A stretch of DNA of 64,000 nt, taken from IMG/VR virus record IMGVR_UViG_3300009093_000035, positions 184,580 through 248,579 of that record. One strand, given 5' to 3'. The notes under the pieces were generated by a model, which saw nothing but the letters and a program-made list of their open reading frames with translations, did no database searches and was not told the DNA's origin. Below are positions 1 to 64,000 of the stretch, piece after piece. The position numbers were made by a program, and so were the translations under genes. Positions within the stretch are counted from its first letter, which is position 1, and every line of letters starts with the position of its first letter.

Positions 1-153
1 GACGTTCTTCCCGCGGAAGATGAAGTTGACGTAGCGTGACACCGTCTCCGGCCACGACTCCCTACGTCTCTCTTCCTCCAGCCACCTACTGTAGGTGCGC
101 GTGTAGACGAACTCACTCAGTAGATTCGGGAAAGAGAAACCCGCTTCGAGCAT
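1..153 (-). CDS. nrdJ: Class II (B12-dependent) ribonucleotide reductase, N-terminal fragment running off the window
   Basis: Manual translation MLEAGFSFPNLLSEFVYTRTYSRWLEEERRRESWPETVSRYVNF; RTYSR..RRE.W.ETV.R is the typical NrdJ N-terminus. Confidence 0.8.
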   Translation of the reverse strand, partial: MLEAGFSFPNLLSEFVYTRTYSRWLEEERRRESWPETVSRYVNFIFRGKNV

Positions 154-314
154 GTGTCAACCCCGTGGTTTGAAGAACGAAAAAAAGGGACGAGTCTGGG
201 GATCCCGTCCTTCTTGAGAATCAAGAGGCAGGTCCTCAGTCTACCAACTCCACACTCATCGAATGGAGGCGAAGTAGGTAAAGACCGAGGCACATTTACC
301 AAGAAACCGAGACA

Positions 315-1268
315 TCACCCCGCCAGCAGATTCAGCAACGCGGACTCTAGGTACGAGAAGGGGGAGATGGAACCCTGGAACACGAGTGTCTGAGATTCCG
401 CTACGACACGAATCAACTTCGCACACCCGGATACCTTCCACTGAAGAGCGCACGGGAGAATCTTGTTCTCCCAGTACCAGGGATTCGCCCCCACACTTCT
501 CGCCGCCGACTCGGGAGACATCTTCAGTTCGGAGAGGTGTGCTGCCTGTAGCCATCGAGTCAGCGCCGGGGTTAGAACCCTACCGCACAACTCGATCGTT
601 GAGTCACCACCGCGAGAATTTTTGTACTTGGTCATCTCCAACACGAAACGGCGACGATCTCTTGATCCGAGCGCGTCCGCGATCGCGTTCCCGTCCGTCT
701 CGGCGATTGGTGCCATCGTCTCTCGAAGATGAGCCGCTGTGATCGTCGCGGCGGAGCCCGCGAGTAGACTCGCCTTCTGGACTTCGAAGGAGATCATGCC
801 CAGGTCGATCCCGACTCTCTTCACCAGGGAGAGCGCGAGGTCGAAGTCCAGAGGGTTCCCTCGGGTCCGAGCTTCACTCACGGCGAAGTTCGCCGCGTAC
901 TCGTCCATCTTGTAGAAGGCAGGGAGGGTGAAGATCTTCGTCTTCGCCTTCGGCACGAGATCGAAGACCGGGCCGGAAGGCTTGTCTTCCTCCGAGACGA
1001 GAAGGAAAGTGATCGAGGGGTCTTCGGACGCGATGTGCTGGGTGAGCGTAGGTAGCGGGAGCTTCTCCGGACTCCTCACCACCACTAGGTTCTGAGAGGT
1101 GAACATCACCGACATGGAGAACACGGTCTCCAAGGCATCCTTGTCGCCCCCCTCTATCTCGGTGACCGCCCATCCCTCCGAGGCGCGAGTTGAGCTGATC
1201 TTCGAGATCAGTCTTCGCCTCTGGTACTCGTCGGACCCAGCCACCAGCAATACAGGTTCGGCTTTCAC
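315..1268 (-). CDS. holA: DNA polymerase III delta subunit-like clamp loader
   Basis: 317 aa; LLVAGSDEY N-terminus, SMSVMFTSQNLVVVR, LVKRVGIDLGMISFEVQKA, C-terminal LESALLNL; adjacent to delta'-like gene. Confidence 0.7.
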   Translation of the reverse strand: MKAEPVLLVAGSDEYQRRRLISKISSTRASEGWAVTEIEGGDKDALETVFSMSVMFTSQNLVVVRSPEKLPLPTLTQHIASEDPSITFLLVSEEDKPSGPVFDLVPKAKTKIFTLPAFYKMDEYAANFAVSEARTRGNPLDFDLALSLVKRVGIDLGMISFEVQKASLLAGSAATITAAHLRETMAPIAETDGNAIADALGSRDRRRFVLEMTKYKNSRGGDSTIELCGRVLTPALTRWLQAAHLSELKMSPESAARSVGANPWYWENKILPCALQWKVSGCAKLIRVVAESQTLVFQGSISPFSYLESALLNLLAG

Positions 1269-1897
1269 TAGACCCCCACCAAGAAAGCCGCGAGGACTCG
1301 GGCCGGGGTAAGGGCCGTCCGCCGCGTGTGTAGATCACGTACGGAGCCCCAGAGAGCTAGGAGGTCGTTCCGTAGGTTCGGATCCGAAAGACCCTCCTGG
1401 ATGGCTTCTACGAGCGCGAGGAGCACAAACTCCTCGTCCCCCTTCGACTCCTTCAGCTCGGAGACGATCTCGGACCAGTTCTTCCCCAGGTAGGCCTTCA
1501 GGAGCCGGTCGGCCTGGGTACGGCTAAGCGAGACCCGCTCGTCCACCCCCGGAACGAACGTGTGGAGGGTCCGAGACCGAAGAGTGGGGATCACCCCACC
1601 GAAGTCCCACGCCCAGAGGAAGGGTCGAATCTTCCCCGGTACGAACTCCTCGATCGTCTTGAGAAGGACGTCCCCCACCTCGGGAGTGATCTCGTCCAGA
1701 GGACCGACCACTACACCCCAAGGCTTCTCTCCGATCGGAGTCTGACTCAGAAGAGACACCAACTCTCGGGCGTCCCCCTTCTTCATAGCCTCCCCAGAAG
1801 TACCGAAAGGAAGAACTAGCCCATATTCCTTGGCCTCATTCTTCGCTGCGGCTTCTGACCCCGGGCCGTGATAGAGTGATACGGATCCGATCTCCAT
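1268..1897 (-). CDS. holB: DNA polymerase III delta'-like clamp loader subunit (degenerate)
   Basis: LYHGPG, DARELVSLL, DVLLKTIEE, VIPTLRSRT match the NALLKTLEEP / LPTIRSRC motifs. Confidence 0.65.
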   Translation of the reverse strand: MEIGSVSLYHGPGSEAAAKNEAKEYGLVLPFGTSGEAMKKGDARELVSLLSQTPIGEKPWGVVVGPLDEITPEVGDVLLKTIEEFVPGKIRPFLWAWDFGGVIPTLRSRTLHTFVPGVDERVSLSRTQADRLLKAYLGKNWSEIVSELKESKGDEEFVLLALVEAIQEGLSDPNLRNDLLALWGSVRDLHTRRTALTPARVLAAFLVGV

Positions 1898-1916
1898 GAG
1901 AACGGAACCTTACGCC

Positions 1917-3536
1917 CTAGAGCTTACCTTTCGACTCCAACGCCTGGTACACAGTCGGGTAGTTGGTCTTCATCTCCCCTCGACCAATACCACCAAGGTA
2001 CGAAGCGACCTGCTGAAAGCTTCTACCGTCCTCGACCATTTCCATGGCCTTGTCTTCCTGGTCTCGACGGAAGGAATCGAGCTTCCCCTTAGCACCGGCT
2101 TGCCTCGACGACTCCCAGACCCTCGTCCCCAGGCCGCTGCTGTTCAGGGTGGCGACCTCGATCTTCACCCCGTTCTTCGAAAGCTTGTAGTTGGCGCGAA
2201 ACCCGCCGTGTTCCACGTTGGCGTGGTCCATCTTCCAACCGGCCTTCTCCAAGGCGTCGGTCACGTCGGTGTCGTTCTTCTTCTTCGAGGTCCAGGCCAA
2301 GGCCCCCGCGACCGGAGGAGTGAGACGGATCCCCGCCTTCTTCAGATCCGCTACGAAGGCCGGAACATCGGCCGCCTCCTTCAAGACCGGAAGAAGCGTC
2401 GACCGGAGTTCAGGCTTCGAGTGAGCGAGACGAATCAGTTGGGAGCGGAGGGCCATACGAGGTTGAGTTGATAGGCTTCCTACTTTCGTAGGTTCCCACT
2501 TCACCGTCCCGCGAGTCTTCTCCAAGGCATCCTGATACTCCTGATCGGAGGGTTCCTTCTTGGTCATCCGGGCGGGCTTGAAGGTTTCGAACACGCGGAG
2601 GTTCGAGGCTGGGATACGACCTTCGTAGGCGACCGTCCCCTTCGCTCGAAGGGTCGAGAGCATCTTCTGTTCGAACTTCCGGGCGATCTCGTCCGCGTTC
2701 GGCTTACCCCTCCAGTTCCCCTTGAAGTGAACATCCTGTTGATCGGAGGGCATCTCTGGCATGACGCTACTCAGCCATCCGCCGTTGTCTTCGTCGAGAC
2801 GAAACTTCGTGAAGTCGTTCACCTCGACTTCGAGGACTACGGCGATCGACCTATCGATCGAAGCCGCCCGCGCCGCGTACTTCTCGGCTTCGGAGACCTT
2901 CGTGGTCAGATAGACCATGCGATCCGAATAGCCCTTGATCACGTCGTTGGAGTAGGCGTCCTCATCAATCCCTGTAGGACTCCCGGGACGCAGACCCTTG
3001 ATCTTGATCACCTTCCAACGGACCGCCGACGTTCCGTGATACATCTTCACGGAACCGAAGCTCTTCGAGGAGACCTCGTCGACCGTGTCGACTTCGCTCG
3101 ACCCGAGGATCTCTCCGACTGTCTTGTTCCTCCAGACAGGAGACTTGAAGATCCGGTAATCGCTCTGGACGAACCCGCCCTGTAGGAGCGCCTTCAGAAT
3201 CTTCCGAACCTTCCGAGGATCGTCCTCCAGCTCTGTGTCGGCGTGAGGGTACGCGTACGAGCCGTTCCCCTTGATCGCGGGATACCGAGACTGGGTCTTC
3301 GACTCAAACGGGCTGAGGTCGAGCGTTCCCGTGCTCGGGTCTACTCCGATGATCGGAGAGTAGTAGAACTTGTCGTCCTCTCGATACGAGAGACGGGCGC
3401 TGACGCCAGTTAGAAAGAGAACTCCGGTCGGGTTGTAGCTGTACGTCCCCGTCATTTCCGTCCGCGTCTGTTCCCAGACGAGAAACGGAGCCCCAGGGGA
3501 ATGCTTGTCCTGAATCCGGTAGGCGACTCGAAGCAT
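1917..3536 (-). CDS. Multidomain protein with an ADP-ribosyltransferase-fold (Tpt1/KptA-like) domain and a C-terminal LIRLAH-leader module; putative virion protein
   Basis: MYHGTS..IKIKGLRP..VYLTT..VVLEVEV..YEGRIPA; internal MALRSQLIRLAHSKPELR. Confidence 0.6.
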   Translation of the reverse strand: MLRVAYRIQDKHSPGAPFLVWEQTRTEMTGTYSYNPTGVLFLTGVSARLSYREDDKFYYSPIIGVDPSTGTLDLSPFESKTQSRYPAIKGNGSYAYPHADTELEDDPRKVRKILKALLQGGFVQSDYRIFKSPVWRNKTVGEILGSSEVDTVDEVSSKSFGSVKMYHGTSAVRWKVIKIKGLRPGSPTGIDEDAYSNDVIKGYSDRMVYLTTKVSEAEKYAARAASIDRSIAVVLEVEVNDFTKFRLDEDNGGWLSSVMPEMPSDQQDVHFKGNWRGKPNADEIARKFEQKMLSTLRAKGTVAYEGRIPASNLRVFETFKPARMTKKEPSDQEYQDALEKTRGTVKWEPTKVGSLSTQPRMALRSQLIRLAHSKPELRSTLLPVLKEAADVPAFVADLKKAGIRLTPPVAGALAWTSKKKNDTDVTDALEKAGWKMDHANVEHGGFRANYKLSKNGVKIEVATLNSSGLGTRVWESSRQAGAKGKLDSFRRDQEDKAMEMVEDGRSFQQVASYLGGIGRGEMKTNYPTVYQALESKGKL

Positions 3537-3540
3537 GGAC

Positions 3541-3843
3541 CTACGAGGCGCTTTCAGGGAAGTGCTTCTTGATCCACCCCTCTGGATCCTTCTTGTACTC
3601 TTCCTTCTCGCTCCTCACGTCGGCCCGCGCCCTATCCTTTGCGGCTCCTCCCTCATAGTCCCCGAAGTCAACCCGCTTGTGGTTGTAGAGAGCGAAGGAT
3701 ACCCAGCGCTTCCCGCCCAGGTACGACATGGCCTTGAACGTTGGGGTTTCCTCCGCCGTCAAGATGGGTAGAAGGTGTTCTCGAAGCTCGGGCTTCTCGT
3801 GAGCGAGTCGAATCAGCCTCGTACGCAGAGGAGTCATACCCAC
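3541..3843 (-). CDS. Small protein with LIRLAHxKPELR leader
   Basis: Leader shared with two other ORFs in the window. Confidence 0.6.
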   Translation of the reverse strand: MGMTPLRTRLIRLAHEKPELREHLLPILTAEETPTFKAMSYLGGKRWVSFALYNHKRVDFGDYEGGAAKDRARADVRSEKEEYKKDPEGWIKKHFPESAS

Positions 3844-3862
3844 AGAACGAGCGATAGCGAAA

Positions 3863-3933
3863 TTCTCGGCCGTGGGATCGAACCACGATTCGCGGATTCA
3901 AAGTCCGCTGTCCTGCCGTTGGACGAGCCGAGA
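3863..3933 (-). tRNA. tRNA-Gln(UUG)
   Basis: Cloverleaf; anticodon arm GCGGA-CTTTGAA-TCCGC. Confidence 0.9.
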
Positions 3934-3937
3934 TCAA

Positions 3938-4013
3938 TTCGGGAGGAAGGGGTCGAACCTTCTTCTGCGGATTCAAAGTCCGCGGTCCTAGCCAGCGCGT
4001 AGACGACTCCCGA
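3938..4013 (-). tRNA. tRNA-Gln(UUG)
   Basis: Cloverleaf; GCGGA-CTTTGAA-TCCGC. Confidence 0.85.
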
Positions 4014-4196
4014 TCAACGCTCGAAGGAGCGTCGTTGCAGGAGAGCCGGAAGCTGGCGCTTGAATTCGGGCCGCAAGATGGAGAACCTTCGCGAGAAGAT
4101 ACCCCACTCGGACGCGGACGTCTCCTCGAAAAGCGGGATGTACACATACCCGCCTTCAGTTCGGAGCCCGTCCTTCTTCGTCTCGCTCATCTTACA

Positions 4197-4268
4197 TGAC
4201 CCCACGGGGAATTGAACCCACGTTCCGGAGGGTGAAAATCTCCGATCCTAACCAATAGACGATGGGGC
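4197..4268 (-). tRNA. tRNA-Glu(UUC)
   Basis: Cloverleaf; loop TTTTCAC. Confidence 0.85.
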
Positions 4269-4289
4269 CAAGAGGAAACCAGAAACCAG

Positions 4290-4362
4290 AGCCCTCAGTC
4301 GGGATCGAACCGACGACATCCGCATTACAAGGGCGGTGCTCTTCCAACTGAGCTATGAGGGC
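4290..4362 (-). tRNA. tRNA-Thr(UGU)
   Basis: Cloverleaf; loop CTTGTAA. Confidence 0.9.
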
Positions 4363-4393
4363 GAAGGAAGGGGCGGCGAACCGCCCCTCTCAC

Positions 4394-6028
4394 TCACAGT
4401 GCCGCAGCCGCCTCCTGAGCGGCGACCGGGGCCGGGGCCTTCTCTTCGAGAGAGACGGCCTCGATCTTCTTCACCCAGTGATCCTTGCCCGAGCCCTTGA
4501 CGAACTCGGTCATGAGGGTGAAGACCTCGTCGGAGAAGCCGCCGACGTTGAGGATGTCCTCACGCGTCGGAGCCTGGCGAGAACCGTTCGGCGCGAGGTC
4601 GATGCAGACCATCTTCGCCTTCGGGTTCCGAGCGCGGAGAGCCTCCCACTCGACCATCGCCGCCGTCGGAGACGACGTGTGGCCAGAGGTGTAGGCGTTG
4701 TGGACGACCTTCGTGTCCATCCACGACTCGTTGTCCGAGGCGTAGGTGACGGCGTCCACCTTCTCCTTGTTGTGGTTGAGCGCCCTCATCGGCGCCGAGC
4801 AGTTCGTCCCGCCCGGCGGGCAAGACGCGATCTGGTTCGCGATCGTCATGATCGAGTCCCGCGGGTTGAACCGAAGGTTGATCACGTTCTCCGTGAACGG
4901 GAGAACGATCGCGTCCGGGTTCCGACGCATGAGCGTCGCAGCGATCAGGGCCGCCACGTCACGGCAGGTGACCTTCGTCGCCATCTCGCGCTTCCCCGTG
5001 ACCGGAGACGCCATCGACCCGGAGACGTCCGGGAAGACTGCGATTCGACCCTCGAAGGCCGGAACGTTCTTCGTCGCGATCTCCATCGCGTCCTGGAGAG
5101 CGTTCTGGACCTCCATCGGGACACCCGAGGTGTTCCGGTAGGCGATCAGGAGCTGGTACGGGAAGACCCGAGCCTTCGCGATCGACTCCTCGTCGCGGAG
5201 CTTCGCAGCGATGATCTTCACCATCGCCTTGTCCTCGAAGACGCCGTGGCGGAGGAACGTGTTGAGGTTCATCCGCACCGTCTGCCACGAGGCCGAACGT
5301 GCCAGCTCGATCCACTGGGCCTTCGTCAGCTTCGTGTTCGTGAGCATCAGGAACGGCACGTCCGGGATCGGACGCGACGGATCCTTCTTCCACGCCTCGA
5401 ACTCACGAAGCAGCGGGTCCGCCTTCTCCAGGTCGAACTTCTTCCCCACGAGCCACGCGTAGGTCTCCTTCCGAGCGTCCGTCGCCGGCTTCGGGTGGAC
5501 CATCTTGATCACGTCCGCGATCGACGGCTTGTCGCCCGTCGCCCGGATCAGCTGAGCATCGGTGCGCGCAGCGAACCACGCCTCGACCATCTTCTTCGGA
5601 GCCGTCCCGAGGGACTTCCGGCCGACCTTCCCGGAGCGGATGATCTGGACGAAGTTCCGGACCATCTTCGGGTTGTCGAGGATCCGCGAGAACGACGCCC
5701 GAAGGGCCGCGATACCTGCCGGTCCCCGAGTCGTGAGGTGAGCCGCGAGGAGCGCCGGAGCGTCCTTCATGAAGGCGGACTTCCGCCCGTAGACGGCCGT
5801 CTTCGCGACGAACTCCGGAGAGACCTCGGCCGCAAGCTTCAGGATCGCGTCCAGCTGCTCCTCGTCCGACGTGTAGAACGTCGACCCGAGACAGCCGGTT
5901 GCGGTGTACTGAGCGAGGGCCTCCTTCGGGCCCGCCTTGTAGGCGAGACCGCCGGCCGCGTTGAACATGTCGGCGATCGGCGCGACGCGACCCGCCGGAG
6001 CGGACTTGAAAAGCTTCTTGTTTGCCAC
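4394..6028 (-). CDS. rsr: Ro60/Rsr TROVE-domain RNA-binding protein with C-terminal vWA domain
   Basis: Likely GTG start at 6028 (MANKKLFKS, preceded by AAGGGG); N.AGG.AY, FVAKTAVYGR, MVRNF, VRMNL, ARVFPYQL, MIDAS DVSGSM, GGTNCS, SDNESW, GGFSD. Confidence 0.92.
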   Translation of the reverse strand: MANKKLFKSAPAGRVAPIADMFNAAGGLAYKAGPKEALAQYTATGCLGSTFYTSDEEQLDAILKLAAEVSPEFVAKTAVYGRKSAFMKDAPALLAAHLTTRGPAGIAALRASFSRILDNPKMVRNFVQIIRSGKVGRKSLGTAPKKMVEAWFAARTDAQLIRATGDKPSIADVIKMVHPKPATDARKETYAWLVGKKFDLEKADPLLREFEAWKKDPSRPIPDVPFLMLTNTKLTKAQWIELARSASWQTVRMNLNTFLRHGVFEDKAMVKIIAAKLRDEESIAKARVFPYQLLIAYRNTSGVPMEVQNALQDAMEIATKNVPAFEGRIAVFPDVSGSMASPVTGKREMATKVTCRDVAALIAATLMRRNPDAIVLPFTENVINLRFNPRDSIMTIANQIASCPPGGTNCSAPMRALNHNKEKVDAVTYASDNESWMDTKVVHNAYTSGHTSSPTAAMVEWEALRARNPKAKMVCIDLAPNGSRQAPTREDILNVGGFSDEVFTLMTEFVKGSGKDHWVKKIEAVSLEEKAPAPVAAQEAAAAL

Positions 6029-6055
6029 GGTAACACCCCTTCGAACAAAGGAGGG

Positions 6056-6085
6056 CTCTGGCAACTGGATAGGAGTTCCTTCAGG
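6056..6085. repeat. Arm 1 of a 30-nt long-range inverted repeat (partner 14426-14455)
   Basis: Reverse complement CCTGAAGGAACTCCTATCCAGTTGCCAGAG matches 14426-14455 at 28/30. Confidence 0.9.
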
Positions 6086-6229
6086 AAGATTGAACGTGAG
6101 GTCGTTGACGACGAACGCTTGCGTAGAGCGTTGTCCGCGGAGGTTCAGGAGGCTGATCAATTCCTCCCGTAGGCAAGCCTACTTAGCACCAACGTAGAGC
6201 GTCGCCGACAACTCGGCCTGACCTCACGA

Positions 6230-6301
6230 AGCGGGTGGTGGGAATCGAACCCACGATCTTCGCGTTGGCAACGCGCTGCTCTACCGCTGAGCTACACCCG
6301 C
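6230..6301 (-). tRNA. tRNA-Gly(GCC)
   Basis: Cloverleaf; loop TTGCCAA. Confidence 0.9.
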
Positions 6302-6367
6302 AAAAGAAACTGAGACCCATAGCGACCCGACGTCCCGCGATTACCTCCTCCCCAAGGAGAAACGACC

Positions 6368-6772
6368 ATGGGACTTGATATGCAGCAGCCGTCCGTTGTT
6401 ACCGTCGATGACACCAGCATCGACGCCCTCTACGATGGGATCCCCGAGGATTGCGTCGTGGGGTACGTTCTGAGGGTAATCGCCGCCTCGGACGCTGGAT
6501 ACGCCCACTGGGAGAAACGATTCCTCGCTCGTCGCGTGGGGGAAAGCGAAGTGATCATCGACGGGATCTGCGACGTCTTCCCGCCCATCCTGAACGCCGG
6601 AGCTTCAGCCTGGGCGGTCGAGGTATGCGTCGACAACGGATACGTCTGTGTAGACGTCCAAGGCTCGGCTGATACCCAGGTCTTCTGGTTGGTCGATCTC
6701 CACGGAGACGAGATCCCCACGGTCTCCAACGACCGCATGAACCTGAGGACCTCTCGGCGACTCGCGAGATAG
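6368..6772 (+). CDS. Hypothetical beta-rich protein, paralog of 36891-37298
   Basis: AAGGAG SD; colinear similarity with the 36891-37298 product. Confidence 0.7.
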   Translation: MGLDMQQPSVVTVDDTSIDALYDGIPEDCVVGYVLRVIAASDAGYAHWEKRFLARRVGESEVIIDGICDVFPPILNAGASAWAVEVCVDNGYVCVDVQGSADTQVFWLVDLHGDEIPTVSNDRMNLRTSRRLAR

Positions 6773-6786
6773 ACCCTCGAAGAATC

Positions 6787-6903
6787 TGTCGAGCGAAGCC
6801 GAGGTCTGGAATCGAACCAGAGGGTAGCTCCGCGGAAGCTGGGGACCACCCCACAACGGAATCGAACCGTCTCCCTGCCAATGTCTCCCGATCTCGCTCG
6901 ACA
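6787..6903 (-). ncRNA. Structured RNA with two T-loop arms in a closed stem
   Basis: 10-bp closing stem TGTCGAGCGA/TCGCTCGACA; ACGG-TTCGATT-CCGT and TCTGG-TTCGATT-CCAGA. Confidence 0.6.
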
Positions 6904-6988
6904 CGGAGAGTTGAGGTCCCGCCCCTCATGCCCTTACGGGCACCCATTGTTTAGCAAACAAGGCTGGTCCTCGACCAGGTAACCCTCC
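6904..6988 (-). tRNA. tRNA-Ser(GCU), non-canonical 8/4 fold
   Basis: 8-bp acceptor GGAGGGTT/AACTCTCC, G73, 6-bp D stem, loop TTGCTAA, long V arm, 4-bp T stem GAGG-GGCGGGA-CCTC. Confidence 0.8.
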
Positions 6989-7023
6989 AAACACGTTACT
7001 AACGGACGCTCACGCGAACCGGA

Positions 7024-7110
7024 CGGAGAGTGAGGGACTCGAACCCCCGAGGGCCTCTCGACCCATGCCGGTGTTCAAAGCCGGTGCCTTAGCCGCTAGG
7101 CTAACCCTCC
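7024..7110 (-). tRNA. tRNA-Ser(UGA)
   Basis: Canonical 7/5 cloverleaf, long V arm, loop TTTGAAC. Confidence 0.9.
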
Positions 7111-7191
7111 AGGAGTCTGAGAAACCCGCGCTAATCGAAGACGCCCTTGCCTCTTCGGAGGCATGCTCGCCAGAGCTAGGTTTCCCAGACA

Positions 7192-7276
7192 CGGAAGCTG
7201 GAGGTCCCGACCCTCAGAGCCTTTCGACTCCCAACCGCTTTCGAGACGGTGCCGATCCCTGATCGGTTCAACTTCC
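7192..7276 (-). tRNA. tRNA-Ser(CGA), non-canonical 8/4 fold
   Basis: Acceptor GGAAGTTG/CAGCTTCC, D stem CCGATC/GATCGG, loop CTCGAAA, T arm GAGG-GTCGGGA-CCTC. Confidence 0.8.
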
Positions 7277-7384
7277 AATTCTACGTTCTGGCCCCGCCAC
7301 GGAGCCTAGACGACCAGGCAAACTGGCGGGTCGATTGGATGGAGACCTTTGCGTCTCGGATCCGTCGCAGGCCAGAACCTAGAG

Positions 7385-7469
7385 CGGAAAGGAAGGGTCC
7401 CGACCCCCAGACCCTTTCGAGTCCCAACCGCTTTCCAAGCGGTGCCGGCCCCTGGCCAGTTCCCTTTCC
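7385..7469 (-). tRNA. tRNA-Ser(GGA), non-canonical 8/4 fold
   Basis: Acceptor GGAAAGGG/TCCTTTCC, D stem CTGGCC/GGCCGG, loop TTGGAAA, T arm GGGG-GTCGGGA-CCCT. Confidence 0.8.
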
Positions 7470-7473
7470 AAAC

Positions 7474-7634
7474 AGCTCGCTCGTCTCAGCGTGTATAGCC
7501 ATCACACTTCATCATCGTCGTCGCTACTCGGATTCGAACCGAGTCTCCTGGGCTCTACCATAGCGTGGCGCCAGCCACTCTCGCTCCGATTCTGATGCAC
7601 GGATTCGAACCGTGAACTCTGAGACTCACGAACC
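7474..7634 (-). ncRNA. Double tRNA-elbow RNA (permuted tRNA module enclosing a second T-arm module)
   Basis: Closing GTCTCAG/CTGAGAC; T arm CACGG-TTCGAAT-CCGTG; CATCA/TGATG; D-like GTGT-GATGGCTAT-ACAC; inner GCTA..CTCGG-TTCGAAT-CCGAG-TAGC. Confidence 0.6.
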
Positions 7635-7651
7635 TTCGGGCTGCAGCCCTA

Positions 7652-7772
7652 CCCGGAACGCGGGATTCGAACCCGCCTGAAGGGAAGGGTTGCTAGACCT
7701 CCCCACCGCCGCCTTTCCCTGTCCTCTAGCGAACAGGTACAGACAGCCGCTCACCATCTGGCGTACTTCCGA
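7652..7772 (-). ncRNA. tRNA-like RNA with elongated anticodon and variable arms
   Basis: CGGAA/TTCCG acceptor, AGATGGT D-loop, GCGGG-TTCGAAT-CCCGC T arm; two long hairpins with complementary loops GCTAGA/TCTAGC. Confidence 0.55.
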
Positions 7773-7844
7773 TCGGGGTGACAGGGATCGAACCTGCGAT
7801 TTCTCGACCCCCAGCCGAGCGCGATACCACTTCGCTACACCCCG
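7773..7844 (-). tRNA. tRNA-Pro(GGG)
   Basis: Cloverleaf; CTCGG-CTGGGGG-TCGAG. Confidence 0.9.
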
Positions 7845-7897
7845 AAGAAACTAGAAGACCGAGGTCCTGGAGCCTTTCAACTCCAGGACCGATCAGG

Positions 7898-8446
7898 TCA
7901 GGACCCCTCTTCGATCGGAGCATTCCAGTACACGTAGGAGGCCCACGCGTCCGGGATGTTCGTCAACGAAAACCGCATGGTGACTACCGGGAGATACGCG
8001 GGCTTCACGGGCTGCTTGCGCAGCTTCATCCCCGCGCGCTCCGGAGTCCGGTCGGCCTTCTTCTCGTTGCACGAGTAGCAGGCCATCACGATGTTCTCCC
8101 AGGTCGTCCTACCGCCGTGAGAGCGGGGGGTGACGTGGTCGTACGTGAGCTTCGAGAGCGGGAGCTTCCCGGTACCCGGAGGGCAGTACTGACAGGTGAA
8201 GTTGTCCCGCGTCGCTACGTTCACCCGAGAGAACTTCACGGCCTGCTTCTTGCCGCGGATCCTCCCGAGGAGACGAACGACGGCCGGCATCTTGAAGGAG
8301 AGGGTCACGTGGATTTCCTCGTTGTACTCCTCCACTACCTCGGCGACGTTGTCGAGGACCATACACACGGCCCTCTGCCAGTCCACGATCCTGTGGGGTA
8401 CCCACCCCTGATCCAATACGAGAGTTGTTTGCACGGCCTTACCCAC
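7898..8446 (-). CDS. HNH endonuclease (McrA-like)
   Basis: RDNFTCQYC, LTYDHVTPRSHGGRTTWENIVMACYSCNEKK; type often found in tRNA arrays. Confidence 0.92.
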   Translation of the reverse strand: MGKAVQTTLVLDQGWVPHRIVDWQRAVCMVLDNVAEVVEEYNEEIHVTLSFKMPAVVRLLGRIRGKKQAVKFSRVNVATRDNFTCQYCPPGTGKLPLSKLTYDHVTPRSHGGRTTWENIVMACYSCNEKKADRTPERAGMKLRKQPVKPAYLPVVTMRFSLTNIPDAWASYVYWNAPIEEGS

Positions 8447-8469
8447 CTTTCCTGAGCTGTTGTTTTGGT

Positions 8470-8552
8470 TGCGAGAGGAGGGAGTCGAACCCTCACGCCC
8501 CGAAGGGCACCGATTTTTGAGACCGGCGCGTCTGCCATTCCGCCACTCTCGC
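8470..8552 (-). tRNA. tRNA-Leu(CAA)
   Basis: Cloverleaf, V arm; loop CTCAAAA. Confidence 0.92.
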
Positions 8553-8578
8553 GTCTACTGAAACTTACTCGAAAGGGA

Positions 8579-8664
8579 TGCCCGGGGGGAGAGTCGAACT
8601 CCCACGACCGCTAGGATCGCCGCCTTCTGAGGACGGTGTGTCTACCAAGTTCCACCACCCGGGC
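8579..8664 (-). tRNA. tRNA-Leu(CAG)
   Basis: Loop CTCAGAA, V arm. Confidence 0.92.
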
Positions 8665-8680
8665 TCAAAAACCTACTCAC

Positions 8681-8762
8681 TGCGGAAGAGGGGACTTGAA
8701 CCCCTACGCCACAAGGACACTGGAACCTAAACCCAGCGCGTCTGCCATTCCGCCACTTCCGC
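8681..8762 (-). tRNA. tRNA-Leu(UAG)
   Basis: Loop TTTAGGT, V arm. Confidence 0.92.
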
Positions 8763-8768
8763 TCTACA

Positions 8769-8851
8769 TGGGGACGGGGGGACTTGAACCCCCACGTCAC
8801 GAAGGACACTAGCACCTCAAGCTAGCGCGTCTGCCTTTCCGCCACGTCCCC
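8769..8851 (-). tRNA. tRNA-Leu(GAG)
   Basis: Loop TTGAGGT, V arm. Confidence 0.92.
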
Positions 8852-8868
8852 ATTACGAATCGAACCAG

Positions 8869-8954
8869 TGCTCGGGGGGAGAGTCGAACTCCCATGACCG
8901 CGAAGGATCGTTGGATTCTTAGTCCAGTGTGTCTGCCAGTTCCACCACCCGAGC
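8869..8954 (-). tRNA. tRNA-Leu(AAG)
   Basis: Loop CTAAGAA, Leu-type D and V arms. Confidence 0.85.
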
Positions 8955-9030
8955 GTACGAACCGAAGATTGTCCAAGATCGAGAGGGGCCCTCCGAGGAA
9001 TCCCTCGGGGGCTGATCCTCCCGTCCGGTA

Positions 9031-9102
9031 TGCGCGAAGAGGGGATTGAACCCCCGACCGTCGCCGTGTAAAGGCGCTGCTCTTCCGCTGAGCTATCCGC
9101 GC
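9031..9102 (-). tRNA. tRNA-Val(UAC)
   Basis: Loop TTTACAC. Confidence 0.9.
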
Positions 9103-9107
9103 GTTGA

Positions 9108-9199
9108 TGGACCTACCTGGACTCGAACCAGGTCAATCGCCGCTCGACCACCCCAGGTTTTCCTTGCTGTGAGGCGATTACGTCACTGAGGTTAGGCCC
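9108..9199 (-). ncRNA. Mini-tmRNA-like RNA (tRNA-like domain only)
   Basis: Acceptor GGGCCTA/TAGGTCC with G3.U70 and A73, stemless D region, helix AATCGCC/GGCGATT, GA then CCTGG-TTCGAGT-CCAGG. Confidence 0.6.
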
Positions 9200-9302
9200 A
9201 TCGAATTGGTTCTCCATGCGCGCTATTCGGAGGAGAAGCCCGAAATGTACGGCGACCGGACTACGTGGCCCACACCACCCGTTATGTCGCTGCGCTTTGG
9301 TC

Positions 9303-9375
9303 TGCACGACCGGAGGATCGAACTCCGCTAGAACGGCTTGTGATACCGTCGCCCTCTCCAGATGGCTCGCCGTGC
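9303..9375 (-). tRNA. tRNA-Val(CAC), atypical D arm
   Basis: GACGGT-ATCACAA-GCCGTT; acceptor GCACGGC/GTCGTGC. Confidence 0.75.
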
Positions 9376-9521
9376 GTCAGGCTCGTCTCGACCCGCGGCC
9401 CCCGAGAGGGCGGAACCCCATCAGGACCATCACTACCGCCACCGGGGGCCAGAGGATGGACTCGACTGCGAGACGAACACGTACTTTGAAGGGCATCCCC
9501 TACCCTACTCGAAGAAACCAA

Positions 9522-9593
9522 TCGGGGTGACAGGGATCGAACCTGCGATCTCACCGTCCCGAACGGTGCGCGATACCACTTCGCTACACCCCG
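9522..9593 (-). tRNA. tRNA-Pro(CGG)
   Basis: CACCG-TTCGGGA-CGGTG. Confidence 0.92.
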
Positions 9594-9769
9594 ATAAATC
9601 GTACTTCGGCGGGTCTCTCACCCCGCATCCTTCCAGGTCCGGATTCCCGTCCGTCTACGCGGCCTTGTACCGCTCCCTCGCTGCTTGTCGTCAGCGGCCC
9701 TGTACGATCGTTCACGAGAAGGGTTCGCCCCGACGCTGCAGACGCCGAGACTACTTTTCCGACTCGCTA

Positions 9770-9838
9770 TCCCTCCCGACGGAATCGAACCGCCTCGTAC
9801 GCCCGTATGAAAGGCATCGCCTCGCCAGAAAGAGAGGG
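9770..9838 (-). tRNA. tRNA(CAU) (Met or Ile2) lacking a D stem
   Basis: Acceptor CCCTCTC/GGGAGGG, loop TTCATAC, T arm GGCGG-TTCGATT-CCGTC. Confidence 0.6.
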
Positions 9839-9845
9839 GTGGACA

Positions 9846-9918
9846 CGTCTCCAGTAGGATTCGAACCTACAATGGACCCTTCGGAGGGGTCAGTGATATC
9901 CAGTTTCACCATGGAGAC
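9846..9918 (-). tRNA. tRNA-Arg(CCG)
   Basis: GACCC-CTCCGAA-GGGTC. Confidence 0.88.
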
Positions 9919-9941
9919 ATTGGCCTTCTACCAAACCAGAG

Positions 9942-10013
9942 CGTCTTCGGAAGGATTCGAACCTTCAATAAGCGGTTCGTAGCCGCTCGTGATATCCATT
10001 TCACCACGAAGAC
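9942..10013 (-). tRNA. tRNA-Arg(ACG)
   Basis: AGCGG-CTACGAA-CCGCT. Confidence 0.9.
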
Positions 10014-10031
10014 ATGAGTCAGAAACAGGAG

Positions 10032-10103
10032 CGTCCACGGAGGGAGTTGAACCCACGACCTGTCGCTTCGTAGGCGACCGCTCTTCCTCTGAGCTACGCG
10101 GAC
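10032..10103 (-). tRNA. tRNA-Arg(ACG)
   Basis: GTCGC-CTACGAA-GCGAC. Confidence 0.9.
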
Positions 10104-10115
10104 ATGAACCGAGAG

Positions 10116-10187
10116 CGTCCCCGGAGGGATTCGAACCCCCGACCGACCGCTTAGAAGGCGATCGCTCTTCCTCTGAGCTACGAGGAC
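10116..10187 (-). tRNA. tRNA-Arg(UCU)
   Basis: Loop CTTCTAA. Confidence 0.9.
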
Positions 10188-10214
10188 ATTGGCTTGCACG
10201 GAAACCCCTACGAA

Positions 10215-10286
10215 AGGTGCGGGTGAGAATCGAACTCACCTCAACCAGGGTTGCAATCTGATGCCCTCAGCCAGAGGGACCGCACC
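10215..10286 (-). tRNA. tRNA-Cys(GCA)
   Basis: Loop TTGCAAC, U73. Confidence 0.8.
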
Positions 10287-10299
10287 AAAGAGAACTAGA

Positions 10300-10363
10300 G
10301 GCCGACAAGTAGCGCCGAGAGGGGGTTACCGTGCAAAGGTGTACTCCCGGCAAGTATTCGGCC
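10300..10363 (-). ncRNA. Y RNA-like #1 (minimal)
   Basis: 5' GGCCGAAU..GGAGUACA / 3' CUUGUCGGCC stem shared with five other copies. Confidence 0.7.
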
Positions 10364-10365
10364 AG

Positions 10366-10437
10366 AGCGGGTGGCGGGGATCGAACCCGCGACGTCCTGG
10401 ATGGGAACCAAGCGCTCTACCGCTGAGCCACACCCGC
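10366..10437 (-). tRNA. tRNA-Gly(CCC)
   Basis: Loop TTCCCAT. Confidence 0.9.
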
Positions 10438-10523
10438 TTGTATTAGATCGAAGTTACGGAAGTTACCAGACCTTATCGAACCTCATGGTAACTCTCGGCT
10501 ACATGGACGGAACCAGAAACCAG

Positions 10524-10594
10524 AGCGGGCAGCGAGAATCGAACTCGCGTCTTCGGCTTGGAAGGCCGAGGCCAAGCCACTTGACCATGCCCGC
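10524..10594 (-). tRNA. tRNA-Gly(UCC)
   Basis: TCGGC-CTTCCAA-GCCGA. Confidence 0.88.
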
Positions 10595-10606
10595 ATACGA
10601 ACCGGA

Positions 10607-11012
10607 TGGACTCGTCCGGAATTGAACCGGAGTCCACGAAGTCTACTACGATCGAGTACCACGCGCGTCTTCAACTCTTACGCCTGTCTTTCTAACGAGG
10701 AAGGCGCGAGGCTTGACAACCTCTCTTTCGGAACTCCCCGCGAAGTCTGCTCGGTTCCCCGCCTCGACTTCGATCGTCCCTCAGATCGCCTTTCGGCTCC
10801 CGCTGAGGTACAGCCGGGATTCCCCTAGCTCGATTACGCCAACGAGGAGAGTGCTAGGGACTCTCCTCGCCGACGGATCAGGCCGCCTGAGCGAGCTGAT
10901 CGTAGCTGCTGTCGTTCGCAGTTACTGTTGGTTGGCTTGATAACCCGGCCTGCCTACCACCCGGAGCGCGCACTCTCTCGTTTCGAACCCCATGTCGAAA
11001 CCTGTCGAGCCC
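10607..11012 (-). ncRNA. ssrA: tmRNA; tag ANDSSYDQLAQAA* at 10878-10919
   Basis: 5' GGGCTCGACAGGTTTCGAC, 3' GGACTCCGGTTCAATTCCGGACGAGTCCA, G3.U70, resume context TAACT-GCG AAC GAC. Confidence 0.95.
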
Positions 11013-11028
11013 GAAGACACTAGACCAG

Positions 11029-11101
11029 AGCCATCGGCGGGAGTTGAACCCGCGACCTCTCGCATACCAAGCGAGCGCTCTTCCAACTGAGCTACGAAGG
11101 C
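11029..11101 (-). tRNA. tRNA-Thr(GGU)
   Basis: Loop TTGGTAT. Confidence 0.9.
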
Positions 11102-11106
11102 AAAAG

Positions 11107-11179
11107 AGCCGGCAGGGGCGCTCGAATCCCCCATCTCCCGCTTACGAAACGGGCGCATCGCCATCTATGCTTTACCGGC
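11107..11179 (-). tRNA. tRNA-Thr(CGU)
   Basis: Loop TTCGTAA. Confidence 0.8.
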
Positions 11180-11276
11180 AAGTTCCCAAGGTGTCCCGAG
11201 AGGACCACTCTCGTTCTTCCGAGGGCGCTTGGACGTTTTTCAAGGGTTGCTGGTTAGGCTCCTCTCACCGTCCTAG

Positions 11277-11348
11277 TGGATCCTACAGGGATTGAACCTG
11301 CGGCCTCTCGGGTGCAAACCGAGCGCTCTCCCGCTGAGCTAAGGACCC
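11277..11348 (-). tRNA. tRNA-Ala(UGC)
   Basis: Loop TTTGCAC, G3.U70. Confidence 0.92.
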
Positions 11349-11352
11349 AAAG

Positions 11353-11420
11353 TGGACCGAGCGGATTCGAACCGCTTCCTTCCGTGTTCCACGGACGCTC
11401 TTCCTTTTGAGCTACGATCC
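11353..11420 (-). pseudogene. tRNA-like element with collapsed anticodon loop
   Basis: Normal D and T arms, but anticodon arm TCCGTG-GAA-CACGGA and 6-bp acceptor. Confidence 0.6.
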
Positions 11421-11478
11421 TCTGTCTCGCCCCGGAAGCGAAACAGTTCGTCAATCGTCCGCGCGAACGACCAACTAG

Positions 11479-11551
11479 TGGACAAGAGGGGGATCGAACC
11501 CCTGACCTACGCCATGCCATGGCGTCGCTCTCCCAGCTGAGCTACTCGCCC
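11479..11551 (-). tRNA. tRNA-Ala(GGC)
   Basis: Loop ATGGCAT, G3.U70. Confidence 0.92.
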
Positions 11552-11820
11552 AAAACGACCCTCGGTAATACAGGCCGCCAACGAAGGAACAAGGCTACTC
11601 TCGTCCGACTCCCGAAGGAATCGTTCTCGTACGTGTCTCCGACCCGGGGCTCCTAGAAGCGCGGAACCGGAACCGACGCGAGATGATCCTCACCGACAAG
11701 GATCGACAGGTACTGCACGGTCTGCTTGCGCCTACCGTTTCCCTCCTTGAGTTTGGAGCCGGACCCGCCTAGGGTTTCTCGCCACCACAGCGTCCTAGGT
11801 CGGGTTGGTGTCCGGCGTGA

Positions 11821-11890
11821 TCGCGGCCCCAAGAGTTGAACTTGGCATCCCTGGGTTATGAGCCCTGGGCAGCGTCCCCGCTGCACCGCA
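11821..11890 (-). tRNA. Atypical initiator-like tRNA(CAU) with miniature D arm
   Basis: GGG-CTCATAA-CCC; D arm CAGCG-GGGA-CGCTG. Confidence 0.6.
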
Positions 11891-11897
11891 TCTACAA

Positions 11898-11971
11898 GAG
11901 CGCGAGAAGGATTTGAACCTCCGACCTACGGGTTATGAGCCCGTCGAGCTGCCAGACTGCTCCACCGCGCA
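11898..11971 (-). tRNA. tRNA-fMet(CAU)
   Basis: Three G-C pairs in the anticodon stem, 1-72 mismatch. Confidence 0.85.
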
Positions 11972-12043
11972 TCGTCCAGGTGGGGATCGAACCCACGACC
12001 TTCCGCGTGTCGAGCGGATGCTCTTCCTCTGAGCCACTGGACG
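11972..12043 (-). tRNA. tRNA-Val(GAC)
   Basis: TCCGC-TCGACAC-GCGGA. Confidence 0.88.
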
Positions 12044-12061
12044 GTCTCGATCTAAGAACCA

Positions 12062-12134
12062 TGGAGCAGATGGGATTCGAACCCAACGCACCTCGTGTAT
12101 CAGACGAAGTAGTGCGACCAGCAACTTCCGCTCC
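12062..12134 (-). tRNA. tRNA-Ile(GAU)
   Basis: Loop CTGATAC. Confidence 0.75.
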
Positions 12135-12154
12135 GTTTTCGAGCCAGACACTAG

Positions 12155-12228
12155 GGTGATCGGGGGGAGTTGAACCCACCGTACCTCGGGTCACAGCCGA
12201 GTGCCTTAACCGTTAGGCTACGACCACC
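12155..12228 (-). tRNA. tRNA-His(GUG) with encoded G-1
   Basis: CTCGG-CTGTGAC-CCGAG; G-1:C73. Confidence 0.9.
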
Positions 12229-12239
12229 ATGAAGAGATT

Positions 12240-12371
12240 CGGGTGACAAGAGCGGAGAAGACGTTTTTTGGACTGCCGCTCTACCATCTGAGCTACCACC
12301 CCCTTTCGGAGACGGGCGGGACTCGAACCCGCGACCCGCAGTGTTGTTGTAGTCCTATTCCAATTCACCCG
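12240..12371 (-). ncRNA. Y RNA-like #2 (YrlA-type, permuted tRNA module)
   Basis: CGGGUGAAU..GACUACA / CUUGUCACCCG; T arm GCGGG-TTCGAGT-CCCGC, GAAA-capped acceptor, then D arm TAGCTCAGATGGTAGAGC. Confidence 0.85.
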
Positions 12372-12372
12372 A

Positions 12373-12445
12373 CGTTCCCGGGAGGACTCGAACCTCCGAC
12401 CTGCCGTTTAGGAAACGGCCCCTCTATCCACTGAGGTACGGGAAC
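12373..12445 (-). tRNA. tRNA-Arg(CCU)
   Basis: GCCGT-TTCCTAA-ACGGC. Confidence 0.9.
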
Positions 12446-12449
12446 ACGA

Positions 12450-12588
12450 TTGCGAGAGAGGGACTTGAACCCCCACGAGCGCTTCCGTTACTTCCCTGGG
12501 AAGCGCTTCCCGTACGGGTTTCACGGATGGGCCTAGGACCCTGTCTCTCCGAGTCGCCTCGGCGCGTCTGCCATTTCGCCATCTCGCA
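12450..12588 (-). ncRNA. Anticodon-less oversized tRNA-Leu mimic A
   Basis: Acceptor TGCGAGA/TCTCGCA, Leu D arm GGCGAAATGGCAGACGC, anticodon arm capped by GCGA, three hairpins in the variable region, normal T arm. Confidence 0.7.
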
Positions 12589-12596
12589 TCGAACAC

Positions 12597-12748
12597 TAGG
12601 GAGAAGGGGAATCGAACCCCCACCGGGCTCTACAGGACTCTCCGCGGTTCGCGACCCTCGGATCCTCCCGTTGGCTCGGGGTGCGCACCCCTTACCGTCC
12701 CTGCCGGAACTTTCATCCCGGTGCGTCTACCAGTTCCGCCATCTCCCG
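12597..12748 (-). ncRNA. Anticodon-less oversized tRNA-Leu mimic B
   Basis: Leu D arm GGCGGAACTGGTAGACGC, CCGGGAT-GAAA-GTTCCGG, ~80-nt structured variable region, normal T arm. Confidence 0.7.
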
Positions 12749-12770
12749 TCAACGAACGGAAGGAAAAGTT

Positions 12771-12903
12771 TGGGCGACAAGTGTTGGCGAAGATCTTTTC
12801 GTCGCTCTACCAACTGAGCTACCGCCCCGTGAAAGTGGGGCGGGCTGGACTCGAACCAGCGGCCTCCGGCTTGAAATGCTGTAATCCTCTCCGAATTCAC
12901 CCA
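12771..12903 (-). ncRNA. Y RNA-like #3 (YrlA-type)
   Basis: UGGGUGAAU..GAUUACA / CUUGUCGCCCA; GCTGG-TTCGAGT-CCAGC, closed acceptor CCGCCCC/GGGGCGG, D arm TAGCTCAGTTGGTAGAGC. Confidence 0.85.
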
Positions 12904-12904
12904 A

Positions 12905-12977
12905 CGTTCCCGGAGGGGATCGAACCCCCGACCTGCGGTTTCGAAGACCGCCGCTCTTCCGGCTGAGCTACGAGAAC
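12905..12977 (-). tRNA. tRNA-Arg(UCG)
   Basis: GCGGT-CTTCGAA-ACCGC. Confidence 0.9.
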
Positions 12978-13019
12978 CCTCGATTTATGGCTTCGAGGTA
13001 CCTTTGCGCGCGAAGGAAG

Positions 13020-13094
13020 CGTCCCGTGGGGGATTTGAACCCGCCGTCGCCAGATTGAGAGTCTAGCATCCTAGGCCAACTAGAAGAACGGGAC
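13020..13094 (-). tRNA. tRNA-Glu(CUC)
   Basis: Loop CTCTCAA. Confidence 0.88.
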
Positions 13095-13099
13095 ATAGA

Positions 13100-13175
13100 G
13101 GCGAGACAAGAGAGACCGAGACGAGGGGCTTTCGCCCCACATTACCCAAAATGTAGTCCCGATCGAATTCTCACC
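13100..13175 (-). ncRNA. Y RNA-like #4 (minimal)
   Basis: GGUGAGAAU..GACUACA / CUUGUCUCGCC; GGGGC-GAAA-GCCCC hairpin. Confidence 0.72.
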
Positions 13176-13176
13176 A

Positions 13177-13249
13177 TGGACAGGAGGGGGATTGAACCCC
13201 TGACCTCTGCATTGCGAACGCAGCGCTCTCCCAGCTGAGCTACCCGCCC
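13177..13249 (-). tRNA. tRNA-Ala(CGC)
   Basis: Loop TTCGCAA, G3.U70. Confidence 0.92.
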
Positions 13250-13390
13250 AAACGAAAACCAGGTTCTCGAATCGGACTCGGGTAGGTCGATTCCCTTTCG
13301 GGAGGTGGCCTACCCTATCCCTAGCTCCTCGGGCCTGGCGCTACCGAGAAGATCCGAGCCAGCGAGGACCGAGGTCCCCGCGAAGATAGC

Positions 13391-13514
13391 CGTGCGACAA
13401 GAGTGACAGCGACGTTTTCTAGGCCCGAGCCTCGCTCCCTTTCGGGAACGACCAGGATTCGAACCTGGCTCGATTGTTGTTCATACAATGTAGTCCCCAT
13501 CGAGTATTCGCACG
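13391..13514 (-). ncRNA. Y RNA-like #5 (T arm plus GAAA-closed acceptor, degenerate D arm)
   Basis: CGUGCGAAU..GACUACA / CUUGUCGCACG; CCAGG-TTCGAAT-CCTGG; TCGTTCCC-GAAA-GGGAGCGA. Confidence 0.8.
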
Positions 13515-13516
13515 AG

Positions 13517-13589
13517 TCGGGATGACCGGATTCGAACCGACGTCTCCTGCGCCCAAGGCAGGTGCTAAACCAGGCTCAGCTACATCCCG
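13517..13589 (-). tRNA. tRNA-Pro(UGG)
   Basis: CCTGC-CTTGGGC-GCAGG. Confidence 0.9.
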
Positions 13590-13600
13590 AACAGAAACCA

Positions 13601-13676
13601 TGCAGCGAACTGGAGTTGAACCAGTGCCTCCCGGGTTTCAACCGAGCGCTCTACCTATGGGCTGAGCTATCGCTGC
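13601..13676 (-). tRNA. tRNA-Phe(GAA)
   Basis: Loop TTGAAAC. Confidence 0.85.
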
Positions 13677-13679
13677 GTA

Positions 13680-13752
13680 TGCTACGGGTCGGAATTGAAC
13701 CGACGACACCCCGCTCTTCAGGCGAGTGCTCTACCAACTGAGCTACCGTAGC
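13680..13752 (-). tRNA. tRNA-Phe(GAA)
   Basis: Loop CTGAAGA. Confidence 0.9.
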
Positions 13753-13758
13753 AAGACA

Positions 13759-13832
13759 CGCCCCCGAAGAGAATCGAACTCTCCTCGACCCTGCTTGACA
13801 AGCAGGCGTCTTCACCAGAGGACTACGAGGGC
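13759..13832 (-). tRNA. tRNA-Asp(GUC)
   Basis: CCTGC-TTGTCAA-GCAGG. Confidence 0.88.
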
Positions 13833-13850
13833 AGGAACCAGGAAATTTAA

Positions 13851-13939
13851 GGCGACAAAGATCCCGAAGACACAGAGCGAGCCTTTCGGCCCTCTCTTCT
13901 GGTTTTGGTAGAAGAATGTAGTCTTCAGAGCATTCGCCC
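13851..13939 (-). ncRNA. Y RNA-like #6 (minimal)
   Basis: GGGCGAAU..GACUACA / UUUGUCGCC; GAAA-capped hairpin. Confidence 0.7.
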
Positions 13940-13940
13940 A

Positions 13941-14008
13941 CGGGCTGTTAGGGACTCGAACCCAGCGCGGTCGGTTTTGGAGGCCAACCTGTGCCCTGCA
14001 CCCAGCCC
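13941..14008 (-). tRNA. tRNA-Trp(CCA) with miniature D arm
   Basis: Loop CTCCAAA; D arm GTGC-AGG-GCAC. Confidence 0.7.
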
Positions 14009-14157
14009 AATAGCTGAGACCGTCCGGCCTACGGGCCCGCACGATCTCGTACCTCCTCCTACACATGGCAGGTGAGATCTAAGAATAGCGACCGGCGCTC
14101 GCCCCGAGTGCTCGTCCTCCCTACCGGAGGCTGCGTTCTCGAAGTGCTTTCGGTCTA

Positions 14158-14229
14158 CTCCTGGGGCAGGAGTCGAACCTGCGGTAGGCGAGTTAACAGC
14201 TCGCTGCCTTACCACTTGGCTACCCAGGA
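14158..14229 (-). tRNA. tRNA-Asn(GUU)
   Basis: GCGAG-CTGTTAA-CTCGC. Confidence 0.92.
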
Positions 14230-14269
14230 AGGATCTCAACGGACCCCATCGGAAGAAACGAAGGAGGAA

Positions 14270-14341
14270 CTCCGGCAGTAGGGGTCGAACCTACGACATC
14301 CTGGTTAACAGCCAGGCGCTCTTCCACTGAGCTATACCGGA
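14270..14341 (-). tRNA. tRNA-Asn(GUU)
   Basis: CCTGG-CTGTTAA-CCAGG. Confidence 0.92.
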
Positions 14342-14425
14342 ATGTGAGGGAGGCCCTCCCGTACCCGAGCCCTTGCGAGGCGATTCGAGTACGAGAGTCC
14401 CCTCTCCGCGCCCTTGGGGAGGGCG

Positions 14426-14455
14426 CCTGAAGGAACTCCTATTCAGTTGTCAGAG
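14426..14455. repeat. Arm 2 of the long-range inverted repeat; boxA-like on the minus strand
   Basis: Minus strand CTCTGACAACTGAATAGGAGTTCCTTCAGG. Confidence 0.85.
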
Positions 14456-14516
14456 ACCTCGGAACACAGAGAGCCGTAGTTCACTACGTACTCCAGCCAC
14501 AGGGTGGCTTTTTCAA

Positions 14517-14587
14517 TTCCCAGTCGAGGATTCGAACCTCAGTTGTCCGAGTCAGATTCGGAAGTCCTGCCGCTAGACGAACCGGGA
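14517..14587 (-). tRNA. tRNA-Gln(CUG)
   Basis: TCCGA-ATCTGAC-TCGGA. Confidence 0.88.
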
Positions 14588-14659
14588 TGGGACACCGGGG
14601 ACTCAAACCCCGTTCTTCCGATTAAGAGTCGGATGCTTCATCACTAAAGCTTGTGTCCC
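14588..14659 (-). tRNA. tRNA-Lys(CUU)
   Basis: TCCGA-CTCTTAA-TCGGA. Confidence 0.85.
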
Positions 14660-14677
14660 GAACTGGAACCGAGGAAC

Positions 14678-14749
14678 TGGGACCGGTGGGGATCGAACCC
14701 ACGACCGTCGGGTTAAAAGCCCGCTGTTCTACCGCTGAACTACGGTCCC
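14678..14749 (-). tRNA. tRNA-Lys(UUU)
   Basis: Loop CTTTTAA. Confidence 0.9.
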
Positions 14750-14796
14750 GAGAGGGGAACCGCAGGGTTTGAGGTTGACGTACATCTTTCGAACCA

Positions 14797-14879
14797 TGGA
14801 GACGCCAGGAATCGAACCTGATTTCCTCCGAAGAGGGGCGGGGTTACAGTCCGCCTACGAGGCCACTCGTATCATCTCC
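14797..14879 (-). tRNA. tRNA-Tyr(GUA)
   Basis: Loop CTGTAAC, V arm. Confidence 0.8.
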
Positions 14880-14890
14880 AAAAGGAACCA

Positions 14891-14974
14891 TGGAGTGTGA
14901 GGGATTCGAACCCTCAATGTCCGAAGACTCCTGATTTACAGTCAGGTGGGGCTACCAATGCCCACGTACACTCC
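14891..14974 (-). tRNA. tRNA-Tyr(GUA)
   Basis: CCTGA-CTGTAAA-TCAGG, V arm. Confidence 0.82.
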
Positions 14975-15041
14975 GCGAGAGAAACCGAGCCGAACCGAAG
15001 TCGAGGAACCGAACGAGAGGACCGAGGGAAACCAGGACCCT

Positions 15042-15082
15042 AAAACGACTTCAGGCCGCCCGGGTTTCCCTGGGCGGCCTGA
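15042..15082 (-). terminator. Intrinsic terminator / attenuator hairpin upstream of the RNA operon
   Basis: TCAGGCCGCCCAGGG-AAA-CCCGGGCGGCCTGA followed by AGTCGTTTT. Confidence 0.65.
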
Positions 15083-15112
15083 CATCATCCCTTTGGGGGG
15101 TAGAGAGTCAGG

Positions 15113-15253
15113 TCACCCGGGGGTACCCTGGAGGTGGCGCGCGATCAGATCCGAGGCTACCGCGACCGTTCCTTCCAAGGCGCACCACGCCGTATTCGGC
15201 TCGGAGGCCGGATACATGCTTGAAGGCTTGGAGGTAAAGGTTTTGGAAGACAT
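15113..15253 (-). CDS. Putative 46-aa leader peptide (uORF) of an attenuator
   Basis: MSSKTFTSKPSSMYPASEPNTAWCALEGTVAVASDLIARHLQGTPG*; stop overlaps an antiterminator strand. Confidence 0.5.
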   Translation of the reverse strand: MSSKTFTSKPSSMYPASEPNTAWCALEGTVAVASDLIARHLQGTPG

Positions 15254-16608
15254 GATCGCCGGTTACAGGTTGACTTTTCGAAGCTAGTACAGGCCGAAGA
15301 GGGAGTCTAGGGAAATCGACTCGGGTGAGTCACTTTCTTTTTCGTCGCCTTCTCGCCGGACTGTTACGCCGTCCCGATCCAGTTCGGTGAATCTTTTTCC
15401 GCTAACTGGAAAAGTCCACTTTATTCGCCCAGGTAGACGAAGCGATCTTCGCTCTCAAGGAGGCGTCGATCGTAGCAACAGAGGTCGGATTGGCCCACCC
15501 TCCCTCACACTGAGGCGTCATCGGAGCCAACTCGATCAGAACTGGAGCGACTACGTCCTCCCAGAAGGACCACCAGTATCCAGCGTTCTCTTCGAAGTTC
15601 GGGAAGACGTACACCACCGGAGAAGGAGCCGCTCTACTTCCCCGAGGGAAGACCGGCTTCCTCTTCTCCGAAAGGATCCCCCAGCAGTCGTTCAGAAGAC
15701 GCTTGTAGGAGACGTTCGAACGGTAGGGAGACGTCACAGAGGAACCTCTTCTTCCCGACTCCCCATAGAGAAGATACACGTCCGCCCGAGGATCTCGCGA
15801 TCCCCAAGTAGAGGAGACGGATCTCTCCGCTCCTGTCACCCCTTCGAGCTTCTCGGGACTCTTCGCTCTCTCGCTACCCTAACAAGGACTACAACGACAA
15901 CGTCTACAATCACCTACAGCAGAAGGACTAGAACCAGAACTACACATTGGGTTTGTATCAGTTGGAGTAGAAGCTCAACTACACAGTTGATTGAAGATCA
16001 CACAATCAATCTATCCCTCTAATCCCCTAACTACTTCTCTGGATCTCCCTTACGGGAAGTTCCTTGTTCCACCTAGCTCGGGATCCTTCTCCGAGGAGAA
16101 GGCGAGACTACCAACTGGAACGGGGGAGGTGATGATCGAGGAGGTCTGTTCTTACCGTAACTACCTCTGAGAGCCTCGTACGTAGGCTAACTTGCGGTGG
16201 GAGTCTTTCCATCGGGAAGGAGGTCTGGGGAACTCTCTCCGTAGGGGTTCGTCCGATAGCGCCCACATAGCTCTATGACCCTTTCGAGTCTGAGACCCCG
16301 TAAGTAACTCCTGTTGGAGGAGGAACTCTCTGTCCCCAAGGTCGGACCGAGTATCCCTTGTGGGGAGGAACTCGGAAGACAGTGGGAGGGAATCTCACGG
16401 TCGAGATCTCCGAAGAGATCCCGAGGACGAACCAGGGTGGGGTTATACGGGAGCTTTTTTCTTGAGTCTACCCACGACCGTAGACACACTGCGGAGACGC
16501 CAGGAAGACCTGTAGGAACCCTTGGGGTGTCGGGGAGGAAGATCCGGGTGTCCGAGGAGATCGACAGCTCCTCGGGGCTCCTAGGGGTAAGTGTTGGCCG
16601 ACCGGAGA

Positions 16609-16637
16609 GGTGTAGAACCTCTTGGCTCGTCCGTTAC
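16609..16637 (+). promoter_or_regulatory. Bipartite phage promoter motif upstream of the CCA enzyme
   Basis: GGTGTA-N13-CGTCCGTTAC. Confidence 0.7.
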
Positions 16638-16646
16638 AGGTAGAAC

Positions 16647-17855
16647 ATGACCCAGATCACCAGCTCGAAGTCGGTCGCCCTCATGAAGTTCCTCTCGGCC
16701 CTCGCCCGAAAGCTCGGGGTAGGGGCTCACGTCTACGTCGTGGGTGGGGCCGTCCGGAACTTCCTCATGGGACAGCCGGTGAAGGACCTCGACGTCGTGA
16801 TCGACTCGATCGCCCTCGGAGAAGGTCGAGACAGCGCCTGGTTCGCGTCCAACGTTCTGGAGGCGATCCCCGAGTGGTCCAACCTCACGACGAACCAGTA
16901 CGGGGTCGCGATCCTCACGGTGAAGGGACCCTGGGTCCTCGACGGCTTCTCCATGGAGGGGGAAGTGATCGAGATCGCCAACGCTCGGAAGGAGTCCTAC
17001 GGGTCCTCGGGCGGGAAAGGGAAGGGCTACAAGCCCACCGACGTCCAGCCCTCCACGATCGAGGAGGACATCTACCGGCGCGAGTTCACGTTCAACACCT
17101 TGCTGTGGCGCCTCGAAGACGTTGCGGAAGGACCGGAAGGGGCTCCGGTGATCGACATCACGGGGCTCGGCCTCACCCACCTCAAAGAGAAGCTGATCCA
17201 AACGCCTCTCGATCCGGACCGGACGTTCTCCGACGACCCGACGAGGATGCTCCGGGCGATCAAGTTCCTCATGCGCTACGACCTCCGCCTCTCCGAAGAG
17301 GTCGAGCGGTCGATCATGAAGAACGCCTCGAAGATGACCCAGATGCCTTGGGAGGCGGTCGCTACGATCCTCGTCCGTGACATCCTCTCGCTCCCCAGCG
17401 CGAAGGAAGCTCTCTTCCGGATGATGGGGCTCGGGCTCGTTCGAGTTCTGAAGGGGATGGTCCAGGACCAGCCTCCCTTCGCCTCGTACATGGCGGGTCA
17501 GTTCGGCTCGGGCGAGGCGGACCTGAAGCTTCTCGTCCTCATGGATGACCTCGGGCTCGGAGGACGCGCGTTCAGCTTCCTCTCCCCGGCCCAGAAGGTT
17601 CGCTTCAAGGCTCTGGTCGTCGGGGCCGAGGACGAGTGGGTCCGGAAGCTCTACACGCTTCTCCAGAAGCCCCCGATCCGATCTCTGGCTCTGTTCGCGG
17701 ACTTCGGCCTCGAAGGGAAGGCGCGGTCAGCCCCCGCGATCTTCGCCCGAGAGGCGATCCTCGAAGACCTCTCGTTGGTCGAAGAGCCGGAACGGATCGA
17801 AGCGGTCGTACGGGAGATGCTCGGGGGGATTCCGCCGGCCCCTCCCGCCCCCTAG
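16647..17855 (+). CDS. cca: Class II CCA-adding tRNA nucleotidyltransferase / poly(A) polymerase family
   Basis: YVVGGAVRN..DLDVV, IEIANARKESY, EDIYRREFTFN, FSDDPTRMLRAIKF; tRNAs here lack encoded CCA. Confidence 0.85.
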   Translation: MTQITSSKSVALMKFLSALARKLGVGAHVYVVGGAVRNFLMGQPVKDLDVVIDSIALGEGRDSAWFASNVLEAIPEWSNLTTNQYGVAILTVKGPWVLDGFSMEGEVIEIANARKESYGSSGGKGKGYKPTDVQPSTIEEDIYRREFTFNTLLWRLEDVAEGPEGAPVIDITGLGLTHLKEKLIQTPLDPDRTFSDDPTRMLRAIKFLMRYDLRLSEEVERSIMKNASKMTQMPWEAVATILVRDILSLPSAKEALFRMMGLGLVRVLKGMVQDQPPFASYMAGQFGSGEADLKLLVLMDDLGLGGRAFSFLSPAQKVRFKALVVGAEDEWVRKLYTLLQKPPIRSLALFADFGLEGKARSAPAIFAREAILEDLSLVEEPERIEAVVREMLGGIPPAPPAP

Positions 17856-18040
17856 GACGCCCGCTCGGGCGGGAGCCCCATCGCTGTGCGGAACGCTCGG
17901 CGACGGCTCCTAGCCTCGTCTACGGTCCCCGGCGGTGGTCGAGGAGGCTCCAGCGGGTCGAGCCTCGGGATGTACCACCCGACGCCGAGCCGGTAGACCC
18001 ATCCCTGAGGCGGGGTGGGGATTCGAGTCGCCATGACGCG

Positions 18041-19597
18041 TCAGACGGCCGGGAGCTGCTTCTTCATCCATTCAGCGAAGACATCGAGTGCGTCGTTCGC
18101 GGAACCGACCTCGTGAGACCCGGGGAGCTTCTTCCCATCCGGTCCGCAGACCGTGAATCGCTTCACGTTCGTATGGCCGTACGAATAGTTCTTGTTCGGC
18201 ACCATCAGAGGGATCTGCTTGTTCAGTTGGCGAACCCAACCCACGACCCCTTCCGAGGAAACGATCGCCGAGATCTTCGAATCGGCGCTCTGGAACAAGT
18301 CGATCGTCTTCGGCATCCCCGCCAGATCCTTCGGGCTCGTCGAAAGACGAAGTCCGCGTTCGGCCTTCTGGATCCGCTGACGGAGACGTTCGACGCGACC
18401 TCCCATGTCCTTCCGGTACTGCTTGATGACGTCTGTCTTCTTGTTCGACTTGTACATCTCGTCCAAGGTCTGGTCGAACTGAGCCTTCAGCTCTTCGTAG
18501 CCCAAGCCGGACTCAGGGTCGACGATCTGGACGGGAGCCTTCCCCGCGAGCCGAGACATGTAGATCGAGGCGACCTGTTCAGCAAGGTCGATCCGCGCTT
18601 CGCGAGCCTTCGCTTCCCGAAGCCGAGCGAGGTAGCGGCCCGCGACACGATTGCGAAGATTCGCCATCCGACCCGAGAGAAGACTCTGGACCTGGGTCGG
18701 GTTCTTCTGGAACAGGTTGAGGATCTTCGCCTGCTCGTCGGGGTGAGAGGAGATGTACTGCTCCAGGACGTTCATGAACTCGATCTTCGCCCCGGAGAAC
18801 TGAGAGAGGGTCGCTCCGATCGCCGCCGCGGACTCGCTGTCGCTCAGACCGCGCTGACCGGAGCGGAGGAGATCGAGGTACTGCTTGATGCGTTCCCCGC
18901 GCTTCGCTCGGATCGTGATCTTCGGGAGCTTCTCGTAGAGCCAGTCGAAGAACTGCTTCGCGAGAGGATGGTCCGGGTGGGTGAAGAGGGCGTCGATCAC
19001 GGCCGACCACGAGTCGGGCTCGTCCGAGTCCGGCTTCGTGACCATCTCCTCCTCGTTGGTCCACGTCTCGTTGTAGCGAGCGCGAGTCTTCTCGGACTTG
19101 ATCACGTCGAGTGCGCGCCGGAAGACAAAGGTGATGGCCTGGCGCGAGGCTTCGTCGGGCGTGTACCCCTCGGCCATGACCTTGCTGTTCTTCTGAGCAG
19201 CGTACCGACCGGCTGCCCAGAACGGGGACTTCCCGCCCATGGCGAGGTTGTTCCCCTCTTCGTCGGTTCCCCAGCCCTGGAGCCCCATCAGGGACTGCAT
19301 CAGGTCGGCCGCCTCGGTCGTCCGCTCGACGTTCTGGGAGCGGATGATCTTGTTGACGTTCATGAAGGCCTTCCGGTAGAGACCGGTGTCCCCCTTCGAG
19401 AGCCACTCCGGAGAGACGCCGCCGATCTCCTTCGCCATGTCCCCGATCTTCCCGAGAAGTTGGGTCTTCCCGGTGAGGCCGCGGATCCGAGTGAAGGGGG
19501 CCGCGCCGAGGAAGCCTTCCAGGAACTGGGCTCGCGCGAGCACGTCCATCTCGTCGAAGATGCCGGCCGTCTTGAGGAAATTGGATAGCAGCAACAT
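18041..19597 (-). CDS. Sigma-factor-like domain (regions 2 and 4) within a larger protein carrying KTA/RVA motifs
   Basis: EAADLMQSL, ITFVFRRALDVIKSEKTRARY, HTH-like GLSDSESAAAIGATLSQFSGAK. Confidence 0.4.
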   Translation of the reverse strand: MLLLSNFLKTAGIFDEMDVLARAQFLEGFLGAAPFTRIRGLTGKTQLLGKIGDMAKEIGGVSPEWLSKGDTGLYRKAFMNVNKIIRSQNVERTTEAADLMQSLMGLQGWGTDEEGNNLAMGGKSPFWAAGRYAAQKNSKVMAEGYTPDEASRQAITFVFRRALDVIKSEKTRARYNETWTNEEEMVTKPDSDEPDSWSAVIDALFTHPDHPLAKQFFDWLYEKLPKITIRAKRGERIKQYLDLLRSGQRGLSDSESAAAIGATLSQFSGAKIEFMNVLEQYISSHPDEQAKILNLFQKNPTQVQSLLSGRMANLRNRVAGRYLARLREAKAREARIDLAEQVASIYMSRLAGKAPVQIVDPESGLGYEELKAQFDQTLDEMYKSNKKTDVIKQYRKDMGGRVERLRQRIQKAERGLRLSTSPKDLAGMPKTIDLFQSADSKISAIVSSEGVVGWVRQLNKQIPLMVPNKNYSYGHTNVKRFTVCGPDGKKLPGSHEVGSANDALDVFAEWMKKQLPAV

Positions 19598-19661
19598 GCG
19601 TGAGTCTCTCCGGCGCCAACGTTGGGGCCTTCCCCCAGAAGCTCATCGTTTCGTTACCGGG

Positions 19662-19690
19662 AGTGGAAAGAAGCCGGCCTCGTTCGTTAC
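19662..19690 (+). promoter_or_regulatory. Bipartite promoter upstream of the ECF-like sigma gene
   Basis: AGTGGA-N13-CGTTCGTTAC. Confidence 0.65.
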
Positions 19691-19904
19691 CTCTTCGAGG
19701 GGATCTCGTACCCCTCCGAAGGCGGTGTATACACTACCGATAGTGCCATCGAAAATTCGACCCTGACACCTGGGTTTTTTCTTTACGAGGCCCCACCCGT
19801 TCGGTATATGTACCTCGACCTAGCGTGACCTCGCGTCCGTTCAGGTTCCATTAAACGCCCGAAAGTCACTGACTTCAGGGCCGATTCGGAGAGTCCCCCT
19901 ACCA

Positions 19905-20702
19905 ATGTCTATCCTCCTCGGGTTCGACCCGACGCTCCCCTGTCCAGTTTCGGAAGAAGACCGCTACAAGTTCCTCACGAACTACAGCGACCACCTTTCG
20001 GCCCAGACTCGCCCTTCCCTGTCCGGTCGAGACACCCTCACCGGCAAGTGGATGGAGAAGTACGGAGCCGAGACGCGGGCGATGCTCGTGGAGCACCTCA
20101 GCCACAAGCTTCCGACGTCGCGTCGGGTGAAGGTGGTCGAGGACCACGTTCAGACGTTCCTCGTCCGTCTCGTCGAGCGAGACACGCTCGCTCCGAAGAT
20201 CCTCGAAGCGAAGGGCTCCCGCGGGAACCCGATCAACCCCAGCGTCCTCCGCGTGTGGTGCTTCCAGAGCGCCTGTACCGAGATGCGTGGGTGGGGTGTG
20301 GACGCTTCGCTCCGGAAGTCTCTCGGCGCGAAGACGAATCGCGACCGGATGGCCGATCAGGGGAAGCTCCCGACGGTGGTCGTTCAGTCGACCGAGGCCG
20401 TGATCGAGCGTCGCTACGAGGTCGAGAACGGGGAGGTGGTATCCGACATCCACAACCCGAACGAGGTCTCGATCGAGAGGTCGATGATCTCGTCCGAGAC
20501 CTGCGCTCGGATCCGTTCGCTCGTTCAGCGGAAGGTCGGCTCTTCGGATCCGAGCCTCGTGGGTCTCGTCTCTCTCCTCATGGAGAGCGGAGACCATCGT
20601 GAAGCGGCGGCCGAGATGGGCATCTCCCGTACGAAGATGAAGTCGGCGATGTCTCTGATCCGAGAGGCGCTCGAAGGCGAAGATCTTCTCGCGGTCGACT
20701 AG
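19905..20702 (+). CDS. ECF-like RNA polymerase sigma factor
   Basis: Region 2-like VEDHVQTFLVRL..LRVWCFQSACTEMR; region 4 HTH DHREAAAEMGISRTKMKSAMSLIREAL. Confidence 0.6.
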   Translation: MSILLGFDPTLPCPVSEEDRYKFLTNYSDHLSAQTRPSLSGRDTLTGKWMEKYGAETRAMLVEHLSHKLPTSRRVKVVEDHVQTFLVRLVERDTLAPKILEAKGSRGNPINPSVLRVWCFQSACTEMRGWGVDASLRKSLGAKTNRDRMADQGKLPTVVVQSTEAVIERRYEVENGEVVSDIHNPNEVSIERSMISSETCARIRSLVQRKVGSSDPSLVGLVSLLMESGDHREAAAEMGISRTKMKSAMSLIREALEGEDLLAVD

Positions 20703-21295
20703 AGGTCGCCCGGACCCTGTCCGATCTCCTTCAGCGCGTTCTCGATCATCATCTCGATCCCGGTCTTCGTCCGCCCCAGAAGGTCCGAAAGGTCCTTCAT
20801 CTCTCGGAGCGGACGAAGCATCAGGGACGGAGCTTCGGTTCGTCCGACGCCCATCGACTTGTGCTTCGCGAGAACGCGCGCGGCGTCCTTGAACTCGCCC
20901 TCGACCTTCGCCGCCATGGCGTTGAGGTCGGCGACCCTCCGGTTCAGCACCTTCGTGACTTCACCAGCCGCTCCGCCAAGGATCAGCTTCTCGGCCTTCT
21001 CCCACTGCTCGGGGGTATTCGCCCTCTTCGAGAGCGCGCGACCCGCTACGCGAGCCGGAGAGGCCTTCTTGCTGGCCTTCTCGTAGTCATCGGCGACGTT
21101 CTGGGCGAGGTCCCAAACCCAGTGGGTCTCGTCGTCGAGCCAGCCACCGAGGTCCTTCTTGTCGAACTCGCTGGCCGCCGCCTCGGCCAGCTCGGTCATG
21201 TTGACCTCGCCGGTCTTCGGGTCGACGTAGTCCTCGACCATCTTCTTCATCCACGTCTTCACAGACGCCTTTGAAGGATCTGCTGCGGTTCTCAT
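20699..21295 (-). CDS. Hypothetical, putative virion protein
   Basis: Strong GC3 bias; RTA/RVA/KRA motifs. Confidence 0.65.
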   Translation of the reverse strand: MRTAADPSKASVKTWMKKMVEDYVDPKTGEVNMTELAEAAASEFDKKDLGGWLDDETHWVWDLAQNVADDYEKASKKASPARVAGRALSKRANTPEQWEKAEKLILGGAAGEVTKVLNRRVADLNAMAAKVEGEFKDAARVLAKHKSMGVGRTEAPSLMLRPLREMKDLSDLLGRTKTGIEMMIENALKEIGQGPGDL

Positions 21296-21296
21296 C

Positions 21297-21968
21297 TCAG
21301 TGTCCTCCGAAGCCTGAGGTCTGATACAGCGGCTTCCCGTCCCACTTGTAGGCGGTCTGGGAGTCGGTGACCTTCACGTACATCCGATTTCCGCCGGACG
21401 TCTGAGGGATCTTCTTGATCTCGGGTCCGGAGAAGTGGTTGGGCTGGGCCACGACGTAGTCCGCCCCGCGCTCCTCGCGAACGACCTTCCCATCGACTGG
21501 TCGGATACCGACCTGCTTCCCCTTCAGAGAAGTGACCTGGTAGAAATTGATGTTCGTCTGGTCATAGCCCCAAGACGAGTACAGCAGATCTCCGACCTGG
21601 AGTCCATGCTGGAAGTTCTTCTTCTCTTCGAGGCGCTTTCGCTTCTCGGCGACCTGGGCCTCGTAGCTGATGACCTGGTCCACGATCGATCGGGAACGAG
21701 CGGCGTCGTCTCGGAAGCGTCGGTACCAGAGGGGCTTGTCGGCCTTCCCCGCCCAAGCCGCTGCCATGATCGCGCCTTCCATCTCCCAGGACCAGATCTC
21801 CAGCCCTTCCGGAGTATCCTCCCGCTTCAGCGTCGGGTTGTCCTTCGGGATGAAGCTCGCGCGTGGGAACGTGAAGCTTGCGGCTTCCTTCAAGAGCGGA
21901 AGGAGCGCCGACCGAAGCTCGGGCTTCGAGTGGGCGAGGCGGATGAGAGATCGGCGGAGAGTGTTCAT
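21297..21968 (-). CDS. Hypothetical with LIRLAHSKPELR leader
   Basis: Shared leader; LQVGDLLYSSWGYDQTNINFYQV resembles a common small phage domain. Confidence 0.7.
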   Translation of the reverse strand: MNTLRRSLIRLAHSKPELRSALLPLLKEAASFTFPRASFIPKDNPTLKREDTPEGLEIWSWEMEGAIMAAAWAGKADKPLWYRRFRDDAARSRSIVDQVISYEAQVAEKRKRLEEKKNFQHGLQVGDLLYSSWGYDQTNINFYQVTSLKGKQVGIRPVDGKVVREERGADYVVAQPNHFSGPEIKKIPQTSGGNRMYVKVTDSQTAYKWDGKPLYQTSGFGGH

Positions 21969-22022
21969 GTCGCTCTTCGTGGGTAGCTCTCATTGCGGGC
22001 GTATAGGTCCCGAAACGACGAG

Positions 22023-22051
22023 AGTGTAAGAGTCAGGCCTTCGCCCGTTAC
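22023..22051 (+). promoter_or_regulatory. Bipartite promoter
   Basis: AGTGTA-N13-CGCCCGTTAC, ending 6 nt before ATG 22058. Confidence 0.7.
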
Positions 22052-22057
22052 TAGGTC

Positions 22058-22480
22058 ATGGACACGGCCCTCGCTCCACGTCGACCCCTTCGCCGTTCTT
22101 TCCTCTCGCGGGAGAAAGTGAAGGAGATCCAAGATCTTACGTTGAAGATCGCGGGAGAGGTCCTTCCGAGCGGGGTCGTTCCGCTCGTTCGCTGGAACTA
22201 CTCGCGGGAGTCGTTGGGCCTCGCCTTCACGAGCTTCCTGTGCTTCCGAGATCCTCGGATCACCTACTCGCGCCGTCTCATGAAGTACGCCTCGGAGGCG
22301 GAACAGATCGAAACCGTCTACCACGAGATCTCCCACCTCATCGTCTTCTACGATCTCTCGGCGAACCATGACACAAGCGGGGTCTGGGAGGCGATGCGAG
22401 CGGAAGGAGACCACGGACCCCTCTTCCGCGCTGCGATGGCAAAGTTCGGATACCCGAACCCGACGGGTTGCGGCCGCTAG
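22058..22480 (+). CDS. SprT-like zinc metalloprotease
   Basis: TVYHEISH..DHGPLF. Confidence 0.75.
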   Translation: MDTALAPRRPLRRSFLSREKVKEIQDLTLKIAGEVLPSGVVPLVRWNYSRESLGLAFTSFLCFRDPRITYSRRLMKYASEAEQIETVYHEISHLIVFYDLSANHDTSGVWEAMRAEGDHGPLFRAAMAKFGYPNPTGCGR

Positions 22481-22968
22481 AGCGTAAGTCAGGGATGAGC
22501 CGATTCGCTTCAGAAGGAGAAGCGCGTTACCCTCGCCAGGGAATGAGTCAACGCGTCCACTCTTCGAGATTCAACCCCGATCAGACCGAGAGGGTCATCC
22601 TCAACATCCGAGACGAGAAAGACCCGAAGAAGAAGCTCATGGAGCTGGATCTTCCTTCTCGTCTCTCGGTTCCGTTTGGCTGGTGGCTGAAGACTCGGGG
22701 AATCCTGAAGACGTGATGGAGACGTACTCCAACGGGGACGTCACCACCGAACACGGAGTGGATCCGTCGACCGGGAAGTACCGTCTCCGCCAGAGCGTTC
22801 GTGGAACCCTCGTCCTCGACGTCTCGGCCCCCACGAAAGAGGAAGTCCTCTCGGCGGGTCGGATCTTCGTACTACACGAACTCGTTCGGCGCGACGACCT
22901 GAGGGCCACCGGGGTCCACGAACCGTGCGAAGGGTGCGAGTTCGAAGATTCGTTCCCGAAGCCCTAGG

Positions 22969-25059
22969 TCAGGCCTTCTTCGAAGCGGTCTCGACGACTT
23001 CCTCGTCCTCGTCGTCCTCATCGGCCGCCAAGAACGTACTCGCGACGCGAGAAGCGCTCTTCCCGCCGTCCCAAGCGAGGATCTCCGAGACCGACGGGCT
23101 CGCCGAGGCGATGATGGGAGCCGGCAGAGGCGGGTAGGCCTCCTGGATCATCTCGCTCCACCCGCACTTCGCTTTCTTCGCGTGCTTCGAGAGGAAGCCC
23201 GTGATCACGTCGTGCTTCGAGCCCATGCGGGCGTTGAGGTCGCAGGCGATCACGCCCGCCTCGTGGTCGACGTCCGAGCAAGCCTGGAGGGCGAGCTTCG
23301 AGGTCTTCCCCGAGAAGCCGTAGCGGCCCCCCTCGCGCTTCCCGGCCGTCTTCTCAGGCTTCCCCGGTCCGATGTCCGCCATGCAGGCCCGGAGCATCCT
23401 CGCGCTGCGGGAGCCCGTCCGCTTCTGGTGCTCTTCGAGGAAGCCCGGGGTCTCCGAGTCCTTCTCGTAGATCGCCTTCGCGAGCTTCTGGGTGAACTTC
23501 TGGAGGCGGTTCGTCGCCGATCCGCAGACGCGCTCCGCTTCCTTCGTGTACCCATAGAGGCCCGAGGCCGCGGTCTTGTCGGAAGCCGTCTTGTCCTCGT
23601 CTTCGGAGACGGGAGCGAGGTCCATGAGGAGAGCGCTGTCCTCTCCGCAGGCGTCCTTTTCGGAGGCGCCCTTCTCCAGCTTGTTCTTCAGCTTCTCGAC
23701 GGCCGGAGGCGGGTTCTCGACGTTCTCCTTGAACTCGGGGCCGACGACCTTCGAGACCTGCTCGGGGGTCATCGACTTCCCCTTCTCGAACTTCGACTCC
23801 TTCAGGCCCTCTTCGTAGTCGTCCGCCGAGAGTTCCCCCGCCTGCTTCTTCAGGTAGTCGGAAGTCGGCTTCTGACACGAGGGGGAACCGGGGTTCTTGT
23901 TCTTGCAGTAGATCGACCAGGCCGTAGCCCATGCCTGATCGTCGGAGTAGTCCGGGTTTCCCTCGGAGACCTCCTTGAAGTAGCGGTCCACGTCCTTCGG
24001 GACGTCGACTGCGTAGTGTTCGACGCTGGCGCGCTTCGACTCGAAGCGGACCTCGATGATGTCCCCCCACTTTTCGACCATCTTGTCGTACCACGTGTCG
24101 AAGGCCTTTTGGCTCTTGAAGGACTTCTCCTTCCAGCTTTCGCCTCGGACTTGGTACATGATGCTGTTGGGCCAGTCCCCGTCCCCTTCAGCAGCGGACT
24201 TGAACTCATCCTTGTGTTCGTCCTTCTGCTCGTTCCATTCCTTCTTGTCCGCCGGGTCCATGTTCTTCGTCGGGTCAGCGGGCTTCCCCTTCTCGAACTT
24301 GGCATCCTTCAGCTCTGCTTCGTAGTCGGCGACCCGAAGAGAGACGACCTCGAACGAACCTTCCTTCGAGGTGGACTTCAGCTTCTTCTGAGCCTTCTGG
24401 GCTTCCATCTGAGCCGTTCCGCTGGAGGTGTACTCACCGAGGAGCTTCGGCTGCTTCGCCTTTTGGGAAAAGGACCCCTTCTGGACTTGCCAGATCACGA
24501 TCTCTCCCTTGTCCTGGCGAACTTGCCAGACGCTCCCCTCGTCGAACTTGTCTCCCGGATATGAGTCGGCAGCGGACTTGAACTCGTCCTCGTGCTCGTC
24601 TTTCTGCTTCTTCCATTCCTTCGCATCCGCGTCGGACATGTTCTTCGTCGGGTCGGCCGGCTTCCCCTTCTCGAACTTCGAATCCTTCAGGGCTTCAGCG
24701 AACGCGTCCGTGGAAAGCTTCATGTCCTCGTCTCCTGAAGGAACCTGTTCGATGTCCGTTACCGTCGTGTCCGCATCCGGACCCGACAGATAGATAGTGA
24801 GCTTCTTGTCCCGAGCCGGGTCGAGGACGTAGAGAGTGTCCTTACTGACGCGGACGATCTCGTACTCCCGAGAGGGCTTCCCCTTGTAGGAGACTTCGAC
24901 GACGTCCCCCTTCTTCAGACCTGAGGGGATCTTCACCGTCATCGGGGCGGCCTTCTTCGGGAGGTAGGATCCACCAGCAGTGACCGGAACGGAGCTATCC
25001 GCAGCCGCGCCGCCGTAGTCCCGACGTGTTCGTAGAGGTTGGGTCACGATCACATCCAC
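22969..25059 (-). CDS. Large acidic/Lys-rich protein with internal repeats, putative virion protein
   Basis: KFEKGKPADPTKNM..EW..QKDEH.DEFKSAA twice plus a third KFEKGK; duplicated C-terminal YG(Y/F) helical unit. Confidence 0.7.
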   Translation of the reverse strand: MDVIVTQPLRTRRDYGGAAADSSVPVTAGGSYLPKKAAPMTVKIPSGLKKGDVVEVSYKGKPSREYEIVRVSKDTLYVLDPARDKKLTIYLSGPDADTTVTDIEQVPSGDEDMKLSTDAFAEALKDSKFEKGKPADPTKNMSDADAKEWKKQKDEHEDEFKSAADSYPGDKFDEGSVWQVRQDKGEIVIWQVQKGSFSQKAKQPKLLGEYTSSGTAQMEAQKAQKKLKSTSKEGSFEVVSLRVADYEAELKDAKFEKGKPADPTKNMDPADKKEWNEQKDEHKDEFKSAAEGDGDWPNSIMYQVRGESWKEKSFKSQKAFDTWYDKMVEKWGDIIEVRFESKRASVEHYAVDVPKDVDRYFKEVSEGNPDYSDDQAWATAWSIYCKNKNPGSPSCQKPTSDYLKKQAGELSADDYEEGLKESKFEKGKSMTPEQVSKVVGPEFKENVENPPPAVEKLKNKLEKGASEKDACGEDSALLMDLAPVSEDEDKTASDKTAASGLYGYTKEAERVCGSATNRLQKFTQKLAKAIYEKDSETPGFLEEHQKRTGSRSARMLRACMADIGPGKPEKTAGKREGGRYGFSGKTSKLALQACSDVDHEAGVIACDLNARMGSKHDVITGFLSKHAKKAKCGWSEMIQEAYPPLPAPIIASASPSVSEILAWDGGKSASRVASTFLAADEDDEDEEVVETASKKA

Positions 25060-25949
25060 TTGAACATCGGGGTGAGGGTACCCCGGTTCTTGAAATTGTA
25101 GGCGACGTACTTCAGCCGCTTGTATCCGTCGCGCTGGTAGCGAAGAGTCTGGGTGTCTTGGGCGATCGCCTCGTCACCCTGAAGATTCGTGAAGTACGCC
25201 TTGACCCCTTCCGGGAAGGAGATGAAGGAGACGTGGGTGAAGACCTTGCCATCCTTTCGGAACCCGTCAGGGAACCGGTCCGTGATCTCGAAGTCCACGA
25301 TCAACGGAGGGCCGTCCTCGAAGTCCTCGGCACCCGCGAAAGTAGACCAATCCCCGCTGTCGAACGGACGGATCTTGCCTTCCATCGCCTTCTTCAGGAA
25401 GCGAGCGGCAACCCGTGTTGCCATAACGACTCGACCCGCTTGAACCTGGCGACCGTCCATGGTGATCTCTCTTTCGACAGCTAGGGCGGGTCGACGGACG
25501 AGGTAGTCCGGCCACGCCTCGAACCACTTCTTCAAGAACTCTTCCCTCGGGAGAGTTCGAACAGTTTGCTCCGGATCGGGGATGTTCGGATCCGCGACGG
25601 ACACCTCGGTGTCGGTTACGTCGAACACGACCGAGGCGTGAGACCAATCCCGACCTTCCGGGTTCCAGGCGATCATCACGGCGACTCCGCGATCCGTCCA
25701 CTCCCTCAGCTGCTTCATGGAGCAGGGAGTGATCAGGGTCGCGCGCATCCCGAAGTGCTGACAAGCCGCGAGGGCCTGTTCCCAGGAAGCTCCCTTCATG
25801 GGCTTCGCGCCCATGACCTTGTTGACGGTGTCCTCGTCGTGGAAGGACCCCTGGGCCCCGAGCGCCATGCTGAGCGACGCCGCCATACAGCTGTACTGAG
25901 TACGCTGACGAATCGGAACGATGTCCGCTTTGGCTGACTTCGACGTCAT
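25050..25949 (-). CDS. Peptidase C39-like cysteine protease
   Basis: QRTQYSCMAASL, WSHASVV, VADPN catalytic C/H/D. Confidence 0.8.
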   Translation of the reverse strand: MTSKSAKADIVPIRQRTQYSCMAASLSMALGAQGSFHDEDTVNKVMGAKPMKGASWEQALAACQHFGMRATLITPCSMKQLREWTDRGVAVMIAWNPEGRDWSHASVVFDVTDTEVSVADPNIPDPEQTVRTLPREEFLKKWFEAWPDYLVRRPALAVEREITMDGRQVQAGRVVMATRVAARFLKKAMEGKIRPFDSGDWSTFAGAEDFEDGPPLIVDFEITDRFPDGFRKDGKVFTHVSFISFPEGVKAYFTNLQGDEAIAQDTQTLRYQRDGYKRLKYVAYNFKNRGTLTPMFKWM

Positions 25950-25989
25950 GAGGGTCGTCCAAGAGAACGGAATAGGCTTTCCAAAAGGC

Positions 25990-27663
25990 TCACGGCTTTC
26001 CTAGCGAGGACGCTACGAACTTCGCGGCCAGGCGGTCGAGCGCTTCGAACACCGTTGTAGGAGCGGGAGACGTCCAGTCCGAGGCGTTCCCGGGGATGTA
26101 GACGGGATTCTCCAACTGGCGGATCAGCGTCCCGAAGACGTAGAACTGATCCAGGTACACGCTGCTGGAGTCCTGGACTAGAGTGAGGGTCGTTCCGATC
26201 GCCGACGAGAAGCTGTTGAGCGCGACCGTCGTCCCGTCGTAGAGACGGACCGTACAGGCCGGAGCGGACGGCTGCATGTCGAACATGAGCTGGGTCGTCG
26301 GGAAGACGGCCATGTGGCGGAACGTGACGCCCATCGCCGAGGTGACTGTGCGGATGAACGGCTGGGCGCCTCCGCTCATGATCACTGCGCAGTCGTTGAA
26401 CTCGATCGTCTCGGGGAAGTTCCCGAATGGAACGGTAGTGACGTTCAACTCGATGAAGTTGATCCTCGACCATCTCCAGACGTTCCGGAAGCGCGACTCG
26501 TTCAAGGTGACGTCGGTGAGAGGTCCTACGGGAGATCCGATGAACTCGACCGGAGGAGTGAACGTCCAGAGACCCGGGTCGACCGAGAGCGCCCCGTAGC
26601 TCGAATCGAGGAAGACGTGCTTCGAACCGGGAGCCGCTTGGATCCAGGCGAAGAGGGACGCCCACGTGTTGAAGATCCCCGGGGCCGTAGGCGCTCCTAC
26701 GCCACGCCAGATCGCTGCCGACCCACCCCCAGAGACCACGAGTCCCTTCAAGGCATCGAGGGCCGCCTGCACGTCCGTAGCGTTCAGGGGAGGGGTTACC
26801 GCGCTGTCGTTGTAGGCGAGGTAGGCGGCCTGTCCTACGAGCGTCTTCGTAACCGTCCCGGCGAACCCGGGATTCGAAAGGGAGATCGCCTGTACGTTCG
26901 GAGAGGCGATCGCGTAACCCGCGACCGAGCCCGGGTCCGAGCCCTTCAAGATCTGAGCGCTGATCCCGCCGAATCCTTCGACAGTGATCGAGAGAACCGA
27001 TCCCGCCCCTAGGCCGAACACGGGATGGGAGTTCCCGCCAAGGTGACCACTCATGAACAGTGCGAGAGTGGAGCCGTTCGCGATCTGGAAGAGGGGGAAG
27101 GTACCGCCAGAGGTGAGCTGGCACGATTGATCGATGATCACTTCATCGATCGTCGCCGAGACCGAAAGCGGGGAAGGACCAACCAAACCCTGGGCCGCCA
27201 GGTTGAGGCTCGAACCGATGTAGGAGATCCCTACCTGACCGGAAGGCCCGACGAGAAAGAACCCGTCGTCCAAGACAACAGTCGTAGAGGTTCCGAGGTG
27301 CTTACCCTCCCACCTCATCGCATAGGAGACGGTCCAGGGGAGAGTGAGGTGAATGGGAGAGACGAACGAGTCGTCGAACAGAATCGTGAGAGGACCCGCG
27401 AAAGCGGCTACTGCAGCCTGGAGATCCGCCTCAGTCGTTACGACCCCAAACGTCGGGGTCCCTCCCGGTCGATAGATCAGGCCCCCGTTTTCCCCGAGCC
27501 CGAGACCGGGCATCGGCACCCAGGCCGATCCGTCCCACGTCAGTACATCGCCTAGGGTAGGCGGCGGACCACCCAGGAGATCGGGGCCGATCGCAAGGAT
27601 CTGCTCCCGAGCGCTTTCCTGGGTAGCGCCGATCGCGGCGAAGAGGGGTCTAGGTCCGGACAT
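25990..27663 (-). CDS. Tail fibre / receptor-binding-like protein
   Basis: GDVLTWDGSAWVP, ATDVQAALDAL, TVFEALDRLA; Gly/Ser/Thr-rich beta repeats. Confidence 0.6.
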   Translation of the reverse strand: MSGPRPLFAAIGATQESAREQILAIGPDLLGGPPPTLGDVLTWDGSAWVPMPGLGLGENGGLIYRPGGTPTFGVVTTEADLQAAVAAFAGPLTILFDDSFVSPIHLTLPWTVSYAMRWEGKHLGTSTTVVLDDGFFLVGPSGQVGISYIGSSLNLAAQGLVGPSPLSVSATIDEVIIDQSCQLTSGGTFPLFQIANGSTLALFMSGHLGGNSHPVFGLGAGSVLSITVEGFGGISAQILKGSDPGSVAGYAIASPNVQAISLSNPGFAGTVTKTLVGQAAYLAYNDSAVTPPLNATDVQAALDALKGLVVSGGGSAAIWRGVGAPTAPGIFNTWASLFAWIQAAPGSKHVFLDSSYGALSVDPGLWTFTPPVEFIGSPVGPLTDVTLNESRFRNVWRWSRINFIELNVTTVPFGNFPETIEFNDCAVIMSGGAQPFIRTVTSAMGVTFRHMAVFPTTQLMFDMQPSAPACTVRLYDGTTVALNSFSSAIGTTLTLVQDSSSVYLDQFYVFGTLIRQLENPVYIPGNASDWTSPAPTTVFEALDRLAAKFVASSLGKP

Positions 27664-27711
27664 GGTTCTCCCCTATGGGAGCCCATTGTCTCCTCAACGG
27701 GGGACCTCCGA

Positions 27712-28347
27712 TCAGCGCCTTCGGACGGCGCGCTTCGGCTTCTCGGGGACGGGGGCCACCTCCGGCTCGGAGGCCGCCGCCTTCAGCGCCGCGTGGACCT
27801 CTTCGGTCACACGAGCGAGCATCTGGTCGTAGGGTTCGCTCGTGAGAGCCTCGTACTCGGCGACCTGAACTTCGGCGCGCTGGCGATTCTCGTGGACGCT
27901 GATCTTCACGGTCTCGACGTGACGATCCACGTACGCGATCTGATCTTCGAGCGCGGCCTTCTCAGACTTCGAACCCTTGAAGCCTTTCAGCTTCTTTTTC
28001 AGCTCCTCCTTCGCTTCCTCGTGAGAGGCCCCGAAGAGACGAAGAGCTTCGTCCGAGAGGACCTGACTCTCGTGATCCTTCGTAGGAACCGAGAGGATCT
28101 GCTGAGCCTTCTCCAGTTGGAGGGCTCGATCCTGAAGAGTCAACTGGATGTTCTGATCGATCCAGAACTTCACCCAGCTCGTCATCTTGTACCCGGGGCC
28201 CGGGGGGTTCCCCGGAGAAGTCTCCGGGTCGACCATCTGATGAGCACGACCTTCCTTCAAGGCGAGGAGGTCGAGTTCGTAGCGCTGTCGGATAGCCGAG
28301 GCCCACGTCTCGTGGTTGAGGATCTGAGAAGCTGTTCGTACCTTCAT
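27712..28347 (-). CDS. Hypothetical coiled-coil protein
   Basis: Codon bias; helical composition. Confidence 0.6.
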   Translation of the reverse strand: MKVRTASQILNHETWASAIRQRYELDLLALKEGRAHQMVDPETSPGNPPGPGYKMTSWVKFWIDQNIQLTLQDRALQLEKAQQILSVPTKDHESQVLSDEALRLFGASHEEAKEELKKKLKGFKGSKSEKAALEDQIAYVDRHVETVKISVHENRQRAEVQVAEYEALTSEPYDQMLARVTEEVHAALKAAASEPEVAPVPEKPKRAVRRR

Positions 28348-28356
28348 GATGTAACC

Positions 28357-29652
28357 CTATCCCTCCAACCACTCTACAATTACGTTCAATTCCGTTACTG
28401 TGATGGCTGTCGTTGCTGAACCGTTTGTGATCCACACCTCAACGAAATCGGTACCCGAATCGGTAAGCTGGACTATCGCCTGGACTTTCATGTTCTCGCT
28501 TCTACCCGCGCTACTGGTGGTAGTTTGAGATTCGCTGGAGGCTAGGGTGACGCCGTTCACCGCCACGCGAGCCAGAACGAGCTGGTTGTTTCCGCTGTTT
28601 AGCGAGAGGGTGACCGAGACCTTGAAGAAACCAGTCCTCGCGCCGATGTAGGTTGCTCTGTTGTTAGAGAGCGAGAAGCGCTCTACGAAAGGTCCGCTCG
28701 TCGTAGTTCCCAAGACTTTTACGAAGGTGCTTTGTACCGACACCGGCGTAGAAGTAACGTTGTTGGTCGTGTAGTACTGAGCGATTACCGTCGAGTTTGG
28801 AATCCCTCTACAATCCGTAAATTGGGACTTGTTGTCCGTAGAAAGAACTCCGGTCAGGTAAGTCCCGCCGCCCAAGAAGGCCACGCTCTGTAGGACGTAC
28901 CCCTCCTCGGGGATTGTAGCGCCTACATTTACGTTGATTCCGGTTTGTCCAGGGAGAACCACCAAAGCCGCCTCGGTGATTCGAAACCTCCCTGAGAAAG
29001 ACGAAGGAAGAACCAACAACGTACCTCCTGCCTGGGCGGTAAATTGACACTGGTTCAACCCCACGGATTGGATGGTTCCGTCGAAGGTCAGAGCGTTCGA
29101 GTTCCGTAGCTCCGAGTTGGTTAGAAGAACCGTCTCATAGTCAGCTATTCTGCCCACTGTTTGGCAGTTGATGAAGCGAACATCGATCCAATTTAGGTCC
29201 TGAGTTCCGTCCCCGTCCAAGCTCAAAGCCACGTTCGCTTCAAGAGAAACGAAGTTGAGGTTGAGAGTTAGGGCGGAGGTGATGAGAGCGGTCCCTACCA
29301 GACCCGTGCTTTTGATTCGGCTGATGTCACTCCCGTAACCAAAGATAGAGGAGTTGACTCCGCCTACGATTCGATTCCCTACCAGATCCACTGTCGTCGG
29401 GAAAATGTATGTCGTGGAATCGGCGAGCGTGTGAACTCCGCCTACTGGGGTTGGGAGATCCGAAGCGCTGTTAACCACTACTACGTGAGGGGAGGACGAG
29501 GGAGCGGATCCTGGCACCCAAGCAGCCCCATCCCAAACAAGAGTTTGTCCGATGGACGGCGCTAGAGAAGAGCTGGGCCCTACTGCGTCGATTTGAGCCC
29601 GCGCGTTTTCCTTGGTGGACGAAATAGCCGCCACCAAGTTTCGAGTCTTCAT
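28357..29652 (-). CDS. Tail fibre / beta-helix-like protein
   Basis: GQTLVWDGAAWVP, VVVNSASDLP; lower GC than flanks. Confidence 0.6.
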   Translation of the reverse strand: MKTRNLVAAISSTKENARAQIDAVGPSSSLAPSIGQTLVWDGAAWVPGSAPSSSPHVVVVNSASDLPTPVGGVHTLADSTTYIFPTTVDLVGNRIVGGVNSSIFGYGSDISRIKSTGLVGTALITSALTLNLNFVSLEANVALSLDGDGTQDLNWIDVRFINCQTVGRIADYETVLLTNSELRNSNALTFDGTIQSVGLNQCQFTAQAGGTLLVLPSSFSGRFRITEAALVVLPGQTGINVNVGATIPEEGYVLQSVAFLGGGTYLTGVLSTDNKSQFTDCRGIPNSTVIAQYYTTNNVTSTPVSVQSTFVKVLGTTTSGPFVERFSLSNNRATYIGARTGFFKVSVTLSLNSGNNQLVLARVAVNGVTLASSESQTTTSSAGRSENMKVQAIVQLTDSGTDFVEVWITNGSATTAITVTELNVIVEWLEG

Positions 29653-29884
29653 CGCTCGTCTACCAGAGCTTCACAACCCTCTGGAACCGTCACGACCGGT
29701 AGCCCAGAGCATCCGCGACCCATGGAAGGATCTCTCGGAGCGCACCGCTCGCACCACACGCAAGCCCGAGTCGACGTACACACGCCGCACTCGTTGTGGA
29801 CGTCGTCGAGGCAGGCTCGCCCCGTCTCTACCTAAGGCGGTGGGCATCCAGGAAGGAGAAAGAACGCGAGTAGCAGAAGACGCT

Positions 29885-30859
29885 TCATGGCTTCGCTCCG
29901 GGCTTCGTGATCCACGGGTACATCTCTCTCCCGAGGTGGGCGAAGAGGGGCGTCAGAGGACCCAGGTCGGGGAAGGGGACTCCGGACGCTTCGGCGATCG
30001 CCGCTACTCGACACGCCGCCTGAAGGGTCAGGGTAGCCGGGAAGACGTTCACGGCGAAGGCCTCAGGGACGAGGGAGTAGGCGATGTCGACCCTCATGTG
30101 GGGTTCGGACTTCGGGTCGTTCAGTACTTCGACGGTCAGGGTCGAAGGGTCTGCGCCCTGGAGCTTCACGAGGCCGCGGTAGTAGAAGCTCGCCTCGGAG
30201 AATGGAGTGGGGTGGTAGTGACTTCGACGAAGGATCGGATTCACGAAGTCCGGTCCGAAGTAGAGGACCCGACTCTCCCCCGTCGCCATTCCCGCTTCGA
30301 GAACGTAGGCGAAGGGGATTCGCTCGTGGTGAGCGAAGAAGAGGTAGACGCCGATCGCTCCGAAGCGAGAGCCTCCGGATCGAACGGGCGAGATGACATG
30401 GACCCGGTCGAGGGCCGGGAACTTCATGTTCAGCGTCGTCGCCATGTCTGCGAGGTACTCGCGAGCGAGCGTCATCGAGTAGAGCTTGTGGTCTCCCGCG
30501 TACATCGTTCCGATCGGAGTCTCGATCGGGGAAGTCTCCCACCCGTCGAGAACCGAGACGCGAGCGAAGTAGAGCTGAACCGGGAAGCGAGACTCGATCG
30601 GGGAAGTTCGGTGGTGGGTTCCCGTTCCGACCCAGTAGTCCACGATCCGCGGATCCGCGCGCGGATCGCGCGGCGGAGGAGCCGGATCGGTCGCGTGGAA
30701 CGAATCGATCCCGTGGCCCTGGAAGAGCTGGGGGTGCTTCGCCGCCGCGTCCTGGAGACAACGGAGACTCGCCTCGACGGCCTCGGGGGTGATGATCACT
30801 TCAGGGTCCGGGAACGCGGTCCGAAGAAGCGAGGACACGGTCTGGTTGAGGTCAGTCAT
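29885..30859 (-). CDS. Hypothetical, possibly DUF1365-like
   Basis: Start MTDLNQ; VYLFF..YVLEAGMATGESRVLY and HPTPF resemble DUF1365 motifs. Confidence 0.4.
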   Translation of the reverse strand: MTDLNQTVSSLLRTAFPDPEVIITPEAVEASLRCLQDAAAKHPQLFQGHGIDSFHATDPAPPPRDPRADPRIVDYWVGTGTHHRTSPIESRFPVQLYFARVSVLDGWETSPIETPIGTMYAGDHKLYSMTLAREYLADMATTLNMKFPALDRVHVISPVRSGGSRFGAIGVYLFFAHHERIPFAYVLEAGMATGESRVLYFGPDFVNPILRRSHYHPTPFSEASFYYRGLVKLQGADPSTLTVEVLNDPKSEPHMRVDIAYSLVPEAFAVNVFPATLTLQAACRVAAIAEASGVPFPDLGPLTPLFAHLGREMYPWITKPGAKP

Positions 30860-32424
30860 CGTCTCACCTTGGCGATAAGGACTCCACCGCAAAGTGCGAT
30901 CTGGCAAGCGACCGAAACCGCATTCCGAACTGACGATCGGACCACTTCTGTAGGGTCGACGATCTTCGGAGCTTTTCGGAGGTCCCTCCAGTTCTTCTTC
31001 ACGAGGTCGTACCCGAGCCAACCGGTGGTATCTTTCGAGAGACGAGCTTCAGCCTGACCTATCAGGACCGGGGCTTCTTCCCCCGCTCTCTTCGCGAGAG
31101 ACCCGAAAATCGAGCGAAGTCCGGACCTCAAGATCGAAGCTCCGACCGTCTCCGGGAGGTCGAAGGAAGCCGCGAAGTACGTCCGACCCGCCCCGGGGAC
31201 GATTCCACCTCGTAGGGCCGTCTCCGCAGCCCGTAGGGCATCCTCCACCCGAGACCGACGGTCCTGTGCCTCTTGCTTCGTAAGGCCGCCTACGCGAAGC
31301 GTAGCCAGGCCCCCGTCCAAGGTGCTCGCTCGTTCGGTGAGCTGGTCGCGTTCGAACGGGTACTCGGAGGATTCCGCCCGGGCTCGAAGGGAGGAGACTC
31401 GGCGATCGATCGCGGACAAGATCTCCTCGTCCATGTACGAGACGAGGAGGGTTCGGTCTTTCGAGATCGTAGCTCGTCGGGCGTACCCCAACCAGGAACC
31501 TTTGAACTGATCTGCGGGACGACCGGCGTCAGGATCTACAAGCGTCGAGTTCGTGACGGTCGTGAGATCCTCCAACCAGTCGAGAAGATCTCCAGGAGAC
31601 CCGCTGTAGTCCACCGCGACGCAAGAGAGGACCCCCTTCTTGTCGTTCACGAGGATCGTAGCGAGGGCCTCCCCGGAAACGCTCGGGGCGAAGATCAGAA
31701 GACCGCGTCCGGGCCATTGGGTGGCCGCCTCCATCGCAGCGGCTACGTCCTCGGACTTCCGAAGCGGCCGGCGGAAGACCGCGACGAGAGGCCCGTCCAT
31801 CTCTCGTTCGTTCGCTCCTTCCGGAGCCATCGCGTACGAGACCCAACCCGAACGAAGAAGGAGCCCCTCCTTCTGTTCGAGGACGATGCCGGTCCCCTCG
31901 TGGGCGGCGATCACAACGGAGCCTTGTTCCCCAACTCCTAGGACGGCTTCCACGACCTTCTCCGCTACGAGCGGGTCCTCGTGGGACGCCATGTGGGCGA
32001 TCCGCGAAAGACTTTCCTCGTCCGGGGGCGCCGAGAGCTTCGAGATCGAGGCGTCCGCGATTTCCGCGGCTGATCGGATCTCTTGAACCACTCGAACGGG
32101 ATCCCAATCTGGAGCTACGGCGAGCTTTCCGATCTCTCGAAGTAGAGCGCTCGTCAGAAGAACCGTCGTCGAAGTCCCGTCCCCTACTTCAGCCTCGGTC
32201 TTCAGGGCCGCCGTTCGAACCAACGTCGCCCCCAGACGTCGCTTCCCTCCGAGTTGGCTTTCTCGGGTGAGGGCGGCCCCGTCGGTCGTGACGAGAACGG
32301 ATCCGTTCTTCGCGACCATGACCTTCCCGCCCGCGGGCCCGTAGGTCTTCTCCACCACACGTGCGACTTCGTGGACCCCCTCGGAGAGCAGGACCCACAC
32401 CTTCCGTTGATCCAAGACCGGCAC
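30856..32424 (-). CDS. groEL: GroEL-like group I chaperonin (divergent)
   Basis: TYGPAG, VTTDGA, GDGTSTT, RVEDALRA, GGIVPGAG, IVDPTEV; probable GTG start 32424. Confidence 0.85.
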   Translation of the reverse strand: MPVLDQRKVWVLLSEGVHEVARVVEKTYGPAGGKVMVAKNGSVLVTTDGAALTRESQLGGKRRLGATLVRTAALKTEAEVGDGTSTTVLLTSALLREIGKLAVAPDWDPVRVVQEIRSAAEIADASISKLSAPPDEESLSRIAHMASHEDPLVAEKVVEAVLGVGEQGSVVIAAHEGTGIVLEQKEGLLLRSGWVSYAMAPEGANEREMDGPLVAVFRRPLRKSEDVAAAMEAATQWPGRGLLIFAPSVSGEALATILVNDKKGVLSCVAVDYSGSPGDLLDWLEDLTTVTNSTLVDPDAGRPADQFKGSWLGYARRATISKDRTLLVSYMDEEILSAIDRRVSSLRARAESSEYPFERDQLTERASTLDGGLATLRVGGLTKQEAQDRRSRVEDALRAAETALRGGIVPGAGRTYFAASFDLPETVGASILRSGLRSIFGSLAKRAGEEAPVLIGQAEARLSKDTTGWLGYDLVKKNWRDLRKAPKIVDPTEVVRSSVRNAVSVACQIALCGGVLIAKVRR

Positions 32425-32451
32425 TGACGACTCTACGCGTAACGTCTGAAG

Positions 32452-33084
32452 ATGACGAAGAAGAACCAGTCCAAGAAGGCGGGGATCCGCGCGAAGAAAG
32501 CCGGAGAGAAAGCCAAGGCTCGCCAGACCGAGAAGATCCGAAAGGCGACCCTCTTCAAGAAGAAGCTCGCCACCTCTCTGGAGAACTTCTCCTCGAACCT
32601 CGGTCCGGGAGGATACGAGTACTGGCTCCTTCACGGAATGAACTTCATCCTGTCCTCCTACGAGGAAGGGATCTGGCAGCCGATCTTCCCCGAGGTCTAC
32701 GAAGGGAAGGCGATCACTCGAACTGATCTGTTCGCGCGGATCATGGACAAGCAGTTCGACGGGAAGGACCTCACCCCAGCCGGTTCGAAGGCCGTGATCT
32801 GGGCGTCGCTGAAGCCGAAGGAGATGTTCGCTCTCGTGACCCGAGCGCGTCAGTTCTCCTGGGCTGTGCAGAAGGATCCGCTCTCGCCTGGAGCCCCGGA
32901 GGTTTGGGGCTTCATCCACGAAGTGATGAACAAGTTCGTCGAGAAGCTCGACGACGACCAGAAGACCTCGGACGGGAAGATCAACCTACCGGCCGATCAG
33001 TACGGGAAGATCTTGCCCTCGGCCGTCGCCCAGACCGTCGCGATGCTCTCGGGAGTCGAGGACCCTTCGGTCCAGACCTCCTAA
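32452..33084 (+). CDS. Hypothetical protein
   Basis: Codon bias, 210 aa. Confidence 0.65.
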   Translation: MTKKNQSKKAGIRAKKAGEKAKARQTEKIRKATLFKKKLATSLENFSSNLGPGGYEYWLLHGMNFILSSYEEGIWQPIFPEVYEGKAITRTDLFARIMDKQFDGKDLTPAGSKAVIWASLKPKEMFALVTRARQFSWAVQKDPLSPGAPEVWGFIHEVMNKFVEKLDDDQKTSDGKINLPADQYGKILPSAVAQTVAMLSGVEDPSVQTS

Positions 33085-33887
33085 GCGCTGAGGTGGTCGA
33101 CCGCGTCCGCGAGTAGCTTCTTCGAGACCGACTCGTAGTCCTTCCCGCGGAAGGTCGAGATCATGCCGTAGGGGGCGTCTCCCTGTACGTATCCGGAGGC
33201 CTCGGCGCCTTCCTTCACGCTGATTGATACGGCGATTCGAACGGGGTTCGTTCCCATCGCGACCTCGACGAGCGTGTAGAGGGAGTAGTCCCACCCGGGG
33301 ACAGATCCCGGAACCGACTTCACGAGCGTCACTGACGCCGGCTTCGGCTTGATCTTCTTCAGCCCGGACACCCAAGCGGTTCCGGCTTTCTTCGCCGCCT
33401 TCTTCAGATCGTCGTAGGTGAGCGAAGCGACACGACCCGGACGAAGCCTCTGGCGAAGGAGGTACTGGTGGGTCTCGTGGGTGTTGGCGATCGACATGAT
33501 GTAGTCGTCGAGCCCGAGGGTCATCTCGTCCATGCCCTTCAGCGTCTCGTAGACCTTCTTCGCCGCGTTCTGGAAGTGGGTCTCCATGAGGAGGGCGCGC
33601 TTGTAGACGTCGGTCGTTTCGTCATAGAGCGCGAGGAAGTCCTCGGAGAACTCCATGCTCGGGAGAGCGGAGACGGCTTCCGCTCCGTAGTACGAGACGA
33701 TCTTCTCCGCGAGCGCGTCGATCTCATCCGTGATCGCGGTGTAGAGACGCTCGAAGAGGAGGTGGTCCCCGTAAGAGGTATCGCCTCGAACCTGCCAGTG
33801 AGAGGTCCAGTGGCTCCAGTGAAGAGCGCGGAGGATCCCCAACAGCTGTTTAAGGAGGACCTTGTTGTCGGGGTTGGCGGGTTCCAT
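33081..33887 (-). CDS. Dps/ferritin-like protein with C-terminal extension
   Basis: HWTSHWQVRG..YGDHLLFERLY..DEIDALAEK. Confidence 0.8.
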   Translation of the reverse strand: MEPANPDNKVLLKQLLGILRALHWSHWTSHWQVRGDTSYGDHLLFERLYTAITDEIDALAEKIVSYYGAEAVSALPSMEFSEDFLALYDETTDVYKRALLMETHFQNAAKKVYETLKGMDEMTLGLDDYIMSIANTHETHQYLLRQRLRPGRVASLTYDDLKKAAKKAGTAWVSGLKKIKPKPASVTLVKSVPGSVPGWDYSLYTLVEVAMGTNPVRIAVSISVKEGAEASGYVQGDAPYGMISTFRGKDYESVSKKLLADAVDHLSA

Positions 33888-33911
33888 CGTCTCCCCGTCT
33901 CTATAGCCGCG

Positions 33912-34295
33912 CTACCCGGGCTTTCGATACGAAGTCCGAGACTCGTCCTCGACACCGCGCCAGGGCTCGGCTTCTAGGAGGTTCCCCTCCAGATCGAAGA
34001 CGCCCCATTGGTTGTAGCGCCTTCCGTGAAGGAAGAGCGTCCAGACGGGTCCGAAGGGAAGGCTCACTCGATGGGGGACGTCCCCTTTCAGAAGGTTCAG
34101 CCCTACCTTCCATCGCGGGGCCTTTCCGACTTTCGTCTCCTGGTAAGCCCCGAAGATCAGACTCACCCCGTCCCACGGGTGGGAGTGTAGTGTGTCTTCA
34201 GGATCGGCCTTCTTGATACGGTGAAGAAAGAGACCGAACCCTCTGAAGGAGAGGAGGTAGTACCGGTCCAGAGACTCTCTACGCGAGACCCTCAT
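33912..34295 (-). CDS. Cupin-like protein
   Basis: LHSHPW..GAYQE..HRV..WTLF. Confidence 0.65.
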   Translation of the reverse strand: MRVSRRESLDRYYLLSFRGFGLFLHRIKKADPEDTLHSHPWDGVSLIFGAYQETKVGKAPRWKVGLNLLKGDVPHRVSLPFGPVWTLFLHGRRYNQWGVFDLEGNLLEAEPWRGVEDESRTSYRKPG

Positions 34296-34783
34296 ACCTT
34301 CCGGATGACAGCCTTCTTGTAGTTCCAGGTCAGCTCTTCGTTCGCGCGGATATCCCGAAGCGCTCGGAACTCGATCGCGGAGATCCCCCTTCGAAGGACA
34401 CACTCAGTGTTCGGCGCGCGCTTCGTAGACTCCAACGAGTCCATGTTGTAGAGGAGCCCGTCCCCCGAGATGATTGCCCTCATTCCGTTGACCCACGGGA
34501 AGAGGTAGCGATTGATCGTGGGGATCGTGAGGGTCGCCTTCGACTCGTCGGGAGGGATCGGCATCACCCAGCACCGCTCGACGGTCTCCCCCTTGAGAAT
34601 GTCTCGGATGGCGAAGACCCCCCGCCCTCGGTTGTCGCTCACCCACCTAGGTTCCGTGGGCCACCCTTCCGGAGGACGCGGCGGAGTCTTCTTGAGACAT
34701 GACTTGCACACGAAGGGAGCGTTCTGCTCCGAGACGTTCTTCGGATCCTTGTAGATCAGACCGCAGTCGGGGCAGGCTCTCAC
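34292..34783 (-). CDS. SET-domain protein with N-terminal Zn finger
   Basis: GRGVFAIRDILKGE, LLYN, FRALRDIRANEELTWNY. Confidence 0.8.
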   Translation of the reverse strand: MRACPDCGLIYKDPKNVSEQNAPFVCKSCLKKTPPRPPEGWPTEPRWVSDNRGRGVFAIRDILKGETVERCWVMPIPPDESKATLTIPTINRYLFPWVNGMRAIISGDGLLYNMDSLESTKRAPNTECVLRRGISAIEFRALRDIRANEELTWNYKKAVIRKV

Positions 34784-34935
34784 TGGTCGCCTTCTTCCAT
34801 CGGAGGTGCCGTCACCTCATGAAGCCAATCCCCGGCTCGTTCCGCTCCCAAAGCCCAAAGCACTCCGCACACAGGATGTACGAAGACATTGTGGAGGAAG
34901 AACACGAAGCGCGAACGGCGGGTCACGGCTCTTGA

Positions 34936-35376
34936 CTATACCGGGAGGCCCTTCCGAGCGACGAAGGCTCTCCATGGCGTGTAGGTTCGGGTCTTCGGGT
35001 CCAGAAAGAACCAACTGTTCGTCTCAGGACCCGCAATGAACAACGTCCACGCCTCTCCTTCGAGGAGGTCAACTCGGTGATAGTCGATGTCGCGGATGAA
35101 GTTGAACGACCCCGGGCGCAGGGTCCGCGTCACGAGAGTCGAAGTGGAGTCGGTCTCAGGCTTCTCGCGGAACTCGATGTAGCCGCCCTTCAGCACGATC
35201 GAGAGCGCCCACTTCCAGGGATGGGAGTGGAGTTCCTCGTCCTCGTCGGAGCGGTGGAACTGGTGGATGTAGATCCGAACGAACTTCTTCCCCAGATTGA
35301 GGAGTCGGTACTTCGTGAGGTAGGGGCCGTCGAGACCGGAGATCGTTCGGTGGAAGAGGAAGTCGAGAAGTCTCAC
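34936..35376 (-). CDS. Cupin-like protein
   Basis: LHSHPW..GGYIE..YHRV..WTLF. Confidence 0.7.
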   Translation of the reverse strand: MRLLDFLFHRTISGLDGPYLTKYRLLNLGKKFVRIYIHQFHRSDEDEELHSHPWKWALSIVLKGGYIEFREKPETDSTSTLVTRTLRPGSFNFIRDIDYHRVDLLEGEAWTLFIAGPETNSWFFLDPKTRTYTPWRAFVARKGLPV

Positions 35377-35892
35377 GGGCCCTCCGGAGGATACTCGGCG
35401 AGGCCTGCCCTCACAGCCACCTCGGCTACAGCCTCATCCATGAACGTCTCGATCGTGTGAGTCGCGTCCCCGTCCGAAACCCGGACGAGAAGACCGCAAG
35501 TATCACAGACCCCGGAGAAGTTCGGGGGGATGGTCACGGAGGCCGCGGTTCCCGATACAGAACCCGTACAACGAAGACGGACGGCTACCATATCGATTCC
35601 ACTTGTCCCTTCAGGACGGTTCGATACTGGTTGAGCTTCCACTCGAAGTCGGCTCGGAATTCGGCGATCTCCTCGCTGACCGTCTTCCCCTCTCGGATCT
35701 CCCCGAAGTCTCGAAGGGCGTGCCACCACGTATGGCGGTACCCGCCCCAGGGGTACTTCTGGGCTTCCTCCATACAAAGGAAGTACCAGTTGCCGTTCTC
35801 GTCGGTTCCGCGGGGAACGAAGAGGAACATGAAGAAGAGAGCCAGCTCACAACCGATACGAACACGCTCCTCGGTCAGAGGTTCGGTTCCGT

Positions 35893-36249
35893 TCAGGTAG
35901 AGGCGGCGTCGGCGGGCTTCACCCATTCGTACAATCCTTCGGTCTCTGTTACGGCGAACCCGTTCTTGACGTAGAACCGGGCTTGGGATTCTGGGTCTTC
36001 GTCGTATCCCCCCGGAGTCACTAGGACGCGTCGGGCTCCCTGATCCGCCGCTACCTTCAGCGCTGCCTGAAGAAGTCGGGAGCCCAGCCCCTGGCTCCTC
36101 GTATTGGGTCCCTGGACCAGAGCGCGATTCACCCACCACACTCCCGGCTCGTGGGTTGAAAGGTCGACGGTTCCTCGGCGAAGAAGATTGCTGGGATCTC
36201 TCCAAGAGACCGTGATGCACCCGAAGGAGGCTTGAATCGAGAGGTCCAA
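35893..36249 (-). CDS. GNAT acetyltransferase
   Basis: RSQGLGSRLL, ARFYVKNGF. Confidence 0.75.
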   Translation of the reverse strand: MDLSIQASFGCITVSWRDPSNLLRRGTVDLSTHEPGVWWVNRALVQGPNTRSQGLGSRLLQAALKVAADQGARRVLVTPGGYDEDPESQARFYVKNGFAVTETEGLYEWVKPADAAST

Positions 36250-36533
36250 AGATCAGCGCTTCCCGAGTTCTTCGGTGAGCCGCTCGACCTCGGAGATCAG
36301 CCAGGCGAGATCTTGGGGGGCGTTCGCGATCAGGTCCGCGTTCGCCCTCACCGGCAAGCAACACGTCCACACCGTGGCGATCTCCTCGGAGTTCGACGGA
36401 CTTCGGATCGTGAGTGGAGGAGTCCCGTCTGGATGATTCTTCTGCCCCATGCGGAGATAGAAAGGAGTAGGTCCTGCCCACCAAGGCTGAGGGGTAGCGG
36501 CCTTCAATCGAGACTTGATCTCGTCGATTCTAC

Positions 36534-36872
36534 TCATTGAGAGCTTACGCCTTGGCGGAGCTTCGCTTGAAGCTCGCGGTACCGGAGAAGCCCCACCACA
36601 TCGACCGGGCCAATACGACCCTCCAAGCACGAGGCGGAGAACTCGGGGATCGTGTAGGGGAGGTAGAGCTGGTCCCACTTCGGATCACGGGTTTCCACAT
36701 TCACCGCGATCAAGGCGTAGCCTTCCCCGTCCTGGGTCTCTACCTCGACCGCCGAAGCTCCCTTCCGAAGAGCCGCGTCGCAAGCGTCTCGAAGAGCTAC
36801 CAGCCCCTCGGCGTCGGCCACGATGTAGGCGTCATCGTGATGGGCCCCTTGGGCGTAGAGGTGGATCTTCAT
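36534..36872 (-). CDS. Hypothetical protein
   Basis: Codon bias, operonic. Confidence 0.6.
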   Translation of the reverse strand: MKIHLYAQGAHHDDAYIVADAEGLVALRDACDAALRKGASAVEVETQDGEGYALIAVNVETRDPKWDQLYLPYTIPEFSASCLEGRIGPVDVVGLLRYRELQAKLRQGVSSQ

Positions 36873-36890
36873 CCGAAACCGTACCGGGGT

Positions 36891-37298
36891 TCACTCCCCG
36901 AGGTCGATCACGGTGGTTTGGGTCTGGACCCCGAAGACGTTGACGAGCCAGTTCACGGTGACCCCGTCCGCTCCCGTCACGATCACGAGAAGGTTCCCCT
37001 CCCCATCGAAGTCGAAGGAGACGTCCCAGAGGGAGGCCGCCGTGTTCTTCATCGGGGCGTAGACGTCGATCGACGAGATCAGGTCAGGCAGCCCATCCGA
37101 CTCGCGACGAAGAAACACGCGCTTCTGAACGTGGTAGGCACCGTTGTTCGAGGAAGACCCCGCGACCACTTCCACGTCGAACGCGGTGACCGTGGAGTGA
37201 TCCACGGTATCCCGGGTCGCCATCGTAGGCACGCTGTCCGTAGTGACCACCGTCGGAGATCGAGCGTCTACACCCATGATGAGAACCCTCCTGATCAC
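36891..37298 (-). CDS. Hypothetical, paralog of 6368-6772
   Basis: Colinear similarity. Confidence 0.7.
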   Translation of the reverse strand: MIRRVLIMGVDARSPTVVTTDSVPTMATRDTVDHSTVTAFDVEVVAGSSSNNGAYHVQKRVFLRRESDGLPDLISSIDVYAPMKNTAASLWDVSFDFDGEGNLLVIVTGADGVTVNWLVNVFGVQTQTTVIDLGE

Positions 37299-38287
37299 CC
37301 ATTACTCCTTCGCCAGAAGGACTCTTGGACTTGGACGCAGAGATCGTTGATCTTGGCGTAGTTCGGATCCTTCGGGAGCGGAGCCGTAACCTTCTTGGCT
37401 TCGGCCTGAAGCTTCGTCGCCTGTTCCATGAGGTGATCGTAGGACCACTCGCCCCGGCGGATCGCGAGAAGCTCCTCCGCGTCGTCGCGATAGACGAGCA
37501 CCCCCTTCCCGGAGCAGATCTCCAGGCACATTCTCATGAGACGAACGAGGTGCATCGCGTGCTTCGTGTCGTAGCCGTACTTCGCTTCGAGCGCGGCACG
37601 CTTCTCGTTCCGATTCTTCTGCCAGTCCAGGAACTGGTTCCAGTGCTTCAGATCGGTGCGGTAGCGCTTCTCCGCCGCGAGAAGCTCCATGACGTTCGGG
37701 TCGACCTCGATCTCCCCTCCGCTCTCTCGGGTCTTCTCGATCGTGGCCTCGTAGGCTCCGATCATCTCGGGGGAGATCTTCACCTTCTCCAGTCCGTAGT
37801 CCTTCCGGTCGGGCTGAACCTTCGGCGGGTTGAGGAGCCACTTGCGGTGGGTCTCGATCCGTCCGAGCTGGGAGTAGGCGTACCCCGAGAACGTCGCGCG
37901 GATCGCCTGGGAGAGGAAGATCTCCCGAGCCTCCCGGAGCATCCCTCCCTCCTCCGACATGAAGAGGACGTCCGCGTCCCGGACGAAGAGGACCTCGATG
38001 ATGTTGGGGTTGCAAGCCGCCGCGAGGAGGCAGAACTTCCGGACGTCGAAGAGGACGCGATCGATCACATCCTCAGGCTTCGTTCCTGGAGGTGCGTCCT
38101 CGGGCTTGATCTCGAACTGTTCGAACTCGTAGGCGAATCCGAGGACGATCTCCTTCGGAGCCACCACGATCCCCTTCGTGTCGACGTCCGAGTCCGGAAG
38201 GTTCGTCCCGTAGGCGTGACTTCCGTGGTTCGCGAGGAAGATCGTGTGGGCCGCGTAGTTGAAGGGAGGATGGAGGTTCTTGGACAT
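37295..38287 (-). CDS. Pol-beta-superfamily nucleotidyltransferase (RlaP/YcgL-like, RNA repair associated)
   Basis: GSHAYGTNLPDSDVDTKG, CNPNIIEVLF, GYDTKHAMHLVRL, LLAIRRG. Confidence 0.8.
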   Translation of the reverse strand: MSKNLHPPFNYAAHTIFLANHGSHAYGTNLPDSDVDTKGIVVAPKEIVLGFAYEFEQFEIKPEDAPPGTKPEDVIDRVLFDVRKFCLLAAACNPNIIEVLFVRDADVLFMSEEGGMLREAREIFLSQAIRATFSGYAYSQLGRIETHRKWLLNPPKVQPDRKDYGLEKVKISPEMIGAYEATIEKTRESGGEIEVDPNVMELLAAEKRYRTDLKHWNQFLDWQKNRNEKRAALEAKYGYDTKHAMHLVRLMRMCLEICSGKGVLVYRDDAEELLAIRRGEWSYDHLMEQATKLQAEAKKVTAPLPKDPNYAKINDLCVQVQESFWRRSNG

Positions 38288-38296
38288 AGCCGACCT

Positions 38297-38325
38297 GTAA
38301 CGAAGGAGAGACGGGTACTTACACC
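38297..38325 (-). promoter_or_regulatory. Bipartite promoter
   Basis: GGTGTA-N13-CCTTCGTTAC. Confidence 0.65.
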
Positions 38326-38395
38326 TCGGAAAGGCGAACGCCTTCGCCGGTGGTTGGCCGGGAAGGCGTTCGGGGAACTTCGAGGTCTGGAGGAA

Positions 38396-39199
38396 TCAGG
38401 CCGCCTGGGCCACCGGAGCCGTCGGGGGCACGAGTCGGAGATTCGGACGGGTCCGAGGCTGGGAGGCGTTCGCGAGCCTCAGGAGCGACTCCTCGTCGAA
38501 GCGAAGCATCAGCGCCTGGGCCAGCATCGTGTCAGCATCCGGAACGTCATCGCGAGGATGGACGCAAAGACTCTTGAGAGCCTTCCCGGTCTCGTCGATG
38601 AGGTCGATGTTCCCGGCGCGACCGCGGAAGATCCGGTACTTCTTCCCCGACTTCGAGACGATGAGAAACCAGTCCTCGCGAGCGAGCTGTTCCTGTTGGT
38701 CGGGGGTGAGGTGGGCTCGAAGAAGGGCTTCGGCCTTCGCGTCGGCTTCCTTCCGAGTAGCGAGACGAGCGAGGCGCTCTTCTTCTTGGACTCGGCGTTG
38801 CTCGGCGTACCGGGCCTCTCGCGCGATCCTCTGGTCGGGCGTCTCCACCGGAGCAACGACGCAGTTCCGATTGTAAATCGTCGCGGTTCCCGCGTTCCAG
38901 TTCGCCCACGTGTTGTCGATCGTGTAGACCGAACCAGACGCAGTGACAGCCAGGGTGCTGTTGTTCCAGGCGGACCACGTAGCCGAGTTCGTCGTGTAGG
39001 ACGTAATCGAGCTTGCGGTCGCGTTCAACCACGTCTGATCCGTGTTCCAACGGACCCAGATGTTGTTCATGGCCGCCATGTTGGCCTGAGTCGCGGGGAG
39101 CCCCACGAACCTCTGGAGATCTCTTTCGAGGCTCGGAGCCTCGGTAGCCGTTGAGGTGACGACCTCCGAAGCCACCGAAAGCGCAGACCCAACGGGCAT
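38396..39199 (-). CDS. Hypothetical protein
   Basis: Codon bias. Confidence 0.65.
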   Translation of the reverse strand: MPVGSALSVASEVVTSTATEAPSLERDLQRFVGLPATQANMAAMNNIWVRWNTDQTWLNATASSITSYTTNSATWSAWNNSTLAVTASGSVYTIDNTWANWNAGTATIYNRNCVVAPVETPDQRIAREARYAEQRRVQEEERLARLATRKEADAKAEALLRAHLTPDQQEQLAREDWFLIVSKSGKKYRIFRGRAGNIDLIDETGKALKSLCVHPRDDVPDADTMLAQALMLRFDEESLLRLANASQPRTRPNLRLVPPTAPVAQAA

Positions 39200-39203
39200 C
39201 GAC

Positions 39204-39524
39204 TCAGCCCCCGACCATCGGGGAGATGAAGATCACTCGACCCGCCTTCGGATCGAACTCCTTCATCTGGTCCCCCTGATCGCCCTTCTCGTTCGAGCAG
39301 TGGAAGGCCTTGTAGCCCTTCTTCGTGAGGTCCTCGAACGAACGGCGAGCATCGTCGACCTCGACGGCCTTCGCCGGGTCCCAGATCTTCTTCACGTCGC
39401 CGCTTCGGTCCATGATCTCGAAGAGGAGCTTCCCTCCGCGGACCTGAGTCCGAAGATCGGCCTCCGTGAGCTTCTCGACCGAACCATCGTGGCGCTTCAC
39501 GTCGAACTGGGAGGCGATTTCCAT
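39204..39524 (-). CDS. Hypothetical, C-terminal GG
   Basis: Ends SPMVGG. Confidence 0.6.
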   Translation of the reverse strand: MEIASQFDVKRHDGSVEKLTEADLRTQVRGGKLLFEIMDRSGDVKKIWDPAKAVEVDDARRSFEDLTKKGYKAFHCSNEKGDQGDQMKEFDPKAGRVIFISPMVGG

Positions 39525-39757
39525 GAGTCTGTATCTCCGACCGGGACTTGGGCGTAGGCGTCCGGAAGCCTGCGGACCTTACGCCTTCGCCCGGTCAGGG
39601 CTTCTTCAGATTCTTCATGGCCCGCTCGCTGAACTGAATCCCCTTCGCTTCGGAGTCGTTCGTACGACGCCACCGACCGAGGAAGAAACCGCAGGCGAAG
39701 ACCGCCCAGAACAAGAAGAAGTTTCCGATCACGAGCCGGTTACGCCGGGAGATCGAT

Positions 39758-39833
39758 TGGGTCCGACCGGATTCGAACCGGTACATGTCCGTTTATGAGA
39801 CGGGGGTTCTGGAACCTGTTGAACTACGGACCC
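39758..39833 (-). tRNA. Solitary tRNA(CAU), Ile2 or elongator Met
   Basis: Acceptor GGGTCCG/CGGACCC, loop CTCATAA, T arm ACCGG-TTCGAAT-CCGGT. Confidence 0.85.
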
Positions 39834-39982
39834 GGTAGGACTTACGATCCGGGGACGAGGAAATAGAACCTCCTCTCGATTGCCGCTTTGCGCCAGGGGT
39901 TTTGGCGGGACACATCGGGAGGAGGCAATCCTCTGCGTTTATAGGTCGCGAAATAGCCTTTACGGAACCGGGGGTCCCGAGG

Positions 39983-40306
39983 CTACTGAGAGTCCCCGCA
40001 CGTGTCGAACTTCCCGCCCCGTATGAAGCCGTGCCACTGACAGCTATCCTCCCCTCCGAGGATGTGGATAGAGGGGCTGACGGTGATGTTGGGAAGGTCT
40101 CCAAAGTGGTCCCAGGCTTGCTTCCCGTTCAACCAACTCGCCGGAGGTCCTCCATCGAGAGGTCTCAGGAAGGGAACGGCCAAGCGACAGTTGTCGTGGA
40201 TCGGACAGTCGAAAGAGAATCCGATTCCCTGACGACCGTCCATGCTCACCAGCTCAGGATCGGCCTCTGAGAGGAAGACGAGGTCCTTCAGTCGACGGGG
40301 CTTCAT
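39983..40306 (-). CDS. Hypothetical Zn-binding protein
   Basis: CP.H..C, TVSPSI, C.WHGFI. Confidence 0.55.
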   Translation of the reverse strand: MKPRRLKDLVFLSEADPELVSMDGRQGIGFSFDCPIHDNCRLAVPFLRPLDGGPPASWLNGKQAWDHFGDLPNITVSPSIHILGGEDSCQWHGFIRGGKFDTCGDSQ

Positions 40307-40983
40307 TCGACCACCCGACTGGCTGCGTAGGCTCGGACGAGCCTCAAGTAGTCGGAGTTGGGGGCTCCTGCGGGAGTAGCGCTCGCTACGATCTTCAAGG
40401 CCTCCTCGACGTCGACTCCGGATCGAATCAGTAGGCCGGCATGGAGCGCTCCGGTTCGATCCGCGCCCAGCATACAGTGGACGTAGTAGACCGTGGCGGG
40501 TTCCTTCAGATTGAGGTAGAGCCCGTGGATGTACTCCACGACTCCCGCGAAGTCCCAGCCGGGGGAGTGGAGGAAGACCTTCGGGTCGTCATTCGGCGCC
40601 ATCCCTTCAAAGGGCCACCAGATCATGTGGGACTTCGGACGAACGAGACTTCCGTAGACGAGATGGCCGTTCCCCAAGAGCTTCTTCGGGTCCCAGCCAG
40701 GCTGGCGAACGTATGGGGGCCAGCTGTCGGCGGGGAAGTTTCCCGGATCTTCTCCGAACGCCTTCAGTTCATCCGACCAGGACGAGCGTTCACCGGTGTT
40801 GTCGATGAAGGAGATACTGACGAAGCGATCAGCCGAGAAGTCGAGGGAGAGAGCCGACTCGATCTCGGGATAGGCGAAGTCCTTTCCGACGAGAGGCATG
40901 TTCCCTCGAACGAGAAGGTGGTGAGACCTCGTTCGAGGAAGATCGATCACGGCTACCCGCTTGGGATCGAAGGTCGTGCTCAC
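40303..40983 (-). CDS. Protein tyrosine / dual-specificity phosphatase family
   Basis: HCMLGADRTG (CX5R). Confidence 0.8.
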   Translation of the reverse strand: MSTTFDPKRVAVIDLPRTRSHHLLVRGNMPLVGKDFAYPEIESALSLDFSADRFVSISFIDNTGERSSWSDELKAFGEDPGNFPADSWPPYVRQPGWDPKKLLGNGHLVYGSLVRPKSHMIWWPFEGMAPNDDPKVFLHSPGWDFAGVVEYIHGLYLNLKEPATVYYVHCMLGADRTGALHAGLLIRSGVDVEEALKIVASATPAGAPNSDYLRLVRAYAASRVVE

Positions 40984-41937
40984 GTCTTCACTCCTCGGAC
41001 TCGTTCTCTCGGTCGTTGTATCGAATCACCTCTCGGGTCGAGAGAAGCTCGAAGCTGAGAGGGATACAGAGACTCTCGAACTGAGAGACTTTCGTGGTCT
41101 TCAACCAAACAATCGCTTTCCACTTCTTCACCGAGAAGCGGTCCACATGAGAGACGCGAGCGTCGGCTCGGAAAACAGCGTTCCCGAACCGTCCCAACGG
41201 TACCGCGTTAGGCGATACCGTAACTTGGTACGCGACGCGTCCTTCAGTAGAGAAAGCGAGACCCATGTTACTCCCGTCGGGGGAGATAGCCGAGTCACCC
41301 ATCTACAAAGGTGTCAAATGAAAACGACCGCGTTTCTCACGCGGTCGTTTGGTCGGCAGAGACTCGGATCTCTATCGGCGGAGGGGGAGTCTCTGGTCCA
41401 GGGCGATCAGGTACGCGACGCGAATCGCGCGGATCGTACGGTTCAGGTCCTTCGAGTTTTCGCGGCAACGCTTCTCGGCGCCGACCGCGAACTCGACTCC
41501 GCTCGTGTAGTCGGGGCCTTCGGATCCCCAACGCGCGATCAGGGTCGGCCCTCCGATCACCTTGTCGCAGAAGTAGAGGTCGTGACGCTCGAAGGTGCCG
41601 AGGAACAGGCAGCTTCCACAGTCGTGCTTGTGGATGGGGCTCTCGACGCCCGCGATCTTCGCGTTCTGGTTCATGCTTCGCTCTCTTCCTTGTACTGACG
41701 GGCCGGGGGGTCGATCGGGGGGGCCAGGATGGCCATCCCCTGGAAGCGTTCCGCAATCTCGACCGCCTTCTCTTCGGTGTACGGGATCGCGAGGTACTGC
41801 TGCTTCGTCCAGCCTCCGCCGCGCTTCGTCGTGTCGTTGAGGAACTCGCAACGCCCCGTCGCGTCCCCTCGGACGACGATGTGGGTGTGGGTCTTCAATC
41901 GCTCCCGAAGGGTCTCTCGTCGGTTGGTCACGCTCTA

Positions 41938-41966
41938 GTAACGAACGAGACCGCGACGTCTACACT
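41938..41966 (-). promoter_or_regulatory. Bipartite promoter
   Basis: AGTGTA-N13-CGTTCGTTAC. Confidence 0.75.
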
Positions 41967-41971
41967 CCGAT

Positions 41972-42154
41972 CTAGTAGCCGTCCTTCGCCCAGCCGCCGC
42001 CCTTCAGAACGAAGGCCGAACCCCCAGAAATCAGGCGCTTTACCTTCCCCTTGCACTTCTTCTTCGTGCAGTTCTCCAGAGGAGGGTCGGACATCTTCTG
42101 CTCCGCCTCGAAGGTCTTCCCGCACTTCTCGCACTTGTACTCGTACGTCGCCAC
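41972..42154 (-). CDS. FmdB-family zinc ribbon protein
   Basis: TYEYKCEKCG..RLIS..FVLKGGGWAKDGY. Confidence 0.85.
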   Translation of the reverse strand: MATYEYKCEKCGKTFEAEQKMSDPPLENCTKKKCKGKVKRLISGGSAFVLKGGGWAKDGY

Positions 42155-42450
42155 GAGGGAACTCTACTTTCCGAGAAGCTCCTTCGCTTCCCTTTCGACC
42201 CATTCCTCGACGGTCATGCGAGCCTCGGCGTCCGAAACACCATTCGCGGCCCAGGGGAGGCTCTCCCTCTCCTCCGTCGAGAGCGTGGAGGTAACTTTGA
42301 GGGGGAAGGCGAAGACTTCCGCCACCGGTTCCCCTGACCACGTTGAGACATGGTCTTCCACCCAACGCTCGGCCTCCTGATCGTCGAAGGCGGAGACCAG
42401 GAGCTTGTGGGTAACCAAGACCTCGAAGACCCGACGCCTTTTCTCCTTCA

Positions 42451-43917
42451 TCAGGCCTTCTCCTCGATCGTCTGAGTCCCTCGGCGCAACGTCCAGGAGT
42501 CCTCGTCCATGTCGACGTGGAGAGTGATGTCGGGGAAGTTCGCCTTGAAGGTTCGGATCTCCTCGTGGGTGACGGCGCGGAGAGTCGGGTGAACGGTCTT
42601 CGAGGATCGAAGTTCCAAGCGGTAGACGAACGCCGGAAGGGACTGAGTGATTCGGCAGGGGACTCGGAATCCCATGGAGACGTAGTTCTGAGCGACGACG
42701 GGATCCGCGTTCAGGTTCGCGATGGCCCATCTCTGTACGTTGATCAGCCCCACCGCCTCAATCACGAGTTCGGGCGGGATCGCCTCCAGGTACCACGGAT
42801 GGAACCCTAGCCCTGTGGTGAGCAAGGGCATCCTCATCGTACCAGCCCGATGACGCTGGAGATCGCGGAAGCTCCCGAAGTCGAGGTGGAACTGGGTCTG
42901 GATCGTTCCGATCTCCGAGAGCCAGTAGGGAAGCTCGACGCCTCTCGGCCGGTCTCGCAAGATCCCCTCGCACCGAGAAAGGGCCGCCTTGTCGAGAAGA
43001 GAACGGAAATCCGAGGGGCCGACGAAGTCCTCCGATTCCAGGAAGTAGTCGTGGAGCATGGAGGCGCTCCGATAGGTGATGTACTCGTCCTTGTCTTCCT
43101 TGAAGGAACTCTTGTACTTCGCGCTCAATGCGGAACGGATGTCAGAGCCCATGGCCGAGATACTCGGATCAGGATGACACGCGAGCCAGTTCAACTTGTC
43201 CCCTGCCTGACGGAGGTTCGTCGTCCACGAGAGGTTCGTGTGAGCGCCCGCGGGAAGAAACGCACGAAGAATGTCGAAAGCTCGGGCCGAGATCGCCCTC
43301 TGGTGAGTCTTCGCGTCGTCCCCTTCCTTTCGAGGGTACTTTTTCGCGAGGAAGTCCTTCACCACAGGCATCGACTTCATGTAGAAGCTCCGCCACCTCT
43401 CTTGGATCGCCTCTCCTTCGGGGGTGCCGAGGGGGTTCTCGAAGATGGACGTGGAGAAGTCCATGTACCTCGTACTCGCCTCTTGGCCAGAGTAGAGGGG
43501 CCAATCCTGGATCGCCTTCGCCGCGAGCATCGAGACCCCCTCGACGAAGACCGTGGTTGTCCCGCAGTCTCCGATCGAGGCGTGTCCGTATCCTCGGAAG
43601 TACTGATCGATGAACTTCCCGGAGCCTACCTGGCGAACCTTCTCCAAGTGGGAAGCGACGAGCGCGGGGCTCCGACTGTAGAGCGCCTGGATCATCGCCA
43701 GGTCTTCCGGAGACATCGAGTTCCGCGAGACGGCCTCGTTGATGATCTGCCTCCAGGCTTCGATGACCGAAGCTTGGATGTCCGGCTCGATACCCTCCCA
43801 GGACCCTTTGAGGCCTCGACGATCCGATAGATCTTCGACGATCTTCTGAGCCGCTTCCGCCCCGACGTTGGTGAGAGACTCCAAACCGTCGAGGATCGTA
43901 ATGCTGGCTCTGGTCAT
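42451..43917 (-). CDS. thyX: FAD-dependent thymidylate synthase (tandem ThyX type)
   Basis: GYGHASI, QEASTRY, FDILRAFLP, FRDLQRHR. Confidence 0.8.
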   Translation of the reverse strand: MTRASITILDGLESLTNVGAEAAQKIVEDLSDRRGLKGSWEGIEPDIQASVIEAWRQIINEAVSRNSMSPEDLAMIQALYSRSPALVASHLEKVRQVGSGKFIDQYFRGYGHASIGDCGTTTVFVEGVSMLAAKAIQDWPLYSGQEASTRYMDFSTSIFENPLGTPEGEAIQERWRSFYMKSMPVVKDFLAKKYPRKEGDDAKTHQRAISARAFDILRAFLPAGAHTNLSWTTNLRQAGDKLNWLACHPDPSISAMGSDIRSALSAKYKSSFKEDKDEYITYRSASMLHDYFLESEDFVGPSDFRSLLDKAALSRCEGILRDRPRGVELPYWLSEIGTIQTQFHLDFGSFRDLQRHRAGTMRMPLLTTGLGFHPWYLEAIPPELVIEAVGLINVQRWAIANLNADPVVAQNYVSMGFRVPCRITQSLPAFVYRLELRSSKTVHPTLRAVTHEEIRTFKANFPDITLHVDMDEDSWTLRRGTQTIEEKA

Positions 43918-45355
43918 GGCGAGACGTTACCCCCTTAGGGTGTCTCGTAGACGGGGCTAGCTTTCGATCTCCGGGAGCGGGAGGTTCCCGTACCGGGAGT
44001 AGTGATCGAGGAGGGGAATCAGCTCTTGGGTGAACTCCGGGGCGAGAACGATGGACTTCTCGTCTCCTCGTCGGAAGGACAACGACCCCTCGGCTTCTTC
44101 GAGGGAGAGCTTCTCGCCTTCGTCGTTCTCCAGGTCGTAAGCGCGGAGACCGCGCTCAGTACGAAACGTCCGACGGATCGTCATGGTGGATACACTTCGC
44201 CTTCCGGTCAGCGTCTCTCCCCAACGATAGCGCGACAACGACTTTGATACGAGCCCTCGCGGCTTCCGCGTAGACGGGAGGCCAATTCATGATCATGTCG
44301 ACCAGAGTGGCCTCGTTCGCTTCCTCCGCGATCTCGAAGGCGTGGATCCGGTACGCTTCGAAGGAAACGGCCGGGGTTCGGTACGGGGACACCTCGATTA
44401 CTCTTGGGTGGCTCCGCGAACGAGAGCGAGAACGGACTCTCGGAGGTACATGAACTCGCCGTGGGTTCGGACGACGTCTCCCTTCGATCCGTAGATCACG
44501 ACGGGGTTCCGGTTCGAAACTCGGATCGCCTCCACGCCTCCGGATTGACCGTGGAGGCGGATCTCCAGATCTTCGTCCGCGTAGACCTGTCCGTAGACGG
44601 AGCTGGGCTTCCCGTAGACTTCGAGGACGAACTCGAAAAGGCGCCGCCACGCGCTCATGTTCGTCTTCTTCCACTCCGGTACGCCCTCGACCGACTCGAA
44701 GTGTCGATCGACGATCTGATCGAGGTCGACTCGACCGACGACGTCCTCCGGACGCTCCTCATGGAGGGGGGCGACGACCACCGCGACCCTGCAGGACTCC
44801 CGGACGTCTTCGGCCAGACTGTGCAACGAGGCGCGACTCGACATTCTCAACTCCTCACGGGTGGAAGAACCCGTATGCGATCAAGAGCATTACGCCCCAG
44901 ATCAAAATCGAGGGGATCCCGTCCCCCGAAGCCCGATGGAAGGAAGGGCCCCTTCGAGGTCCCTTCCTTCGCGAGCGTCGCTCAGAAATCGAAGTCGCTG
45001 GCCCCACCGTAGTCCTCGTCCGTTCCGAAGCCCGCCGAGGCGAGCGCCGACTCCGCGTCCCCGTCCATCGAATCGTCGATGTCGTCGGACTCGAACTCGT
45101 CCGGGCCGTCGCTGAAGTCCGGGTCCTGGCCGTCGTCCTCGATCTCGAAGAGGTCGGAATCCGGGACGATCTCTTCCCCGCGACAGACCTCACACTCCTC
45201 CAAGATCTCTTCGGAGGGGCGACCGCCGTCGTGGTTCGTGTACGACGGGGCGGTACAGCCAACCGTGACACTACCGAAGCCCTTACAGCCGGGGCAGAGC
45301 TGGAAACCATTGGGGATTTTCCGGGTCGAGTTCGTCATCGTCGTTCTCCGCCTGT

Positions 45356-45425
45356 GTAACGAACGAGGTCCGGATCTTTACACTCCGATCTTCGGAAGTG
45401 TAAACGAGACCCCGTCGCTCGTTAC
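45356..45425. promoter_or_regulatory. Divergent pair of bipartite promoters (45356-45384 minus; 45397-45425 plus)
   Basis: Back-to-back AGTGTA-N13-CG(T/C)TCGTTAC between divergent ORFs. Confidence 0.8.
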
Positions 45426-45441
45426 ATAGGCGGAGAGAACG

Positions 45442-46119
45442 ATGGCTACTTCGAAAGGTACCTGTGGGGCGTGTTTCCGGCCGGTCAGCCTCAACAAGGA
45501 GGGGCTACTCGTTCGCCACGGATGGTCTGAGGCCGGCGGGCAGCGCCAGGTCGGAACCTACGGGAACGTCTACCACGACGGCGCGTGCTTCGGGGTCGGA
45601 TGGAAGCCTTACGAGGTTTCCTCGGATTGCACGAAGGCCTTCTTGGCGGAGGTCTTGTTTCCGATGGGTCTGTCGACCCAGGGCGACCTCGAACGCCTCG
45701 CGACCTTCCCGGACCACATCTTCTCCGGGAAGACCCGGTTGACCCGACAGACCACCAACGAGTGGGACGGGTACGCCTATTGGCAGGCGCTCCTTCGCCA
45801 CGGAGATATGTACTCGATGGACGTCCCGAGCTACGAGACCTACCACTCGATGATCGTGTCCAAGACTCAGACGAGGTGGACCGAGATTCTTACGGACGCC
45901 CTCTATTGCTGCAAGATGATCCAGGAGTGGGCCCCGTCGGAGGTGAAGACCGTCGCGAAGAAGGCCCCTCTGGTTCACTTCCGGAGTCCGCACATCACGT
46001 ACTCCCCGTGGTGCCGCATGTCTCGGTGGGGGAACAACGGCGGATACCACCTCACCGATCAGAAGGGTGAAGTGACCTGCGCGAAGTGCCAGAAGCTCCT
46101 CGCGCGAGCGGAGCCCTAG
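45442..46119 (+). CDS. Hypothetical Cys/His-rich protein
   Basis: GTCGACFR..HG; VTCAKC; downstream of promoter. Confidence 0.65.
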   Translation: MATSKGTCGACFRPVSLNKEGLLVRHGWSEAGGQRQVGTYGNVYHDGACFGVGWKPYEVSSDCTKAFLAEVLFPMGLSTQGDLERLATFPDHIFSGKTRLTRQTTNEWDGYAYWQALLRHGDMYSMDVPSYETYHSMIVSKTQTRWTEILTDALYCCKMIQEWAPSEVKTVAKKAPLVHFRSPHITYSPWCRMSRWGNNGGYHLTDQKGEVTCAKCQKLLARAEP

Positions 46120-46762
46120 TCTATCCCGAAGTGAATGAAAATCACTTGGCCGGCGATCAGGGCGAGCGCCGCGATCAAAGCGACTCCCGAGACTTCGAGG
46201 GCGAGGTACGCGAACTCGGGGACGAGAGCGCCGACGACCATGACCCCGGAGAAGAGAAACGCCACGCTCGAAGCGACCGTCAGGGCGCAGCCCATGCCGG
46301 TGGAGCGGATCTCCCTCACCTTCATACGACCGCTTCAGCTTCGAGGCGTGCGCAGATGTGGCAGAGGTATTCTCCGGGTCGGCCGATGTAGACCGACCCG
46401 TCGGGTCGCTTGCCATCCGCCGGGATACGCTGACCTCGGTAATGGCAGTCGCTCAACTCCGCGTTGAGTCGCTCACGTTCCGGAGTCATGAGTCGCTCGT
46501 TCACTTCTTCGGATCCTTCTCTTCCTTCGACATGTCGAGGAAGGCCGCCCCGAGATTCTCCAGTCCGTCGAGGACTCCGTTGATGTCTCTCCGAGCGACA
46601 CCGGTCTCCTCGTGAAGGAGGACGACCAGCGCCTTCCGGTTCAAGCCGGACTCGACGAGGGTCTTCACCGCCTTGTCGATCTTCCGGATCGCTTCGGCGA
46701 GGGACTTCGCGTCGTTGGGTGTGATCTCGGGGAGTTGGGCTTCCGTCTTTGCCATGGTGACC

Positions 46763-47245
46763 TCAGGCGAAACGTTCGGGCCGACGTCCCATGAGGTTCA
46801 TCGGTCGGGGGAAGGTACGTTGAAGCTTCTGGAGGAGGAGGTTGTCCACGACGACGATGTCGGGATCGTCCATGAGAGAGTCCGCGACGTCAGCGACCTC
46901 CCTCTCGGAGAGGGCCGCGTCGGGATCCGCCGCCTGAATGATCCGAGCCCGTTCTTGGGCCCAGTCCATCGCGCGACCTCGCGTCATGTCGACGAAGATT
47001 CGATCTCCGACCTTCAGTCCGACGTGAGGCCAGTAGGGCTCGTATCGGTCCGAACCGAAGTCGATGTGAGACAGTTCCGTTCGAGCCCACCGATCTCCCA
47101 GCGTGGGGTTCGCGAGGATCCCGAACGGTGTCACGCCGTCGCGGCTGTTCCAGACGTACTCGATCAGAGGGTCCGGACCGGTCCCTGCCCTCGAAGCGTA
47201 CTTCATGAGGGCGAAGGCCTCGGCGTGAACGTACTGAGGCTTCAA
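46763..47245 (-). CDS. Hypothetical protein
   Basis: WNSRDGVTPF motif; operonic with dcd. Confidence 0.6.
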   Translation of the reverse strand: MKPQYVHAEAFALMKYASRAGTGPDPLIEYVWNSRDGVTPFGILANPTLGDRWARTELSHIDFGSDRYEPYWPHVGLKVGDRIFVDMTRGRAMDWAQERARIIQAADPDAALSEREVADVADSLMDDPDIVVVDNLLLQKLQRTFPRPMNLMGRRPERFA

Positions 47246-47811
47246 GGGGCCTCCTCCCCGGACCGAGAAGCCGTCACCCCGGTCTGGTTCTGGTACTTCG
47301 AGCCCTTCGACCCGTAGGGGTACTTCGCGGGCCCGAGGAGCTTCTGGAAGCTGACCTGACAGATCGAGTCTCCCTCGCGAAGCTCGACCGGCGGGCCGGC
47401 GACGTCCAGCTCCAAGGTGATGTACCCGGAAAAGCCCGGGTCGAGGAAGCCGGCCGTCGCATGACAGCGAAGCCCGACCCGAGCCCAGGACGACCGGCCG
47501 TCGAGGCGAGCCAGGAGGTCGTCAGGGACGGCGATCTTCTCCCTCGTGCTGAGGAGGTAGAGAATCCCCGGACGGAGAACCCATCTCACGCCCGAGGCGT
47601 CCCCGGAGATCGGCGCGACCTCTCTCATCTCGGAGGTCCCCGGTCGAATCGGCTCGGCTCCGAAGCCCGGAGCCGAGACCTGCATCAACGGCCCCTGGAC
47701 GTGAAGATCCACGGAGGCGGGCTGGACCTTCCCCTTCTCGCGAAGCTCCTGCCAGTGGTCGGGGAAGAGCTTCTTCAACTCGTGGTTGATCAAGACGTCG
47801 TTGAGCATCAT
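47242..47811 (-). CDS. dcd: dCTP deaminase
   Basis: QPASVDL, GRSSWARVGL, AGFLDPGFSGYITLEL, KYQNQTG. Confidence 0.92.
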   Translation of the reverse strand: MMLNDVLINHELKKLFPDHWQELREKGKVQPASVDLHVQGPLMQVSAPGFGAEPIRPGTSEMREVAPISGDASGVRWVLRPGILYLLSTREKIAVPDDLLARLDGRSSWARVGLRCHATAGFLDPGFSGYITLELDVAGPPVELREGDSICQVSFQKLLGPAKYPYGSKGSKYQNQTGVTASRSGEEAP

Positions 47812-48330
47812 TCGAACGGTACCTCCGAAGAGGGACCCTTACGCCGCCGAGGATTCCTTGTCGGTGAGCTTCAGAGGAATTCCTCGGCGGAATAGCTCGT
47901 TGAGAGCCGCTTGAGGGATGGCGAGCGCGATGTCCCGCTTCTTCGGATCGGAGAAGAACCCATGGAGGCGACCCTTCGCAAACTCCTGGAGGTCATCCGA
48001 GTGGCGTTGCCTACACCACATGAGGGCCCAGATCTCGTGGACGTCGTTATCGTCGTCCTCGTTCTTCGCCGACGTCCGGTAAGGGCCGTCTTGGATCGTC
48101 TCCGGGTCCTCTTGAACCGTCGGCGGAGCTTCCTCTTGGGTCGTCTCCGGGTCCTCGCAGCAGGTCGAGTGGTCGTGGGTCGGAACGGTCTTCCCGAAGT
48201 ACGCGAAAACGGCTCGCTTCGCGGCTTGGTATCGACTTCGAGCCCAGATCAACCCGACCCCCAAGAAGGGGACCACGCTCATGATCGCAATCAACTCGTC
48301 CTGACAGAAGTGCATATCGTCTCCCCTCCT

Positions 48331-48359
48331 GTAACGAACGGGGTCCCGGTCTTTACACT
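48331..48359 (-). promoter_or_regulatory. Bipartite promoter
   Basis: AGTGTA-N13-CGTTCGTTAC. Confidence 0.75.
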
Positions 48360-48376
48360 CTCGGCACCCCTTAGGT

Positions 48377-48886
48377 ATGACCTCGATTTTCCTCGCCGGA
48401 GACAGCCAGTCCGTGAACCCGGGCGGAGCCGCCGAGCGGGCTCTGAGGGGGTTCGGGTACGCGACGAGCCGAGTCTCGAACATCGGCATGGGACCCTACG
48501 ACTACGTTCGGATCTCCGACCTCTGGAGACAGTACACGAACGGAGTCGCGAAGGCGAAGCCGGCTCTGATCGTTCTGATCTTCGGGACGAACGACGCTCC
48601 GAACCAGCACCTCGAAGACGCACTCGCGAAGCTGAAGAACTCCGTGAAGCCGAAAGTGATCCTCTCCGGACCCCCTCAGTACCCGAACGCTGAGCATCAG
48701 GTCCTGGGGGCTTCAATCAAAGCCGTCTACGCGAAGGTCTTCGGCGTCGACTACTTCGACAGCTACCCCTTCACCGATCCCTCGCTCCCCCGAGCCGCCG
48801 ACGGGCTCCACCTCACCGTGAGCGGAGCGACTCCATGGGGGAATGCTATCGCGGCGGAAGTGGTTCGGCGGGTCCCTCCACGTTGA
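48377..48886 (+). CDS. SGNH/GDSL hydrolase
   Basis: GDS, GTND, DGLH. Confidence 0.8.
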   Translation: MTSIFLAGDSQSVNPGGAAERALRGFGYATSRVSNIGMGPYDYVRISDLWRQYTNGVAKAKPALIVLIFGTNDAPNQHLEDALAKLKNSVKPKVILSGPPQYPNAEHQVLGASIKAVYAKVFGVDYFDSYPFTDPSLPRAADGLHLTVSGATPWGNAIAAEVVRRVPPR

Positions 48887-48901
48887 GGAACATCCCTTCT
48901 C

Positions 48902-49537
48902 TTACCCTCCGAGGAGATCGAGGATGTCGATCTCCTCGGCCTCTTCGATCCCCTTCTTCTCGAAGGTTTGGATCGGACGGTGATGGGGGGTCAACCCGTA
49001 CTTCTTGATCGCCTCGCGGTGGACCTTGGATCCGCCGTACCCCGCGTTCACTTCCCACTCGTAGTGAGGGAAGTCTTTTGCGAGCGCGATCATGTCGTTG
49101 TTCCGATACGTCTTCGCAACGATCGAGGCAGCCATGACCGACGGGTACTTGTCGTCCGCCTTCTTCTCCCAAGTCACCGAGAGGTTCGAGGGGACGACCA
49201 CTTTCCGGTCACACGGGCCGTCGATGAAGACGTCGGGTAGCTCCTTCCAGAAATGACGGAGGGTTGCGGAGATCCCTTCTCTCCACGTCTCCCTCATCCC
49301 GATCGTTCGGATCGCGTCCACAGTTCCGACGAACCGGAAGACCCCTAGGGCGTGTTTCTCGATCAGGACCAGGGCCGCCCGTCGCTTCCCGTCTGAAAGC
49401 TTCTTCGAGTCGCGTAGGAGCCCCTCGCACTTTTTCGCGAAGTCCTCCTCGTCTTCGACCAGGACGCCTGCGACGTAGAAGGGACCGGCCCAAGCTCCGG
49501 TCCCGCTCTCGTCGATCCCTAGGATTCGATCTGCCAT
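48902..49537 (-). CDS. rnhB: Ribonuclease HII
   Basis: GIDESGTGAWAGP, RDSKKL, IDG, AASIVAK. Confidence 0.9.
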   Translation of the reverse strand: MADRILGIDESGTGAWAGPFYVAGVLVEDEEDFAKKCEGLLRDSKKLSDGKRRAALVLIEKHALGVFRFVGTVDAIRTIGMRETWREGISATLRHFWKELPDVFIDGPCDRKVVVPSNLSVTWEKKADDKYPSVMAASIVAKTYRNNDMIALAKDFPHYEWEVNAGYGGSKVHREAIKKYGLTPHHRPIQTFEKKGIEEAEEIDILDLLGG

Positions 49538-50262
49538 CTCAGGCTCTACGACGCTTCACGAACCTTCGGCCGCTTTTCGCGCGATCGCCCGACGCGTTAC
49601 CTCGGAGAGCATGACGCGTCGTCTCTCGTCTCGCTCCTCTTTCGTACCGGTGTTGTCGGTAGCCGACAACAGGGCCTGGTCGTCCCACTCGGTGTTGTCG
49701 CGTACGTCGACCTGGAGCGAGTCGTGACCTGCGTTCAAGTCGAAGCCGTACTTCCTCTGAAGCTCGGCGACTTCCTGTAGAAAGGCCGCGACTCGCTCTG
49801 TGTGGACTTCTCCCGTTTTCTCGTTGATCAGATACTTCATGGCTTCCTCCTAGATTCGGACTCCGCCTCATGCCGGGGAGGTCGACCATGCTCTTCTTCG
49901 AACTTCTTCGCCGCGTACTCCGAGCGGGTAGCGCGGCGTTCTTTCCATCCTTCGATCCGTTCCTTGCGGCGGATCTTTCGCTTCACCCGACTCATCCTCA
50001 AGAAGCAGTTACGCCCCGAGGAGGAAATCGAGCGCCCGATCGTACTGATCGAAAGTCTCGACGGTCTTGCTCTTGTTGGAGCTGTCGTACCGCGTCGCGC
50101 GGAACTTGACCTTCGGCGTCTCGGTGAGATTCGAGATCAGAGCGTCGACTCCGCCGACGTTCGTCTGGTAGAAGAGGGTCGTCTCGGAGACGTAGTCCTT
50201 CGTACCTTCGAGCACTTCTTCCTTCGTGGGCTTCCTCATTGTTCGAGATCCTTTCGATCCTG

Positions 50263-50291
50263 GTAACGGGCGAGGAGAGCTTCTCTACACT
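50263..50291 (-). promoter_or_regulatory. Bipartite promoter
   Basis: AGTGTA-N13-CGCCCGTTAC. Confidence 0.7.
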
Positions 50292-50627
50292 CGCTTCTTG
50301 CGCTGAGGCTTCTTCTTGGGGAAGAGGCCGCGAGGAACCAACGGCGGAGGCGGGATCGAGGACGGGAGAGGAGCGAGGGCGACCGGGCTCAGGCAGGCGT
50401 TCTCGTGGACCCACTCCTTCCCCGAACCCCACCCCATCGACCGGAAGACGAAACCCTTCGGAGGGTTGACGATCCGAAGAGTATGACCTGTCGTGGAGAA
50501 GGTTTGCTCCCCGTCGTCCCAACTCGGACGTTCGTGCTCGACCTCGACCCGTGACCAGAACTCCACCGTCTGGTCGCACAGACCACAAGTCACTCGAAGA
50601 TGGAAGTCGACATTCTCATACATGACG

Positions 50628-51443
50628 TCAGGTCACGTTCTCGGGGACGATCCCGAAGAGAGCCTCCACACGCTCCGGAGTCGACATGTCGTGAAGCGGC
50701 TTCGGATGGAAGGGCCGAAGCTCGTTGCGGACGTACCGGAGGGTCCCCCCGTTTCGACCGTGATGCTTCGGGGGAAGTTGTTCGGCTTCCTCGGGCGTGT
50801 ACTTCCGTTCGACCTCGACCTCGACCCGAGTGACGAAGGCTCCGCGCCGGAAGTGTTCCGGGTAGGCGTCGAAGTCGACCCCGACGCTCCGGAGCATCTC
50901 TCGCTTCTCCTCGCTCGTTTTGTTGAGAAGTTCCTTGTGATGGAAGCACGTCGAGGCCGCCATCGTGTAGGAGTTCTTCCGCGCATCCAGCTCGCGCCAG
51001 AGCAGCGTAGCTGCCGCGTCCGCGATCGTCGGGACCGACCACGCCCGCGAATCGAAGAGAGGAGACTGGCCCGCCTTCTCCGGGATCCGAGCGTCGAGAT
51101 TCCGAGCGAACCACGACGAGGCGAAGGCCGCCGTCATGGACGCGATCTTCTGAGCCCGAAGTCCGAAGTAGCCGTCCGAGTCTTCGTTCGGCTGAAGCAG
51201 CACGAGGGAGATCTCGTCCGACTGAGTGTAGCCGACGCGAGCCCCGGTCTCGGCGACGAGCGCGCAGGTCAGATCGTACATCATCGACGACAATCGGACG
51301 TCGTACGGACGTTCGAGGTCGCGGGTGAACGCGGAGAACGCGCGCCCGTCGAGACGGATGCAGATCGGGTACGTCAGGCGCCGAGCGCTCTCGACGCCTT
51401 CAAGCTGCTTCATGTGATCGCCCAGAGTGTCCATCATTCCCAT
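50628..51443 (-). CDS. Thg1-like 3'-5' polymerase (tRNAHis guanylyltransferase family)
   Basis: RLDGRAFSAFT, YTQSDEISL, FDSR, WRELDARKNS. Confidence 0.9.
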   Translation of the reverse strand: MGMMDTLGDHMKQLEGVESARRLTYPICIRLDGRAFSAFTRDLERPYDVRLSSMMYDLTCALVAETGARVGYTQSDEISLVLLQPNEDSDGYFGLRAQKIASMTAAFASSWFARNLDARIPEKAGQSPLFDSRAWSVPTIADAAATLLWRELDARKNSYTMAASTCFHHKELLNKTSEEKREMLRSVGVDFDAYPEHFRRGAFVTRVEVEVERKYTPEEAEQLPPKHHGRNGGTLRYVRNELRPFHPKPLHDMSTPERVEALFGIVPENVT

Positions 51444-51698
51444 CTTACTCTCCGCTCTTGAAGTTCAGAGGATCCGGGTAGACCAGGAGCGTCACCGGGA
51501 AGACGAAGAGATCCTCAGGACGACGACCCGACGCCAGAAGACGATCGCGGTGCCAGTTGACGTCCCCCATGTCCTCCATGAAGGTCGCCCCCTCGATCAT
51601 GGGTACCTCGCCCGGGGTCGCCTCCGCGTCGGAGAAGCGGTACCAAGACGAATCCGGCTCGGAGCCGAGTCGGATCGCGTAGACCGTCGGCATGCTCA

Positions 51699-53168
51699 TC
51701 AGCACTCCAGCTTGAAGAACCCGGGCTCTTCGAGGGCGACGCGCGCGAGCCGAGCGCCGAGCCTGCAGATCGCCTCGTGGAACTCGCTACTGAGATGGTC
51801 CGCCGCGTAGTGGTGGGCGAACTCATGGAGGAGGAGGCGGTTGATCGCTTCGAGGTTCGGCTTCTCGAACCAGTCACGCCCGAGACGCCCCATGTTGAGG
51901 GTCAGCTCGTAGCCTCCGAAGGTCGCCGCGAAAGGCCAGGTCGCTTCGCTCGCGATCGTGATGTGGAGACGTCCGGCGCCGAGGAGTGCTCCCGCGAGGC
52001 GTTCGGCGTAGCTCACGACGGCCCGCATCCCTTTCGTGTAGTCCTCGGGCTTCACGATCTTCAGGTCTCGACCGTCCTCCGAGTAGGGCTTCGGGCTCGG
52101 GGTGACCTTCCCGCTCGGGAGCGCGGCCCCCGAAGAGCGGATGTTGTCCCAGACCGCGCGCGAGAACGTCCCGGCCTCGATCACGGCGTAGCCCTGAGAA
52201 ACGGCGATCTTCGTGCTCTCCGGATCGCTCGGGTCGCGGATCACGCGCTTGTCGCCGTACCGATGGGTGAGGATCGTGTTCACGACCTCGGGGGCGACCT
52301 TGTCGTCCGAGAGGACGTCGTTCGTCCAGGACGCTCGCGCTTCCTCGGGAGTGATCTGGTCGACGCAGGCGTTCAGGACCTCGGTCCGGATCTTCCGGAG
52401 GTAGCTCGGGGTGACGTTGTCGCGGTCCGTGTTGAGGGGGACCTTCTGGAGGACGTTGATGTGCCAGGCGTCATCGGTCTCGACGACGGGGATCCCCATC
52501 TCGTAGAGCGTCGCCTTCTCACCCTCCCGCGGCTTGTAGACTTCGATCGTCGTCTTCCGCGCCGTCGGACGGAGGTAGCCCTCTTCGTCAGCGATCTCGG
52601 TCGGGAGCGTCGCTTCGAAGCTCTTCATCATCTCCCTCGCCCCGATCAGCGCGAAGGGCTCTTCTCCGACCTGGAGAGTGAGGCGGATCGACGGAGGGAC
52701 GATCAGTGAGTGGATCGCCGCGATCATTCGCTCCACATCGGCGCGACTCATCTTCAGCAGTGTCTCGACCCGAGTCCCTTCGACGCGCTGGTACCCCGCG
52801 TTGCGTCGACCGTTCTTGTTGAAGACGATCGTGCCGGTGGTCGTGGAGATCGTCGTCTCCTTCGAGAGAGCGATCACGAGCTTCTCGCCGAGGTTGAAGC
52901 GACCGCGTTTCTCGGCGTTTCCCTTCTTCTTCGACTCGGCGAAGAGGGTGTACGCGTGGGAGAGATCCGCGAAGCCCTCGGGGTTGTCGTCCTCGACGAG
53001 GAGCGTCCAGTAGCCCCCCGAACTCGGTTCGAGATGGACGCTGACGGTTCGGACGTTCTCGTCGAGAGCGTTCTGGATCAGCTCCAGCGCCGCGAACTCG
53101 ATCCCGCGTCGGGCGAGGAGCTTCGCGAGCCCCTCCTTGTCCACGTCGAACATCTGGGTCTTGGTCAT
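51699..53168 (-). CDS. GHKL-type ATPase with C-terminal HExxH domain
   Basis: ELIQNALDE, VEDDNPEG, RGRFNLGEK, GT; LLHEFAH. Confidence 0.7.
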   Translation of the reverse strand: MTKTQMFDVDKEGLAKLLARRGIEFAALELIQNALDENVRTVSVHLEPSSGGYWTLLVEDDNPEGFADLSHAYTLFAESKKKGNAEKRGRFNLGEKLVIALSKETTISTTTGTIVFNKNGRRNAGYQRVEGTRVETLLKMSRADVERMIAAIHSLIVPPSIRLTLQVGEEPFALIGAREMMKSFEATLPTEIADEEGYLRPTARKTTIEVYKPREGEKATLYEMGIPVVETDDAWHINVLQKVPLNTDRDNVTPSYLRKIRTEVLNACVDQITPEEARASWTNDVLSDDKVAPEVVNTILTHRYGDKRVIRDPSDPESTKIAVSQGYAVIEAGTFSRAVWDNIRSSGAALPSGKVTPSPKPYSEDGRDLKIVKPEDYTKGMRAVVSYAERLAGALLGAGRLHITIASEATWPFAATFGGYELTLNMGRLGRDWFEKPNLEAINRLLLHEFAHHYAADHLSSEFHEAICRLGARLARVALEEPGFFKLEC

Positions 53169-53640
53169 CAGAAAACTCCGAGGTAGTGGAGGGTGAGAGC
53201 GACAACGGTTGCCGCGAAGATCCAAGGCAGGGCCCAGATCAGAATGAAGCAGCCGATCCCGAAGGCGCCCGCCCCGAGGAGAGATCCCGTCGCGAAGACG
53301 GTGAAGAGGGCATCAGCGATGCCCGCAAGCCATCGCTGGACTCGACCCTTCTTCCCCAAGGCTCGGAGGTTCCGGCGGATCTTCTCGTCGCGCTCGCGCT
53401 CTGCCGTTGACTTGATCACAGACCCGCCGTCTTTCTGAGAGCGCGTAGCGCCTCGACTTGCATACGAATCGTCTGACGTTCGAACTTCCGGAGGTCGATC
53501 GCGTCCCGCTTCCGCTGAGAGCGAGTCCCTCGACAGTCGCGGAATTCCTTCCGGAAGCGGAAGCCGTGGTTCACTTCGAGTTCGAAGTGCTCGATCGCGT
53601 TTCGGCGTTTGTCAGAGATAGCCATCTCGTCCTCCCCTGT

Positions 53641-53669
53641 GTAACGAACGAGGCGCGCTCCGCTACACT
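53641..53669 (-). promoter_or_regulatory. Bipartite promoter
   Basis: AGTGTA-N13-CGTTCGTTAC. Confidence 0.75.
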
Positions 53670-54533
53670 CTATTTTTCACAGGGACGGGATCAGGATGAC
53701 CTGCTACCACCAGCGTCGAAGGGGACGCCCGTTGATGTCGTAGCCGAGCGAAGCGAGCTGGGCTTCGTGGCGCCAGTTGCTCAACTCCATCTCCCGACGG
53801 TACTCGTTGATCTCGTCGGGGTCCATCTGGATCTTCTCGCCGAGCGCGCGGAGGAAGTCGTTCCTCATGATGCGCGTCTCGCGAAGATCGGCCTGAGGAT
53901 CCGAGCGTTGGGAGGTCATGAGACCCGCCATGAGAACGAACCCGTCTGCGATCTGACCGCGTTCCGGATTCCGATCCACGTGGATGTTCGAGGGAGTCGG
54001 GCTGGCGTTGTAGACGTACCCCCTCGCGTCGAGTTCGTAGAGGGCGAGGAGGAACGTCGTCGCGGCGAGGCTCCGAAGTCCCTTCACCATCTTCACGAAG
54101 GACTTCGCGGCGTCTTCGCCGAAGGACTCCTGGATCCCCTTGTGGATGGCGAGAAGGCGCTCGGACCCCACGTCATTCCGATTCGCTCCGTAGCCGCTGT
54201 AGTATTCAGCGGTGGAGGCCATGCCGGTGGAAGAGATGATTTCGCGGAGAGTACGGGGTCGGGTCACTTTCGGTTGATTCCTTTCTCGATGAGCTTGTGG
54301 ACCATGACAGCGAGCTTCTCCCAGTCCCGAGGGTCGAGATCTCCCGCGCACTCCTCGATCGCTTCGACGAGAGGAGTCGTAAGCTCCCCCACCGCGTGAT
54401 CGTAGGCCTCGCGGGCTTGCTCCTTCTCGAAGCCGCGATTCTGAGCGATACAAGACCGCGCCTGCTCCGCGAGGTCGATCGCCTCGCGGAGCTTACCCAG
54501 GGTCACTCTGATCATTCGAGTCCTTCCAAGTCC

Positions 54534-54562
54534 GTAACGAACGCCGCGCCTGACTTTACACT
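54534..54562 (-). promoter_or_regulatory. Bipartite promoter
   Basis: AGTGTA-N13-CGTTCGTTAC. Confidence 0.75.
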
Positions 54563-56646
54563 CATTCGTTCGAGACTGTCTTTCCGCGGCGAGTCGTTCC
54601 GAATTGGGAGACCATCCACTCCAATTTCTTCACGAGGAGCTTCGGCATGTCCTTCAGTTCCGAGGCGTAGACATGATCCTCGAAGAGCGTCTGAACGGAC
54701 TTGGATCCCTCCCCCAAGCCGACGCCCACGAGATGAATCCCGGCTTCCTTCGCTCGACGGATCTGACCCTTGATGACCTCTTCGTGTTCCGGGTCTGGTT
54801 CCCCGTCAGTGACGATGAAAAGGGTTCGGTGTCCCTCCTTCCGGGTCGAAAGAGCTTTCAACCCGAACTCGATCCCGTCCGCCATCGGCGTCCCACCCTG
54901 GGCGACCAGGTTCCCCAGCCTCCAGGCCACGTCCTGGTATCTCTCCTCGAAACCCTTGAAGACGTCGTAGGTGATGGGATAAACGCGGTGGTACTTCGCT
55001 GCCTCGGACCAAGATATGGTTTTCACCAAATCCTTCCAAGATTCCATGTCAACTCGGAACCCCGCGATCGCGAACTTCGCGCCGATCGAAGAGAGACCGT
55101 CGCTCAAGATGTAGAGGGCCCGTTTGGTGTTGATCGGCTTCGTCCCCTCTTTCATTGAACTGGACTCGTCCAGTACGATGATGGCGGAGAGGGAGGTGTC
55201 GATCACTTCGGTCTCTTCGATGAACGCGCGGCTCGGCTCTCGCCCCCCGAGGACCGTGACATACGAGTCCACCAGGTAGCGCTCGCTGAGGCGAGTTCCT
55301 TTTCGAACACCGTGGATGTGGTCGCCGTTCTCTAGGGCTCGGAACATGTTGCGGAGCTTCGAACGAAGGTACGACGTCTCGGACTTCGTAGAGGCGACGA
55401 TCTCCTTCAGGACTCGACGGGCTTCCTTCTCGTTCCCTCCGACCATGACAACCCGGTCGTCGGTCGTGGAGTAGGGTCGGTAGGGCTTCTCCCCCTCTTC
55501 CATCTTCGAGTCTTCGTCCTCGAAGGTCTGACTGAGGACGCTCTCCAAGGCGCTCGCGTAGTCCTTCAACCCGCTCGGGTCGGAGGTGATGATCTCGGCC
55601 GCCGCCTTCTTCTCGTCCTGAGGCTTCGAAGGTTCGGGCTTCGCCGGTTCCGGAGCCCAAGCCAGTTCATGTAGAACGCTCAGGAGTCGAAACGCTAGTT
55701 CGGTGCTGATTCCGAACTGGAGCTTCGCTATTCGGATCTCTCGTTCGGAGCCTACGTTGGGGATGGCGTCCTTCAGAAGAGGGGCGAGTGCTCCAGTTCG
55801 GATCATCTCCACGACCTCGGGACAAACGCTCTTGTAGTGGGCGAGGGCCTCTCGCGTCTTCTCCGTGGAGTATCCGAGCCCAACTTCGCGGAAGACCGCG
55901 AGAGCGATTCGAGCTGGAGAGGGAGGGATCTTCCGGTCTCGTTCGCGGGTCGGTTCTTCCTGGTCCAAGATGAAGTCGGCCAGGTCGGCCATCTTCGTGT
56001 ACACCCCAGGAAACTCGGCGCACCCTATCCGCTCGATGCGAATGTCTTCGAAGATGTTCTGGCTCTCCATCAGAAGCGAGAGCGTCTCCGGGTCGGAGTA
56101 CGGGATCCGCGAGTTGTAGTAGGGGGCGATCGCCTTTTCGAGGTCGTTCCCTCGGATCGGACACTGGCCCGAGTAGAGGCGGTGGAACCCTTCGTGGTTC
56201 GCTCCGCCGATCAGGGCCATGAACGTTCGGACGTTGATGTTGTCGTCGGTCGCCGCGATCTGAATCGTAGGCTTCACCCGACCCTGGTTGAACTCGTCCG
56301 CCCACTCTCGATAGTTCTCTCGGGTTGGGGCACGATCCGCCCCGTCGGCGATCTTCGAGAAGTGAGCGACCTTCTCGATCGCAGAGCGATACGGGAAGCT
56401 GCCGATCATGAAGAAGCGCCTCCCGGCGCTCCGGATCGGAACCATGTAGCGTTCCCCGAGAATCCCGAAGAGCGTCGCACGATGTCCGGCGCGGACGCGT
56501 CCTCCATGGAGGGATCCCTCCATGGACTTCTTCGCCTTCACCTCGTGGTGAGTCGGCTTCGGCTTCGAAGGAGGCTCGGAGGTCTCGGACACTACGAGAG
56601 ACTTACTCCCAAATCCCTCGCCGGTAGCCGATCCGTTCCGCCCCAT
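54562..56646 (-). CDS. vWA (CobT/NorD-like) protein with N-terminal HExxH
   Basis: HEGFH, NIFEDIRIE, DESSSM, GGTP, VTDGEP; true start probably downstream of 56646. Confidence 0.75.
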   Translation of the reverse strand: MGRNGSATGEGFGSKSLVVSETSEPPSKPKPTHHEVKAKKSMEGSLHGGRVRAGHRATLFGILGERYMVPIRSAGRRFFMIGSFPYRSAIEKVAHFSKIADGADRAPTRENYREWADEFNQGRVKPTIQIAATDDNINVRTFMALIGGANHEGFHRLYSGQCPIRGNDLEKAIAPYYNSRIPYSDPETLSLLMESQNIFEDIRIERIGCAEFPGVYTKMADLADFILDQEEPTRERDRKIPPSPARIALAVFREVGLGYSTEKTREALAHYKSVCPEVVEMIRTGALAPLLKDAIPNVGSEREIRIAKLQFGISTELAFRLLSVLHELAWAPEPAKPEPSKPQDEKKAAAEIITSDPSGLKDYASALESVLSQTFEDEDSKMEEGEKPYRPYSTTDDRVVMVGGNEKEARRVLKEIVASTKSETSYLRSKLRNMFRALENGDHIHGVRKGTRLSERYLVDSYVTVLGGREPSRAFIEETEVIDTSLSAIIVLDESSSMKEGTKPINTKRALYILSDGLSSIGAKFAIAGFRVDMESWKDLVKTISWSEAAKYHRVYPITYDVFKGFEERYQDVAWRLGNLVAQGGTPMADGIEFGLKALSTRKEGHRTLFIVTDGEPDPEHEEVIKGQIRRAKEAGIHLVGVGLGEGSKSVQTLFEDHVYASELKDMPKLLVKKLEWMVSQFGTTRRGKTVSNE

Positions 56647-57093
56647 CGTGGCACTCGATGTGGAGCGTCGAGAGATCCGAGACCGCCCCGATCTTCAGCT
56701 CATCGAGACCGCTGAGCGGGAGGTAGTCGCGCCCGGGGAACTTCTCCTTCCAGTCGCTCAGGAACTTCGGGACCGCGAGCACCAGCTCGTACTGGAGACG
56801 ACGGAAGAAGTCCGCGTCGTACATGTCCGCGAAATCGGGGGCGAAGTCCCGCATCGCCGCCTCGGCGGCCAGACTCGCCTCGACCATCTCGATCGGATCC
56901 TTCCGCTCGTAGTCGGCCGGGGTCCGAGGGCGACGGTAGGCGAACTGATCTTCGGCCTCGTTGTGGAGGCGTTGACGATCGAGGGCCTCGATGAACCCAG
57001 GGTAGGTGAGGAGGAACAAGCGCTCTTCGTCGGAGCCGCTGTGTTCGGACGACCAACCGCCCCCGTAGCAGGGGCTGTAGAGGATTGCGACGC

Positions 57094-57477
57094 TCATGCT
57101 GCCTTCTTCGAGCCCTCGTACCGGGCCCTCTCGTTATCACGGGCGGTCGCCCACTCCGCGCAGTCGTCTTCGTAGGAGCGGAGTTTCTCCGGACTCTCCC
57201 ACCAAACCTTCAACTCGACGCCGCCCTGACGAGGGCACGTCCAGAGGACCGGGATCTCTCGAAGGAGACCCTCCGCCCGACAACGGGCGACGTGGGCCTT
57301 CACCTTCGCTCGGTTCGGCTTCGCGACGGGGAACGCGATCGAGCCGGCCCACACGCGAGGGTCGTCCTGCTGGAGGACGACGCCCTGGAGCGGCTTCTGC
57401 CAGCAGTCGGGATGGGCCGCCTGGTACGGCCATCGCTTCGAACCCACCACATCGCCCGGCTGGAACGTCTTCGTCAT
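57094..57477 (-). CDS. Hypothetical protein
   Basis: Immediately downstream of promoter 57484-57512. Confidence 0.6.
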   Translation of the reverse strand: MTKTFQPGDVVGSKRWPYQAAHPDCWQKPLQGVVLQQDDPRVWAGSIAFPVAKPNRAKVKAHVARCRAEGLLREIPVLWTCPRQGGVELKVWWESPEKLRSYEDDCAEWATARDNERARYEGSKKAA

Positions 57478-57483
57478 GACCTA

Positions 57484-57512
57484 GTAACGAACGAGACCTC
57501 GAAGGCTACACC
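57484..57512 (-). promoter_or_regulatory. Bipartite promoter
   Basis: GGTGTA-N13-CGTTCGTTAC. Confidence 0.75.
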
Positions 57513-58000
57513 TTCGATTTCCGTTTCCGTTCCTGAAGGAATCTCATGAGGGCGACCTGGCAGTGCGGAGCGTTCGAGAGGATCTCCATCGTCATCCGGT
57601 TCGTCGCCCACCGAGAGTCGTCGAGCGCGACCCTGTCCCAGGTCTTCCCTCGAACCTTCCATCTTTTCTCGGACATTCCTTCAGGTAGGTCCGTGTTGTT
57701 CCAGTAGGCGTAGTCCTGGATCCATCGAGGGAGACGACCGATCTTCTCGATCAGACGCGGAAGTCCGTAGGGGATCACGTAGACATACTTCGTGTATCCG
57801 CGGTCCGGATCGACGAAGACATGGAGCCCCGCGTCTCCGTAGGCCCTCACGAAGTTCTCGCTCCCGGTCACTGAGTCCACGAAGTCGTACTCGGAAGCGA
57901 GCTTCATGACGCCGTTCCAGATCCGAGAACGGAGGAACTCGACGCCGCGAGAGAAGTCCTGGAACCGGAATCGGAACCCGTAGTAGATCTTCGTACTCAT
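57506..58000 (-). CDS. Hypothetical protein
   Basis: MSTKIYYG..YWNNTD.PE phage-like motif. Confidence 0.6.
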   Translation of the reverse strand: MSTKIYYGFRFRFQDFSRGVEFLRSRIWNGVMKLASEYDFVDSVTGSENFVRAYGDAGLHVFVDPDRGYTKYVYVIPYGLPRLIEKIGRLPRWIQDYAYWNNTDLPEGMSEKRWKVRGKTWDRVALDDSRWATNRMTMEILSNAPHCQVALMRFLQERKRKSKV

Positions 58001-58480
58001 GGATCACTTACCCTCCGAGAAGGTTCCGATGAAGCCGAGGCGCTCTCGACCTTTCCCGGGACAGTCATGACACGGCGTCTCGACGTAGGGGTGGAGCGGG
58101 CCCGGCTCTGGGAGAGAGGGAAGGCGGGCCTTCACGCACCGCTTCCAGAAGCACCCCGTCGCGTCCGGATAGGCGTCCTGGAACTCGCAGTAGCGTCGAG
58201 CGGCCTCGACCTGGTCTGGGGTGGCGGAAGGGCTCCCGGGGCCTCCTAGGCAGCCGGAAAGACCCTCCTCAGGAGTCTTCCTCACCGACCAGCTCCAGGA
58301 TCCCTCGGGCCAGCTCCCGAGCCGTCTCGCGGTCGATCTTGAGGAACGAGGTTACTCGTCCCGGGGTTCCGCTGGGACGGGTGAGGAGAACGTCTCCCGT
58401 CCCCGTGATCATCACACCCACCGTCCGCGAAGAGTCGTCTTCGACGAAGAGGTAGCCCTTGGTCTTGTTGATCTCGATCA

Positions 58481-58948
58481 TCATCGCTGGAAGTTCCTCG
58501 TCTGTCCATACTCCTTCGTCACCGTCACGGACGAGGGGGAGACATCGATGGTCAGCCCACCGCAGCCGCCTTCGAGGACGAAGTCGAGCGCCTGCTGATA
58601 GGTCGGGAGGGGCTCCCGACGAAGCCAATCGGTCTTCTGATGCCAGAGGTCCCCGACCGTCGAGAGGTACTTCGCGAGGGCTTCCGCCGTCGGGAAGACG
58701 GGAGTGACCGGAGAGCCCTCGCTCACTTTCTCCCAGACCTGCCATCCTTCCCCGGAGGGCGGATCGACGTCGACTAGGCCGTACCCGAAGCACTCCTGGC
58801 AGTCCTCTCTCCGAACGAAGTTGGAACCGGCCTTCGGTCGGGCGCGGCACTTCGCGCACTTCGCCATTCCCGAATCGAGGAACCCGGGCCAGGTCTCTTC
58901 GAGCGGATGGTTGAAGTCGAGGGGGACGCGGTAGATCTGTCGGCTCAT
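58481..58948 (-). CDS. Hypothetical protein
   Basis: RVPLDF..GWQVWEKVSEGSPVTPVF phage-like motif. Confidence 0.6.
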   Translation of the reverse strand: MSRQIYRVPLDFNHPLEETWPGFLDSGMAKCAKCRARPKAGSNFVRREDCQECFGYGLVDVDPPSGEGWQVWEKVSEGSPVTPVFPTAEALAKYLSTVGDLWHQKTDWLRREPLPTYQQALDFVLEGGCGGLTIDVSPSSVTVTKEYGQTRNFQR

Positions 58949-60208
58949 GTTGCGGGCTCCACGTTCTGGACGCAGGCGGCGACCAGATGGTCACACATCT
59001 GTTCGTAGCCGAAGGTCTCGTTCAGATCTTCGCGCGAGATCTCGTTCCAGCCACAGTGACCGACGAGGGGTTGCTCGGCCGCGACCGATCCGCACTTCTC
59101 GCACTTCACCCTCGGCATGATCGCCGGTCGGGTCTGCATAACGAAGACCCTCATGGCGTCGACCTCGTTCCGAAGTCGACGACGAGTTCCGTCTCGGTGA
59201 AGACGCGCCAGACCTTGAACTCGTGAGAGACCTTCCGCGCTTCCACCAGCGCGAGTTCCGAGGTCCCGAACAAGAAGGCTTCCTCGCGCTTCGAGGTCGT
59301 CCCCGAATAGGGAGCCTCGGGATTCTTCCCAGAGTAGGTGAGGTAGAGGGGTCCGGGACTTCCGACCGCGTCCACGGCGACGTTGTTGAGGGACACGACG
59401 TAGTAGATGGCTGAAGCCTTCATGTTCAACCTCCCACCACGAAGGCCGGAGCTGGCTTTTCGCCGGGGCTCGCGTTCTCCGGGCCCGCCCATTCGGCGAA
59501 GCTCTCGCGACCGCGATTCTGTGAGACCGCGACGGTGGTGACACCGGAGCCGGTCATCGTTCGGTACGAGTGATCCGGGCCTCCCGCCACGAGGACGGGG
59601 AGATCGTCGGACGCGCCTTCGAGCGCCTTCCGGAGCGCCCCCACGGTGAGGTACCGACGGATCACCGGGGTACCGCTCCGATCCCGAGGTCGACCGCATC
59701 GCGCTCGACCTTCACGGGCGGATCCTGGATCCGAATCCCGAGTCGAGGGCCGTGGGTGCGGACGAGACGGCCGATCGCCTCGTCCGAGGTCTTCCCACAG
59801 TCCCACATCTCTCGCTTCCCCTCGATGTAGGCCATCGTGTCGGTCGCCCGCTTCTCCAGAATGATCGTCGTCATGAGTTCCTCGCTCTAGCCACTCTCTC
59901 GGCGTGAGCGGCGCGAGCCGCTTCCCGAACCCGACCGTAGAGCGACCGTCGCTCTTCGACCGGAAGATCCCGAGCCTTCACGCATCGGACTCGCTCGCAC
60001 AGGAAGAACCCGGGGCCGTCCGTCGCGCCGCAGACTTCATCGTCCGTGTAGTAGGCCGTTCCGATCGGCTTCCCGCACGCGTCGCACGGAGTGCTTTCCC
60101 GAAAGCGTCCCGAGCCGGTGTGTCGATCGGTGTAGGCGAAACGGCGGAGCACGTTGCTCACGACGAGACCCTCACGAACCGGCGCTGACGAATCGTTCCC
60201 ATACACGC

Positions 60209-60237
60209 CTAACGAACGAGGAAGCTCCCGTTACACT
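60209..60237 (-). promoter_or_regulatory. Bipartite promoter
   Basis: AGTGTA-N13-CGTTCGTTAG. Confidence 0.7.
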
Positions 60238-61153
60238 GTTCGGAAAGCGAACGTGGGGATCGGATTCTCCGAGACTCGGCCTCCGTCGTCCGCCCACCGA
60301 TCGAGCGCCAGAGCCTCTTCGGAATACCCACGCGATTTCAGGATCTTCAGAACGAAGTTCTGCGGGTCCCGACTCTGGGGAATCTTGAGGAAGATCCGAA
60401 CGACAGGATCGTACTTCATGGAGGCCCCTCCCGCCGGACTCTCCGGCCGGAGATTCTCCCGGGTGCGGCGAAGAATGAGATCCGGGTCGAGGTTCGTCCT
60501 CCGAACGAGGTCCTTCACTTCTTGGATGAGATCCTTCATCGCTTCTCTCCTACCTTCGGGAAGACCCGTAGAAGCACTGGGTGCAGTTGTAGTTCACCGG
60601 AGCCGAGAGGAAGATCGCCTTGTAGGTCTTCCCGCACTTCGGGCACACGTAGGACTCCTCGGGGAGCGAGGGACCTACGAAGAGAGGGGTGGCCTCCTCG
60701 GGGGGCGTAGCGGGCTCGGATGGAGCCGGGGAGGGCTCCTTCGGGGGCTCAGGCTCCGCAGCCCCGAGAAGCGCGAGGATGTCGTTCATGACTTCTTCAT
60801 TCGCTCGCGAAACAGGACGAAGGCCTTCTCGACGGCTCTGAGAACGCGAATGAGGTTTCGGTCCTTCCGCTTCGAGAGGGCGTCGTAGAGAACCTGGTCC
60901 ATCCCGTAGAGCCGACCGTAACAACTAGCCGTTCGGAGAAGGATGTCAGAGGCGAATTTCCGAACCTCCTCAGCGAGGTAGATCTCATTCTCCCACGCGA
61001 TGCGAGTGCGGTTGAACTCGCCCAGCTTCCGAAGTTCGACGTCTCGTGGCTCCCACTTCAGGATGACCCGACGTTCGTACTCGACCGCGAGCCGATAAGC
61101 GCGAAACGCTGCTTCCAGGGTTTCCGAATCGGGCTCGGGGATCTTGTAGAGGC

Positions 61154-61891
61154 TCATCCCTCTTCCTCGTCCGGAGCGACGATCCCCGGAAGGGCCGGAA
61201 CGGAGGGTCCGCTCCCGAGACGGTTCTGGAGCGACTCGACGCCGAGCTTGTGGAGGGAGAGGGCCATGAAGGCTTCAATCTCCGCCTTCACGGTCGCCGA
61301 GACCTTCTCCGAAGCCTCCTGGAACGACTCCAGAACGAAGGGGGCGTTCGACTGGATCTCCTGGAGAGCCTTCTCCACGGCCCAGATGATCTCCTTCTTG
61401 TCGTCCTTCGAGAGCGTCTTCTTGTCGAGGAGCGTCCGCGTCGTCTCGACCTTCTCCTTCAGGAACCCCACGAGGGTCTTCATCTTCAGACGGAAGGTCT
61501 TCTGGATCTTCTCCGCCTCGGTACGCTCACCGGGAGGCGGGTCCTCCATCCTCTCGTGAAGGATGGAGTTGATCGTGCAGGGGACTCCTCCGCCCATGTT
61601 GAGGCTCGTGATCATCTCTGCGAACTGGGCCGGCGAGAGATCGATCTCGATCAGCGTCTTCAGGTTCCCGTGGTACCAGTCCCGGCTGAGGCTGTGCTTC
61701 ACGGAGGCCTGGGTGATCGAGAGCCGGAAGAACGTCCCGTGTTGCTCGATGCTCGAACCGAAGAGGTGGCGACCTCCCTGGATTCGTCCGATCGAGACCA
61801 TCCCGAAGGACTCGTGCTCCTCCTCGAACTCGGTGTCGAGGGACGAGTTCACGGTCTCGGTGCGCTTGTAGGGGCGGCGGAAGTCGAACAT
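61154..61891 (-). CDS. Conserved phage hypothetical protein
   Basis: H.SFGMV..R, LFGS, LSPAQFAEMITSLN.G.GVPCT. Confidence 0.7.
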   Translation of the reverse strand: MFDFRRPYKRTETVNSSLDTEFEEEHESFGMVSIGRIQGGRHLFGSSIEQHGTFFRLSITQASVKHSLSRDWYHGNLKTLIEIDLSPAQFAEMITSLNMGGGVPCTINSILHERMEDPPPGERTEAEKIQKTFRLKMKTLVGFLKEKVETTRTLLDKKTLSKDDKKEIIWAVEKALQEIQSNAPFVLESFQEASEKVSATVKAEIEAFMALSLHKLGVESLQNRLGSGPSVPALPGIVAPDEEEG

Positions 61892-61929
61892 GGGGGACGC
61901 CTTTCTTGACGCGAAGGTCTCGCATTCAA

Positions 61930-61958
61930 GTAACGAACGGGGCGCCTCCCTTTACACT
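61930..61958 (-). promoter_or_regulatory. Bipartite promoter
   Basis: AGTGTA-N13-CGTTCGTTAC. Confidence 0.75.
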
Positions 61959-62552
61959 CCAGGCTCGCACTTACAATCTTCCGGATGCTTCCCACATCCG
62001 CGGCAGACGATCCGGTTCACGCACGAGCTACAGATGTAGTGACCGTCCGACTCGCATTCGCCCGCCGGTTTCCCCCTCTTGAAGTCTGGGCAGGGGAACT
62101 TCGGGTCTCGGACCCCGTCCATCCACATCCCCTCGCCCGTCAATTGGGCGAGGCGGATCTTCTTCTTGGACAGTTCCTTCTCAGTGGATTCGATCTCGTC
62201 TCGAAGAGACCGGACCTCTTCCAAGAACTCGGCGCTCATGCCCTACTTCGTTCGGGCGCGGAGGAGCTTCTCGATCCGGGCCTCCTCGGCGAACGCTTCC
62301 CGAAGGTAGTTCATGAGGTGGGGCTCGGGGCCGTCCCCCGGCGGGGGAAGGTCGATACGTCCCAGGGTCCGACTCTCCCAGACCCGAGGGCCTAGAATTT
62401 TCCGGACTTGGGTGATTTCCACGGGCGCTTCTCTCGGCTCGTGCATTTGCTTTGTCCCTACCCTAGGCCGGCGAATAGTCGGATCCTTCACCCTCCCTTT
62501 ACGCTCTTTCGTTCTTGATACTAGCCCAAAAATCCCTGGGGATCTTGGACGG

Positions 62553-62723
62553 TCAAGCGAGGGGCTCGGGGAGGATTTTCTTGCGGTGTCTCTCGATCAC
62601 CAAGTCCATTCCCTCGCGAACGTAAATCGCTACCGGGACCCGAGTCTTCTCGGAGAGGAGCTTCAGGGCGTCGTACTGATCTTGGTGGAGGTAGACCGTG
62701 GTGCTGATCTTTTTTCGGGACAC
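62553..62723 (-). CDS. Ribbon-helix-helix DNA-binding protein (56 aa, not in ORF track)
   Basis: Manual translation MSRKKISTTVYLHQDQYDALKLLSEKTRVPVAIYVREGMDLVIERHRKKILPEPLA. Confidence 0.75.
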   Translation of the reverse strand: MSRKKISTTVYLHQDQYDALKLLSEKTRVPVAIYVREGMDLVIERHRKKILPEPLA

Positions 62724-62732
62724 GAGCGACTC

Positions 62733-63314
62733 CTAAGTCCGACGAGAATTGGATAGACCTTCGGCGACCTTCAGGCTGAGGCCGAGACACTCTACGTAGA
62801 GATGGGCTTCTTCTATCTCGCTCATGCCCTCCGCCGTCTCGATCACTCTCGCGTTCGGAGGGATCGTTCGACCCCACGCGCTTCGAAGGCGGATACAGTC
62901 GAGGAGGAGCCTGGCCCTCTCGTTCCGAATGAACCCGACGGATAGGGTTCGAGGCGCCAGGAGCCTTCTCACTGCGGAGAGAGTCCGACGTCGTAGGGCT
63001 TTCGTCGCGAGAGGGATGTCGAGGGTCTCCTTCCGAGGAACGGACGTAGTGATTCCGATCCCATGAGAAGCGGCATGAACCCCTAGCTCGGTCTCGTGGA
63101 TGTAGTAGGGGTGGACGAGGATCACCTGTACGGGACTCTTCGTTGAGTCGTGGAGGATCTTCTGGACGTCGGTCGTGACGCAGAGGAAGTCCCAGTCGCT
63201 GTCCGGACGAGCGCAACCCGAGGCGCGACTTCCGATCAGGATGATCCGATCGTTCAGAGAGCGCCCCTTCGACTCCAAGGCGTCCCTCAGACACGAGTAG
63301 GGGTTCTCAACCAT
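62733..63314 (-). CDS. Minimal nucleotidyltransferase-like protein
   Basis: LIGSRASG.ARPDSDWDFL. Confidence 0.6.
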   Translation of the reverse strand: MVENPYSCLRDALESKGRSLNDRIILIGSRASGCARPDSDWDFLCVTTDVQKILHDSTKSPVQVILVHPYYIHETELGVHAASHGIGITTSVPRKETLDIPLATKALRRRTLSAVRRLLAPRTLSVGFIRNERARLLLDCIRLRSAWGRTIPPNARVIETAEGMSEIEEAHLYVECLGLSLKVAEGLSNSRRT

Positions 63315-63879
63315 CCAGCCTCTTGTCCGGGGAGGAGACGATGTTCAGATTCGAGTAGATCACCATCCCTCGAACGTTGTGGACAACCTCTCCGTAGATC
63401 CAGTACTCGGCGACCTGAGGGAATCCCTTAAATCCCTTCGGGTTTCGAAGATAGGTCCAGCTGTCGCGAGGTCCGTGAAGGTACCCGCCGGAGGCGAGGA
63501 CTCCCTTTCGGATCGTCTCAGACCGAACCTTCGCCGGGATCTTCAACCATTCTTCAAGAGCCCGAGGATTCGAGAGTTTCGGGTCCGGGGCTCCTCGAAC
63601 CAGGTTGCGGATCTCGGCCTCCATGAGGTCGAACATGCGGATCTTCCTTCCGCACTTCCCACACTCCGCGTCGTAGCCGAAGTGATCCACTCCGGTGACG
63701 TACATCTCGAACCCAAAGACCCATCGCTTCGACACGTACCACGAGTGACCTTTCGTCACGCATTCGCGCTCGCGGTACCTCGTGTAGGCTTCTTCAGCGA
63801 GGGTTCGGACCCGTCGGAAGCGATCTCTCAGGGTGTACTTCCTCGGGGCTCCGCGAGCGTTCTTCCGATACGGGCTCAC
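63307..63879 (-). CDS. Hypothetical protein
   Basis: Operonic, 190 aa. Confidence 0.5.
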   Translation of the reverse strand: MSPYRKNARGAPRKYTLRDRFRRVRTLAEEAYTRYRERECVTKGHSWYVSKRWVFGFEMYVTGVDHFGYDAECGKCGRKIRMFDLMEAEIRNLVRGAPDPKLSNPRALEEWLKIPAKVRSETIRKGVLASGGYLHGPRDSWTYLRNPKGFKGFPQVAEYWIYGEVVHNVRGMVIYSNLNIVSSPDKRLDG

Positions 63880-64000
63880 TGAGGCCTCCGGTTCGAGAGA
63901 TGGGTCTCGATCGTCCGGAAGATCTTCTGCGCGAGGTCCTTGTCGTCGACCGAGATGCGCCCGATCGACTCCTTGACCACTACACGCTTCGAGGCCTCGA

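What the first reader, a model, noticed from the sequence alone, without database searches (positions are those of the whole stretch)
7474..7634. Double-elbow RNA: a permuted tRNA module whose acceptor encloses a second T-arm module
Seen: order is closing stem, T arm, acceptor strand, insert, acceptor strand, D arm with GG, closing stem (YrlA topology). The insert holds GCTA..TGGTAGAGC..T arm..TAGC. The Ro-type GAAU/UUGUC ends are absent. Inference: a bivalent tRNA-elbow scaffold.
Basis: seen in the sequence. Interest (0 to 1): 0.65.

Follow-up and report, generated by a model that had tools for sequence, protein, structure and literature searches.

The report
Nested tRNA-like RNA in phage tRNA array
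The flagged stretch encodes, on the minus strand, a real and conserved ~165-nt structured RNA of Ro60-carrying giant soil phages: a non-decoding tRNA-shaped core clamped inside a second four-way junction, which only in this phage also looks like a permuted tRNA.

Summary

It is not chance. Six homologues in other giant-phage contigs keep the same eight helices. In them 92% of pair cells are paired, against 28-43% for slid controls, and 38 of 54 pairs show changes on both sides.

- The insert is a complete tRNA-like cloverleaf with its own acceptor helix, a hairpin with a UGG loop, a short non-anticodon hairpin and a T arm. It is probably derived from tRNA-Pro.
- The outer T loop and the GG-containing D loop occur only in this phage. 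All six relatives carry U(A/C)GGAG and GUGC(U/A) loops at those places, so the "double elbow" is specific to this lineage.
- The Ro-type end motif is indeed absent, but a Ro60 gene lies 1.3 kb downstream on the same strand, and two YrlA-like RNAs with that motif lie elsewhere in the array.

No Rfam family matches. Function is untested. My best guess is a Y-RNA-like modular tRNA mimic. I rate it a new variant of a known kind, of moderate interest.

The parts
7471..7637 (-). Whole RNA as modelled (~165 nt), including the conserved GAA 5' flank and GUU 3' flank
   Evidence: Covariance models R1 and R2 score it at 151.7 and 124.7 bits. There is one copy in the 248-kb record.
7619..7634 (-). P1, 5' strand: 7 bp, a GA internal loop, then 7 bp. 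The motif GGUUCGU(G/A)AG is conserved in 5 of 7 members.
   Evidence: MFE fold. 10 of the 14 pairs show changes on both sides. Alignment.
7474..7489 (-). P1, 3' strand
7598..7614 (-). H1: here a canonical T arm (5 bp, loop UUCGAAU). In all relatives it is a 6-7 bp hairpin with loop U(A/C)GGAG.
   Evidence: The helix covaries, with 5 of 7 pairs changed on both sides. Loop difference shown.
7593..7597 (-). P2, 5' strand (outer acceptor-like helix). It abuts the T arm with no linker, as in a tRNA.
   Evidence: The equivalent helix in relatives covaries (helix 3), but in the window it is shifted by about 3 nt.
7510..7514 (-). P2, 3' strand
7583..7589 (-). P3, 5' strand: acceptor helix of the inner tRNA-like module. 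In the window it contains a tandem G-A/A-G.
   Evidence: Helix 4 has 5 of 6 pairs changed on both sides.
7518..7524 (-). P3, 3' strand. It lies within UAGCGACGA, which is identical in the window and three of the six relatives (one substitution in L022; diverged in L011 and L029).
7565..7578 (-). Inner D-position hairpin with a UGG-containing 4-5 nt loop. GG is present in all 7 members.
   Evidence: (helix 5)
7547..7563 (-). Inner hairpin at the anticodon position. It is weak here (3 bp). In relatives it has 4-6 bp with 5-8 nt loops, mostly YAAGW, so it is not an anticodon loop.
   Evidence: (helix 6)
7527..7543 (-). Inner T arm (loop UUCGAAU; UUCAACU in most relatives)
   Evidence: (helix 7)
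7491..7507 (-). HD: D-position hairpin. Here it has a 4-bp stem and a 9-nt loop containing GG. In relatives the stem is the invariant GUGU/ACAC with loop GUGC(U/A).
   Evidence: (helix 8, invariant stem)
7638..7649 (-). Small palindromic spacer hairpin just upstream. It is conserved, with changed bases, in L012.
4394..6160 (-). Ro60/Rsr homologue (TROVE + vWA_Ro60), 1.3 kb downstream on the same strand

Best explanation
The stretch encodes a stable, non-decoding tRNA-mimic RNA of about 165 nt that belongs to a small family found in giant phages that encode Ro60.

Architecture (shown). A terminal helix formed by the 5' and 3' ends opens into a four-way junction: H1, P2, HD and the closing helix. 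P2 continues, across a small bulge, into the acceptor helix of a complete tRNA-like cloverleaf. That cloverleaf has a conserved T loop and a GG loop, but no usable anticodon loop.

In this phage the outer junction has additionally taken on tRNA geometry:
- a canonical T arm that abuts P2 directly;
- a 2-nt linker at positions 8-9;
- a GG-containing D-like loop;
- nucleotides in the positions of G26 and A44.
So here it reads as a permuted, YrlA-type tRNA module carrying a second tRNA-like module.

Mechanism (inferred). The RNA is co-transcribed with the tRNA array and released when RNase P and 3'-end processing cut its tRNA neighbours; the next tRNA-like gene starts 4-5 nt after its 3' end. It then works like a Y RNA. 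The terminal helix, with its conserved 5' strand, is a protein-docking site, and the phage Ro60 is the obvious candidate. The rigid junction presents the tRNA-like head to tRNA-binding factors.

I read the conserved H1 and HD loops of the relatives, and the T/D loops here, as two alternative ways of locking those hairpins together.
For: Reality and architecture:
- MFE fold, z = -2.45.
- Homologues at 33-181 bits in six other phage contigs.
- 92.3% of pair cells are paired, against 28-43% for slid controls; 38 of 54 pairs change on both sides; 0 of 500 shuffles reach the observed values.
- An independent MAFFT + RNAalifold run recovers P1, H1, P3 and all three inner arms.

tRNA-likeness of the inner module:
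- Model positions ~51-120 also pick up genuine tRNAs, with Pro isoacceptors prominent among them.
- ARAGORN calls the L016 copy a tRNA.

Not decoding: the loops at the anticodon position are 5-8 nt and variable.

Context:
- Same strand as, and 1.3 kb upstream of, Ro60.
- Two YrlA-like RNAs in the same array.
- No promoter or terminator nearby on that strand.
- Directly after tRNA-Pro(GGG) in 5 of 7 members and near it in a sixth: in the window the 130-nt element X (7640-7770) lies between tRNA-Pro(GGG) and the RNA.

Link to Ro60: the one member found by an RNA word search rather than through Ro60 (G001, 363 kb) also encodes a Ro60, only 42% identical to this one, and a YrlA-like RNA.

Outer module: its loops are the best-conserved part of the family, so the flanks are not a mere leader and trailer.
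Against: - No expression or end-mapping data. Only DNA runs from rhizosphere metagenomes hold the sequence.
- The published Ro60-recognition motif (GNCGAAN0-1G, or CGAA; PMC4201824, PMC12135203) is absent. The conserved 5' strand GGUUCGU(G/A)AG only resembles it, and is not kept in the two most distant members.
- At least seven related Ro60-encoding loci lack the RNA within the 1-10 kb of upstream sequence that each locus holds (only about 1.1 kb in L010), including one whose Ro60 is almost identical to that of a carrier (L010 against L019). So the RNA is dispensable for Ro60.
- Six of the seven members were found through Ro60, which biases the co-occurrence.
- The alignment used for the pair counts was fitted to the model.
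Confidence: 0.55

Rival explanations
1. Nested precursor. RNase P and a 3' endonuclease excise the inner cloverleaf, and the CCA-adding enzyme finishes it into a small tRNA-like RNA, as happens for mascRNA. The outer part is mainly a processing scaffold. Alternatively the outer part survives as a two-piece split tRNA-like RNA, like the RNase P-cleaved YrlA of M. smegmatis.
For: - The inner module has a 6-7 bp acceptor helix stacked on a 5-6 bp T stem, starts with C and ends with G then A, as bacterial tRNA-Pro does.
- P2 is a leader-trailer helix like the one described for MALAT1/mascRNA (PMC8457004, title and abstract seen).
- M. smegmatis YrlA is cut by RNase P and receives CCA (PMC4201824).
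- The window encodes a nucleotidyltransferase of the CCA-adding/poly(A) polymerase family at 16647-17855.
Against: - The strongest sequence conservation lies in the outer hairpin loops, not in the inner module.
- P1 and P2 covary strongly, which is more than a disposable leader and trailer needs.
- A base-paired leader disfavours RNase P (general knowledge, not tested here).
- No CCA is encoded and no reads are available.
Confidence: 0.25
2. One reading: a bivalent scaffold that presents two tRNA elbows at once to two elbow-binding partners.
For: In this phage both modules have a canonical T loop and a GG-containing partner loop. The outer junction has tRNA-exact linker lengths.
Against: - The outer T and D loops are absent from all six relatives.
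- They look derived on the Ro60 tree.
- The outer D loop is not canonical: there is no A14, and A stands in place of U8.
- The outer T arm is 15 of 17 identical to the inner one and may simply be a copy of it.
Confidence: 0.1
3. Non-functional debris: decayed or rearranged tRNA genes in a recombining tRNA array, whose apparent nesting has no role.
For: The neighbourhood is full of odd tRNA-like pieces and has been rearranged relative to relatives. The RNA is missing from many relatives.
Against: Long-range helices are kept by compensatory changes between phages whose Ro60 proteins are only 42% identical. The loop motifs are conserved across GC contents of 49-61%.
Confidence: 0.05

Closest known systems
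YrlA (bacterial and phage Y RNA with a tRNA-like domain; Rfam RF02553; PMC4201824)
   Same: - A terminal helix is formed by the two ends.
- The order of elements is permuted: T-position hairpin, acceptor-like helix, D-position hairpin.
- It is encoded close to, and on the same strand as, Ro60, inside a phage tRNA array.
- In this window it has a canonical T loop and a GG-containing D-like loop.
   Different: - No Rfam hit, and no GNCGAAN0-1G motif.
- The acceptor-like helix is not capped by a loop but carries a whole second cloverleaf.
- In relatives the outer loops are not tRNA-like at all.
- Genuine YrlA-like RNAs coexist in the same array (12768-12903 and 12252-12371).
RNase P-processed YrlA of Mycobacterium smegmatis (PMC4201824)
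   Same: A tRNA-like module whose acceptor helix could be opened by RNase P, giving two base-paired halves. A CCA-adding-type enzyme is encoded nearby.
   Different: Processing is untested here. The outer acceptor-like helix has only 5 bp.
mascRNA/menRNA tRNA-like small RNAs with a leader-trailer helix (Rfam RF01684; PMC8457004)
   Same: A tRNA-like cloverleaf with a reduced anticodon arm, and an acceptor helix prolonged by leader-trailer pairing.
   Different: Those are eukaryotic nuclear lncRNA products. The Rfam score here is only 18.7 bits against a threshold of 42.5. There is no evidence of excision.
Ordinary tRNA-Pro genes of the same arrays
   Same: The inner module aligns to them with models R1 and R2, starts C...G-A as they do, and in most members sits directly behind tRNA-Pro(GGG).
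   Different: It has no 7-nt anticodon loop, a short D loop on a long stem, an acceptor end buried in P2, and no Rfam tRNA hit in the window.

Membership tests
YrlA (RF02553) | Scores at or above the Rfam gathering threshold (69 bits) | tested here: not met
   No YrlA match at 7474-7634 even at E <= 10. Two other places in the array score 51.3 and 39.9 bits.
YrlA (RF02553) | GNCGAAN0-1G motif near the 5' end (the likely Ro60 contact) | tested here: not met
   The 5' strand reads GGUUCGUGAG. Relatives have GGUUCGU(G/A)AG, GUUCGGAAAG, or unrelated sequence.
YrlA (RF02553) | Order of elements: closing stem, T arm, acceptor-like stem, D arm, closing stem | tested here: met
   Met in the window. 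In relatives the helices are kept but the T and D loop sequences are not.
YrlA (RF02553) | Within 4 kb of Ro60 and on the same strand | tested here: met
   Ro60 lies at 4394-6160 on the minus strand; the RNA lies at 7474-7634 on the minus strand.
Y RNA (functional definition) | Bound by Ro60 | not testable with these tools
   Needs EMSA or co-immunoprecipitation.
tRNA (RF00005), inner module | Cloverleaf with a 7-bp acceptor stem, D arm, 5-bp anticodon stem with a 7-nt loop (U33, purine 37), and T arm | tested here: not met
   The acceptor, D-position and T arms are present and covary. The loop at the anticodon position is 5-8 nt and non-canonical. There is no Rfam tRNA hit in the window. ARAGORN calls only the L016 copy, and that copy has C33 and U37.
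Permuted tRNA genes (Cyanidioschyzon type), outer module | After permutation, a complete decoding tRNA with an anticodon loop | tested here: not met
   The stem at the anticodon position is a 16-position helix that ends in the free 5' and 3' ends, so there is no anticodon loop.
mascRNA-menRNA (RF01684) | Rfam gathering score of 42.5 bits | tested here: not met
   18.7 bits in the window and 23.3 bits in L016.

The most novel reading that the evidence does not exclude
The RNA is a nested double tRNA mimic. The tRNA-processing enzymes cut out the inner CCA-tailed mini-tRNA and leave a two-piece, permuted tRNA-like RNA held together by P1 and P2. One locus would then yield two different tRNA decoys or adaptors: one free, and one docked on the phage Ro60 RNP. 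This phage would have independently re-evolved a tRNA elbow in place of the family's own loop-loop lock.
Probability: 0.1. Interest if true: 0.8.

Novelty: new variant of a known kind. Interest (0 to 1): 0.55.

Why it matters
Phage tRNA arrays are usually annotated as tRNAs plus gaps. This gap holds a conserved, covariation-supported RNA that no Rfam model detects, and it sits beside a phage Ro60 gene and YrlA-like RNAs.

It extends the known forms of tRNA mimicry: a cloverleaf clamped inside a second four-way junction.

It also offers a natural experiment. The family's own conserved loop pair is replaced, in this one phage, by a T loop and a GG loop, and this can test whether the two solutions are structurally equivalent.

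If the RNA binds Ro60, it would show that phage Ro60 RNPs use partners outside the YrlA consensus.

Tried and rejected
- **Rfam** on the window, on the region, and on three relatives: nothing for this RNA beyond weak mascRNA noise.
- **Megablast of 6000-9000 against GenBank phages**: only generic tRNA matches.
- **Exact 36-mer of the inner module in IMG/VR**: no hit.
- **Gapped pattern AAGGTTCGTGAG...TAGCGAC in IMG/VR**: besides L012, two chance matches inside coding sequence of unrelated phages (L014, L015).
- **Signature word TGAGGTGTGTGCNACAC:**
  - IMG/VR gave one new member (G001/L029) and one chance match (L025).
Among the 80 loci returned, only two contigs passed the model: L054 is the same contig as L016 (named identically), and L104 matches at a score identical to L019 and may be a duplicate (not checked).
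  - All 45 matches in the species-representative prokaryote genomes failed the model.
- **Ro60-guided loci** L010, L017, L018, L021, L150, L151, L152 and L153 hold no member. L020 has too little upstream sequence to tell.
- **Donor tRNA for the window's outer T or D arm:** none found in the 248-kb record or in relatives. The nearest match to the outer T arm is the RNA's own inner T arm.
- **Full-length model hit around tRNA-Pro(CGG)** (9472-9649, 25 bits): on inspection it is a tRNA with loosely fitting flanks, not a paralogue.
- **Sequencing runs:** only DNA metagenomes (rhizosphere, soil, wastewater). Contigs of the other runs do not cover 7462-7713, so this gave no information on expression or variants.
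- **RtcB** is absent from the record.
- **Not attempted:**
  - No test of the outer module with the insert removed. That would need a constructed sequence with no reference.
  - No protein-RNA complex prediction, because the tool takes proteins only.

Full report
**Setting**

The window is the last 64 kb of a 248,579-base IMG/VR virus record, estimated at 56% complete. A protein identical to its Ro60 sits on a 472,929-base contig, so the phage is very large.

Positions 3.8-15 kb hold a dense array of 45 tRNA genes (a 46th, tRNA-Met, lies apart at 39758-39833) plus a tmRNA, all on the minus strand. Any tRNA-like feature here therefore has to be read on the minus strand.

Other features in or beside the array:
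- a Ro60/Rsr homologue (TROVE + vWA_Ro60) at 4394-6160 on the minus strand;
- an HNH endonuclease at 7898-8446 on the minus strand;
- a nucleotidyltransferase of the CCA-adding/poly(A) polymerase family at 16647-17855 on the plus strand.

There is no RtcB in the record.

Two places in the array match Rfam YrlA below threshold: 12768-12903 at 51 bits and 12252-12371 at 40 bits. Both show the full permuted tRNA-like layout and the 5' motif GGGUGAAU, and the stronger also has the 3' motif CUUGUC.

**The observation**

On the minus strand, 7634->7474 has an MFE fold of -62 kcal/mol (z = -2.45). In order it shows:
- a terminal helix of 7 + 7 bp around a tandem GA/GA loop;
- four unpaired nucleotides;
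- a canonical T arm (7614-7598);
- directly after it, a 5-bp helix whose partner strand lies 79 nt downstream;
- two A residues;
- a 4-bp hairpin with a 9-nt loop containing GG (7507-7491);
- one G;
- the closing strand.

That is tRNA geometry, circularly permuted, which is the YrlA layout described in PMC4201824. Between the two strands of the 5-bp helix lies a 78-nt insert with a second canonical T arm (7543-7527).

The Ro-type ends are absent, and no Rfam family matches the stretch.

**Homologues**

Using the Ro60 protein as a handle, I fetched related phage loci. All of them have syntenic tRNA arrays.

BLAST found a 68%-identical stretch in L012, directly behind tRNA-Pro(GGG), and a further one in L016. 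A covariance model built from these three then found members in:
- L019;
- L022 (identical to L023);
- L011, a diverged member at 60 bits;
- L029, in a 363-kb contig of 49% GC, found through a conserved 17-nt word and scoring 33 bits with R1.

A second model built from all seven finds one copy per record and no paralogues.

In L012, L016, L019, L022 and L011 the RNA directly follows tRNA-Pro(GGG). In the window the 130-nt element X (7640-7770) separates the two. In L029 the RNA lies between two tRNA-Leu genes.

The family is missing from at least seven other Ro60 loci. One of these, L010, has a Ro60 nearly identical to that of the carrier L019. L010 lacks a block that in L019 holds an ORF, tRNA-Pro(GGG) and the RNA.

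None of the 45 matches to the signature word in species-representative prokaryote genomes passes the model.

**Structure**

On the seven-sequence alignment, 92.3% of pair cells are standard pairs, against 28-43% when the 3' partners are slid by 1-3 columns. 38 of 54 pairs show changes on both sides, and 0 of 500 shuffles reach any of the observed measures. Seven of the eight helices carry several compensatory changes; the eighth (HD) never varies.

That alignment was fitted to the model, so I repeated the analysis with plain MAFFT + RNAalifold. It recovers P1, H1, P3 and the three inner arms, with 28 of 47 pairs compensatory.

The consensus has these parts:
- P1, the terminal helix with its internal loop.
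- A four-way junction of P1, H1, P2 and HD.
- P2 continuing, across a 1-nt bulge, into P3.
- P3 closing a second four-way junction.

That second junction is a cloverleaf:
- an acceptor helix;
- a D-position hairpin whose small loop always contains GG;
- a hairpin at the anticodon position;
- a T arm with loop UUCAACU or UUCGAAU.

Model positions 51-120 on their own pick up genuine tRNAs, with Pro isoacceptors prominent. ARAGORN even calls the L016 copy a tRNA.

The loop at the anticodon position is 5-8 nt, mostly YAAGW, and in most members lacks the canonical U33/purine-37 pattern. The module therefore cannot decode. The inner module starts with C and ends G-A, as bacterial tRNA-Pro does. Together with its position behind tRNA-Pro(GGG), this suggests that it derives from a tRNA-Pro gene (inference).

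**What is special about this window**

In all six relatives:
- the H1 loop is U(A/C)GGAG;
- HD is an invariant GUGU/ACAC stem with loop GUGC(U/A), preceded by UGAGG;
- the linkers are 3 nt (H1 to P2) and 5 nt (P2 to HD).

These outer elements are the best-conserved letters of the whole family, kept even in the two distant members.

Only the window has a T loop in H1, a GG-containing 9-nt loop in HD, and tRNA-exact linkers (0 nt; AA; G at the position of 26; A at the position of 44).

On a Ro60 tree the window is nested among lineages that carry the family-type loops: L022 is in its own well-supported clade and L016 is in the sister clade. The tRNA-like outer loops are therefore most simply read as derived, provided the RNA followed the Ro60 tree.

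I found no donor tRNA for them. The outer T arm is 15 of 17 identical to the RNA's own inner T arm, and the two differences keep the pair, which suggests an internal copy.

The co-replacement of both loops is the most intriguing point. It is what one would expect if H1 and HD touch each other and either loop pair can make that contact. This is inference and has not been tested.

- The insert is not closed by GCTA/TAGC. That pairing is not conserved. The conserved closure is 7589-7583 with 7524-7518, which in the window contains a tandem G-A/A-G.
- The string TGGTAGAGC is not the insert's D arm. It lies in the weak arm at the anticodon position. The D-position hairpin is 7578-7565.

**How it probably works**

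Shown: the architecture, its conservation, the strand, and the context.

Inferred: no promoter or terminator consensus lies nearby on the minus strand, and the next tRNA-like gene starts 4-5 nt after the RNA's 3' end. The RNA is therefore probably cut out of the array transcript when its neighbours are processed.

The design matches that of Y RNAs: a terminal helix with a conserved 5' strand at an internal loop, then a rigid junction, then a tRNA-like head (PMC4201824; PMC12135203).

All seven carriers encode Ro60. This includes the one found independently of Ro60, whose Ro60 is only 42% identical to this one and which also has a YrlA-like RNA.

I therefore favour a Y-RNA-like scaffold or tRNA mimic, with Ro60 as the candidate partner. 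I put roughly 0.9 on the statement that this is a real structured RNA with this architecture, and roughly 0.3-0.4 on the Ro60-partner mechanism.

Against it:
- The published Ro60 motif is absent.
- The conserved 5' strand is lost in the two distant members.
- Many Ro60 phages lack the RNA.

The main rival is that the inner cloverleaf is excised, as mascRNA is, or that the RNA is opened by RNase P, as M. smegmatis YrlA is. The strong conservation of the outer loops argues that the outer module is more than a leader and trailer.

**Known or new**

No Rfam 15 family matches any member. Three full-text literature searches found YrlA and phage Yrl papers but nothing describing this architecture. 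That is a limited search.

The RNA fails the tests for YrlA membership (score and motif) while sharing YrlA's topology and genomic context. I file it as a new variant of the known kind "tRNA-like / Y-like non-coding RNA of Ro60 loci".

**Limits**

- Seven sequences, six of them found through Ro60.
- No transcript data: only DNA metagenome runs from rhizosphere, soil and wastewater hold the sequence, and their contigs do not cover the RNA.
- The metagenome word scan was truncated.
- E-values from the short calibration are rough.

Noticed in passing
window 12768-12903 (-) and 12252-12371 (-): Two YrlA-like RNAs that score below the Rfam threshold (51.3 and 39.9 bits). Both have the full permuted T arm / acceptor / D arm layout and the 5' motif GGGUGAAU. 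They lie in gaps of the tRNA array, 6-7 kb from the Ro60 gene. They are probably the cognate Y RNAs of this phage.
   Followed up: partly
window 7385-7469 (-), 7192-7276 (-), 6904-6988 (-): Three class-II tRNA-Ser-like genes (anticodons GGA, CGA, GCU) that ARAGORN and Rfam tRNA miss. They have an unusual T loop (G-UCGGGAC-C or GCGGGAC instead of UUCRANY) and a long D stem. Equivalents are conserved in L010, L012, L016 and L019, where some of them are called tRNA-Ser.
   Followed up: partly
window 7640-7770 (-): Element X, a 130-nt element with a canonical T arm (7660-7676). It lies between tRNA-Pro(GGG) and the RNA and is absent from L012 and L016. It folds into several hairpins but is not a recognisable tRNA (tRNA-Sec model 14 bits). 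Its 3' part aligns with the 3' end of tRNA-Pro in L012.
   Followed up: partly
window 6786-6905 (-); also L011:7661-7790, L012:9411-9530, L016:3062-3185: Further RNAs with two T arms inside one closing stem. In the window, T arms at 6855-6871 and 6805-6821 lie within a 9-bp closing stem (fold z = -1.2). Relatives have a conserved element with two T arms between a 7-8 bp end helix. I did not establish whether the window element and that element are homologous.
   Followed up: partly
window 14805-14821, 13452-13468, 12605-12621, 12458-12474, 9116-9132 (all -): Orphan canonical T arms (perfect 5-bp stem, UUCRANN loop) outside any ARAGORN tRNA. The array holds more unannotated tRNA-like elements.
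   Followed up: no
L010 against L019 (loci of relatives): Two phages with nearly identical Ro60 differ by a block holding a 208-aa ORF, tRNA-Pro(GGG) and the RNA. The RNA may travel with tRNA-Pro(GGG) as an accessory cassette.
   Followed up: partly
L018:4111-4187: ARAGORN calls a tRNA with anticodon UUA (reads the UAA stop codon) inside the Leu block of a related phage. It is a possible suppressor tRNA.
   Followed up: no
L152 (JGI contig, 68 kb): A Ro60 71% identical to the phage protein sits among bacterial-looking genes (Ser/Thr kinase, MarR, MFS transporter, methyltransferases). It groups inside the phage Ro60 clade on the tree. This is a lead to the host or to a phage-bacterium transfer.
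   Followed up: no
window 4394-6160 (-) / protein P0001: The identical Ro60 protein is recorded on a 472,929-base contig. The phage genome is probably near or above 470 kb, and the IMG/VR record is a fragment.
   Followed up: no

What the first reader, a model, noticed from the sequence alone, without database searches (positions are those of the whole stretch)
9108..9199. Mini-tmRNA: Ala-identity tRNA-like domain without an mRNA domain, besides a full tmRNA
Seen: 92-nt RNA with acceptor G3.U70 and A73, no D stem (ends TGAC, like tmRNA UCGAC), a P2-like helix and GA before the T arm. This is tmRNA TLD geometry, but it encloses only ~30 nt. Inference: an SmpB sponge or a tagless ribosome-rescue RNA that would spare proteins from ssrA degradation.
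Basis: partly seen in the sequence, partly recalled or inferred. Interest (0 to 1): 0.72.

Follow-up and report, generated by a model that had tools for sequence, protein, structure and literature searches.

The report
Anticodon-less alanine tRNA-like gene in phage
A 92-base gene in a giant phage's tRNA cluster keeps the alanine-accepting half of a tRNA but has no anticodon arm; it does not pass the tests for a mini-tmRNA and is absent from a close relative of the phage, so it is most likely a rearranged tRNA-Ala gene.

Summary
The sequence features are real. Window 9108-9199 (- strand) has a perfect 7-bp acceptor stem with G3:U70 and A73, a perfect T arm with a canonical T loop, and no D or anticodon arm. 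It lies 5 nt upstream of tRNA-Val(tac) in a 45-tRNA array that also holds a full tmRNA. In this array G3:U70 occurs only in the three tRNA-Ala genes, the tmRNA and this element.

The mini-tmRNA reading is not supported. Genuine tRNA-like-domain-only (TLD-only) tmRNAs from phage DS6A, Streptomyces phages and IMG/VR contigs score 40-64 bits with Rfam's tmRNA model. They score 56-67 bits with my own TLD-only model. The element scores below 14.9 bits and 28.3 bits, which is inside the range of ordinary tRNAs. It lacks the GG..UUCGAC loop, the GGAC junction and the conserved CCGCAYGCGG hairpin. The proposed P2-like helix is only one of two near-equal folds (probability 0.34).

Identical copies occur in four soil datasets. 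A roughly 93%-identical phage lacks exactly these 98 bp, and more distant relatives have nothing at this site.

My best reading is a tRNA-Ala-derived, probably still processable and chargeable, non-decoding RNA that is dispensable. TLD-only tmRNAs in phages are already known, so interest is modest.

The parts
9108..9199 (-). The 92-nt tRNA-like element (RNA position p = window 9200-p)
   Evidence: Read directly. Not called by ARAGORN or by Rfam at gathering scores. The only weak Rfam matches are tRNA-Sec at 14.9 bits and a spurious YrlA match.
9193..9199 (-). Acceptor stem, 5' strand GGGCCUA (G3 at 9197)
   Evidence: Pairs 7 of 7 with 9109-9115. Pair probability is 0.96-1.0 for pairs 1-6 and 0.52 for pair 7.
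9108..9115 (-). Acceptor stem, 3' strand UAGGUCC (U70 at 9111) plus discriminator A73 (9108). No CCA is encoded.
   Evidence: The next tRNA, Val(tac), starts 5 nt downstream.
9116..9132 (-). T arm CCUGG-UUCGAGU-CCAGG
   Evidence: The stem pairs 5 of 5 and the T loop is canonical. Pair probability is 0.84.
9173..9179 (-).
   Evidence: Forms 7 Watson-Crick pairs with 9135-9141. Ensemble probability is 0.34; it competes with hairpin 22-30/45-53 at probability 0.5.
9135..9141 (-). 3' strand of the P2-like helix (RNA positions 59-65), followed by GA (9133-9134) before the T stem
   Evidence: My TLD-only model R1 threads this helix onto the family's P2 helix but gains no score above the tRNA background.
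9137..9154 (-). 18-nt internal motif GGGGUGGUCGAGCGGCGA with a D-loop-like signature (AG.GG). It is shared 16 of 18 with the 163-nt Ala-type tRNA-like RNA of a related phage (L011:9494-9511).
   Evidence: BLAST. The pattern scan of IMG/VR found, besides L011's contig, five other loci that look unrelated (sequences read).
9107..9204 (.). 98-bp presence/absence unit: the element plus 5 nt upstream and 1 nt downstream
   Evidence: A contig of DNA run X4 (peat) joins 9106 directly to 9205. It has 0 mismatches over 9018-9106 and 2 nt of microhomology.
9031..9102 (-). tRNA-Val(tac), immediately downstream
9303..9375 (-). tRNA-Val(cac), upstream neighbour, separated by a 103-nt spacer
   Evidence: No promoter-like or terminator-like sites were found in 8400-10000.
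10604..11012 (-). Full-length phage tmRNA with its own G3:U70 acceptor stem
   Evidence: Rfam 95.9 bits, ARAGORN tag ANDSSYDQLAQAA. Two near-identical contigs in metatranscriptome run X5 cover 10669-10978.
16647..17855 (+). ORF with the nucleotidyltransferase domain of the CCA-adding enzyme family. It is relevant because the array's tRNA genes, the tmRNA and the element do not encode CCA.
   Evidence: PF01743 at 55.8 bits, G000:201310-201777 = window 16731-17198. ORF listed.

Best explanation
The element is a stand-alone tRNA-like gene descended from a tRNA-Ala-type gene. It keeps an intact acceptor/T-arm minihelix but has lost a recognisable D arm and the whole anticodon arm. One irregular arm of about 57 nt stands in their place.

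Shown:
- The minihelix is perfect and carries the alanine identity set G3:U70 plus A73.
- The gene lies in register inside a tRNA array with no promoter or terminator signals of its own.
- The phage encodes an enzyme of the CCA-adding family.
- The element is not a tmRNA tRNA-like-domain (TLD) homologue by two covariance models.
- It is missing from a close relative of the phage.

Inferred from established tRNA biochemistry:
- It is co-transcribed with its neighbours and cut out by RNase P and the 3' processing enzymes.
- It then receives CCA and can be charged by AlaRS, because all of these enzymes need only the acceptor/T half.
- It cannot decode.

I read it as an accessory, dispensable by-product of gene gain, loss and rearrangement in a fast-changing tRNA array. 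I do not read it as a dedicated trans-translation factor.
For: - Perfect acceptor and T arms with G3:U70 and A73. In this array that combination is restricted to the tRNA-Ala genes, the tmRNA and this element.
- The 5' linker keeps CUCAG, the most conserved part of a tRNA D arm.
- There is no cloverleaf: ARAGORN and Rfam tRNA give no call.
- The interior has no significant fold (z = -1.16, two competing helices).
- The interior has no other copy in the 248-kb genome.
- tmRNA model: no match. TLD-only model R1: 28.3 bits, within the tRNA background, against 56-67 bits for true members.
- A precise 98-bp absence in the X4 relative. No element at the same site in L021, where Met and Val(tac) lie 13 nt apart, nor in L011.
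- Copies in L019, X2 and X3 are identical, so they give no sign of constraint.
- No promoter-like or terminator-like sites nearby, and a CCA-adding-family ORF is present.
Against: - The minihelix has no defect at all, which a long-dead pseudogene would not be expected to keep.
- An internal 18-nt motif is shared 16 of 18 with a well-folded (z = -3.8) 163-nt Ala-type tRNA-like RNA in a phage whose Ro60 is only 73% identical. This suggests an older and possibly selected RNA family.
- The same array holds two further tRNA-like RNAs of tRNA-Leu type. By my reading of the sequence, their anticodon loops are replaced by GNRA-type tetraloops; the unconstrained fold did not reproduce these hairpins.
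- Phages do carry functional-looking TLD-only RNAs, in one case beside a full tmRNA (Riptide).
- Expression, processing and charging were not observed. RNA run X5 shows depth 0 over the element, but the tmRNA depth there is only 2, so this says little.
Confidence: 0.5

Rival explanations
1. The element is a tRNA-like-domain-only (TLD-only) mini-tmRNA. It is alanylated and binds SmpB, and it either titrates SmpB or enters stalled ribosomes without adding a tag.
For: - Ala-identity acceptor stem, T arm and no D stem.
- A possible linker-helix-GA-T arm layout that my model R1 can thread onto the TLD-only architecture.
- TLD-only RNAs exist in phages: DS6A (PMC4131195, PMC11915505) and, found here, the Streptomyces phages BRock, LuckySocke, GiJojo, pSt2308 and Riptide plus three IMG/VR contigs.
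- Riptide has both a TLD-only RNA and a full tmRNA.
- Riptide's copy also has UGA in place of GGAC before the T arm.
Against: - No tmRNA-model match, against 40-64 bits for true TLD-only RNAs.
- R1 gives 28.3 bits, inside the tRNA background, while the held-out Riptide and second L005 RNAs score 67.0 and 55.9 bits.
- It lacks GG..UU(C/U)GAC, GGAC and the family's conserved CCGCAYGCGG hairpin.
- The P2-like helix is the minority fold.
- No SmpB gene lies in the 248-kb record.
- It is absent from a close relative that keeps the tmRNA.
Confidence: 0.12
2. It is a functional member of a separate, undescribed class of phage tRNA mimics. These keep the identity elements of synthetases that ignore the anticodon (Ala here, Leu at 12454-12748). 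They would act as chargeable decoys or carriers, for example for AlaRS, EF-Tu or host toxins that attack tRNA acceptor ends, or as amino-acid donors outside the ribosome.
For: - Flawless minihelix with full Ala identity.
- Shared internal motif with L011's structured 163-nt Ala-type RNA. L011 also has a 58-nt Ala minihelix.
- By my reading of the sequence, two Leu-type tRNA-like RNAs in the same array have tetraloop-capped 'anticodon' stems.
- Many orphan T arms occur in the array.
Against: - No covariation is available.
- The element's interior is not significantly structured.
- It is dispensable in a close relative.
- The Leu-type RNAs have no BLAST match in the relatives' loci.
- The pattern of synthetase classes rests on two or three independent cases.
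- No target is known.
Confidence: 0.25
3. It is a Y RNA-type partner of the phage's Ro60 protein (gene at 4394-6160).
For: - Ro60 is encoded 2.9 kb away.
- Y RNAs of bacteria and phages contain tRNA-like modules, and some escape bioinformatic detection (PMC4201824).
- RNA positions 51-56 and 64-69 could form GGUCGA/UUGACC. From memory, this resembles the metazoan Ro-binding helix without its bulge.
- The T arm shares 15 nt with the T-like arm of the YrlA candidate at 12768-12903.
Against: - The phage already has two good YrlA-like RNAs, at 51.3 and 39.9 bits, with a different Ro-binding stem.
- In YrlA the ends of the RNA form the Ro-binding stem and the tRNA-like part is permuted. Here the ends form an acceptor stem.
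- The GGUCGA/UUGACC helix has probability 0.01 and clashes with the T stem.
- That helix is not conserved in L011.
- The Rfam YrlA match (14.7 bits) spans two genes and is spurious.
Confidence: 0.04
4. It is a decoding tRNA with an unusual fold, or with an intervening sequence that is removed.
For: - Its 92-nt length is that of class II tRNAs or tRNA-Sec.
- There is a weak tRNA-Sec match (14.9 bits, E = 2.4).
- Other tRNA-like genes of the array carry long insertions.
Against: - No 7-nt anticodon loop with U33 can be drawn.
- No D stem exists.
- Removing any single internal block leaves no cloverleaf.
- The fold has a 7-bp acceptor and a 5-bp T stem, not the 8/4 or 9/4 arrangement.
- The score is far below the gathering score of 47 bits.
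Confidence: 0.03

Closest known systems
TLD-only ('CDS-less') tmRNA of mycobacteriophage DS6A and its relatives (tmRNA Website; PMC4131195, PMC11915505). Found here also in Streptomyces phages BRock, LuckySocke, GiJojo, pSt2308 and Riptide and in IMG/VR contigs L002, L004 and L005.
   Same: - A phage-encoded RNA of about 80-90 nt.
- G3:U70 and A73 acceptor stem with a canonical T arm.
- No anticodon arm and no tag reading frame.
- Often located in a tRNA array near tRNA-Val(tac).
- Can coexist with a full tmRNA, as in Riptide.
   Different: - The family has GG.UU(C/U)GAC, a 5-bp covarying P2 helix, GGAC before the T arm and a conserved CCGCAYGCGG hairpin. The element has none of these apart from GAC and GA.
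- Rfam tmRNA model: 40-64 bits for the family against no match for the element.
- My TLD-only model R1: 56-67 bits against 28.3 bits.
tRNA-Ala and the alanine minihelix (acceptor/T-arm hairpins with G3:U70, which AlaRS is known to charge)
   Same: The acceptor stem has the same type as the phage's three tRNA-Ala genes (GGG.../...UCC-A). The T arm is canonical. The 5' linker keeps CUCAG of a D arm.
   Different: There is no D stem and no anticodon arm. The tRNA model and ARAGORN do not call it. The interior has no match elsewhere in the genome.
The 163-nt Ala-type tRNA-like RNA of a related phage (L011:9447-9609, IMGVR_UViG_3300037484_000235)
   Same: G3:U70 and A73 acceptor stem, an identical T loop (UUCGAGU), a 4-5-bp stem with a 14-16-nt loop at the anticodon-arm position, followed by the shared motif GGGGUGGUC.AG.GGCGA.
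   Different: L011's RNA keeps a canonical D arm, carries about 70 extra nt with two further hairpins, folds significantly (z = -3.8) and encodes CCA. It lies next to Ro60 rather than between the Val genes. MAFFT does not align the two RNAs consistently.
YrlA-type bacterial and phage Y RNAs (RF02553; PMC4201824)
   Same: A tRNA mimic encoded near a Ro60 gene, with a T arm almost identical to that of the phage's own YrlA-like RNA.
   Different: YrlA is a permuted tRNA-like module whose ends form the Ro-binding stem. The element's ends form an aminoacyl-acceptor stem, and there is no credible YrlA-model match.

Membership tests
tmRNA / TLD-only mini-tmRNA | Acceptor stem with G3:U70 and discriminator A73 (alanine identity) | tested here: met
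   GGGCCUA/UAGGUCC-A, 7 of 7 pairs.
tmRNA / TLD-only mini-tmRNA | T arm with a canonical T loop stacked on the acceptor stem | tested here: met
   CCUGG-UUCGAGU-CCAGG, pair probability 0.84.
tmRNA / TLD-only mini-tmRNA | Single-stranded D-loop analogue with conserved GG and UU(C/U)GAC | tested here: not met
   The linker is AACCUCAGUGAC. Only GAC matches and there is no GG. The family alignment shows GG.UU(C/U)GAC in 5 of 7 members, and DS6A keeps GGUCGAC.
tmRNA / TLD-only mini-tmRNA | P2 helix closed by GAC/GGA pairs, with GGAC directly before the T stem | tested here: inconclusive
   A 7-bp helix is possible but has probability 0.34 against a rival fold at 0.5. UUGA stands where GGAC should be. 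Riptide, a true member, also has UGA there.
tmRNA / TLD-only mini-tmRNA | Significant score with the Rfam tmRNA covariance model (RF00023) | tested here: not met
   No match at E<=10. TLD-only controls score 64.5, 57.1, 49.6, 43.7, 43.2 and 40.0 bits. Ordinary tRNAs of the array reach 16-22 bits.
tmRNA / TLD-only mini-tmRNA | Score above the tRNA background with a model built from TLD-only RNAs (R1) | tested here: not met
   The element scores 28.3 bits. tRNA-Lys scores 30.3, tRNA-Ala 25.8 and L011's tRNA-Ala 32.6. Held-out members score 67.0 and 55.9 bits.
tmRNA / TLD-only mini-tmRNA | Conserved apical hairpin CCGCAYGCGG of the phage TLD-only family | tested here: not met
   Absent from the element. 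Present in 6 of 7 aligned members, in Riptide and in GiJojo, whose copy is identical to LuckySocke's.
tmRNA / TLD-only mini-tmRNA | Binding of SmpB and charging by AlaRS | not testable with these tools
Canonical tRNA (RF00005) | Cloverleaf with a D arm and an anticodon arm bearing a 7-nt loop | tested here: not met
   Not called by ARAGORN or Rfam. No such arms can be drawn.
tRNA-Sec / unusual long tRNAs | Extended acceptor stem (8/4 or 9/4 fold), 6-bp D stem and long variable arm, with a score above the gathering threshold | tested here: not met
   14.9 bits against a gathering score of 47, E = 2.4. The fold has a 7-bp acceptor and a 5-bp T stem.
YrlA / Y RNA (RF02553) | 5' and 3' ends form the Ro60-binding stem, with a permuted tRNA-like module between them | tested here: not met
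   The ends form an acceptor stem. The only YrlA match (14.7 bits) spans the element's T arm and the next tRNA's D arm. True YrlA-like RNAs lie at 12768-12903 and 12252-12371.

The most novel reading that the evidence does not exclude
The element, L011's 163-nt and 58-nt Ala-type RNAs and the two tetraloop-capped Leu-type RNAs of this array would together represent an undescribed class of phage tRNA mimics. These would stay chargeable because AlaRS and LeuRS ignore the anticodon, but they cannot decode. The phage would use them to divert or protect parts of the host's translation or RNA-quality-control machinery: SmpB, EF-Tu, synthetases, acceptor-end toxins or Ro60.
Probability: 0.15. Interest if true: 0.6.

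Novelty: new variant of a known kind. Interest (0 to 1): 0.3.

Why it matters
If the RNA were made and charged, it would add a second, structurally different kind of anticodon-less alanine acceptor to the known phage TLD-only tmRNAs. It would sit in a giant phage that also carries a full tmRNA, Ro60, Y RNA-like RNAs and a CCA-adding-family enzyme, which together form a toolkit for handling host translation and RNA quality control.

As the evidence stands, the practical value is mostly for annotation:
- Ala-type minihelix genes in phage tRNA arrays should not be called mini-tmRNAs on the acceptor stem and T arm alone.
- Genuine TLD-only genes are unannotated in several Streptomyces phage records. 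They are easy to recognise with a dedicated model.

Tried and rejected
- Near and distant BLAST of the element against 50,697 phage records found only T-arm matches to ordinary tRNAs.
- The interior has no second copy in the 248-kb genome or in any fetched locus.
- IMG/VR pattern scans: the acceptor-specific pattern brought tRNA-Ala genes and TLD-only RNAs but no homologue of the element. The internal-motif pattern brought only L011's contig and unrelated coding DNA.
- A pattern scan of genome contigs found nothing.
- Relatives fetched through Ro60 in IMG/VR and in metagenomes gave two identical copies (one of them the window's own contig) and otherwise loci without the element.
- A neighbouring 518-aa ORF found no relatives.
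- The SmpB-RNA complex prediction was not folded by the tool and gives no evidence.
- A short tag reading frame was considered. The only open frame between stops (UAA at RNA positions 20-22 to UGA at 65-67) has no Ala resume codon and no hydrophobic tail, so I rejected it by reading.
- Y RNA identity was rejected.
- MAFFT alignment of the element with L011's RNAs was inconsistent, because a similar motif occurs twice in L011. Homology to L011 therefore remains probable, not proven.
- RNA run X5 shows nothing over the element, but coverage is too thin to count as absence.

Full report
**What is there**

On the - strand, window 9199 to 9108 encodes a 92-nt RNA.
- Its ends form a perfect 7-bp stem, GGCCUA preceded by G on the 5' side and UAGGUCC on the 3' side. 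The third pair is G.U and an unpaired A follows the stem.
- Next to the stem lies a perfect 5-bp T stem with the canonical loop UUCGAGU.
- The 60 nt between the acceptor 5' strand and the T stem contain no D stem and no anticodon stem-loop.
- ARAGORN and Rfam at gathering scores skip the element while calling 45 tRNAs and a full tmRNA around it.
- With permissive thresholds the only matches are tRNA-Sec (14.9 bits, E = 2.4) and a YrlA match that spans two genes.
- I tabulated acceptor stems across the array. G3:U70 occurs only in the three tRNA-Ala genes, the tmRNA and this element, and in none of about 40 other tRNAs (tmRNA alignment).

The alanine-type minihelix is therefore real and not a chance match. 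The element ends 5 nt before tRNA-Val(tac), and no promoter-like or terminator-like signals lie nearby.

**Context**

- The window is the last 64 kb of a 248,579-bp IMG/VR virus record that CheckV rates 56% complete. That points to a very large phage, found in rhizosphere metagenomes.
- The tRNA genes, the tmRNA and the element do not encode CCA.
- The phage carries an ORF of the CCA-adding enzyme family just beyond the array.
- No SmpB or AlaRS gene lies in the record.
- Inside the array sit a Ro60 orthologue and two YrlA-like RNAs (51.3 and 39.9 bits).

**Is it a tmRNA tRNA-like domain (TLD)?**

The idea has precedent. Mycobacteriophage DS6A carries a 'TLD only' tmRNA, and a similar molecule inhibits tmRNA in E. 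coli (PMC4131195, PMC11915505).

My first pattern scan turned up such RNAs, and BLAST found more in Streptomyces phages, where they are unannotated. They form a tight family of 78-82 nt with these parts:
- a G3:U70 acceptor stem;
- GG.UU(C/U)GAC;
- a covarying 5-bp P2 helix;
- an apical CCGCAYGCGG hairpin;
- GGAC followed by the T arm.

Scores of the element against these controls:

| Model | Genuine TLD-only RNAs | Ordinary tRNAs | The element |
|---|---|---|---|
| Rfam tmRNA (RF00023) | 40.0-64.5 bits | 16-22 bits in this array | no match at E<=10; any hidden match is below 14.9 bits |
| My TLD-only model R1 | held-out members 67.0 (Riptide) and 55.9 (second RNA of L005) | 30.3 (tRNA-Lys), 25.8 (tRNA-Ala), 32.6 (L011's tRNA-Ala) | 28.3 bits |

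The element's score comes from the acceptor stem and T arm alone. Of the family's signature it has only GAC and GA.

In the thermodynamic ensemble, however, it has probability 0.34 (-31.9 kcal/mol), against 0.5 (-33.1 kcal/mol) for a competing G.U-rich hairpin. The molecule as a whole is not more stable than shuffled sequences (z = -1.16).

SmpB binding could not be assessed, because the complex tool did not fold the job.

**Distribution**

- Identical copies occur in a second metagenome contig, L019, which differs at 2 of 21,764 bases.
- Identical copies also occur in DNA runs X2 and X3.
- A peat run, X4, holds a relative with about 7% differences in the tmRNA. One of its contigs joins 9106 directly to 9205. 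It therefore lacks exactly 98 bp, the element plus 6 flanking bases, while matching 9018-9106 perfectly.
- In L021 (Ro60 76% identical) tRNA-Met and tRNA-Val(tac) lie 13 nt apart, with no element and no tmRNA at the corresponding sites.
- In L011 (Ro60 73% identical) the corresponding gap holds unrelated sequence.

L011 does contain, next to its Ro60 gene, a 163-nt RNA with these features:
- an Ala-type acceptor stem (G3:U70, A73);
- a normal D arm and the same T loop;
- a short stem with a large loop at the anticodon-arm position, followed by a motif 16 of 18 identical to RNA positions 46-63 of the element.

It folds well (z = -3.8). The BLAST E-value for the motif alone was 0.095. That the match falls inside the only other long Ala-type tRNA-like RNA of a 21.6-kb locus makes homology probable. 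MAFFT does not align the two RNAs consistently, so homology is not proven. L011 also has a 58-nt Ala-type minihelix.

**Expression**

A rhizosphere metatranscriptome, X5, contains two near-identical 151-nt contigs that cover most of the tmRNA. It contains nothing from the spacers, which fits a stable tmRNA. It shows depth 0 over the element, but the tmRNA depth is only 2 and small structured RNAs assemble poorly. This is therefore not evidence of absence.

**Interpretation**

The minihelix is sufficient, by established biochemistry, for RNase P, CCA addition, AlaRS and EF-Tu. If the RNA is made it should be an alanine acceptor that cannot decode.

The following points lead me to favour a rearranged tRNA-Ala gene carried along in a rapidly changing array (confidence 0.5):
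- it lacks the TLD signature;
- its interior is poorly defined;
- it is absent from a close relative;
- no constraint on it can be detected.

The following points keep functional readings alive:
- the minihelix is flawless;
- it shares a motif with L011's structured RNA;
- two Leu-type tRNA-like RNAs lie in the same array. By my reading of the sequence, their anticodon loops are replaced by GAAA and GCGA tetraloops. The unconstrained fold did not reproduce these hairpins.

Y RNA identity (0.04) and an unusual decoding tRNA (0.03) are unlikely.

**Novelty**

TLD-only tmRNAs in phages are known, and one occurs beside a full tmRNA in Riptide. This element is not one of them by the tests I could run. 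It is a variant of the broader known theme of anticodon-less tRNA mimics, and no function is demonstrated.

Noticed in passing
window 4394-6160 (-): A 588-aa ORF inside the tRNA array is a Ro60/Rsr orthologue (Pfam vWA_Ro60 2.9e-21, TROVE 2e-7). Relatives at 44-77% identity occur in many large metagenomic phage contigs.
   Followed up: partly
window 12768-12903 (-) and 12252-12371 (-): Two YrlA-type Y RNA-like genes score 51.3 and 39.9 bits, below Rfam's gathering score of 69 but with E-values of 1.5e-10 and 3.1e-7. They flank tRNA-Arg(cct). The related phage has one at L011:237-373 (59 bits).
   Followed up: partly
window 12597-12748 (-) and about 12454-12592 (-): Two tandem tRNA-Leu-like RNAs of 152 and about 139 nt have a Leu-type D arm, A73 and a T arm. 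By my reading of the sequence, the anticodon loop is replaced by a GAAA or GCGA tetraloop and about 70 extra nt precede the T arm; an unconstrained fold did not reproduce the tetraloop hairpins. They have no BLAST match in the related loci.
   Followed up: partly
window 7527-7676, 6805-6871, 13452-13468, 14805-14821 (-): Further perfect T-arm motifs are not covered by ARAGORN. The one at 14797-14879 looks like a class II tRNA (Rfam tRNA-Sec 37.5 bits). The others may be non-canonical tRNA-Ser genes like those seen in L010:620-1000.
   Followed up: no
window 10604-11012 (-): The full phage tmRNA has tag ANDSSYDQLAQAA. Near-identical contigs occur in a rhizosphere metatranscriptome while the flanking spacers are absent, which suggests the tmRNA accumulates as RNA. 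The tmRNA is missing at the same array position in relatives L021 and L011. L011's genome has one 55 kb away (94.3 bits).
   Followed up: partly
window 16647-17855 (+): An ORF with the nucleotidyltransferase domain of the CCA-adding enzyme family (PF01743, 55.8 bits) lies next to an array whose tRNA genes lack encoded CCA. The relative L011 encodes CCA in its tRNA genes.
   Followed up: partly
window 7898-8446 (-): An HNH endonuclease ORF (Pfam HNH 9.5e-13) lies inside the tRNA array.
   Followed up: no
L008:3001-3078, L009:2992-3069, L048:151-228, L050:126-203, L049:127-203: Streptomyces phages LuckySocke, BRock, GiJojo, pSt2308 and Riptide carry 77-78-nt TLD-only tmRNA genes shortly after tRNA-Val(tac). 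They are unannotated, and in GiJojo the site is overlapped by a 'hypothetical protein' CDS. Riptide also has a full tmRNA.
   Followed up: yes
L005:1061-1142 and L005:2385-2463: One 97-kb IMG/VR phage contig carries two different TLD-only-type RNAs in its tRNA array (58.8 and 55.9 bits with my TLD-only model R1).
   Followed up: partly
L011:9447-9609 and L011:9242-9299: The related giant phage has a 163-nt, well-folded (z = -3.8) Ala-type tRNA-like RNA and a 58-nt Ala-type minihelix just upstream of tRNA-Gly(gcc) and Ro60. Rfam's tmRNA model matches the 3' 101 nt of the former at 26.8 bits, which is no better than that genome's tRNA-Ala genes.
   Followed up: partly
window 9376-9518: In the X4 relative this 143-nt spacer between tRNA-Pro(cgg) and tRNA-Val(cac) is replaced by 11 other letters. 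Inter-tRNA spacers therefore turn over quickly between strains.
   Followed up: no
L008:2870-2990: LuckySocke has a tRNA-like gene with an insertion of about 50 nt in the anticodon region, just before its TLD-only RNA.
   Followed up: no

What the first reader, a model, noticed from the sequence alone, without database searches (positions are those of the whole stretch)
12450..12748. Two oversized tRNA-Leu mimics with GNRA-capped anticodon arms
Seen: both keep Leu-type D arms, T arms, acceptor stems and A73. The anticodon loop is replaced by a tetraloop (GCGA; GAAA), and the variable region expands to ~70-80 nt of hairpins. Both lie between two YrlA-type RNAs. Two divergent copies with the same design argue against random decay. 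Established: bacterial LeuRS largely ignores the anticodon. Inference: chargeable non-decoding tRNA mimics, such as anticodon-nuclease decoys, Leu donors or Ro60 cargo.
Basis: partly seen in the sequence, partly recalled or inferred. Interest (0 to 1): 0.8.

Follow-up and report, generated by a model that had tools for sequence, protein, structure and literature searches.

The report
Anticodon-less tRNA-Leu mimics in a phage
Two neighbouring genes in a giant soil phage's tRNA cluster encode oversized copies of leucine tRNA that keep the whole tRNA body but have the anticodon loop sealed by a four-base cap, so they cannot read codons. A related phage keeps one of them through compensating mutations, which suggests a working tRNA look-alike whose job is still unknown.

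Summary
On the minus strand, A (12748-12597, 152 nt) and B (12588-12450, 139 nt) are tRNA-Leu-derived cloverleaves. Each has a Leu-type D arm, U8, the A15:U48 pair, G18G19, A20a, a canonical T arm and A73. The anticodon loop is replaced by a capped hairpin (7 bp + GAAA; 5 bp + GCGA), and the variable region is 82 or 74 nt. ARAGORN and Rfam do not call either as a tRNA.

They sit among Y-RNA-like genes in a 46-tRNA array of a 248-kb rhizosphere jumbo phage. That phage also encodes Ro60, a CCA-adding enzyme, RlaP and a Thg1-like protein.

New evidence:
- A relative (Ro60 78% identical) has one orthologue of B at the same site, about 71% identical. Compensatory changes occur in all four cloverleaf stems and in the insert's arm.
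- A, B and this orthologue share an AGRGAC linker and an N5-GCGC-N5' hairpin found nowhere else in these sequences.
- The orthologue's cap is not GNRA, so the conserved trait is loss of the anticodon loop.
- Another relative has an 87-nt UUCG-capped version. Two unrelated phages have GNRA-capped Leu-like tRNAs.

No hidden anticodon, intron signature or Ro60-binding motif was found. Best reading: functional non-decoding tRNA-Leu mimics. Charging and function are untested.

The parts
12597..12748 (-). Element A: 152-nt anticodon-less tRNA-Leu mimic. Acceptor 12748-12742 / 12604-12598, D arm 12739-12723, capped stem-loop 12721-12704, insert 12703-12622, T arm 12621-12605, A73 at 12597.
   Evidence: model R1 scores it 127 bits.
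12711..12714 (-). GAAA tetraloop capping a 7-bp stem in place of A's anticodon loop. If the inner A:U and U.G pairs open, this reads as a 5-bp stem with an 8-nt loop.
12678..12691 (-). GGGGU-GCGC-ACCCC hairpin in A's insert, part of the family signature.
   Evidence: it is one of only two such palindromes in 64 kb, against 0.84 expected by chance.
12450..12588 (-). Element B: 139-nt anticodon-less tRNA-Leu mimic. Acceptor 12588-12582 / 12457-12451, D arm 12579-12564, capped stem-loop 12562-12549, insert 12548-12475, T arm 12474-12458, A73 at 12450.
   Evidence: Orthologue at L300:3715-3858. Model R1 scores it 137 bits.
12554..12557 (-). GCGA tetraloop capping the 5-bp stem CCGAG/CUCGG in place of B's anticodon loop.
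   Evidence: The same GAG-GCGA-CUC cap occurs in L303:2927-3063.
12498..12511 (-). GGGAA-GCGC-UUCCC hairpin at the tip of a three-helix arm in B's insert.
   Evidence: Helices 5 and 6 covary with the orthologue.
12768..12903 (-). YrlA-type Y RNA number 1, immediately upstream of A in the direction of transcription.
   Evidence: Rfam RF02553, 51.3 bits, full-length alignment.
12243..12371 (-). YrlA-type Y RNA number 2, downstream of tRNA-Arg(CCU).
   Evidence: Rfam RF02553, 39.9 bits. I extended the 3' end by eye to the CUUGUCACCC strand.
12371..12446 (-). tRNA-Arg(CCU), 3 nt downstream of B.
12905..12977 (-). tRNA-Arg(UCG), upstream of Y RNA number 1. In the relative L300 the B orthologue lies directly between the two Arg genes.
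4394..6160 (-). Ro60/Rsr homologue (TROVE plus vWA_Ro60 domains) inside the tRNA array.
16647..17855 (+). Probable CCA-adding enzyme (PolyA_pol head domain). The array's tRNAs that I read directly, A and B included, do not encode CCA.
   Evidence: sequence.
37295..38287 (-). RlaP-family RNA-repair nucleotidyltransferase.
50628..51443 (-). Thg1-like 3'-5' polymerase, a family that repairs tRNA 5' ends.

Best explanation
A and B are paralogous members of a small family, specific to one phage clade, of tRNA-Leu-derived RNAs that cannot decode.

Shown:
- They keep the full tRNA body: a 7-position acceptor stem, a Leu-type D arm, the A15:U48 pair, the G18G19/T-loop elbow and A73.
- The anticodon loop is replaced by a tightly capped hairpin.
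- The variable region is enlarged into a structured arm with a conserved AGRGAC linker and a GCGC-capped hairpin.
- The fold is kept through compensatory substitutions in an orthologue.

Inferred:
- They are co-transcribed with the tRNA array.
- They are cut out by RNase P and 3'-end processing like their tRNA neighbours, then given CCA by the phage or host CCA-adding enzyme.
- They accumulate as stable RNAs that tRNA-body-binding proteins, possibly including LeuRS, accept as tRNA-Leu but that the ribosome cannot use for decoding.

Most likely role, also inferred: part of the phage's tRNA-protection and repair module (Ro60 with Y RNAs, CCA enzyme, RlaP, Thg1-like protein). They would act as a mimic or decoy for factors that recognise the tRNA body or acceptor end, with the GCGC arm as an added binding or pairing module.
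For: - The tRNA-Leu core is intact and specific. Alignment with the phage's five tRNA-Leu genes shows this, and the D-arm motif occurs only in Leu genes plus A and B.
- There is no 7-nt loop of anticodon type anywhere in either element.
- An orthologue, B', lies at L300:3715-3858, exactly between tRNA-Arg(UCG) and tRNA-Arg(CCU) and followed by YrlA and tRNA-His. It is 71% identical to B, about the same divergence as YrlA (69%).
- Double compensatory changes occur in the acceptor, D, capped and T stems.
- On the 3-sequence alignment, 88.7% of cells are paired. 14 of 40 pairs change on both sides, against 5.9 +/- 1.9 in shuffles (0 of 500 reach 14) and 2-5 when partners are slid.
- A, B and B' each hold the only N5-GCGC-N5' palindrome of their sequence and share the AGRGAC linker.
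- The same phage is 100% identical over this region in a second sample. A peat-metagenome variant retains at least part of B.
- Capped Leu-type tRNAs recur elsewhere: L302:1069-1155 (9-bp stem plus UUCG, Ro60 76% relative), L015 with two tandem copies (GAAA and GCAA; ARAGORN 'tRNA-???'), and L110:522-649.
- All E. coli LeuRS determinants are present, and the anticodon and variable arms are dispensable for charging (PMC9976931).
- There is precedent for tRNA-type processing of a tRNA-like RNA of the Ro60 system: M. smegmatis YrlA is cut by RNase P and receives CCA in vivo (PMC4201824).
- The phage encodes Ro60, a CCA enzyme, RlaP and a Thg1-like protein, a toolkit described for some jumbo phages (PMC7824862).
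Against: - There is no expression data at all. No RNA run was listed, and no promoter or terminator signal stands out.
- Distribution is patchy. L003 (Ro60 73%) has nothing between the two Arg genes. Model R1 found no further full-length member in 17 loci of relatives.
- Exact-pattern scans of IMG/VR, JGI metagenomes and GTDB genomes returned only the same phage or chance hits.
- Covariation rests on three sequences and on a structure derived from them.
- A has a C1.U72 mismatch, and B and B' have U1:A72. Both are unusual for elongator tRNAs and of unknown effect on RNase P, LeuRS and EF-Tu.
- The inserts of A and B differ in layout.
- The host is unknown, so E. coli identity rules may not apply.
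- No specific target or partner is identified.
Confidence: 0.55

Rival explanations
1. tRNA chassis for a cargo hairpin. The functional part is the enlarged variable arm (the AGRGAC linker plus the GCGC-capped arm). The tRNA body only provides processing by RNase P and CCA addition, and stability. The palindromic GCGC hairpin would bind a protein or let two molecules pair.
For: - The GCGC hairpin and AGRGAC linker are the only insert features shared by A, B and B'. They are unique in their genomes.
- The arm's helices covary between B and B' (helices 5 and 6).
- From established knowledge, engineered tRNA scaffolds stabilise inserted RNAs in bacteria.
Against: - The capped Leu-like tRNAs of L302 and L015 have no such arm, so the body with a sealed anticodon arm seems to be selected on its own.
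- All Leu identity nucleotides are retained, including A73 and A20a, which a mere chassis would not need.
Confidence: 0.15
2. Y-RNA-like partners or substrates of the phage Ro60. A and B would bind Ro60 through part of their insert or their 3' end, as extra Y RNAs or as model misfolded cargo.
For: - They are embedded among at least four Y-RNA-like genes and lie 6-8 kb from the Ro60 gene.
- All close homologues come from Ro60-encoding phages.
- D. radiodurans Yrn1 has a tRNA-like domain whose anticodon-type arm carries a shortened 6-nt loop (PMC4201824).
Against: - A, B and B' have no counterpart of the conserved Ro60-binding strands (5' GGYGAAU... / ...CUUGUCRCC 3') that every Y RNA of this phage carries (read by eye).
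- The Rfam YrlA model does not hit them at E<=10.
- Their ends form a plain 7-bp acceptor stem, not a long bulged helix.
- L015 and L110 carry capped Leu-like tRNAs, and no TROVE-domain gene came up in the little of those loci I looked at. I did not search them for one.
Confidence: 0.12
3. Decaying tRNA-Leu pseudogenes. Duplicated Leu genes would have lost their anticodon loops and picked up G+C-rich palindromic filler, tolerated only because they still allow the array transcript to be processed.
For: - They are absent from several relatives.
- The array contains many other fragmentary tRNA-like pieces.
- The inserts of A and B are hardly alignable.
Against: - Every tertiary-core nucleotide is kept in A, B, B' and L302.
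- All stem differences are compensated and none breaks a helix.
- B and B' are 71% identical yet fold alike.
- Neat caps (GAAA, GCGA, UUCG, GCAA) in at least four lineages are not what loop decay would produce.
Confidence: 0.12
4. Interrupted tRNA-Leu precursors. The insert, or the capped hairpin plus insert, would be removed by splicing to give a normal decoding tRNA. One candidate product is the tRNA-Leu(UAA) that this phage lacks.
For: - The window has five Leu isoacceptors but no UAA anticodon, whereas the relatives L003 and L300 have six.
- One unrelated contig (L040) looks like a tRNA-Leu(UAA) with a 52-nt insertion.
Against: - No stem with a 7-nt loop carrying U33 and a purine at 37 exists anywhere in A or B, so no excision restores an anticodon arm.
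- There is no group I intron or ribozyme hit in Rfam.
- The insert lies in the variable region, not in the anticodon loop.
- L300 has Leu(UAA) and still keeps B'.
Confidence: 0.05

Closest known systems
YrlA-type bacterial and phage Y RNAs (Rfam RF02553; Chen et al. 2014, PMC4201824)
   Same: Both are tRNA-mimicking noncoding RNAs encoded next to Ro60, including in phages. Both keep D and T arms and an acceptor-type stem. At least one YrlA is processed by RNase P and receives CCA. A published hypothesis holds that the tRNA-like domain competes with tRNAs for a nuclease (PMC7790460).
   Different: YrlA is circularly permuted relative to tRNA: the acceptor stem is closed by a loop, and the RNA ends form the Ro60-binding helix. 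A and B have tRNA topology with open acceptor ends, A73 and a closed anticodon arm. They lack the Ro60-binding strands and get no CM hit.
Phage T4 stable RNAs species 1 and 2 (rnaC, rnaD)
   Same: Both are RNAs of 119-139 nt encoded inside a phage tRNA cluster directly beside a tRNA-Arg gene. Both have a tRNA-type T arm at the 3' end, and their function is still unknown.
   Different: T4 rnaC has no Leu-type D arm, its acceptor pairing is only partial, and no sequence similarity is apparent by eye. I know of no Ro60 context for T4.
Minimalist tRNA-Leu substrates of E. coli LeuRS (Larkin et al. 2002, as summarised in PMC9976931)
   Same: These are tRNA-Leu bodies without an anticodon arm or variable arm that remain chargeable, provided A73 and the D/T-loop tertiary contacts are intact. 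A, B, B' and L302 keep exactly these elements.
   Different: Those molecules are laboratory constructs. Here the design is natural, the anticodon stem is kept but sealed, and the variable region is enlarged rather than deleted. Charging is untested.
tmRNA
   Same: Both are non-decoding RNAs with a tRNA-like acceptor/T-arm domain and a large insert between the D region and the T arm. tmRNA is charged by an aminoacyl-tRNA synthetase that ignores the anticodon.
   Different: A and B have no G3:U70 pair, no tag reading frame and no pseudoknot ring, but they do have a full D arm. The phage's own tmRNA is a separate gene at 10607-11012.
Pseudo-tRNAs and non-proteinogenic tRNAs (for example B. cereus tRNA-Other, staphylococcal cell-wall tRNA-Gly) and mascRNA-type tRNA-like transcripts. 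This comparison is recalled from established knowledge and was not tested here.
   Same: Both are tRNA-shaped RNAs processed by tRNA enzymes and used outside decoding.
   Different: As far as I recall, the bacterial pseudo-tRNAs and non-proteinogenic tRNAs keep a 7-nt anticodon loop. None of the RNAs named carries a 70-80-nt variable arm.

Membership tests
Canonical decoding tRNA-Leu | 5-bp anticodon stem closed by a 7-nt loop with U33, a Leu anticodon and a purine at 37 | tested here: not met
   The loops are GAAA and GCGA, and no alternative 7-nt loop of this type exists in either element. ARAGORN and the Rfam tRNA model give no call.
Canonical decoding tRNA-Leu | Type II body: 3-bp D stem with the GG..A20a loop, U8, a T arm with GTTCRA, a 7-bp acceptor stem and A73 | tested here: met
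   Exception: pair 1:72 is C.U in A and U:A in B, instead of G:C.
LeuRS substrate by the E. coli identity set | A73, A15:U48, G18G19, A20a, U8:A14 and the D/T-loop tertiary pairs; anticodon and variable arm not required | tested here: met
   All these nucleotides are present in A, B, B' and L302. The rule set comes from PMC9976931. This is a sequence-level test only.
LeuRS substrate by the E. coli identity set | Actual leucylation by the host or a phage LeuRS | not testable with these tools
   This needs an in vitro charging assay or acid-gel/periodate analysis. The host is unknown.
YrlA / Y RNA (RF02553) | Ro60-binding helix formed by the RNA's 5' and 3' ends, with the conserved strands | tested here: not met
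   No YrlA CM hit on 12450-12748 at E<=10. The motif is absent by eye, whereas it is present in the four Y-like genes nearby.
YrlA / Y RNA (RF02553) | Permuted tRNA-like domain in the order T arm, closed acceptor stem, D arm | tested here: not met
   A and B have the normal tRNA order with open acceptor ends.
tmRNA | G3:U70 alanine identity pair, tag-peptide reading frame and pseudoknots | tested here: not met
   Pair 3:70 is G:C in A and C:G in B. ARAGORN and Rfam find the tmRNA only at 10604-11012.
Intron-containing tRNA (group I or other) | An intervening sequence whose removal restores a standard anticodon arm, or a catalytic intron core | tested here: not met
   No Intron_gpI or ribozyme hit, and no restorable anticodon loop.
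T4 rnaC/rnaD stable RNAs | Sequence or structural homology to T4 species 1 or 2 RNA | tested here: inconclusive
   I only compared by eye with NC_000866 70908-71171. They share the setting and the T arm, with no evident similarity otherwise. No model of the T4 RNAs was available.
New A/B/B' family proposed here | Leu-type tRNA body, sealed anticodon arm, AGRGAC linker and an N5-GCGC-N5' hairpin in an enlarged variable region | tested here: met
   A, B and L300:3715-3858 meet all four features. Model R1 scores them at 127-147 bits, against 55 bits or less for true tRNA-Leu genes, though these three are the sequences the model was built from.

The most novel reading that the evidence does not exclude
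A and B are matured, CCA-tailed and leucylated by LeuRS, yet excluded from decoding. They would form a phage-made pool of Leu-charged (or chargeable) tRNA look-alikes. Such a pool could soak up host weapons aimed at the tRNA acceptor end or body, or feed a non-ribosomal, aminoacyl-tRNA-dependent reaction. That would make them a natural counterpart of the laboratory 'minimalist tRNA-Leu' and a new class of phage counter-defence RNA.
Probability: 0.2. Interest if true: 0.85.

Novelty: new variant of a known kind. Interest (0 to 1): 0.66.

Why it matters
Phage tRNA arrays are usually read as codon-supply or anti-nuclease spare parts. These elements show that an array can also carry tRNA bodies deliberately made unable to decode, maintained by selection, and sitting in a Ro60/Y-RNA/tRNA-repair neighbourhood.

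If they are charged or bind tRNA-directed factors, they give a testable handle on three questions:
- what tRNA mimicry does in the Ro60 system;
- how phages counter tRNA-targeting immunity;
- whether aminoacyl-tRNA look-alikes exist outside translation.

They also expose a gap in annotation. ARAGORN and Rfam miss them, and my scans turned up dozens of other oversized Leu-type tRNA-like genes in viral contigs.

Tried and rejected
- **Cultured-phage relatives.** No match to INPHARED phages for the locus or for 20 kb of the window beyond generic tRNA similarity. The other oversized Leu-like RNAs also gave no match.
- **RNA evidence.** No RNA run was listed. DNA contigs from four metagenomes only showed that the same phage and a peat variant cover part of B. 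The contigs were too fragmented for covariation analysis.
- **Exact 20-mer of B in JGI metagenomes.** Found the same phage twice plus two chance hits in coding sequence.
- **B/B' consensus pattern.** In IMG/VR it hit only the window's own contig. In GTDB genomes it gave three chance hits in coding DNA.
- **L003.** The Leu-type D arm at L003:1955 turned out to be a permuted, YrlA-like RNA, not an A/B homologue.
- **Hidden anticodon arm, intron or ribozyme.** None found.
- **Similarity of the inserts.** No similarity to anything else in the window or relatives, nor convincingly to each other.
- **Alternative long-range helix.** ACCGGG/CCCGGU in A (and CGAG/CUCG in B) closes the whole insert and is favoured by free-energy folding of A. 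I set it aside because it abuts the T stem, removes the U48 linker, is in a different register in B, and is not what RNAalifold recovers from A, B and B'. A switch between the two folds is not excluded.
- **Ro60-binding motif in the inserts.** Not found by eye.
- **Promoter and terminator scan.** Uninformative.
- **Literature searches** for anticodon-less or capped tRNA-like RNAs in phages found no description.

Full report
**What is there.** The window is the last 64 kb of a 248,579-bp viral contig, IMGVR_UViG_3300009093_000035, from a rhizosphere metagenome. On the minus strand, 3863-14974 holds 45 of the window's 46 ARAGORN tRNA genes (one more lies at 39758-39833) and a tmRNA. The same strand carries a Ro60/TROVE gene inside the array at 4394-6160. 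A PolyA_pol-type (CCA-adding) enzyme gene lies just beyond the array on the plus strand.

- A is 12748-12597, 152 nt.
- B is 12588-12450, 139 nt.

Aligned with the phage's five tRNA-Leu genes, both keep the following features:
- the acceptor stem, U8 and the 3-bp D stem;
- a Leu-type D loop (A14, A15, G18G19, A20a);
- U48, the GTTCRA T loop with its 5-bp stem, and A73.

The Leu D-arm motif occurs seven times in the window: the five Leu genes, A and B. Where the 7-nt anticodon loop should be, A has a 7-bp stem capped by GAAA and B has a 5-bp stem capped by GCGA. The variable region is 82 nt in A and 74 nt in B. ARAGORN and the Rfam tRNA model do not report either element, even at E<=10. No stem with a 7-nt loop of anticodon type exists anywhere in them.

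**Surroundings.** The order in the direction of transcription is: tRNA-Arg(UCG), Y RNA number 1 (12903-12768), A, B, tRNA-Arg(CCU), Y RNA number 2 (12371-~12243), tRNA-His.
- Spacers around A and B are 19, 8 and 3 nt, and neither encodes CCA.
- The two Y RNAs match Rfam YrlA over its full length at 51 and 40 bits. That is below the gathering score of 69, but the E-values are 6e-10 and 1e-6.
- Two more Y-like genes are visible by eye at 13512-13395 and 13940-13850.
- Elsewhere the window encodes an RlaP nucleotidyltransferase and a Thg1-like protein.
- Ro60, a CCA enzyme, RlaP and Thg1 together form the tRNA/RNA-repair toolkit described for some jumbo phages (PMC7824862).

**Conservation.**
- The same phage occurs 100% identical over this region in a second JGI sample.
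- A peat-metagenome variant covers at least 12451-12565 of B.
- I collected relatives through Ro60 homologues at 66-81% identity and fetched their contigs.
- L300 (Ro60 78%) carries one orthologue, B', at 3715-3858. It lies directly between tRNA-Arg(UCG) and tRNA-Arg(CCU), followed by a YrlA and tRNA-His.
- B and B' are 71% identical. That matches the YrlA pair (69%) and is less than the flanking tRNAs (82-97%).
- Every helix survives the divergence. Double compensatory changes occur at acceptor pair 2, D-stem pair 2, capped-stem pairs 4 and 5, and T-stem pair 3. Both keep U1:A72 and A73.
- RNAalifold on A, B and B' returns the cloverleaf plus an insert hairpin and a three-helix arm.
- On that structure 88.7% of cells pair. 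14 of 40 pairs change on both sides, against 5.9 +/- 1.9 in column shuffles (0 of 500) and 2-5 when partners are slid.
- Caveat: this rests on three sequences, and the structure was derived from them.

**A family signature in the insert.** A, B and B' all follow the capped stem with AG(A/G)GAC. Each also contains a 5-bp hairpin capped by GCGC: GGGGU-GCGC-ACCCC, GGGAA-GCGC-UUCCC and GAGGA-GCGC-UCCUC. These are the only N5-GCGC-N5' palindromes in the 64-kb window and in the 21.6-kb L300 locus, where 0.84 per 64 kb is expected by chance. None of about 60 other oversized Leu-like RNAs has them. The insert is therefore not filler, although the layouts of A and B otherwise differ.

**What is and is not conserved about the cap.**
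- B' has a CGA/UCGAA mini-loop, not GNRA.
- L302 (Ro60 76%) has an 87-nt Leu-type tRNA with a 9-bp stem capped by UUCG and all the Leu identity nucleotides.
- L303 (Ro60 81%) has a different 137-nt tRNA-like RNA with the same GAG-GCGA-CUC cap as B.
- In unrelated AT-rich viral contigs, L015 has two tandem 74-nt Leu-type tRNAs capped by GAAA and GCAA. ARAGORN labels them 'tRNA-???', and they have U73.
- L110 has a 128-nt Leu-type RNA capped by GAAA.

The recurrent trait is a sealed anticodon arm on a Leu-type body. GNRA is one way of doing that.

Distribution is patchy.
- L003 (Ro60 73%) has nothing at the syntenic site.
- A covariance model built from A, B and B' found no further full-length member in the relatives' loci.
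- Exact-pattern scans of IMG/VR, JGI metagenomes and GTDB genomes gave only the same phage or chance hits.

**What it is not.**
- It is not an interrupted tRNA. No excision restores an anticodon arm, there is no intron or ribozyme hit, and L300 keeps B' although it already has all six Leu isoacceptors.
- It is not a YrlA. The topology is that of a tRNA, not the permuted one, and the Ro60-binding strands are absent.
- It is not a tmRNA.
- Simple decay is unlikely, given intact tertiary-core nucleotides, compensated stems and neat caps in several lineages.

**How it most likely works.**
- Shown: a selected tRNA-Leu body that cannot decode and carries a conserved extra arm.
- Inferred from the tight packing in the array and from established tRNA biology: release by RNase P and 3' processing, then CCA addition. 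The phage has its own enzyme for that. M. smegmatis YrlA shows that tRNA-like RNAs of the Ro60 system do get cut by RNase P and CCA-tailed (PMC4201824).
- Consistent but untested: leucylation. All E. coli LeuRS determinants are present, and tRNA-Leu lacking the anticodon and variable arms is still charged (PMC9976931).
- The weak or mismatched 1:72 pair (C.U in A, U:A in B and B') might reduce EF-Tu binding, as in initiator tRNA. This is my inference from general knowledge.

My preferred role is a mimic or decoy for proteins that read the tRNA body or acceptor end, working beside Ro60/Y RNA, RlaP and the Thg1-like protein. For the YrlA tRNA-like domain, competitive inhibition of a tRNA nuclease has already been proposed (PMC7790460). 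An RNA without an anticodon loop is a less obvious decoy for nucleases that recognise that loop. The rivals are a tRNA chassis for the GCGC arm, a Ro60 partner, pseudogenes and spliced precursors. They are scored separately.

**Novelty.** I found no description of anticodon-less, capped tRNA-Leu mimics in phages in six literature searches. The nearest known things are:
- YrlA Y RNAs;
- the still unexplained T4 stable RNAs rnaC and rnaD, which also sit beside a tRNA-Arg in a tRNA cluster;
- tmRNA;
- laboratory minimalist tRNA-Leu.

I rate this a new variant of a known kind (tRNA-like noncoding RNAs), defined by a four-feature signature, with function open.

**Limits.** There is no transcript evidence. 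There is only one divergent orthologue of the oversized type. The host is unknown.

Noticed in passing
window 13395-13512 (-) and 13850-13940 (-): Two further Y-RNA-like genes not reported by Rfam. Both have the 5' G(U/G)GCGAAU and 3' CUUGUCGC strands. The first also has a T arm and a GAAA-closed acceptor-like stem. With the two YrlA hits, the array holds at least four Y RNAs.
   Followed up: partly
window 12277-12445 vs 12803-12977 (-): The unit [tRNA-Arg + 5' part of YrlA] is duplicated at 76% identity over 177 nt: Arg(UCG)+Y1 and Arg(CCU)+Y2. In L300 and L003 only one YrlA follows the two Arg genes.
   Followed up: partly
window 14797-14879 (-); also L300:1252-1334 and L310:1218-1298: An 83-nt tRNA-Tyr(GUA)-like gene with an unusual D arm that ARAGORN does not call. 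It lies next to the annotated tRNA-Tyr and is conserved in relatives.
   Followed up: no
window ~13945-14030 (-): A tRNA-Trp(CCA)-like sequence with a good T arm that neither tool calls. The window otherwise lacks tRNA-Trp, while the relatives L135 and L299 have one.
   Followed up: no
window 7530-7700, 6808-6868 and 9119-9129 (-): Six more GGTTCGAnTCC T-arm minihelices outside any called tRNA, some in tandem. They may be more tRNA-like RNAs or fragments in the gaps of the array.
   Followed up: no
window 50628-51443 (-), 37295-38287 (-), 16647-17855 (+): A Thg1-like 3'-5' polymerase, an RlaP RNA-repair nucleotidyltransferase and a CCA-adding-type enzyme. With Ro60 they make up a tRNA-repair toolkit. 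Also present: a GroEL-like chaperonin (30856-32919), ThyX, RNase HII, dCTP deaminase and a SET-domain protein.
   Followed up: partly
L303:2927-3063 and L003:9447-9609: A second family of oversized (137 and 163 nt) tRNA-like RNAs just upstream of Ro60 in relatives. They share a GGAGGGGUAGCUGCCCGAG block. The L303 copy has a CUGAG-GCGA-CUCAG cap identical in its core to B's. No counterpart was found in the window by BLAST.
   Followed up: partly
IMG/VR loci L004-L133 (for example L017, L025, L036, L050, L110:246-370): About 50 distinct 123-160-nt genes have a Leu-type D arm, a T arm, a 7-bp acceptor stem and mostly A73, but no recognisable anticodon arm. They occur in unrelated, mostly AT-rich viral contigs and are often solitary. 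Several sub-families exist, and many share the acceptor AGUCAGG/CCUGACU. Rfam's tRNA model hits a few weakly, and none is in cultured-phage records.
   Followed up: partly
L040:4435-4570: This looks like a tRNA-Leu(UAA) carrying a roughly 52-nt insertion in the 5' strand of the anticodon stem, flanked by a CCGGA/UCGGA repeat. It is a possible intervening sequence in a phage tRNA.
   Followed up: no
L299:8111-8187: ARAGORN calls a 'tRNA-Stop' with anticodon UUA (it would read the UAA stop codon) inside the Leu cluster of a relative phage, at the place where other relatives have tRNA-Leu(UAA).
   Followed up: no
one search hit list: The closest cellular Ro60 homologues (about 54% identity) are from Planctomycetota, Myxococcota and Saprospiraceae MAGs. 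This is a weak hint about the host range of this phage clade.
   Followed up: no
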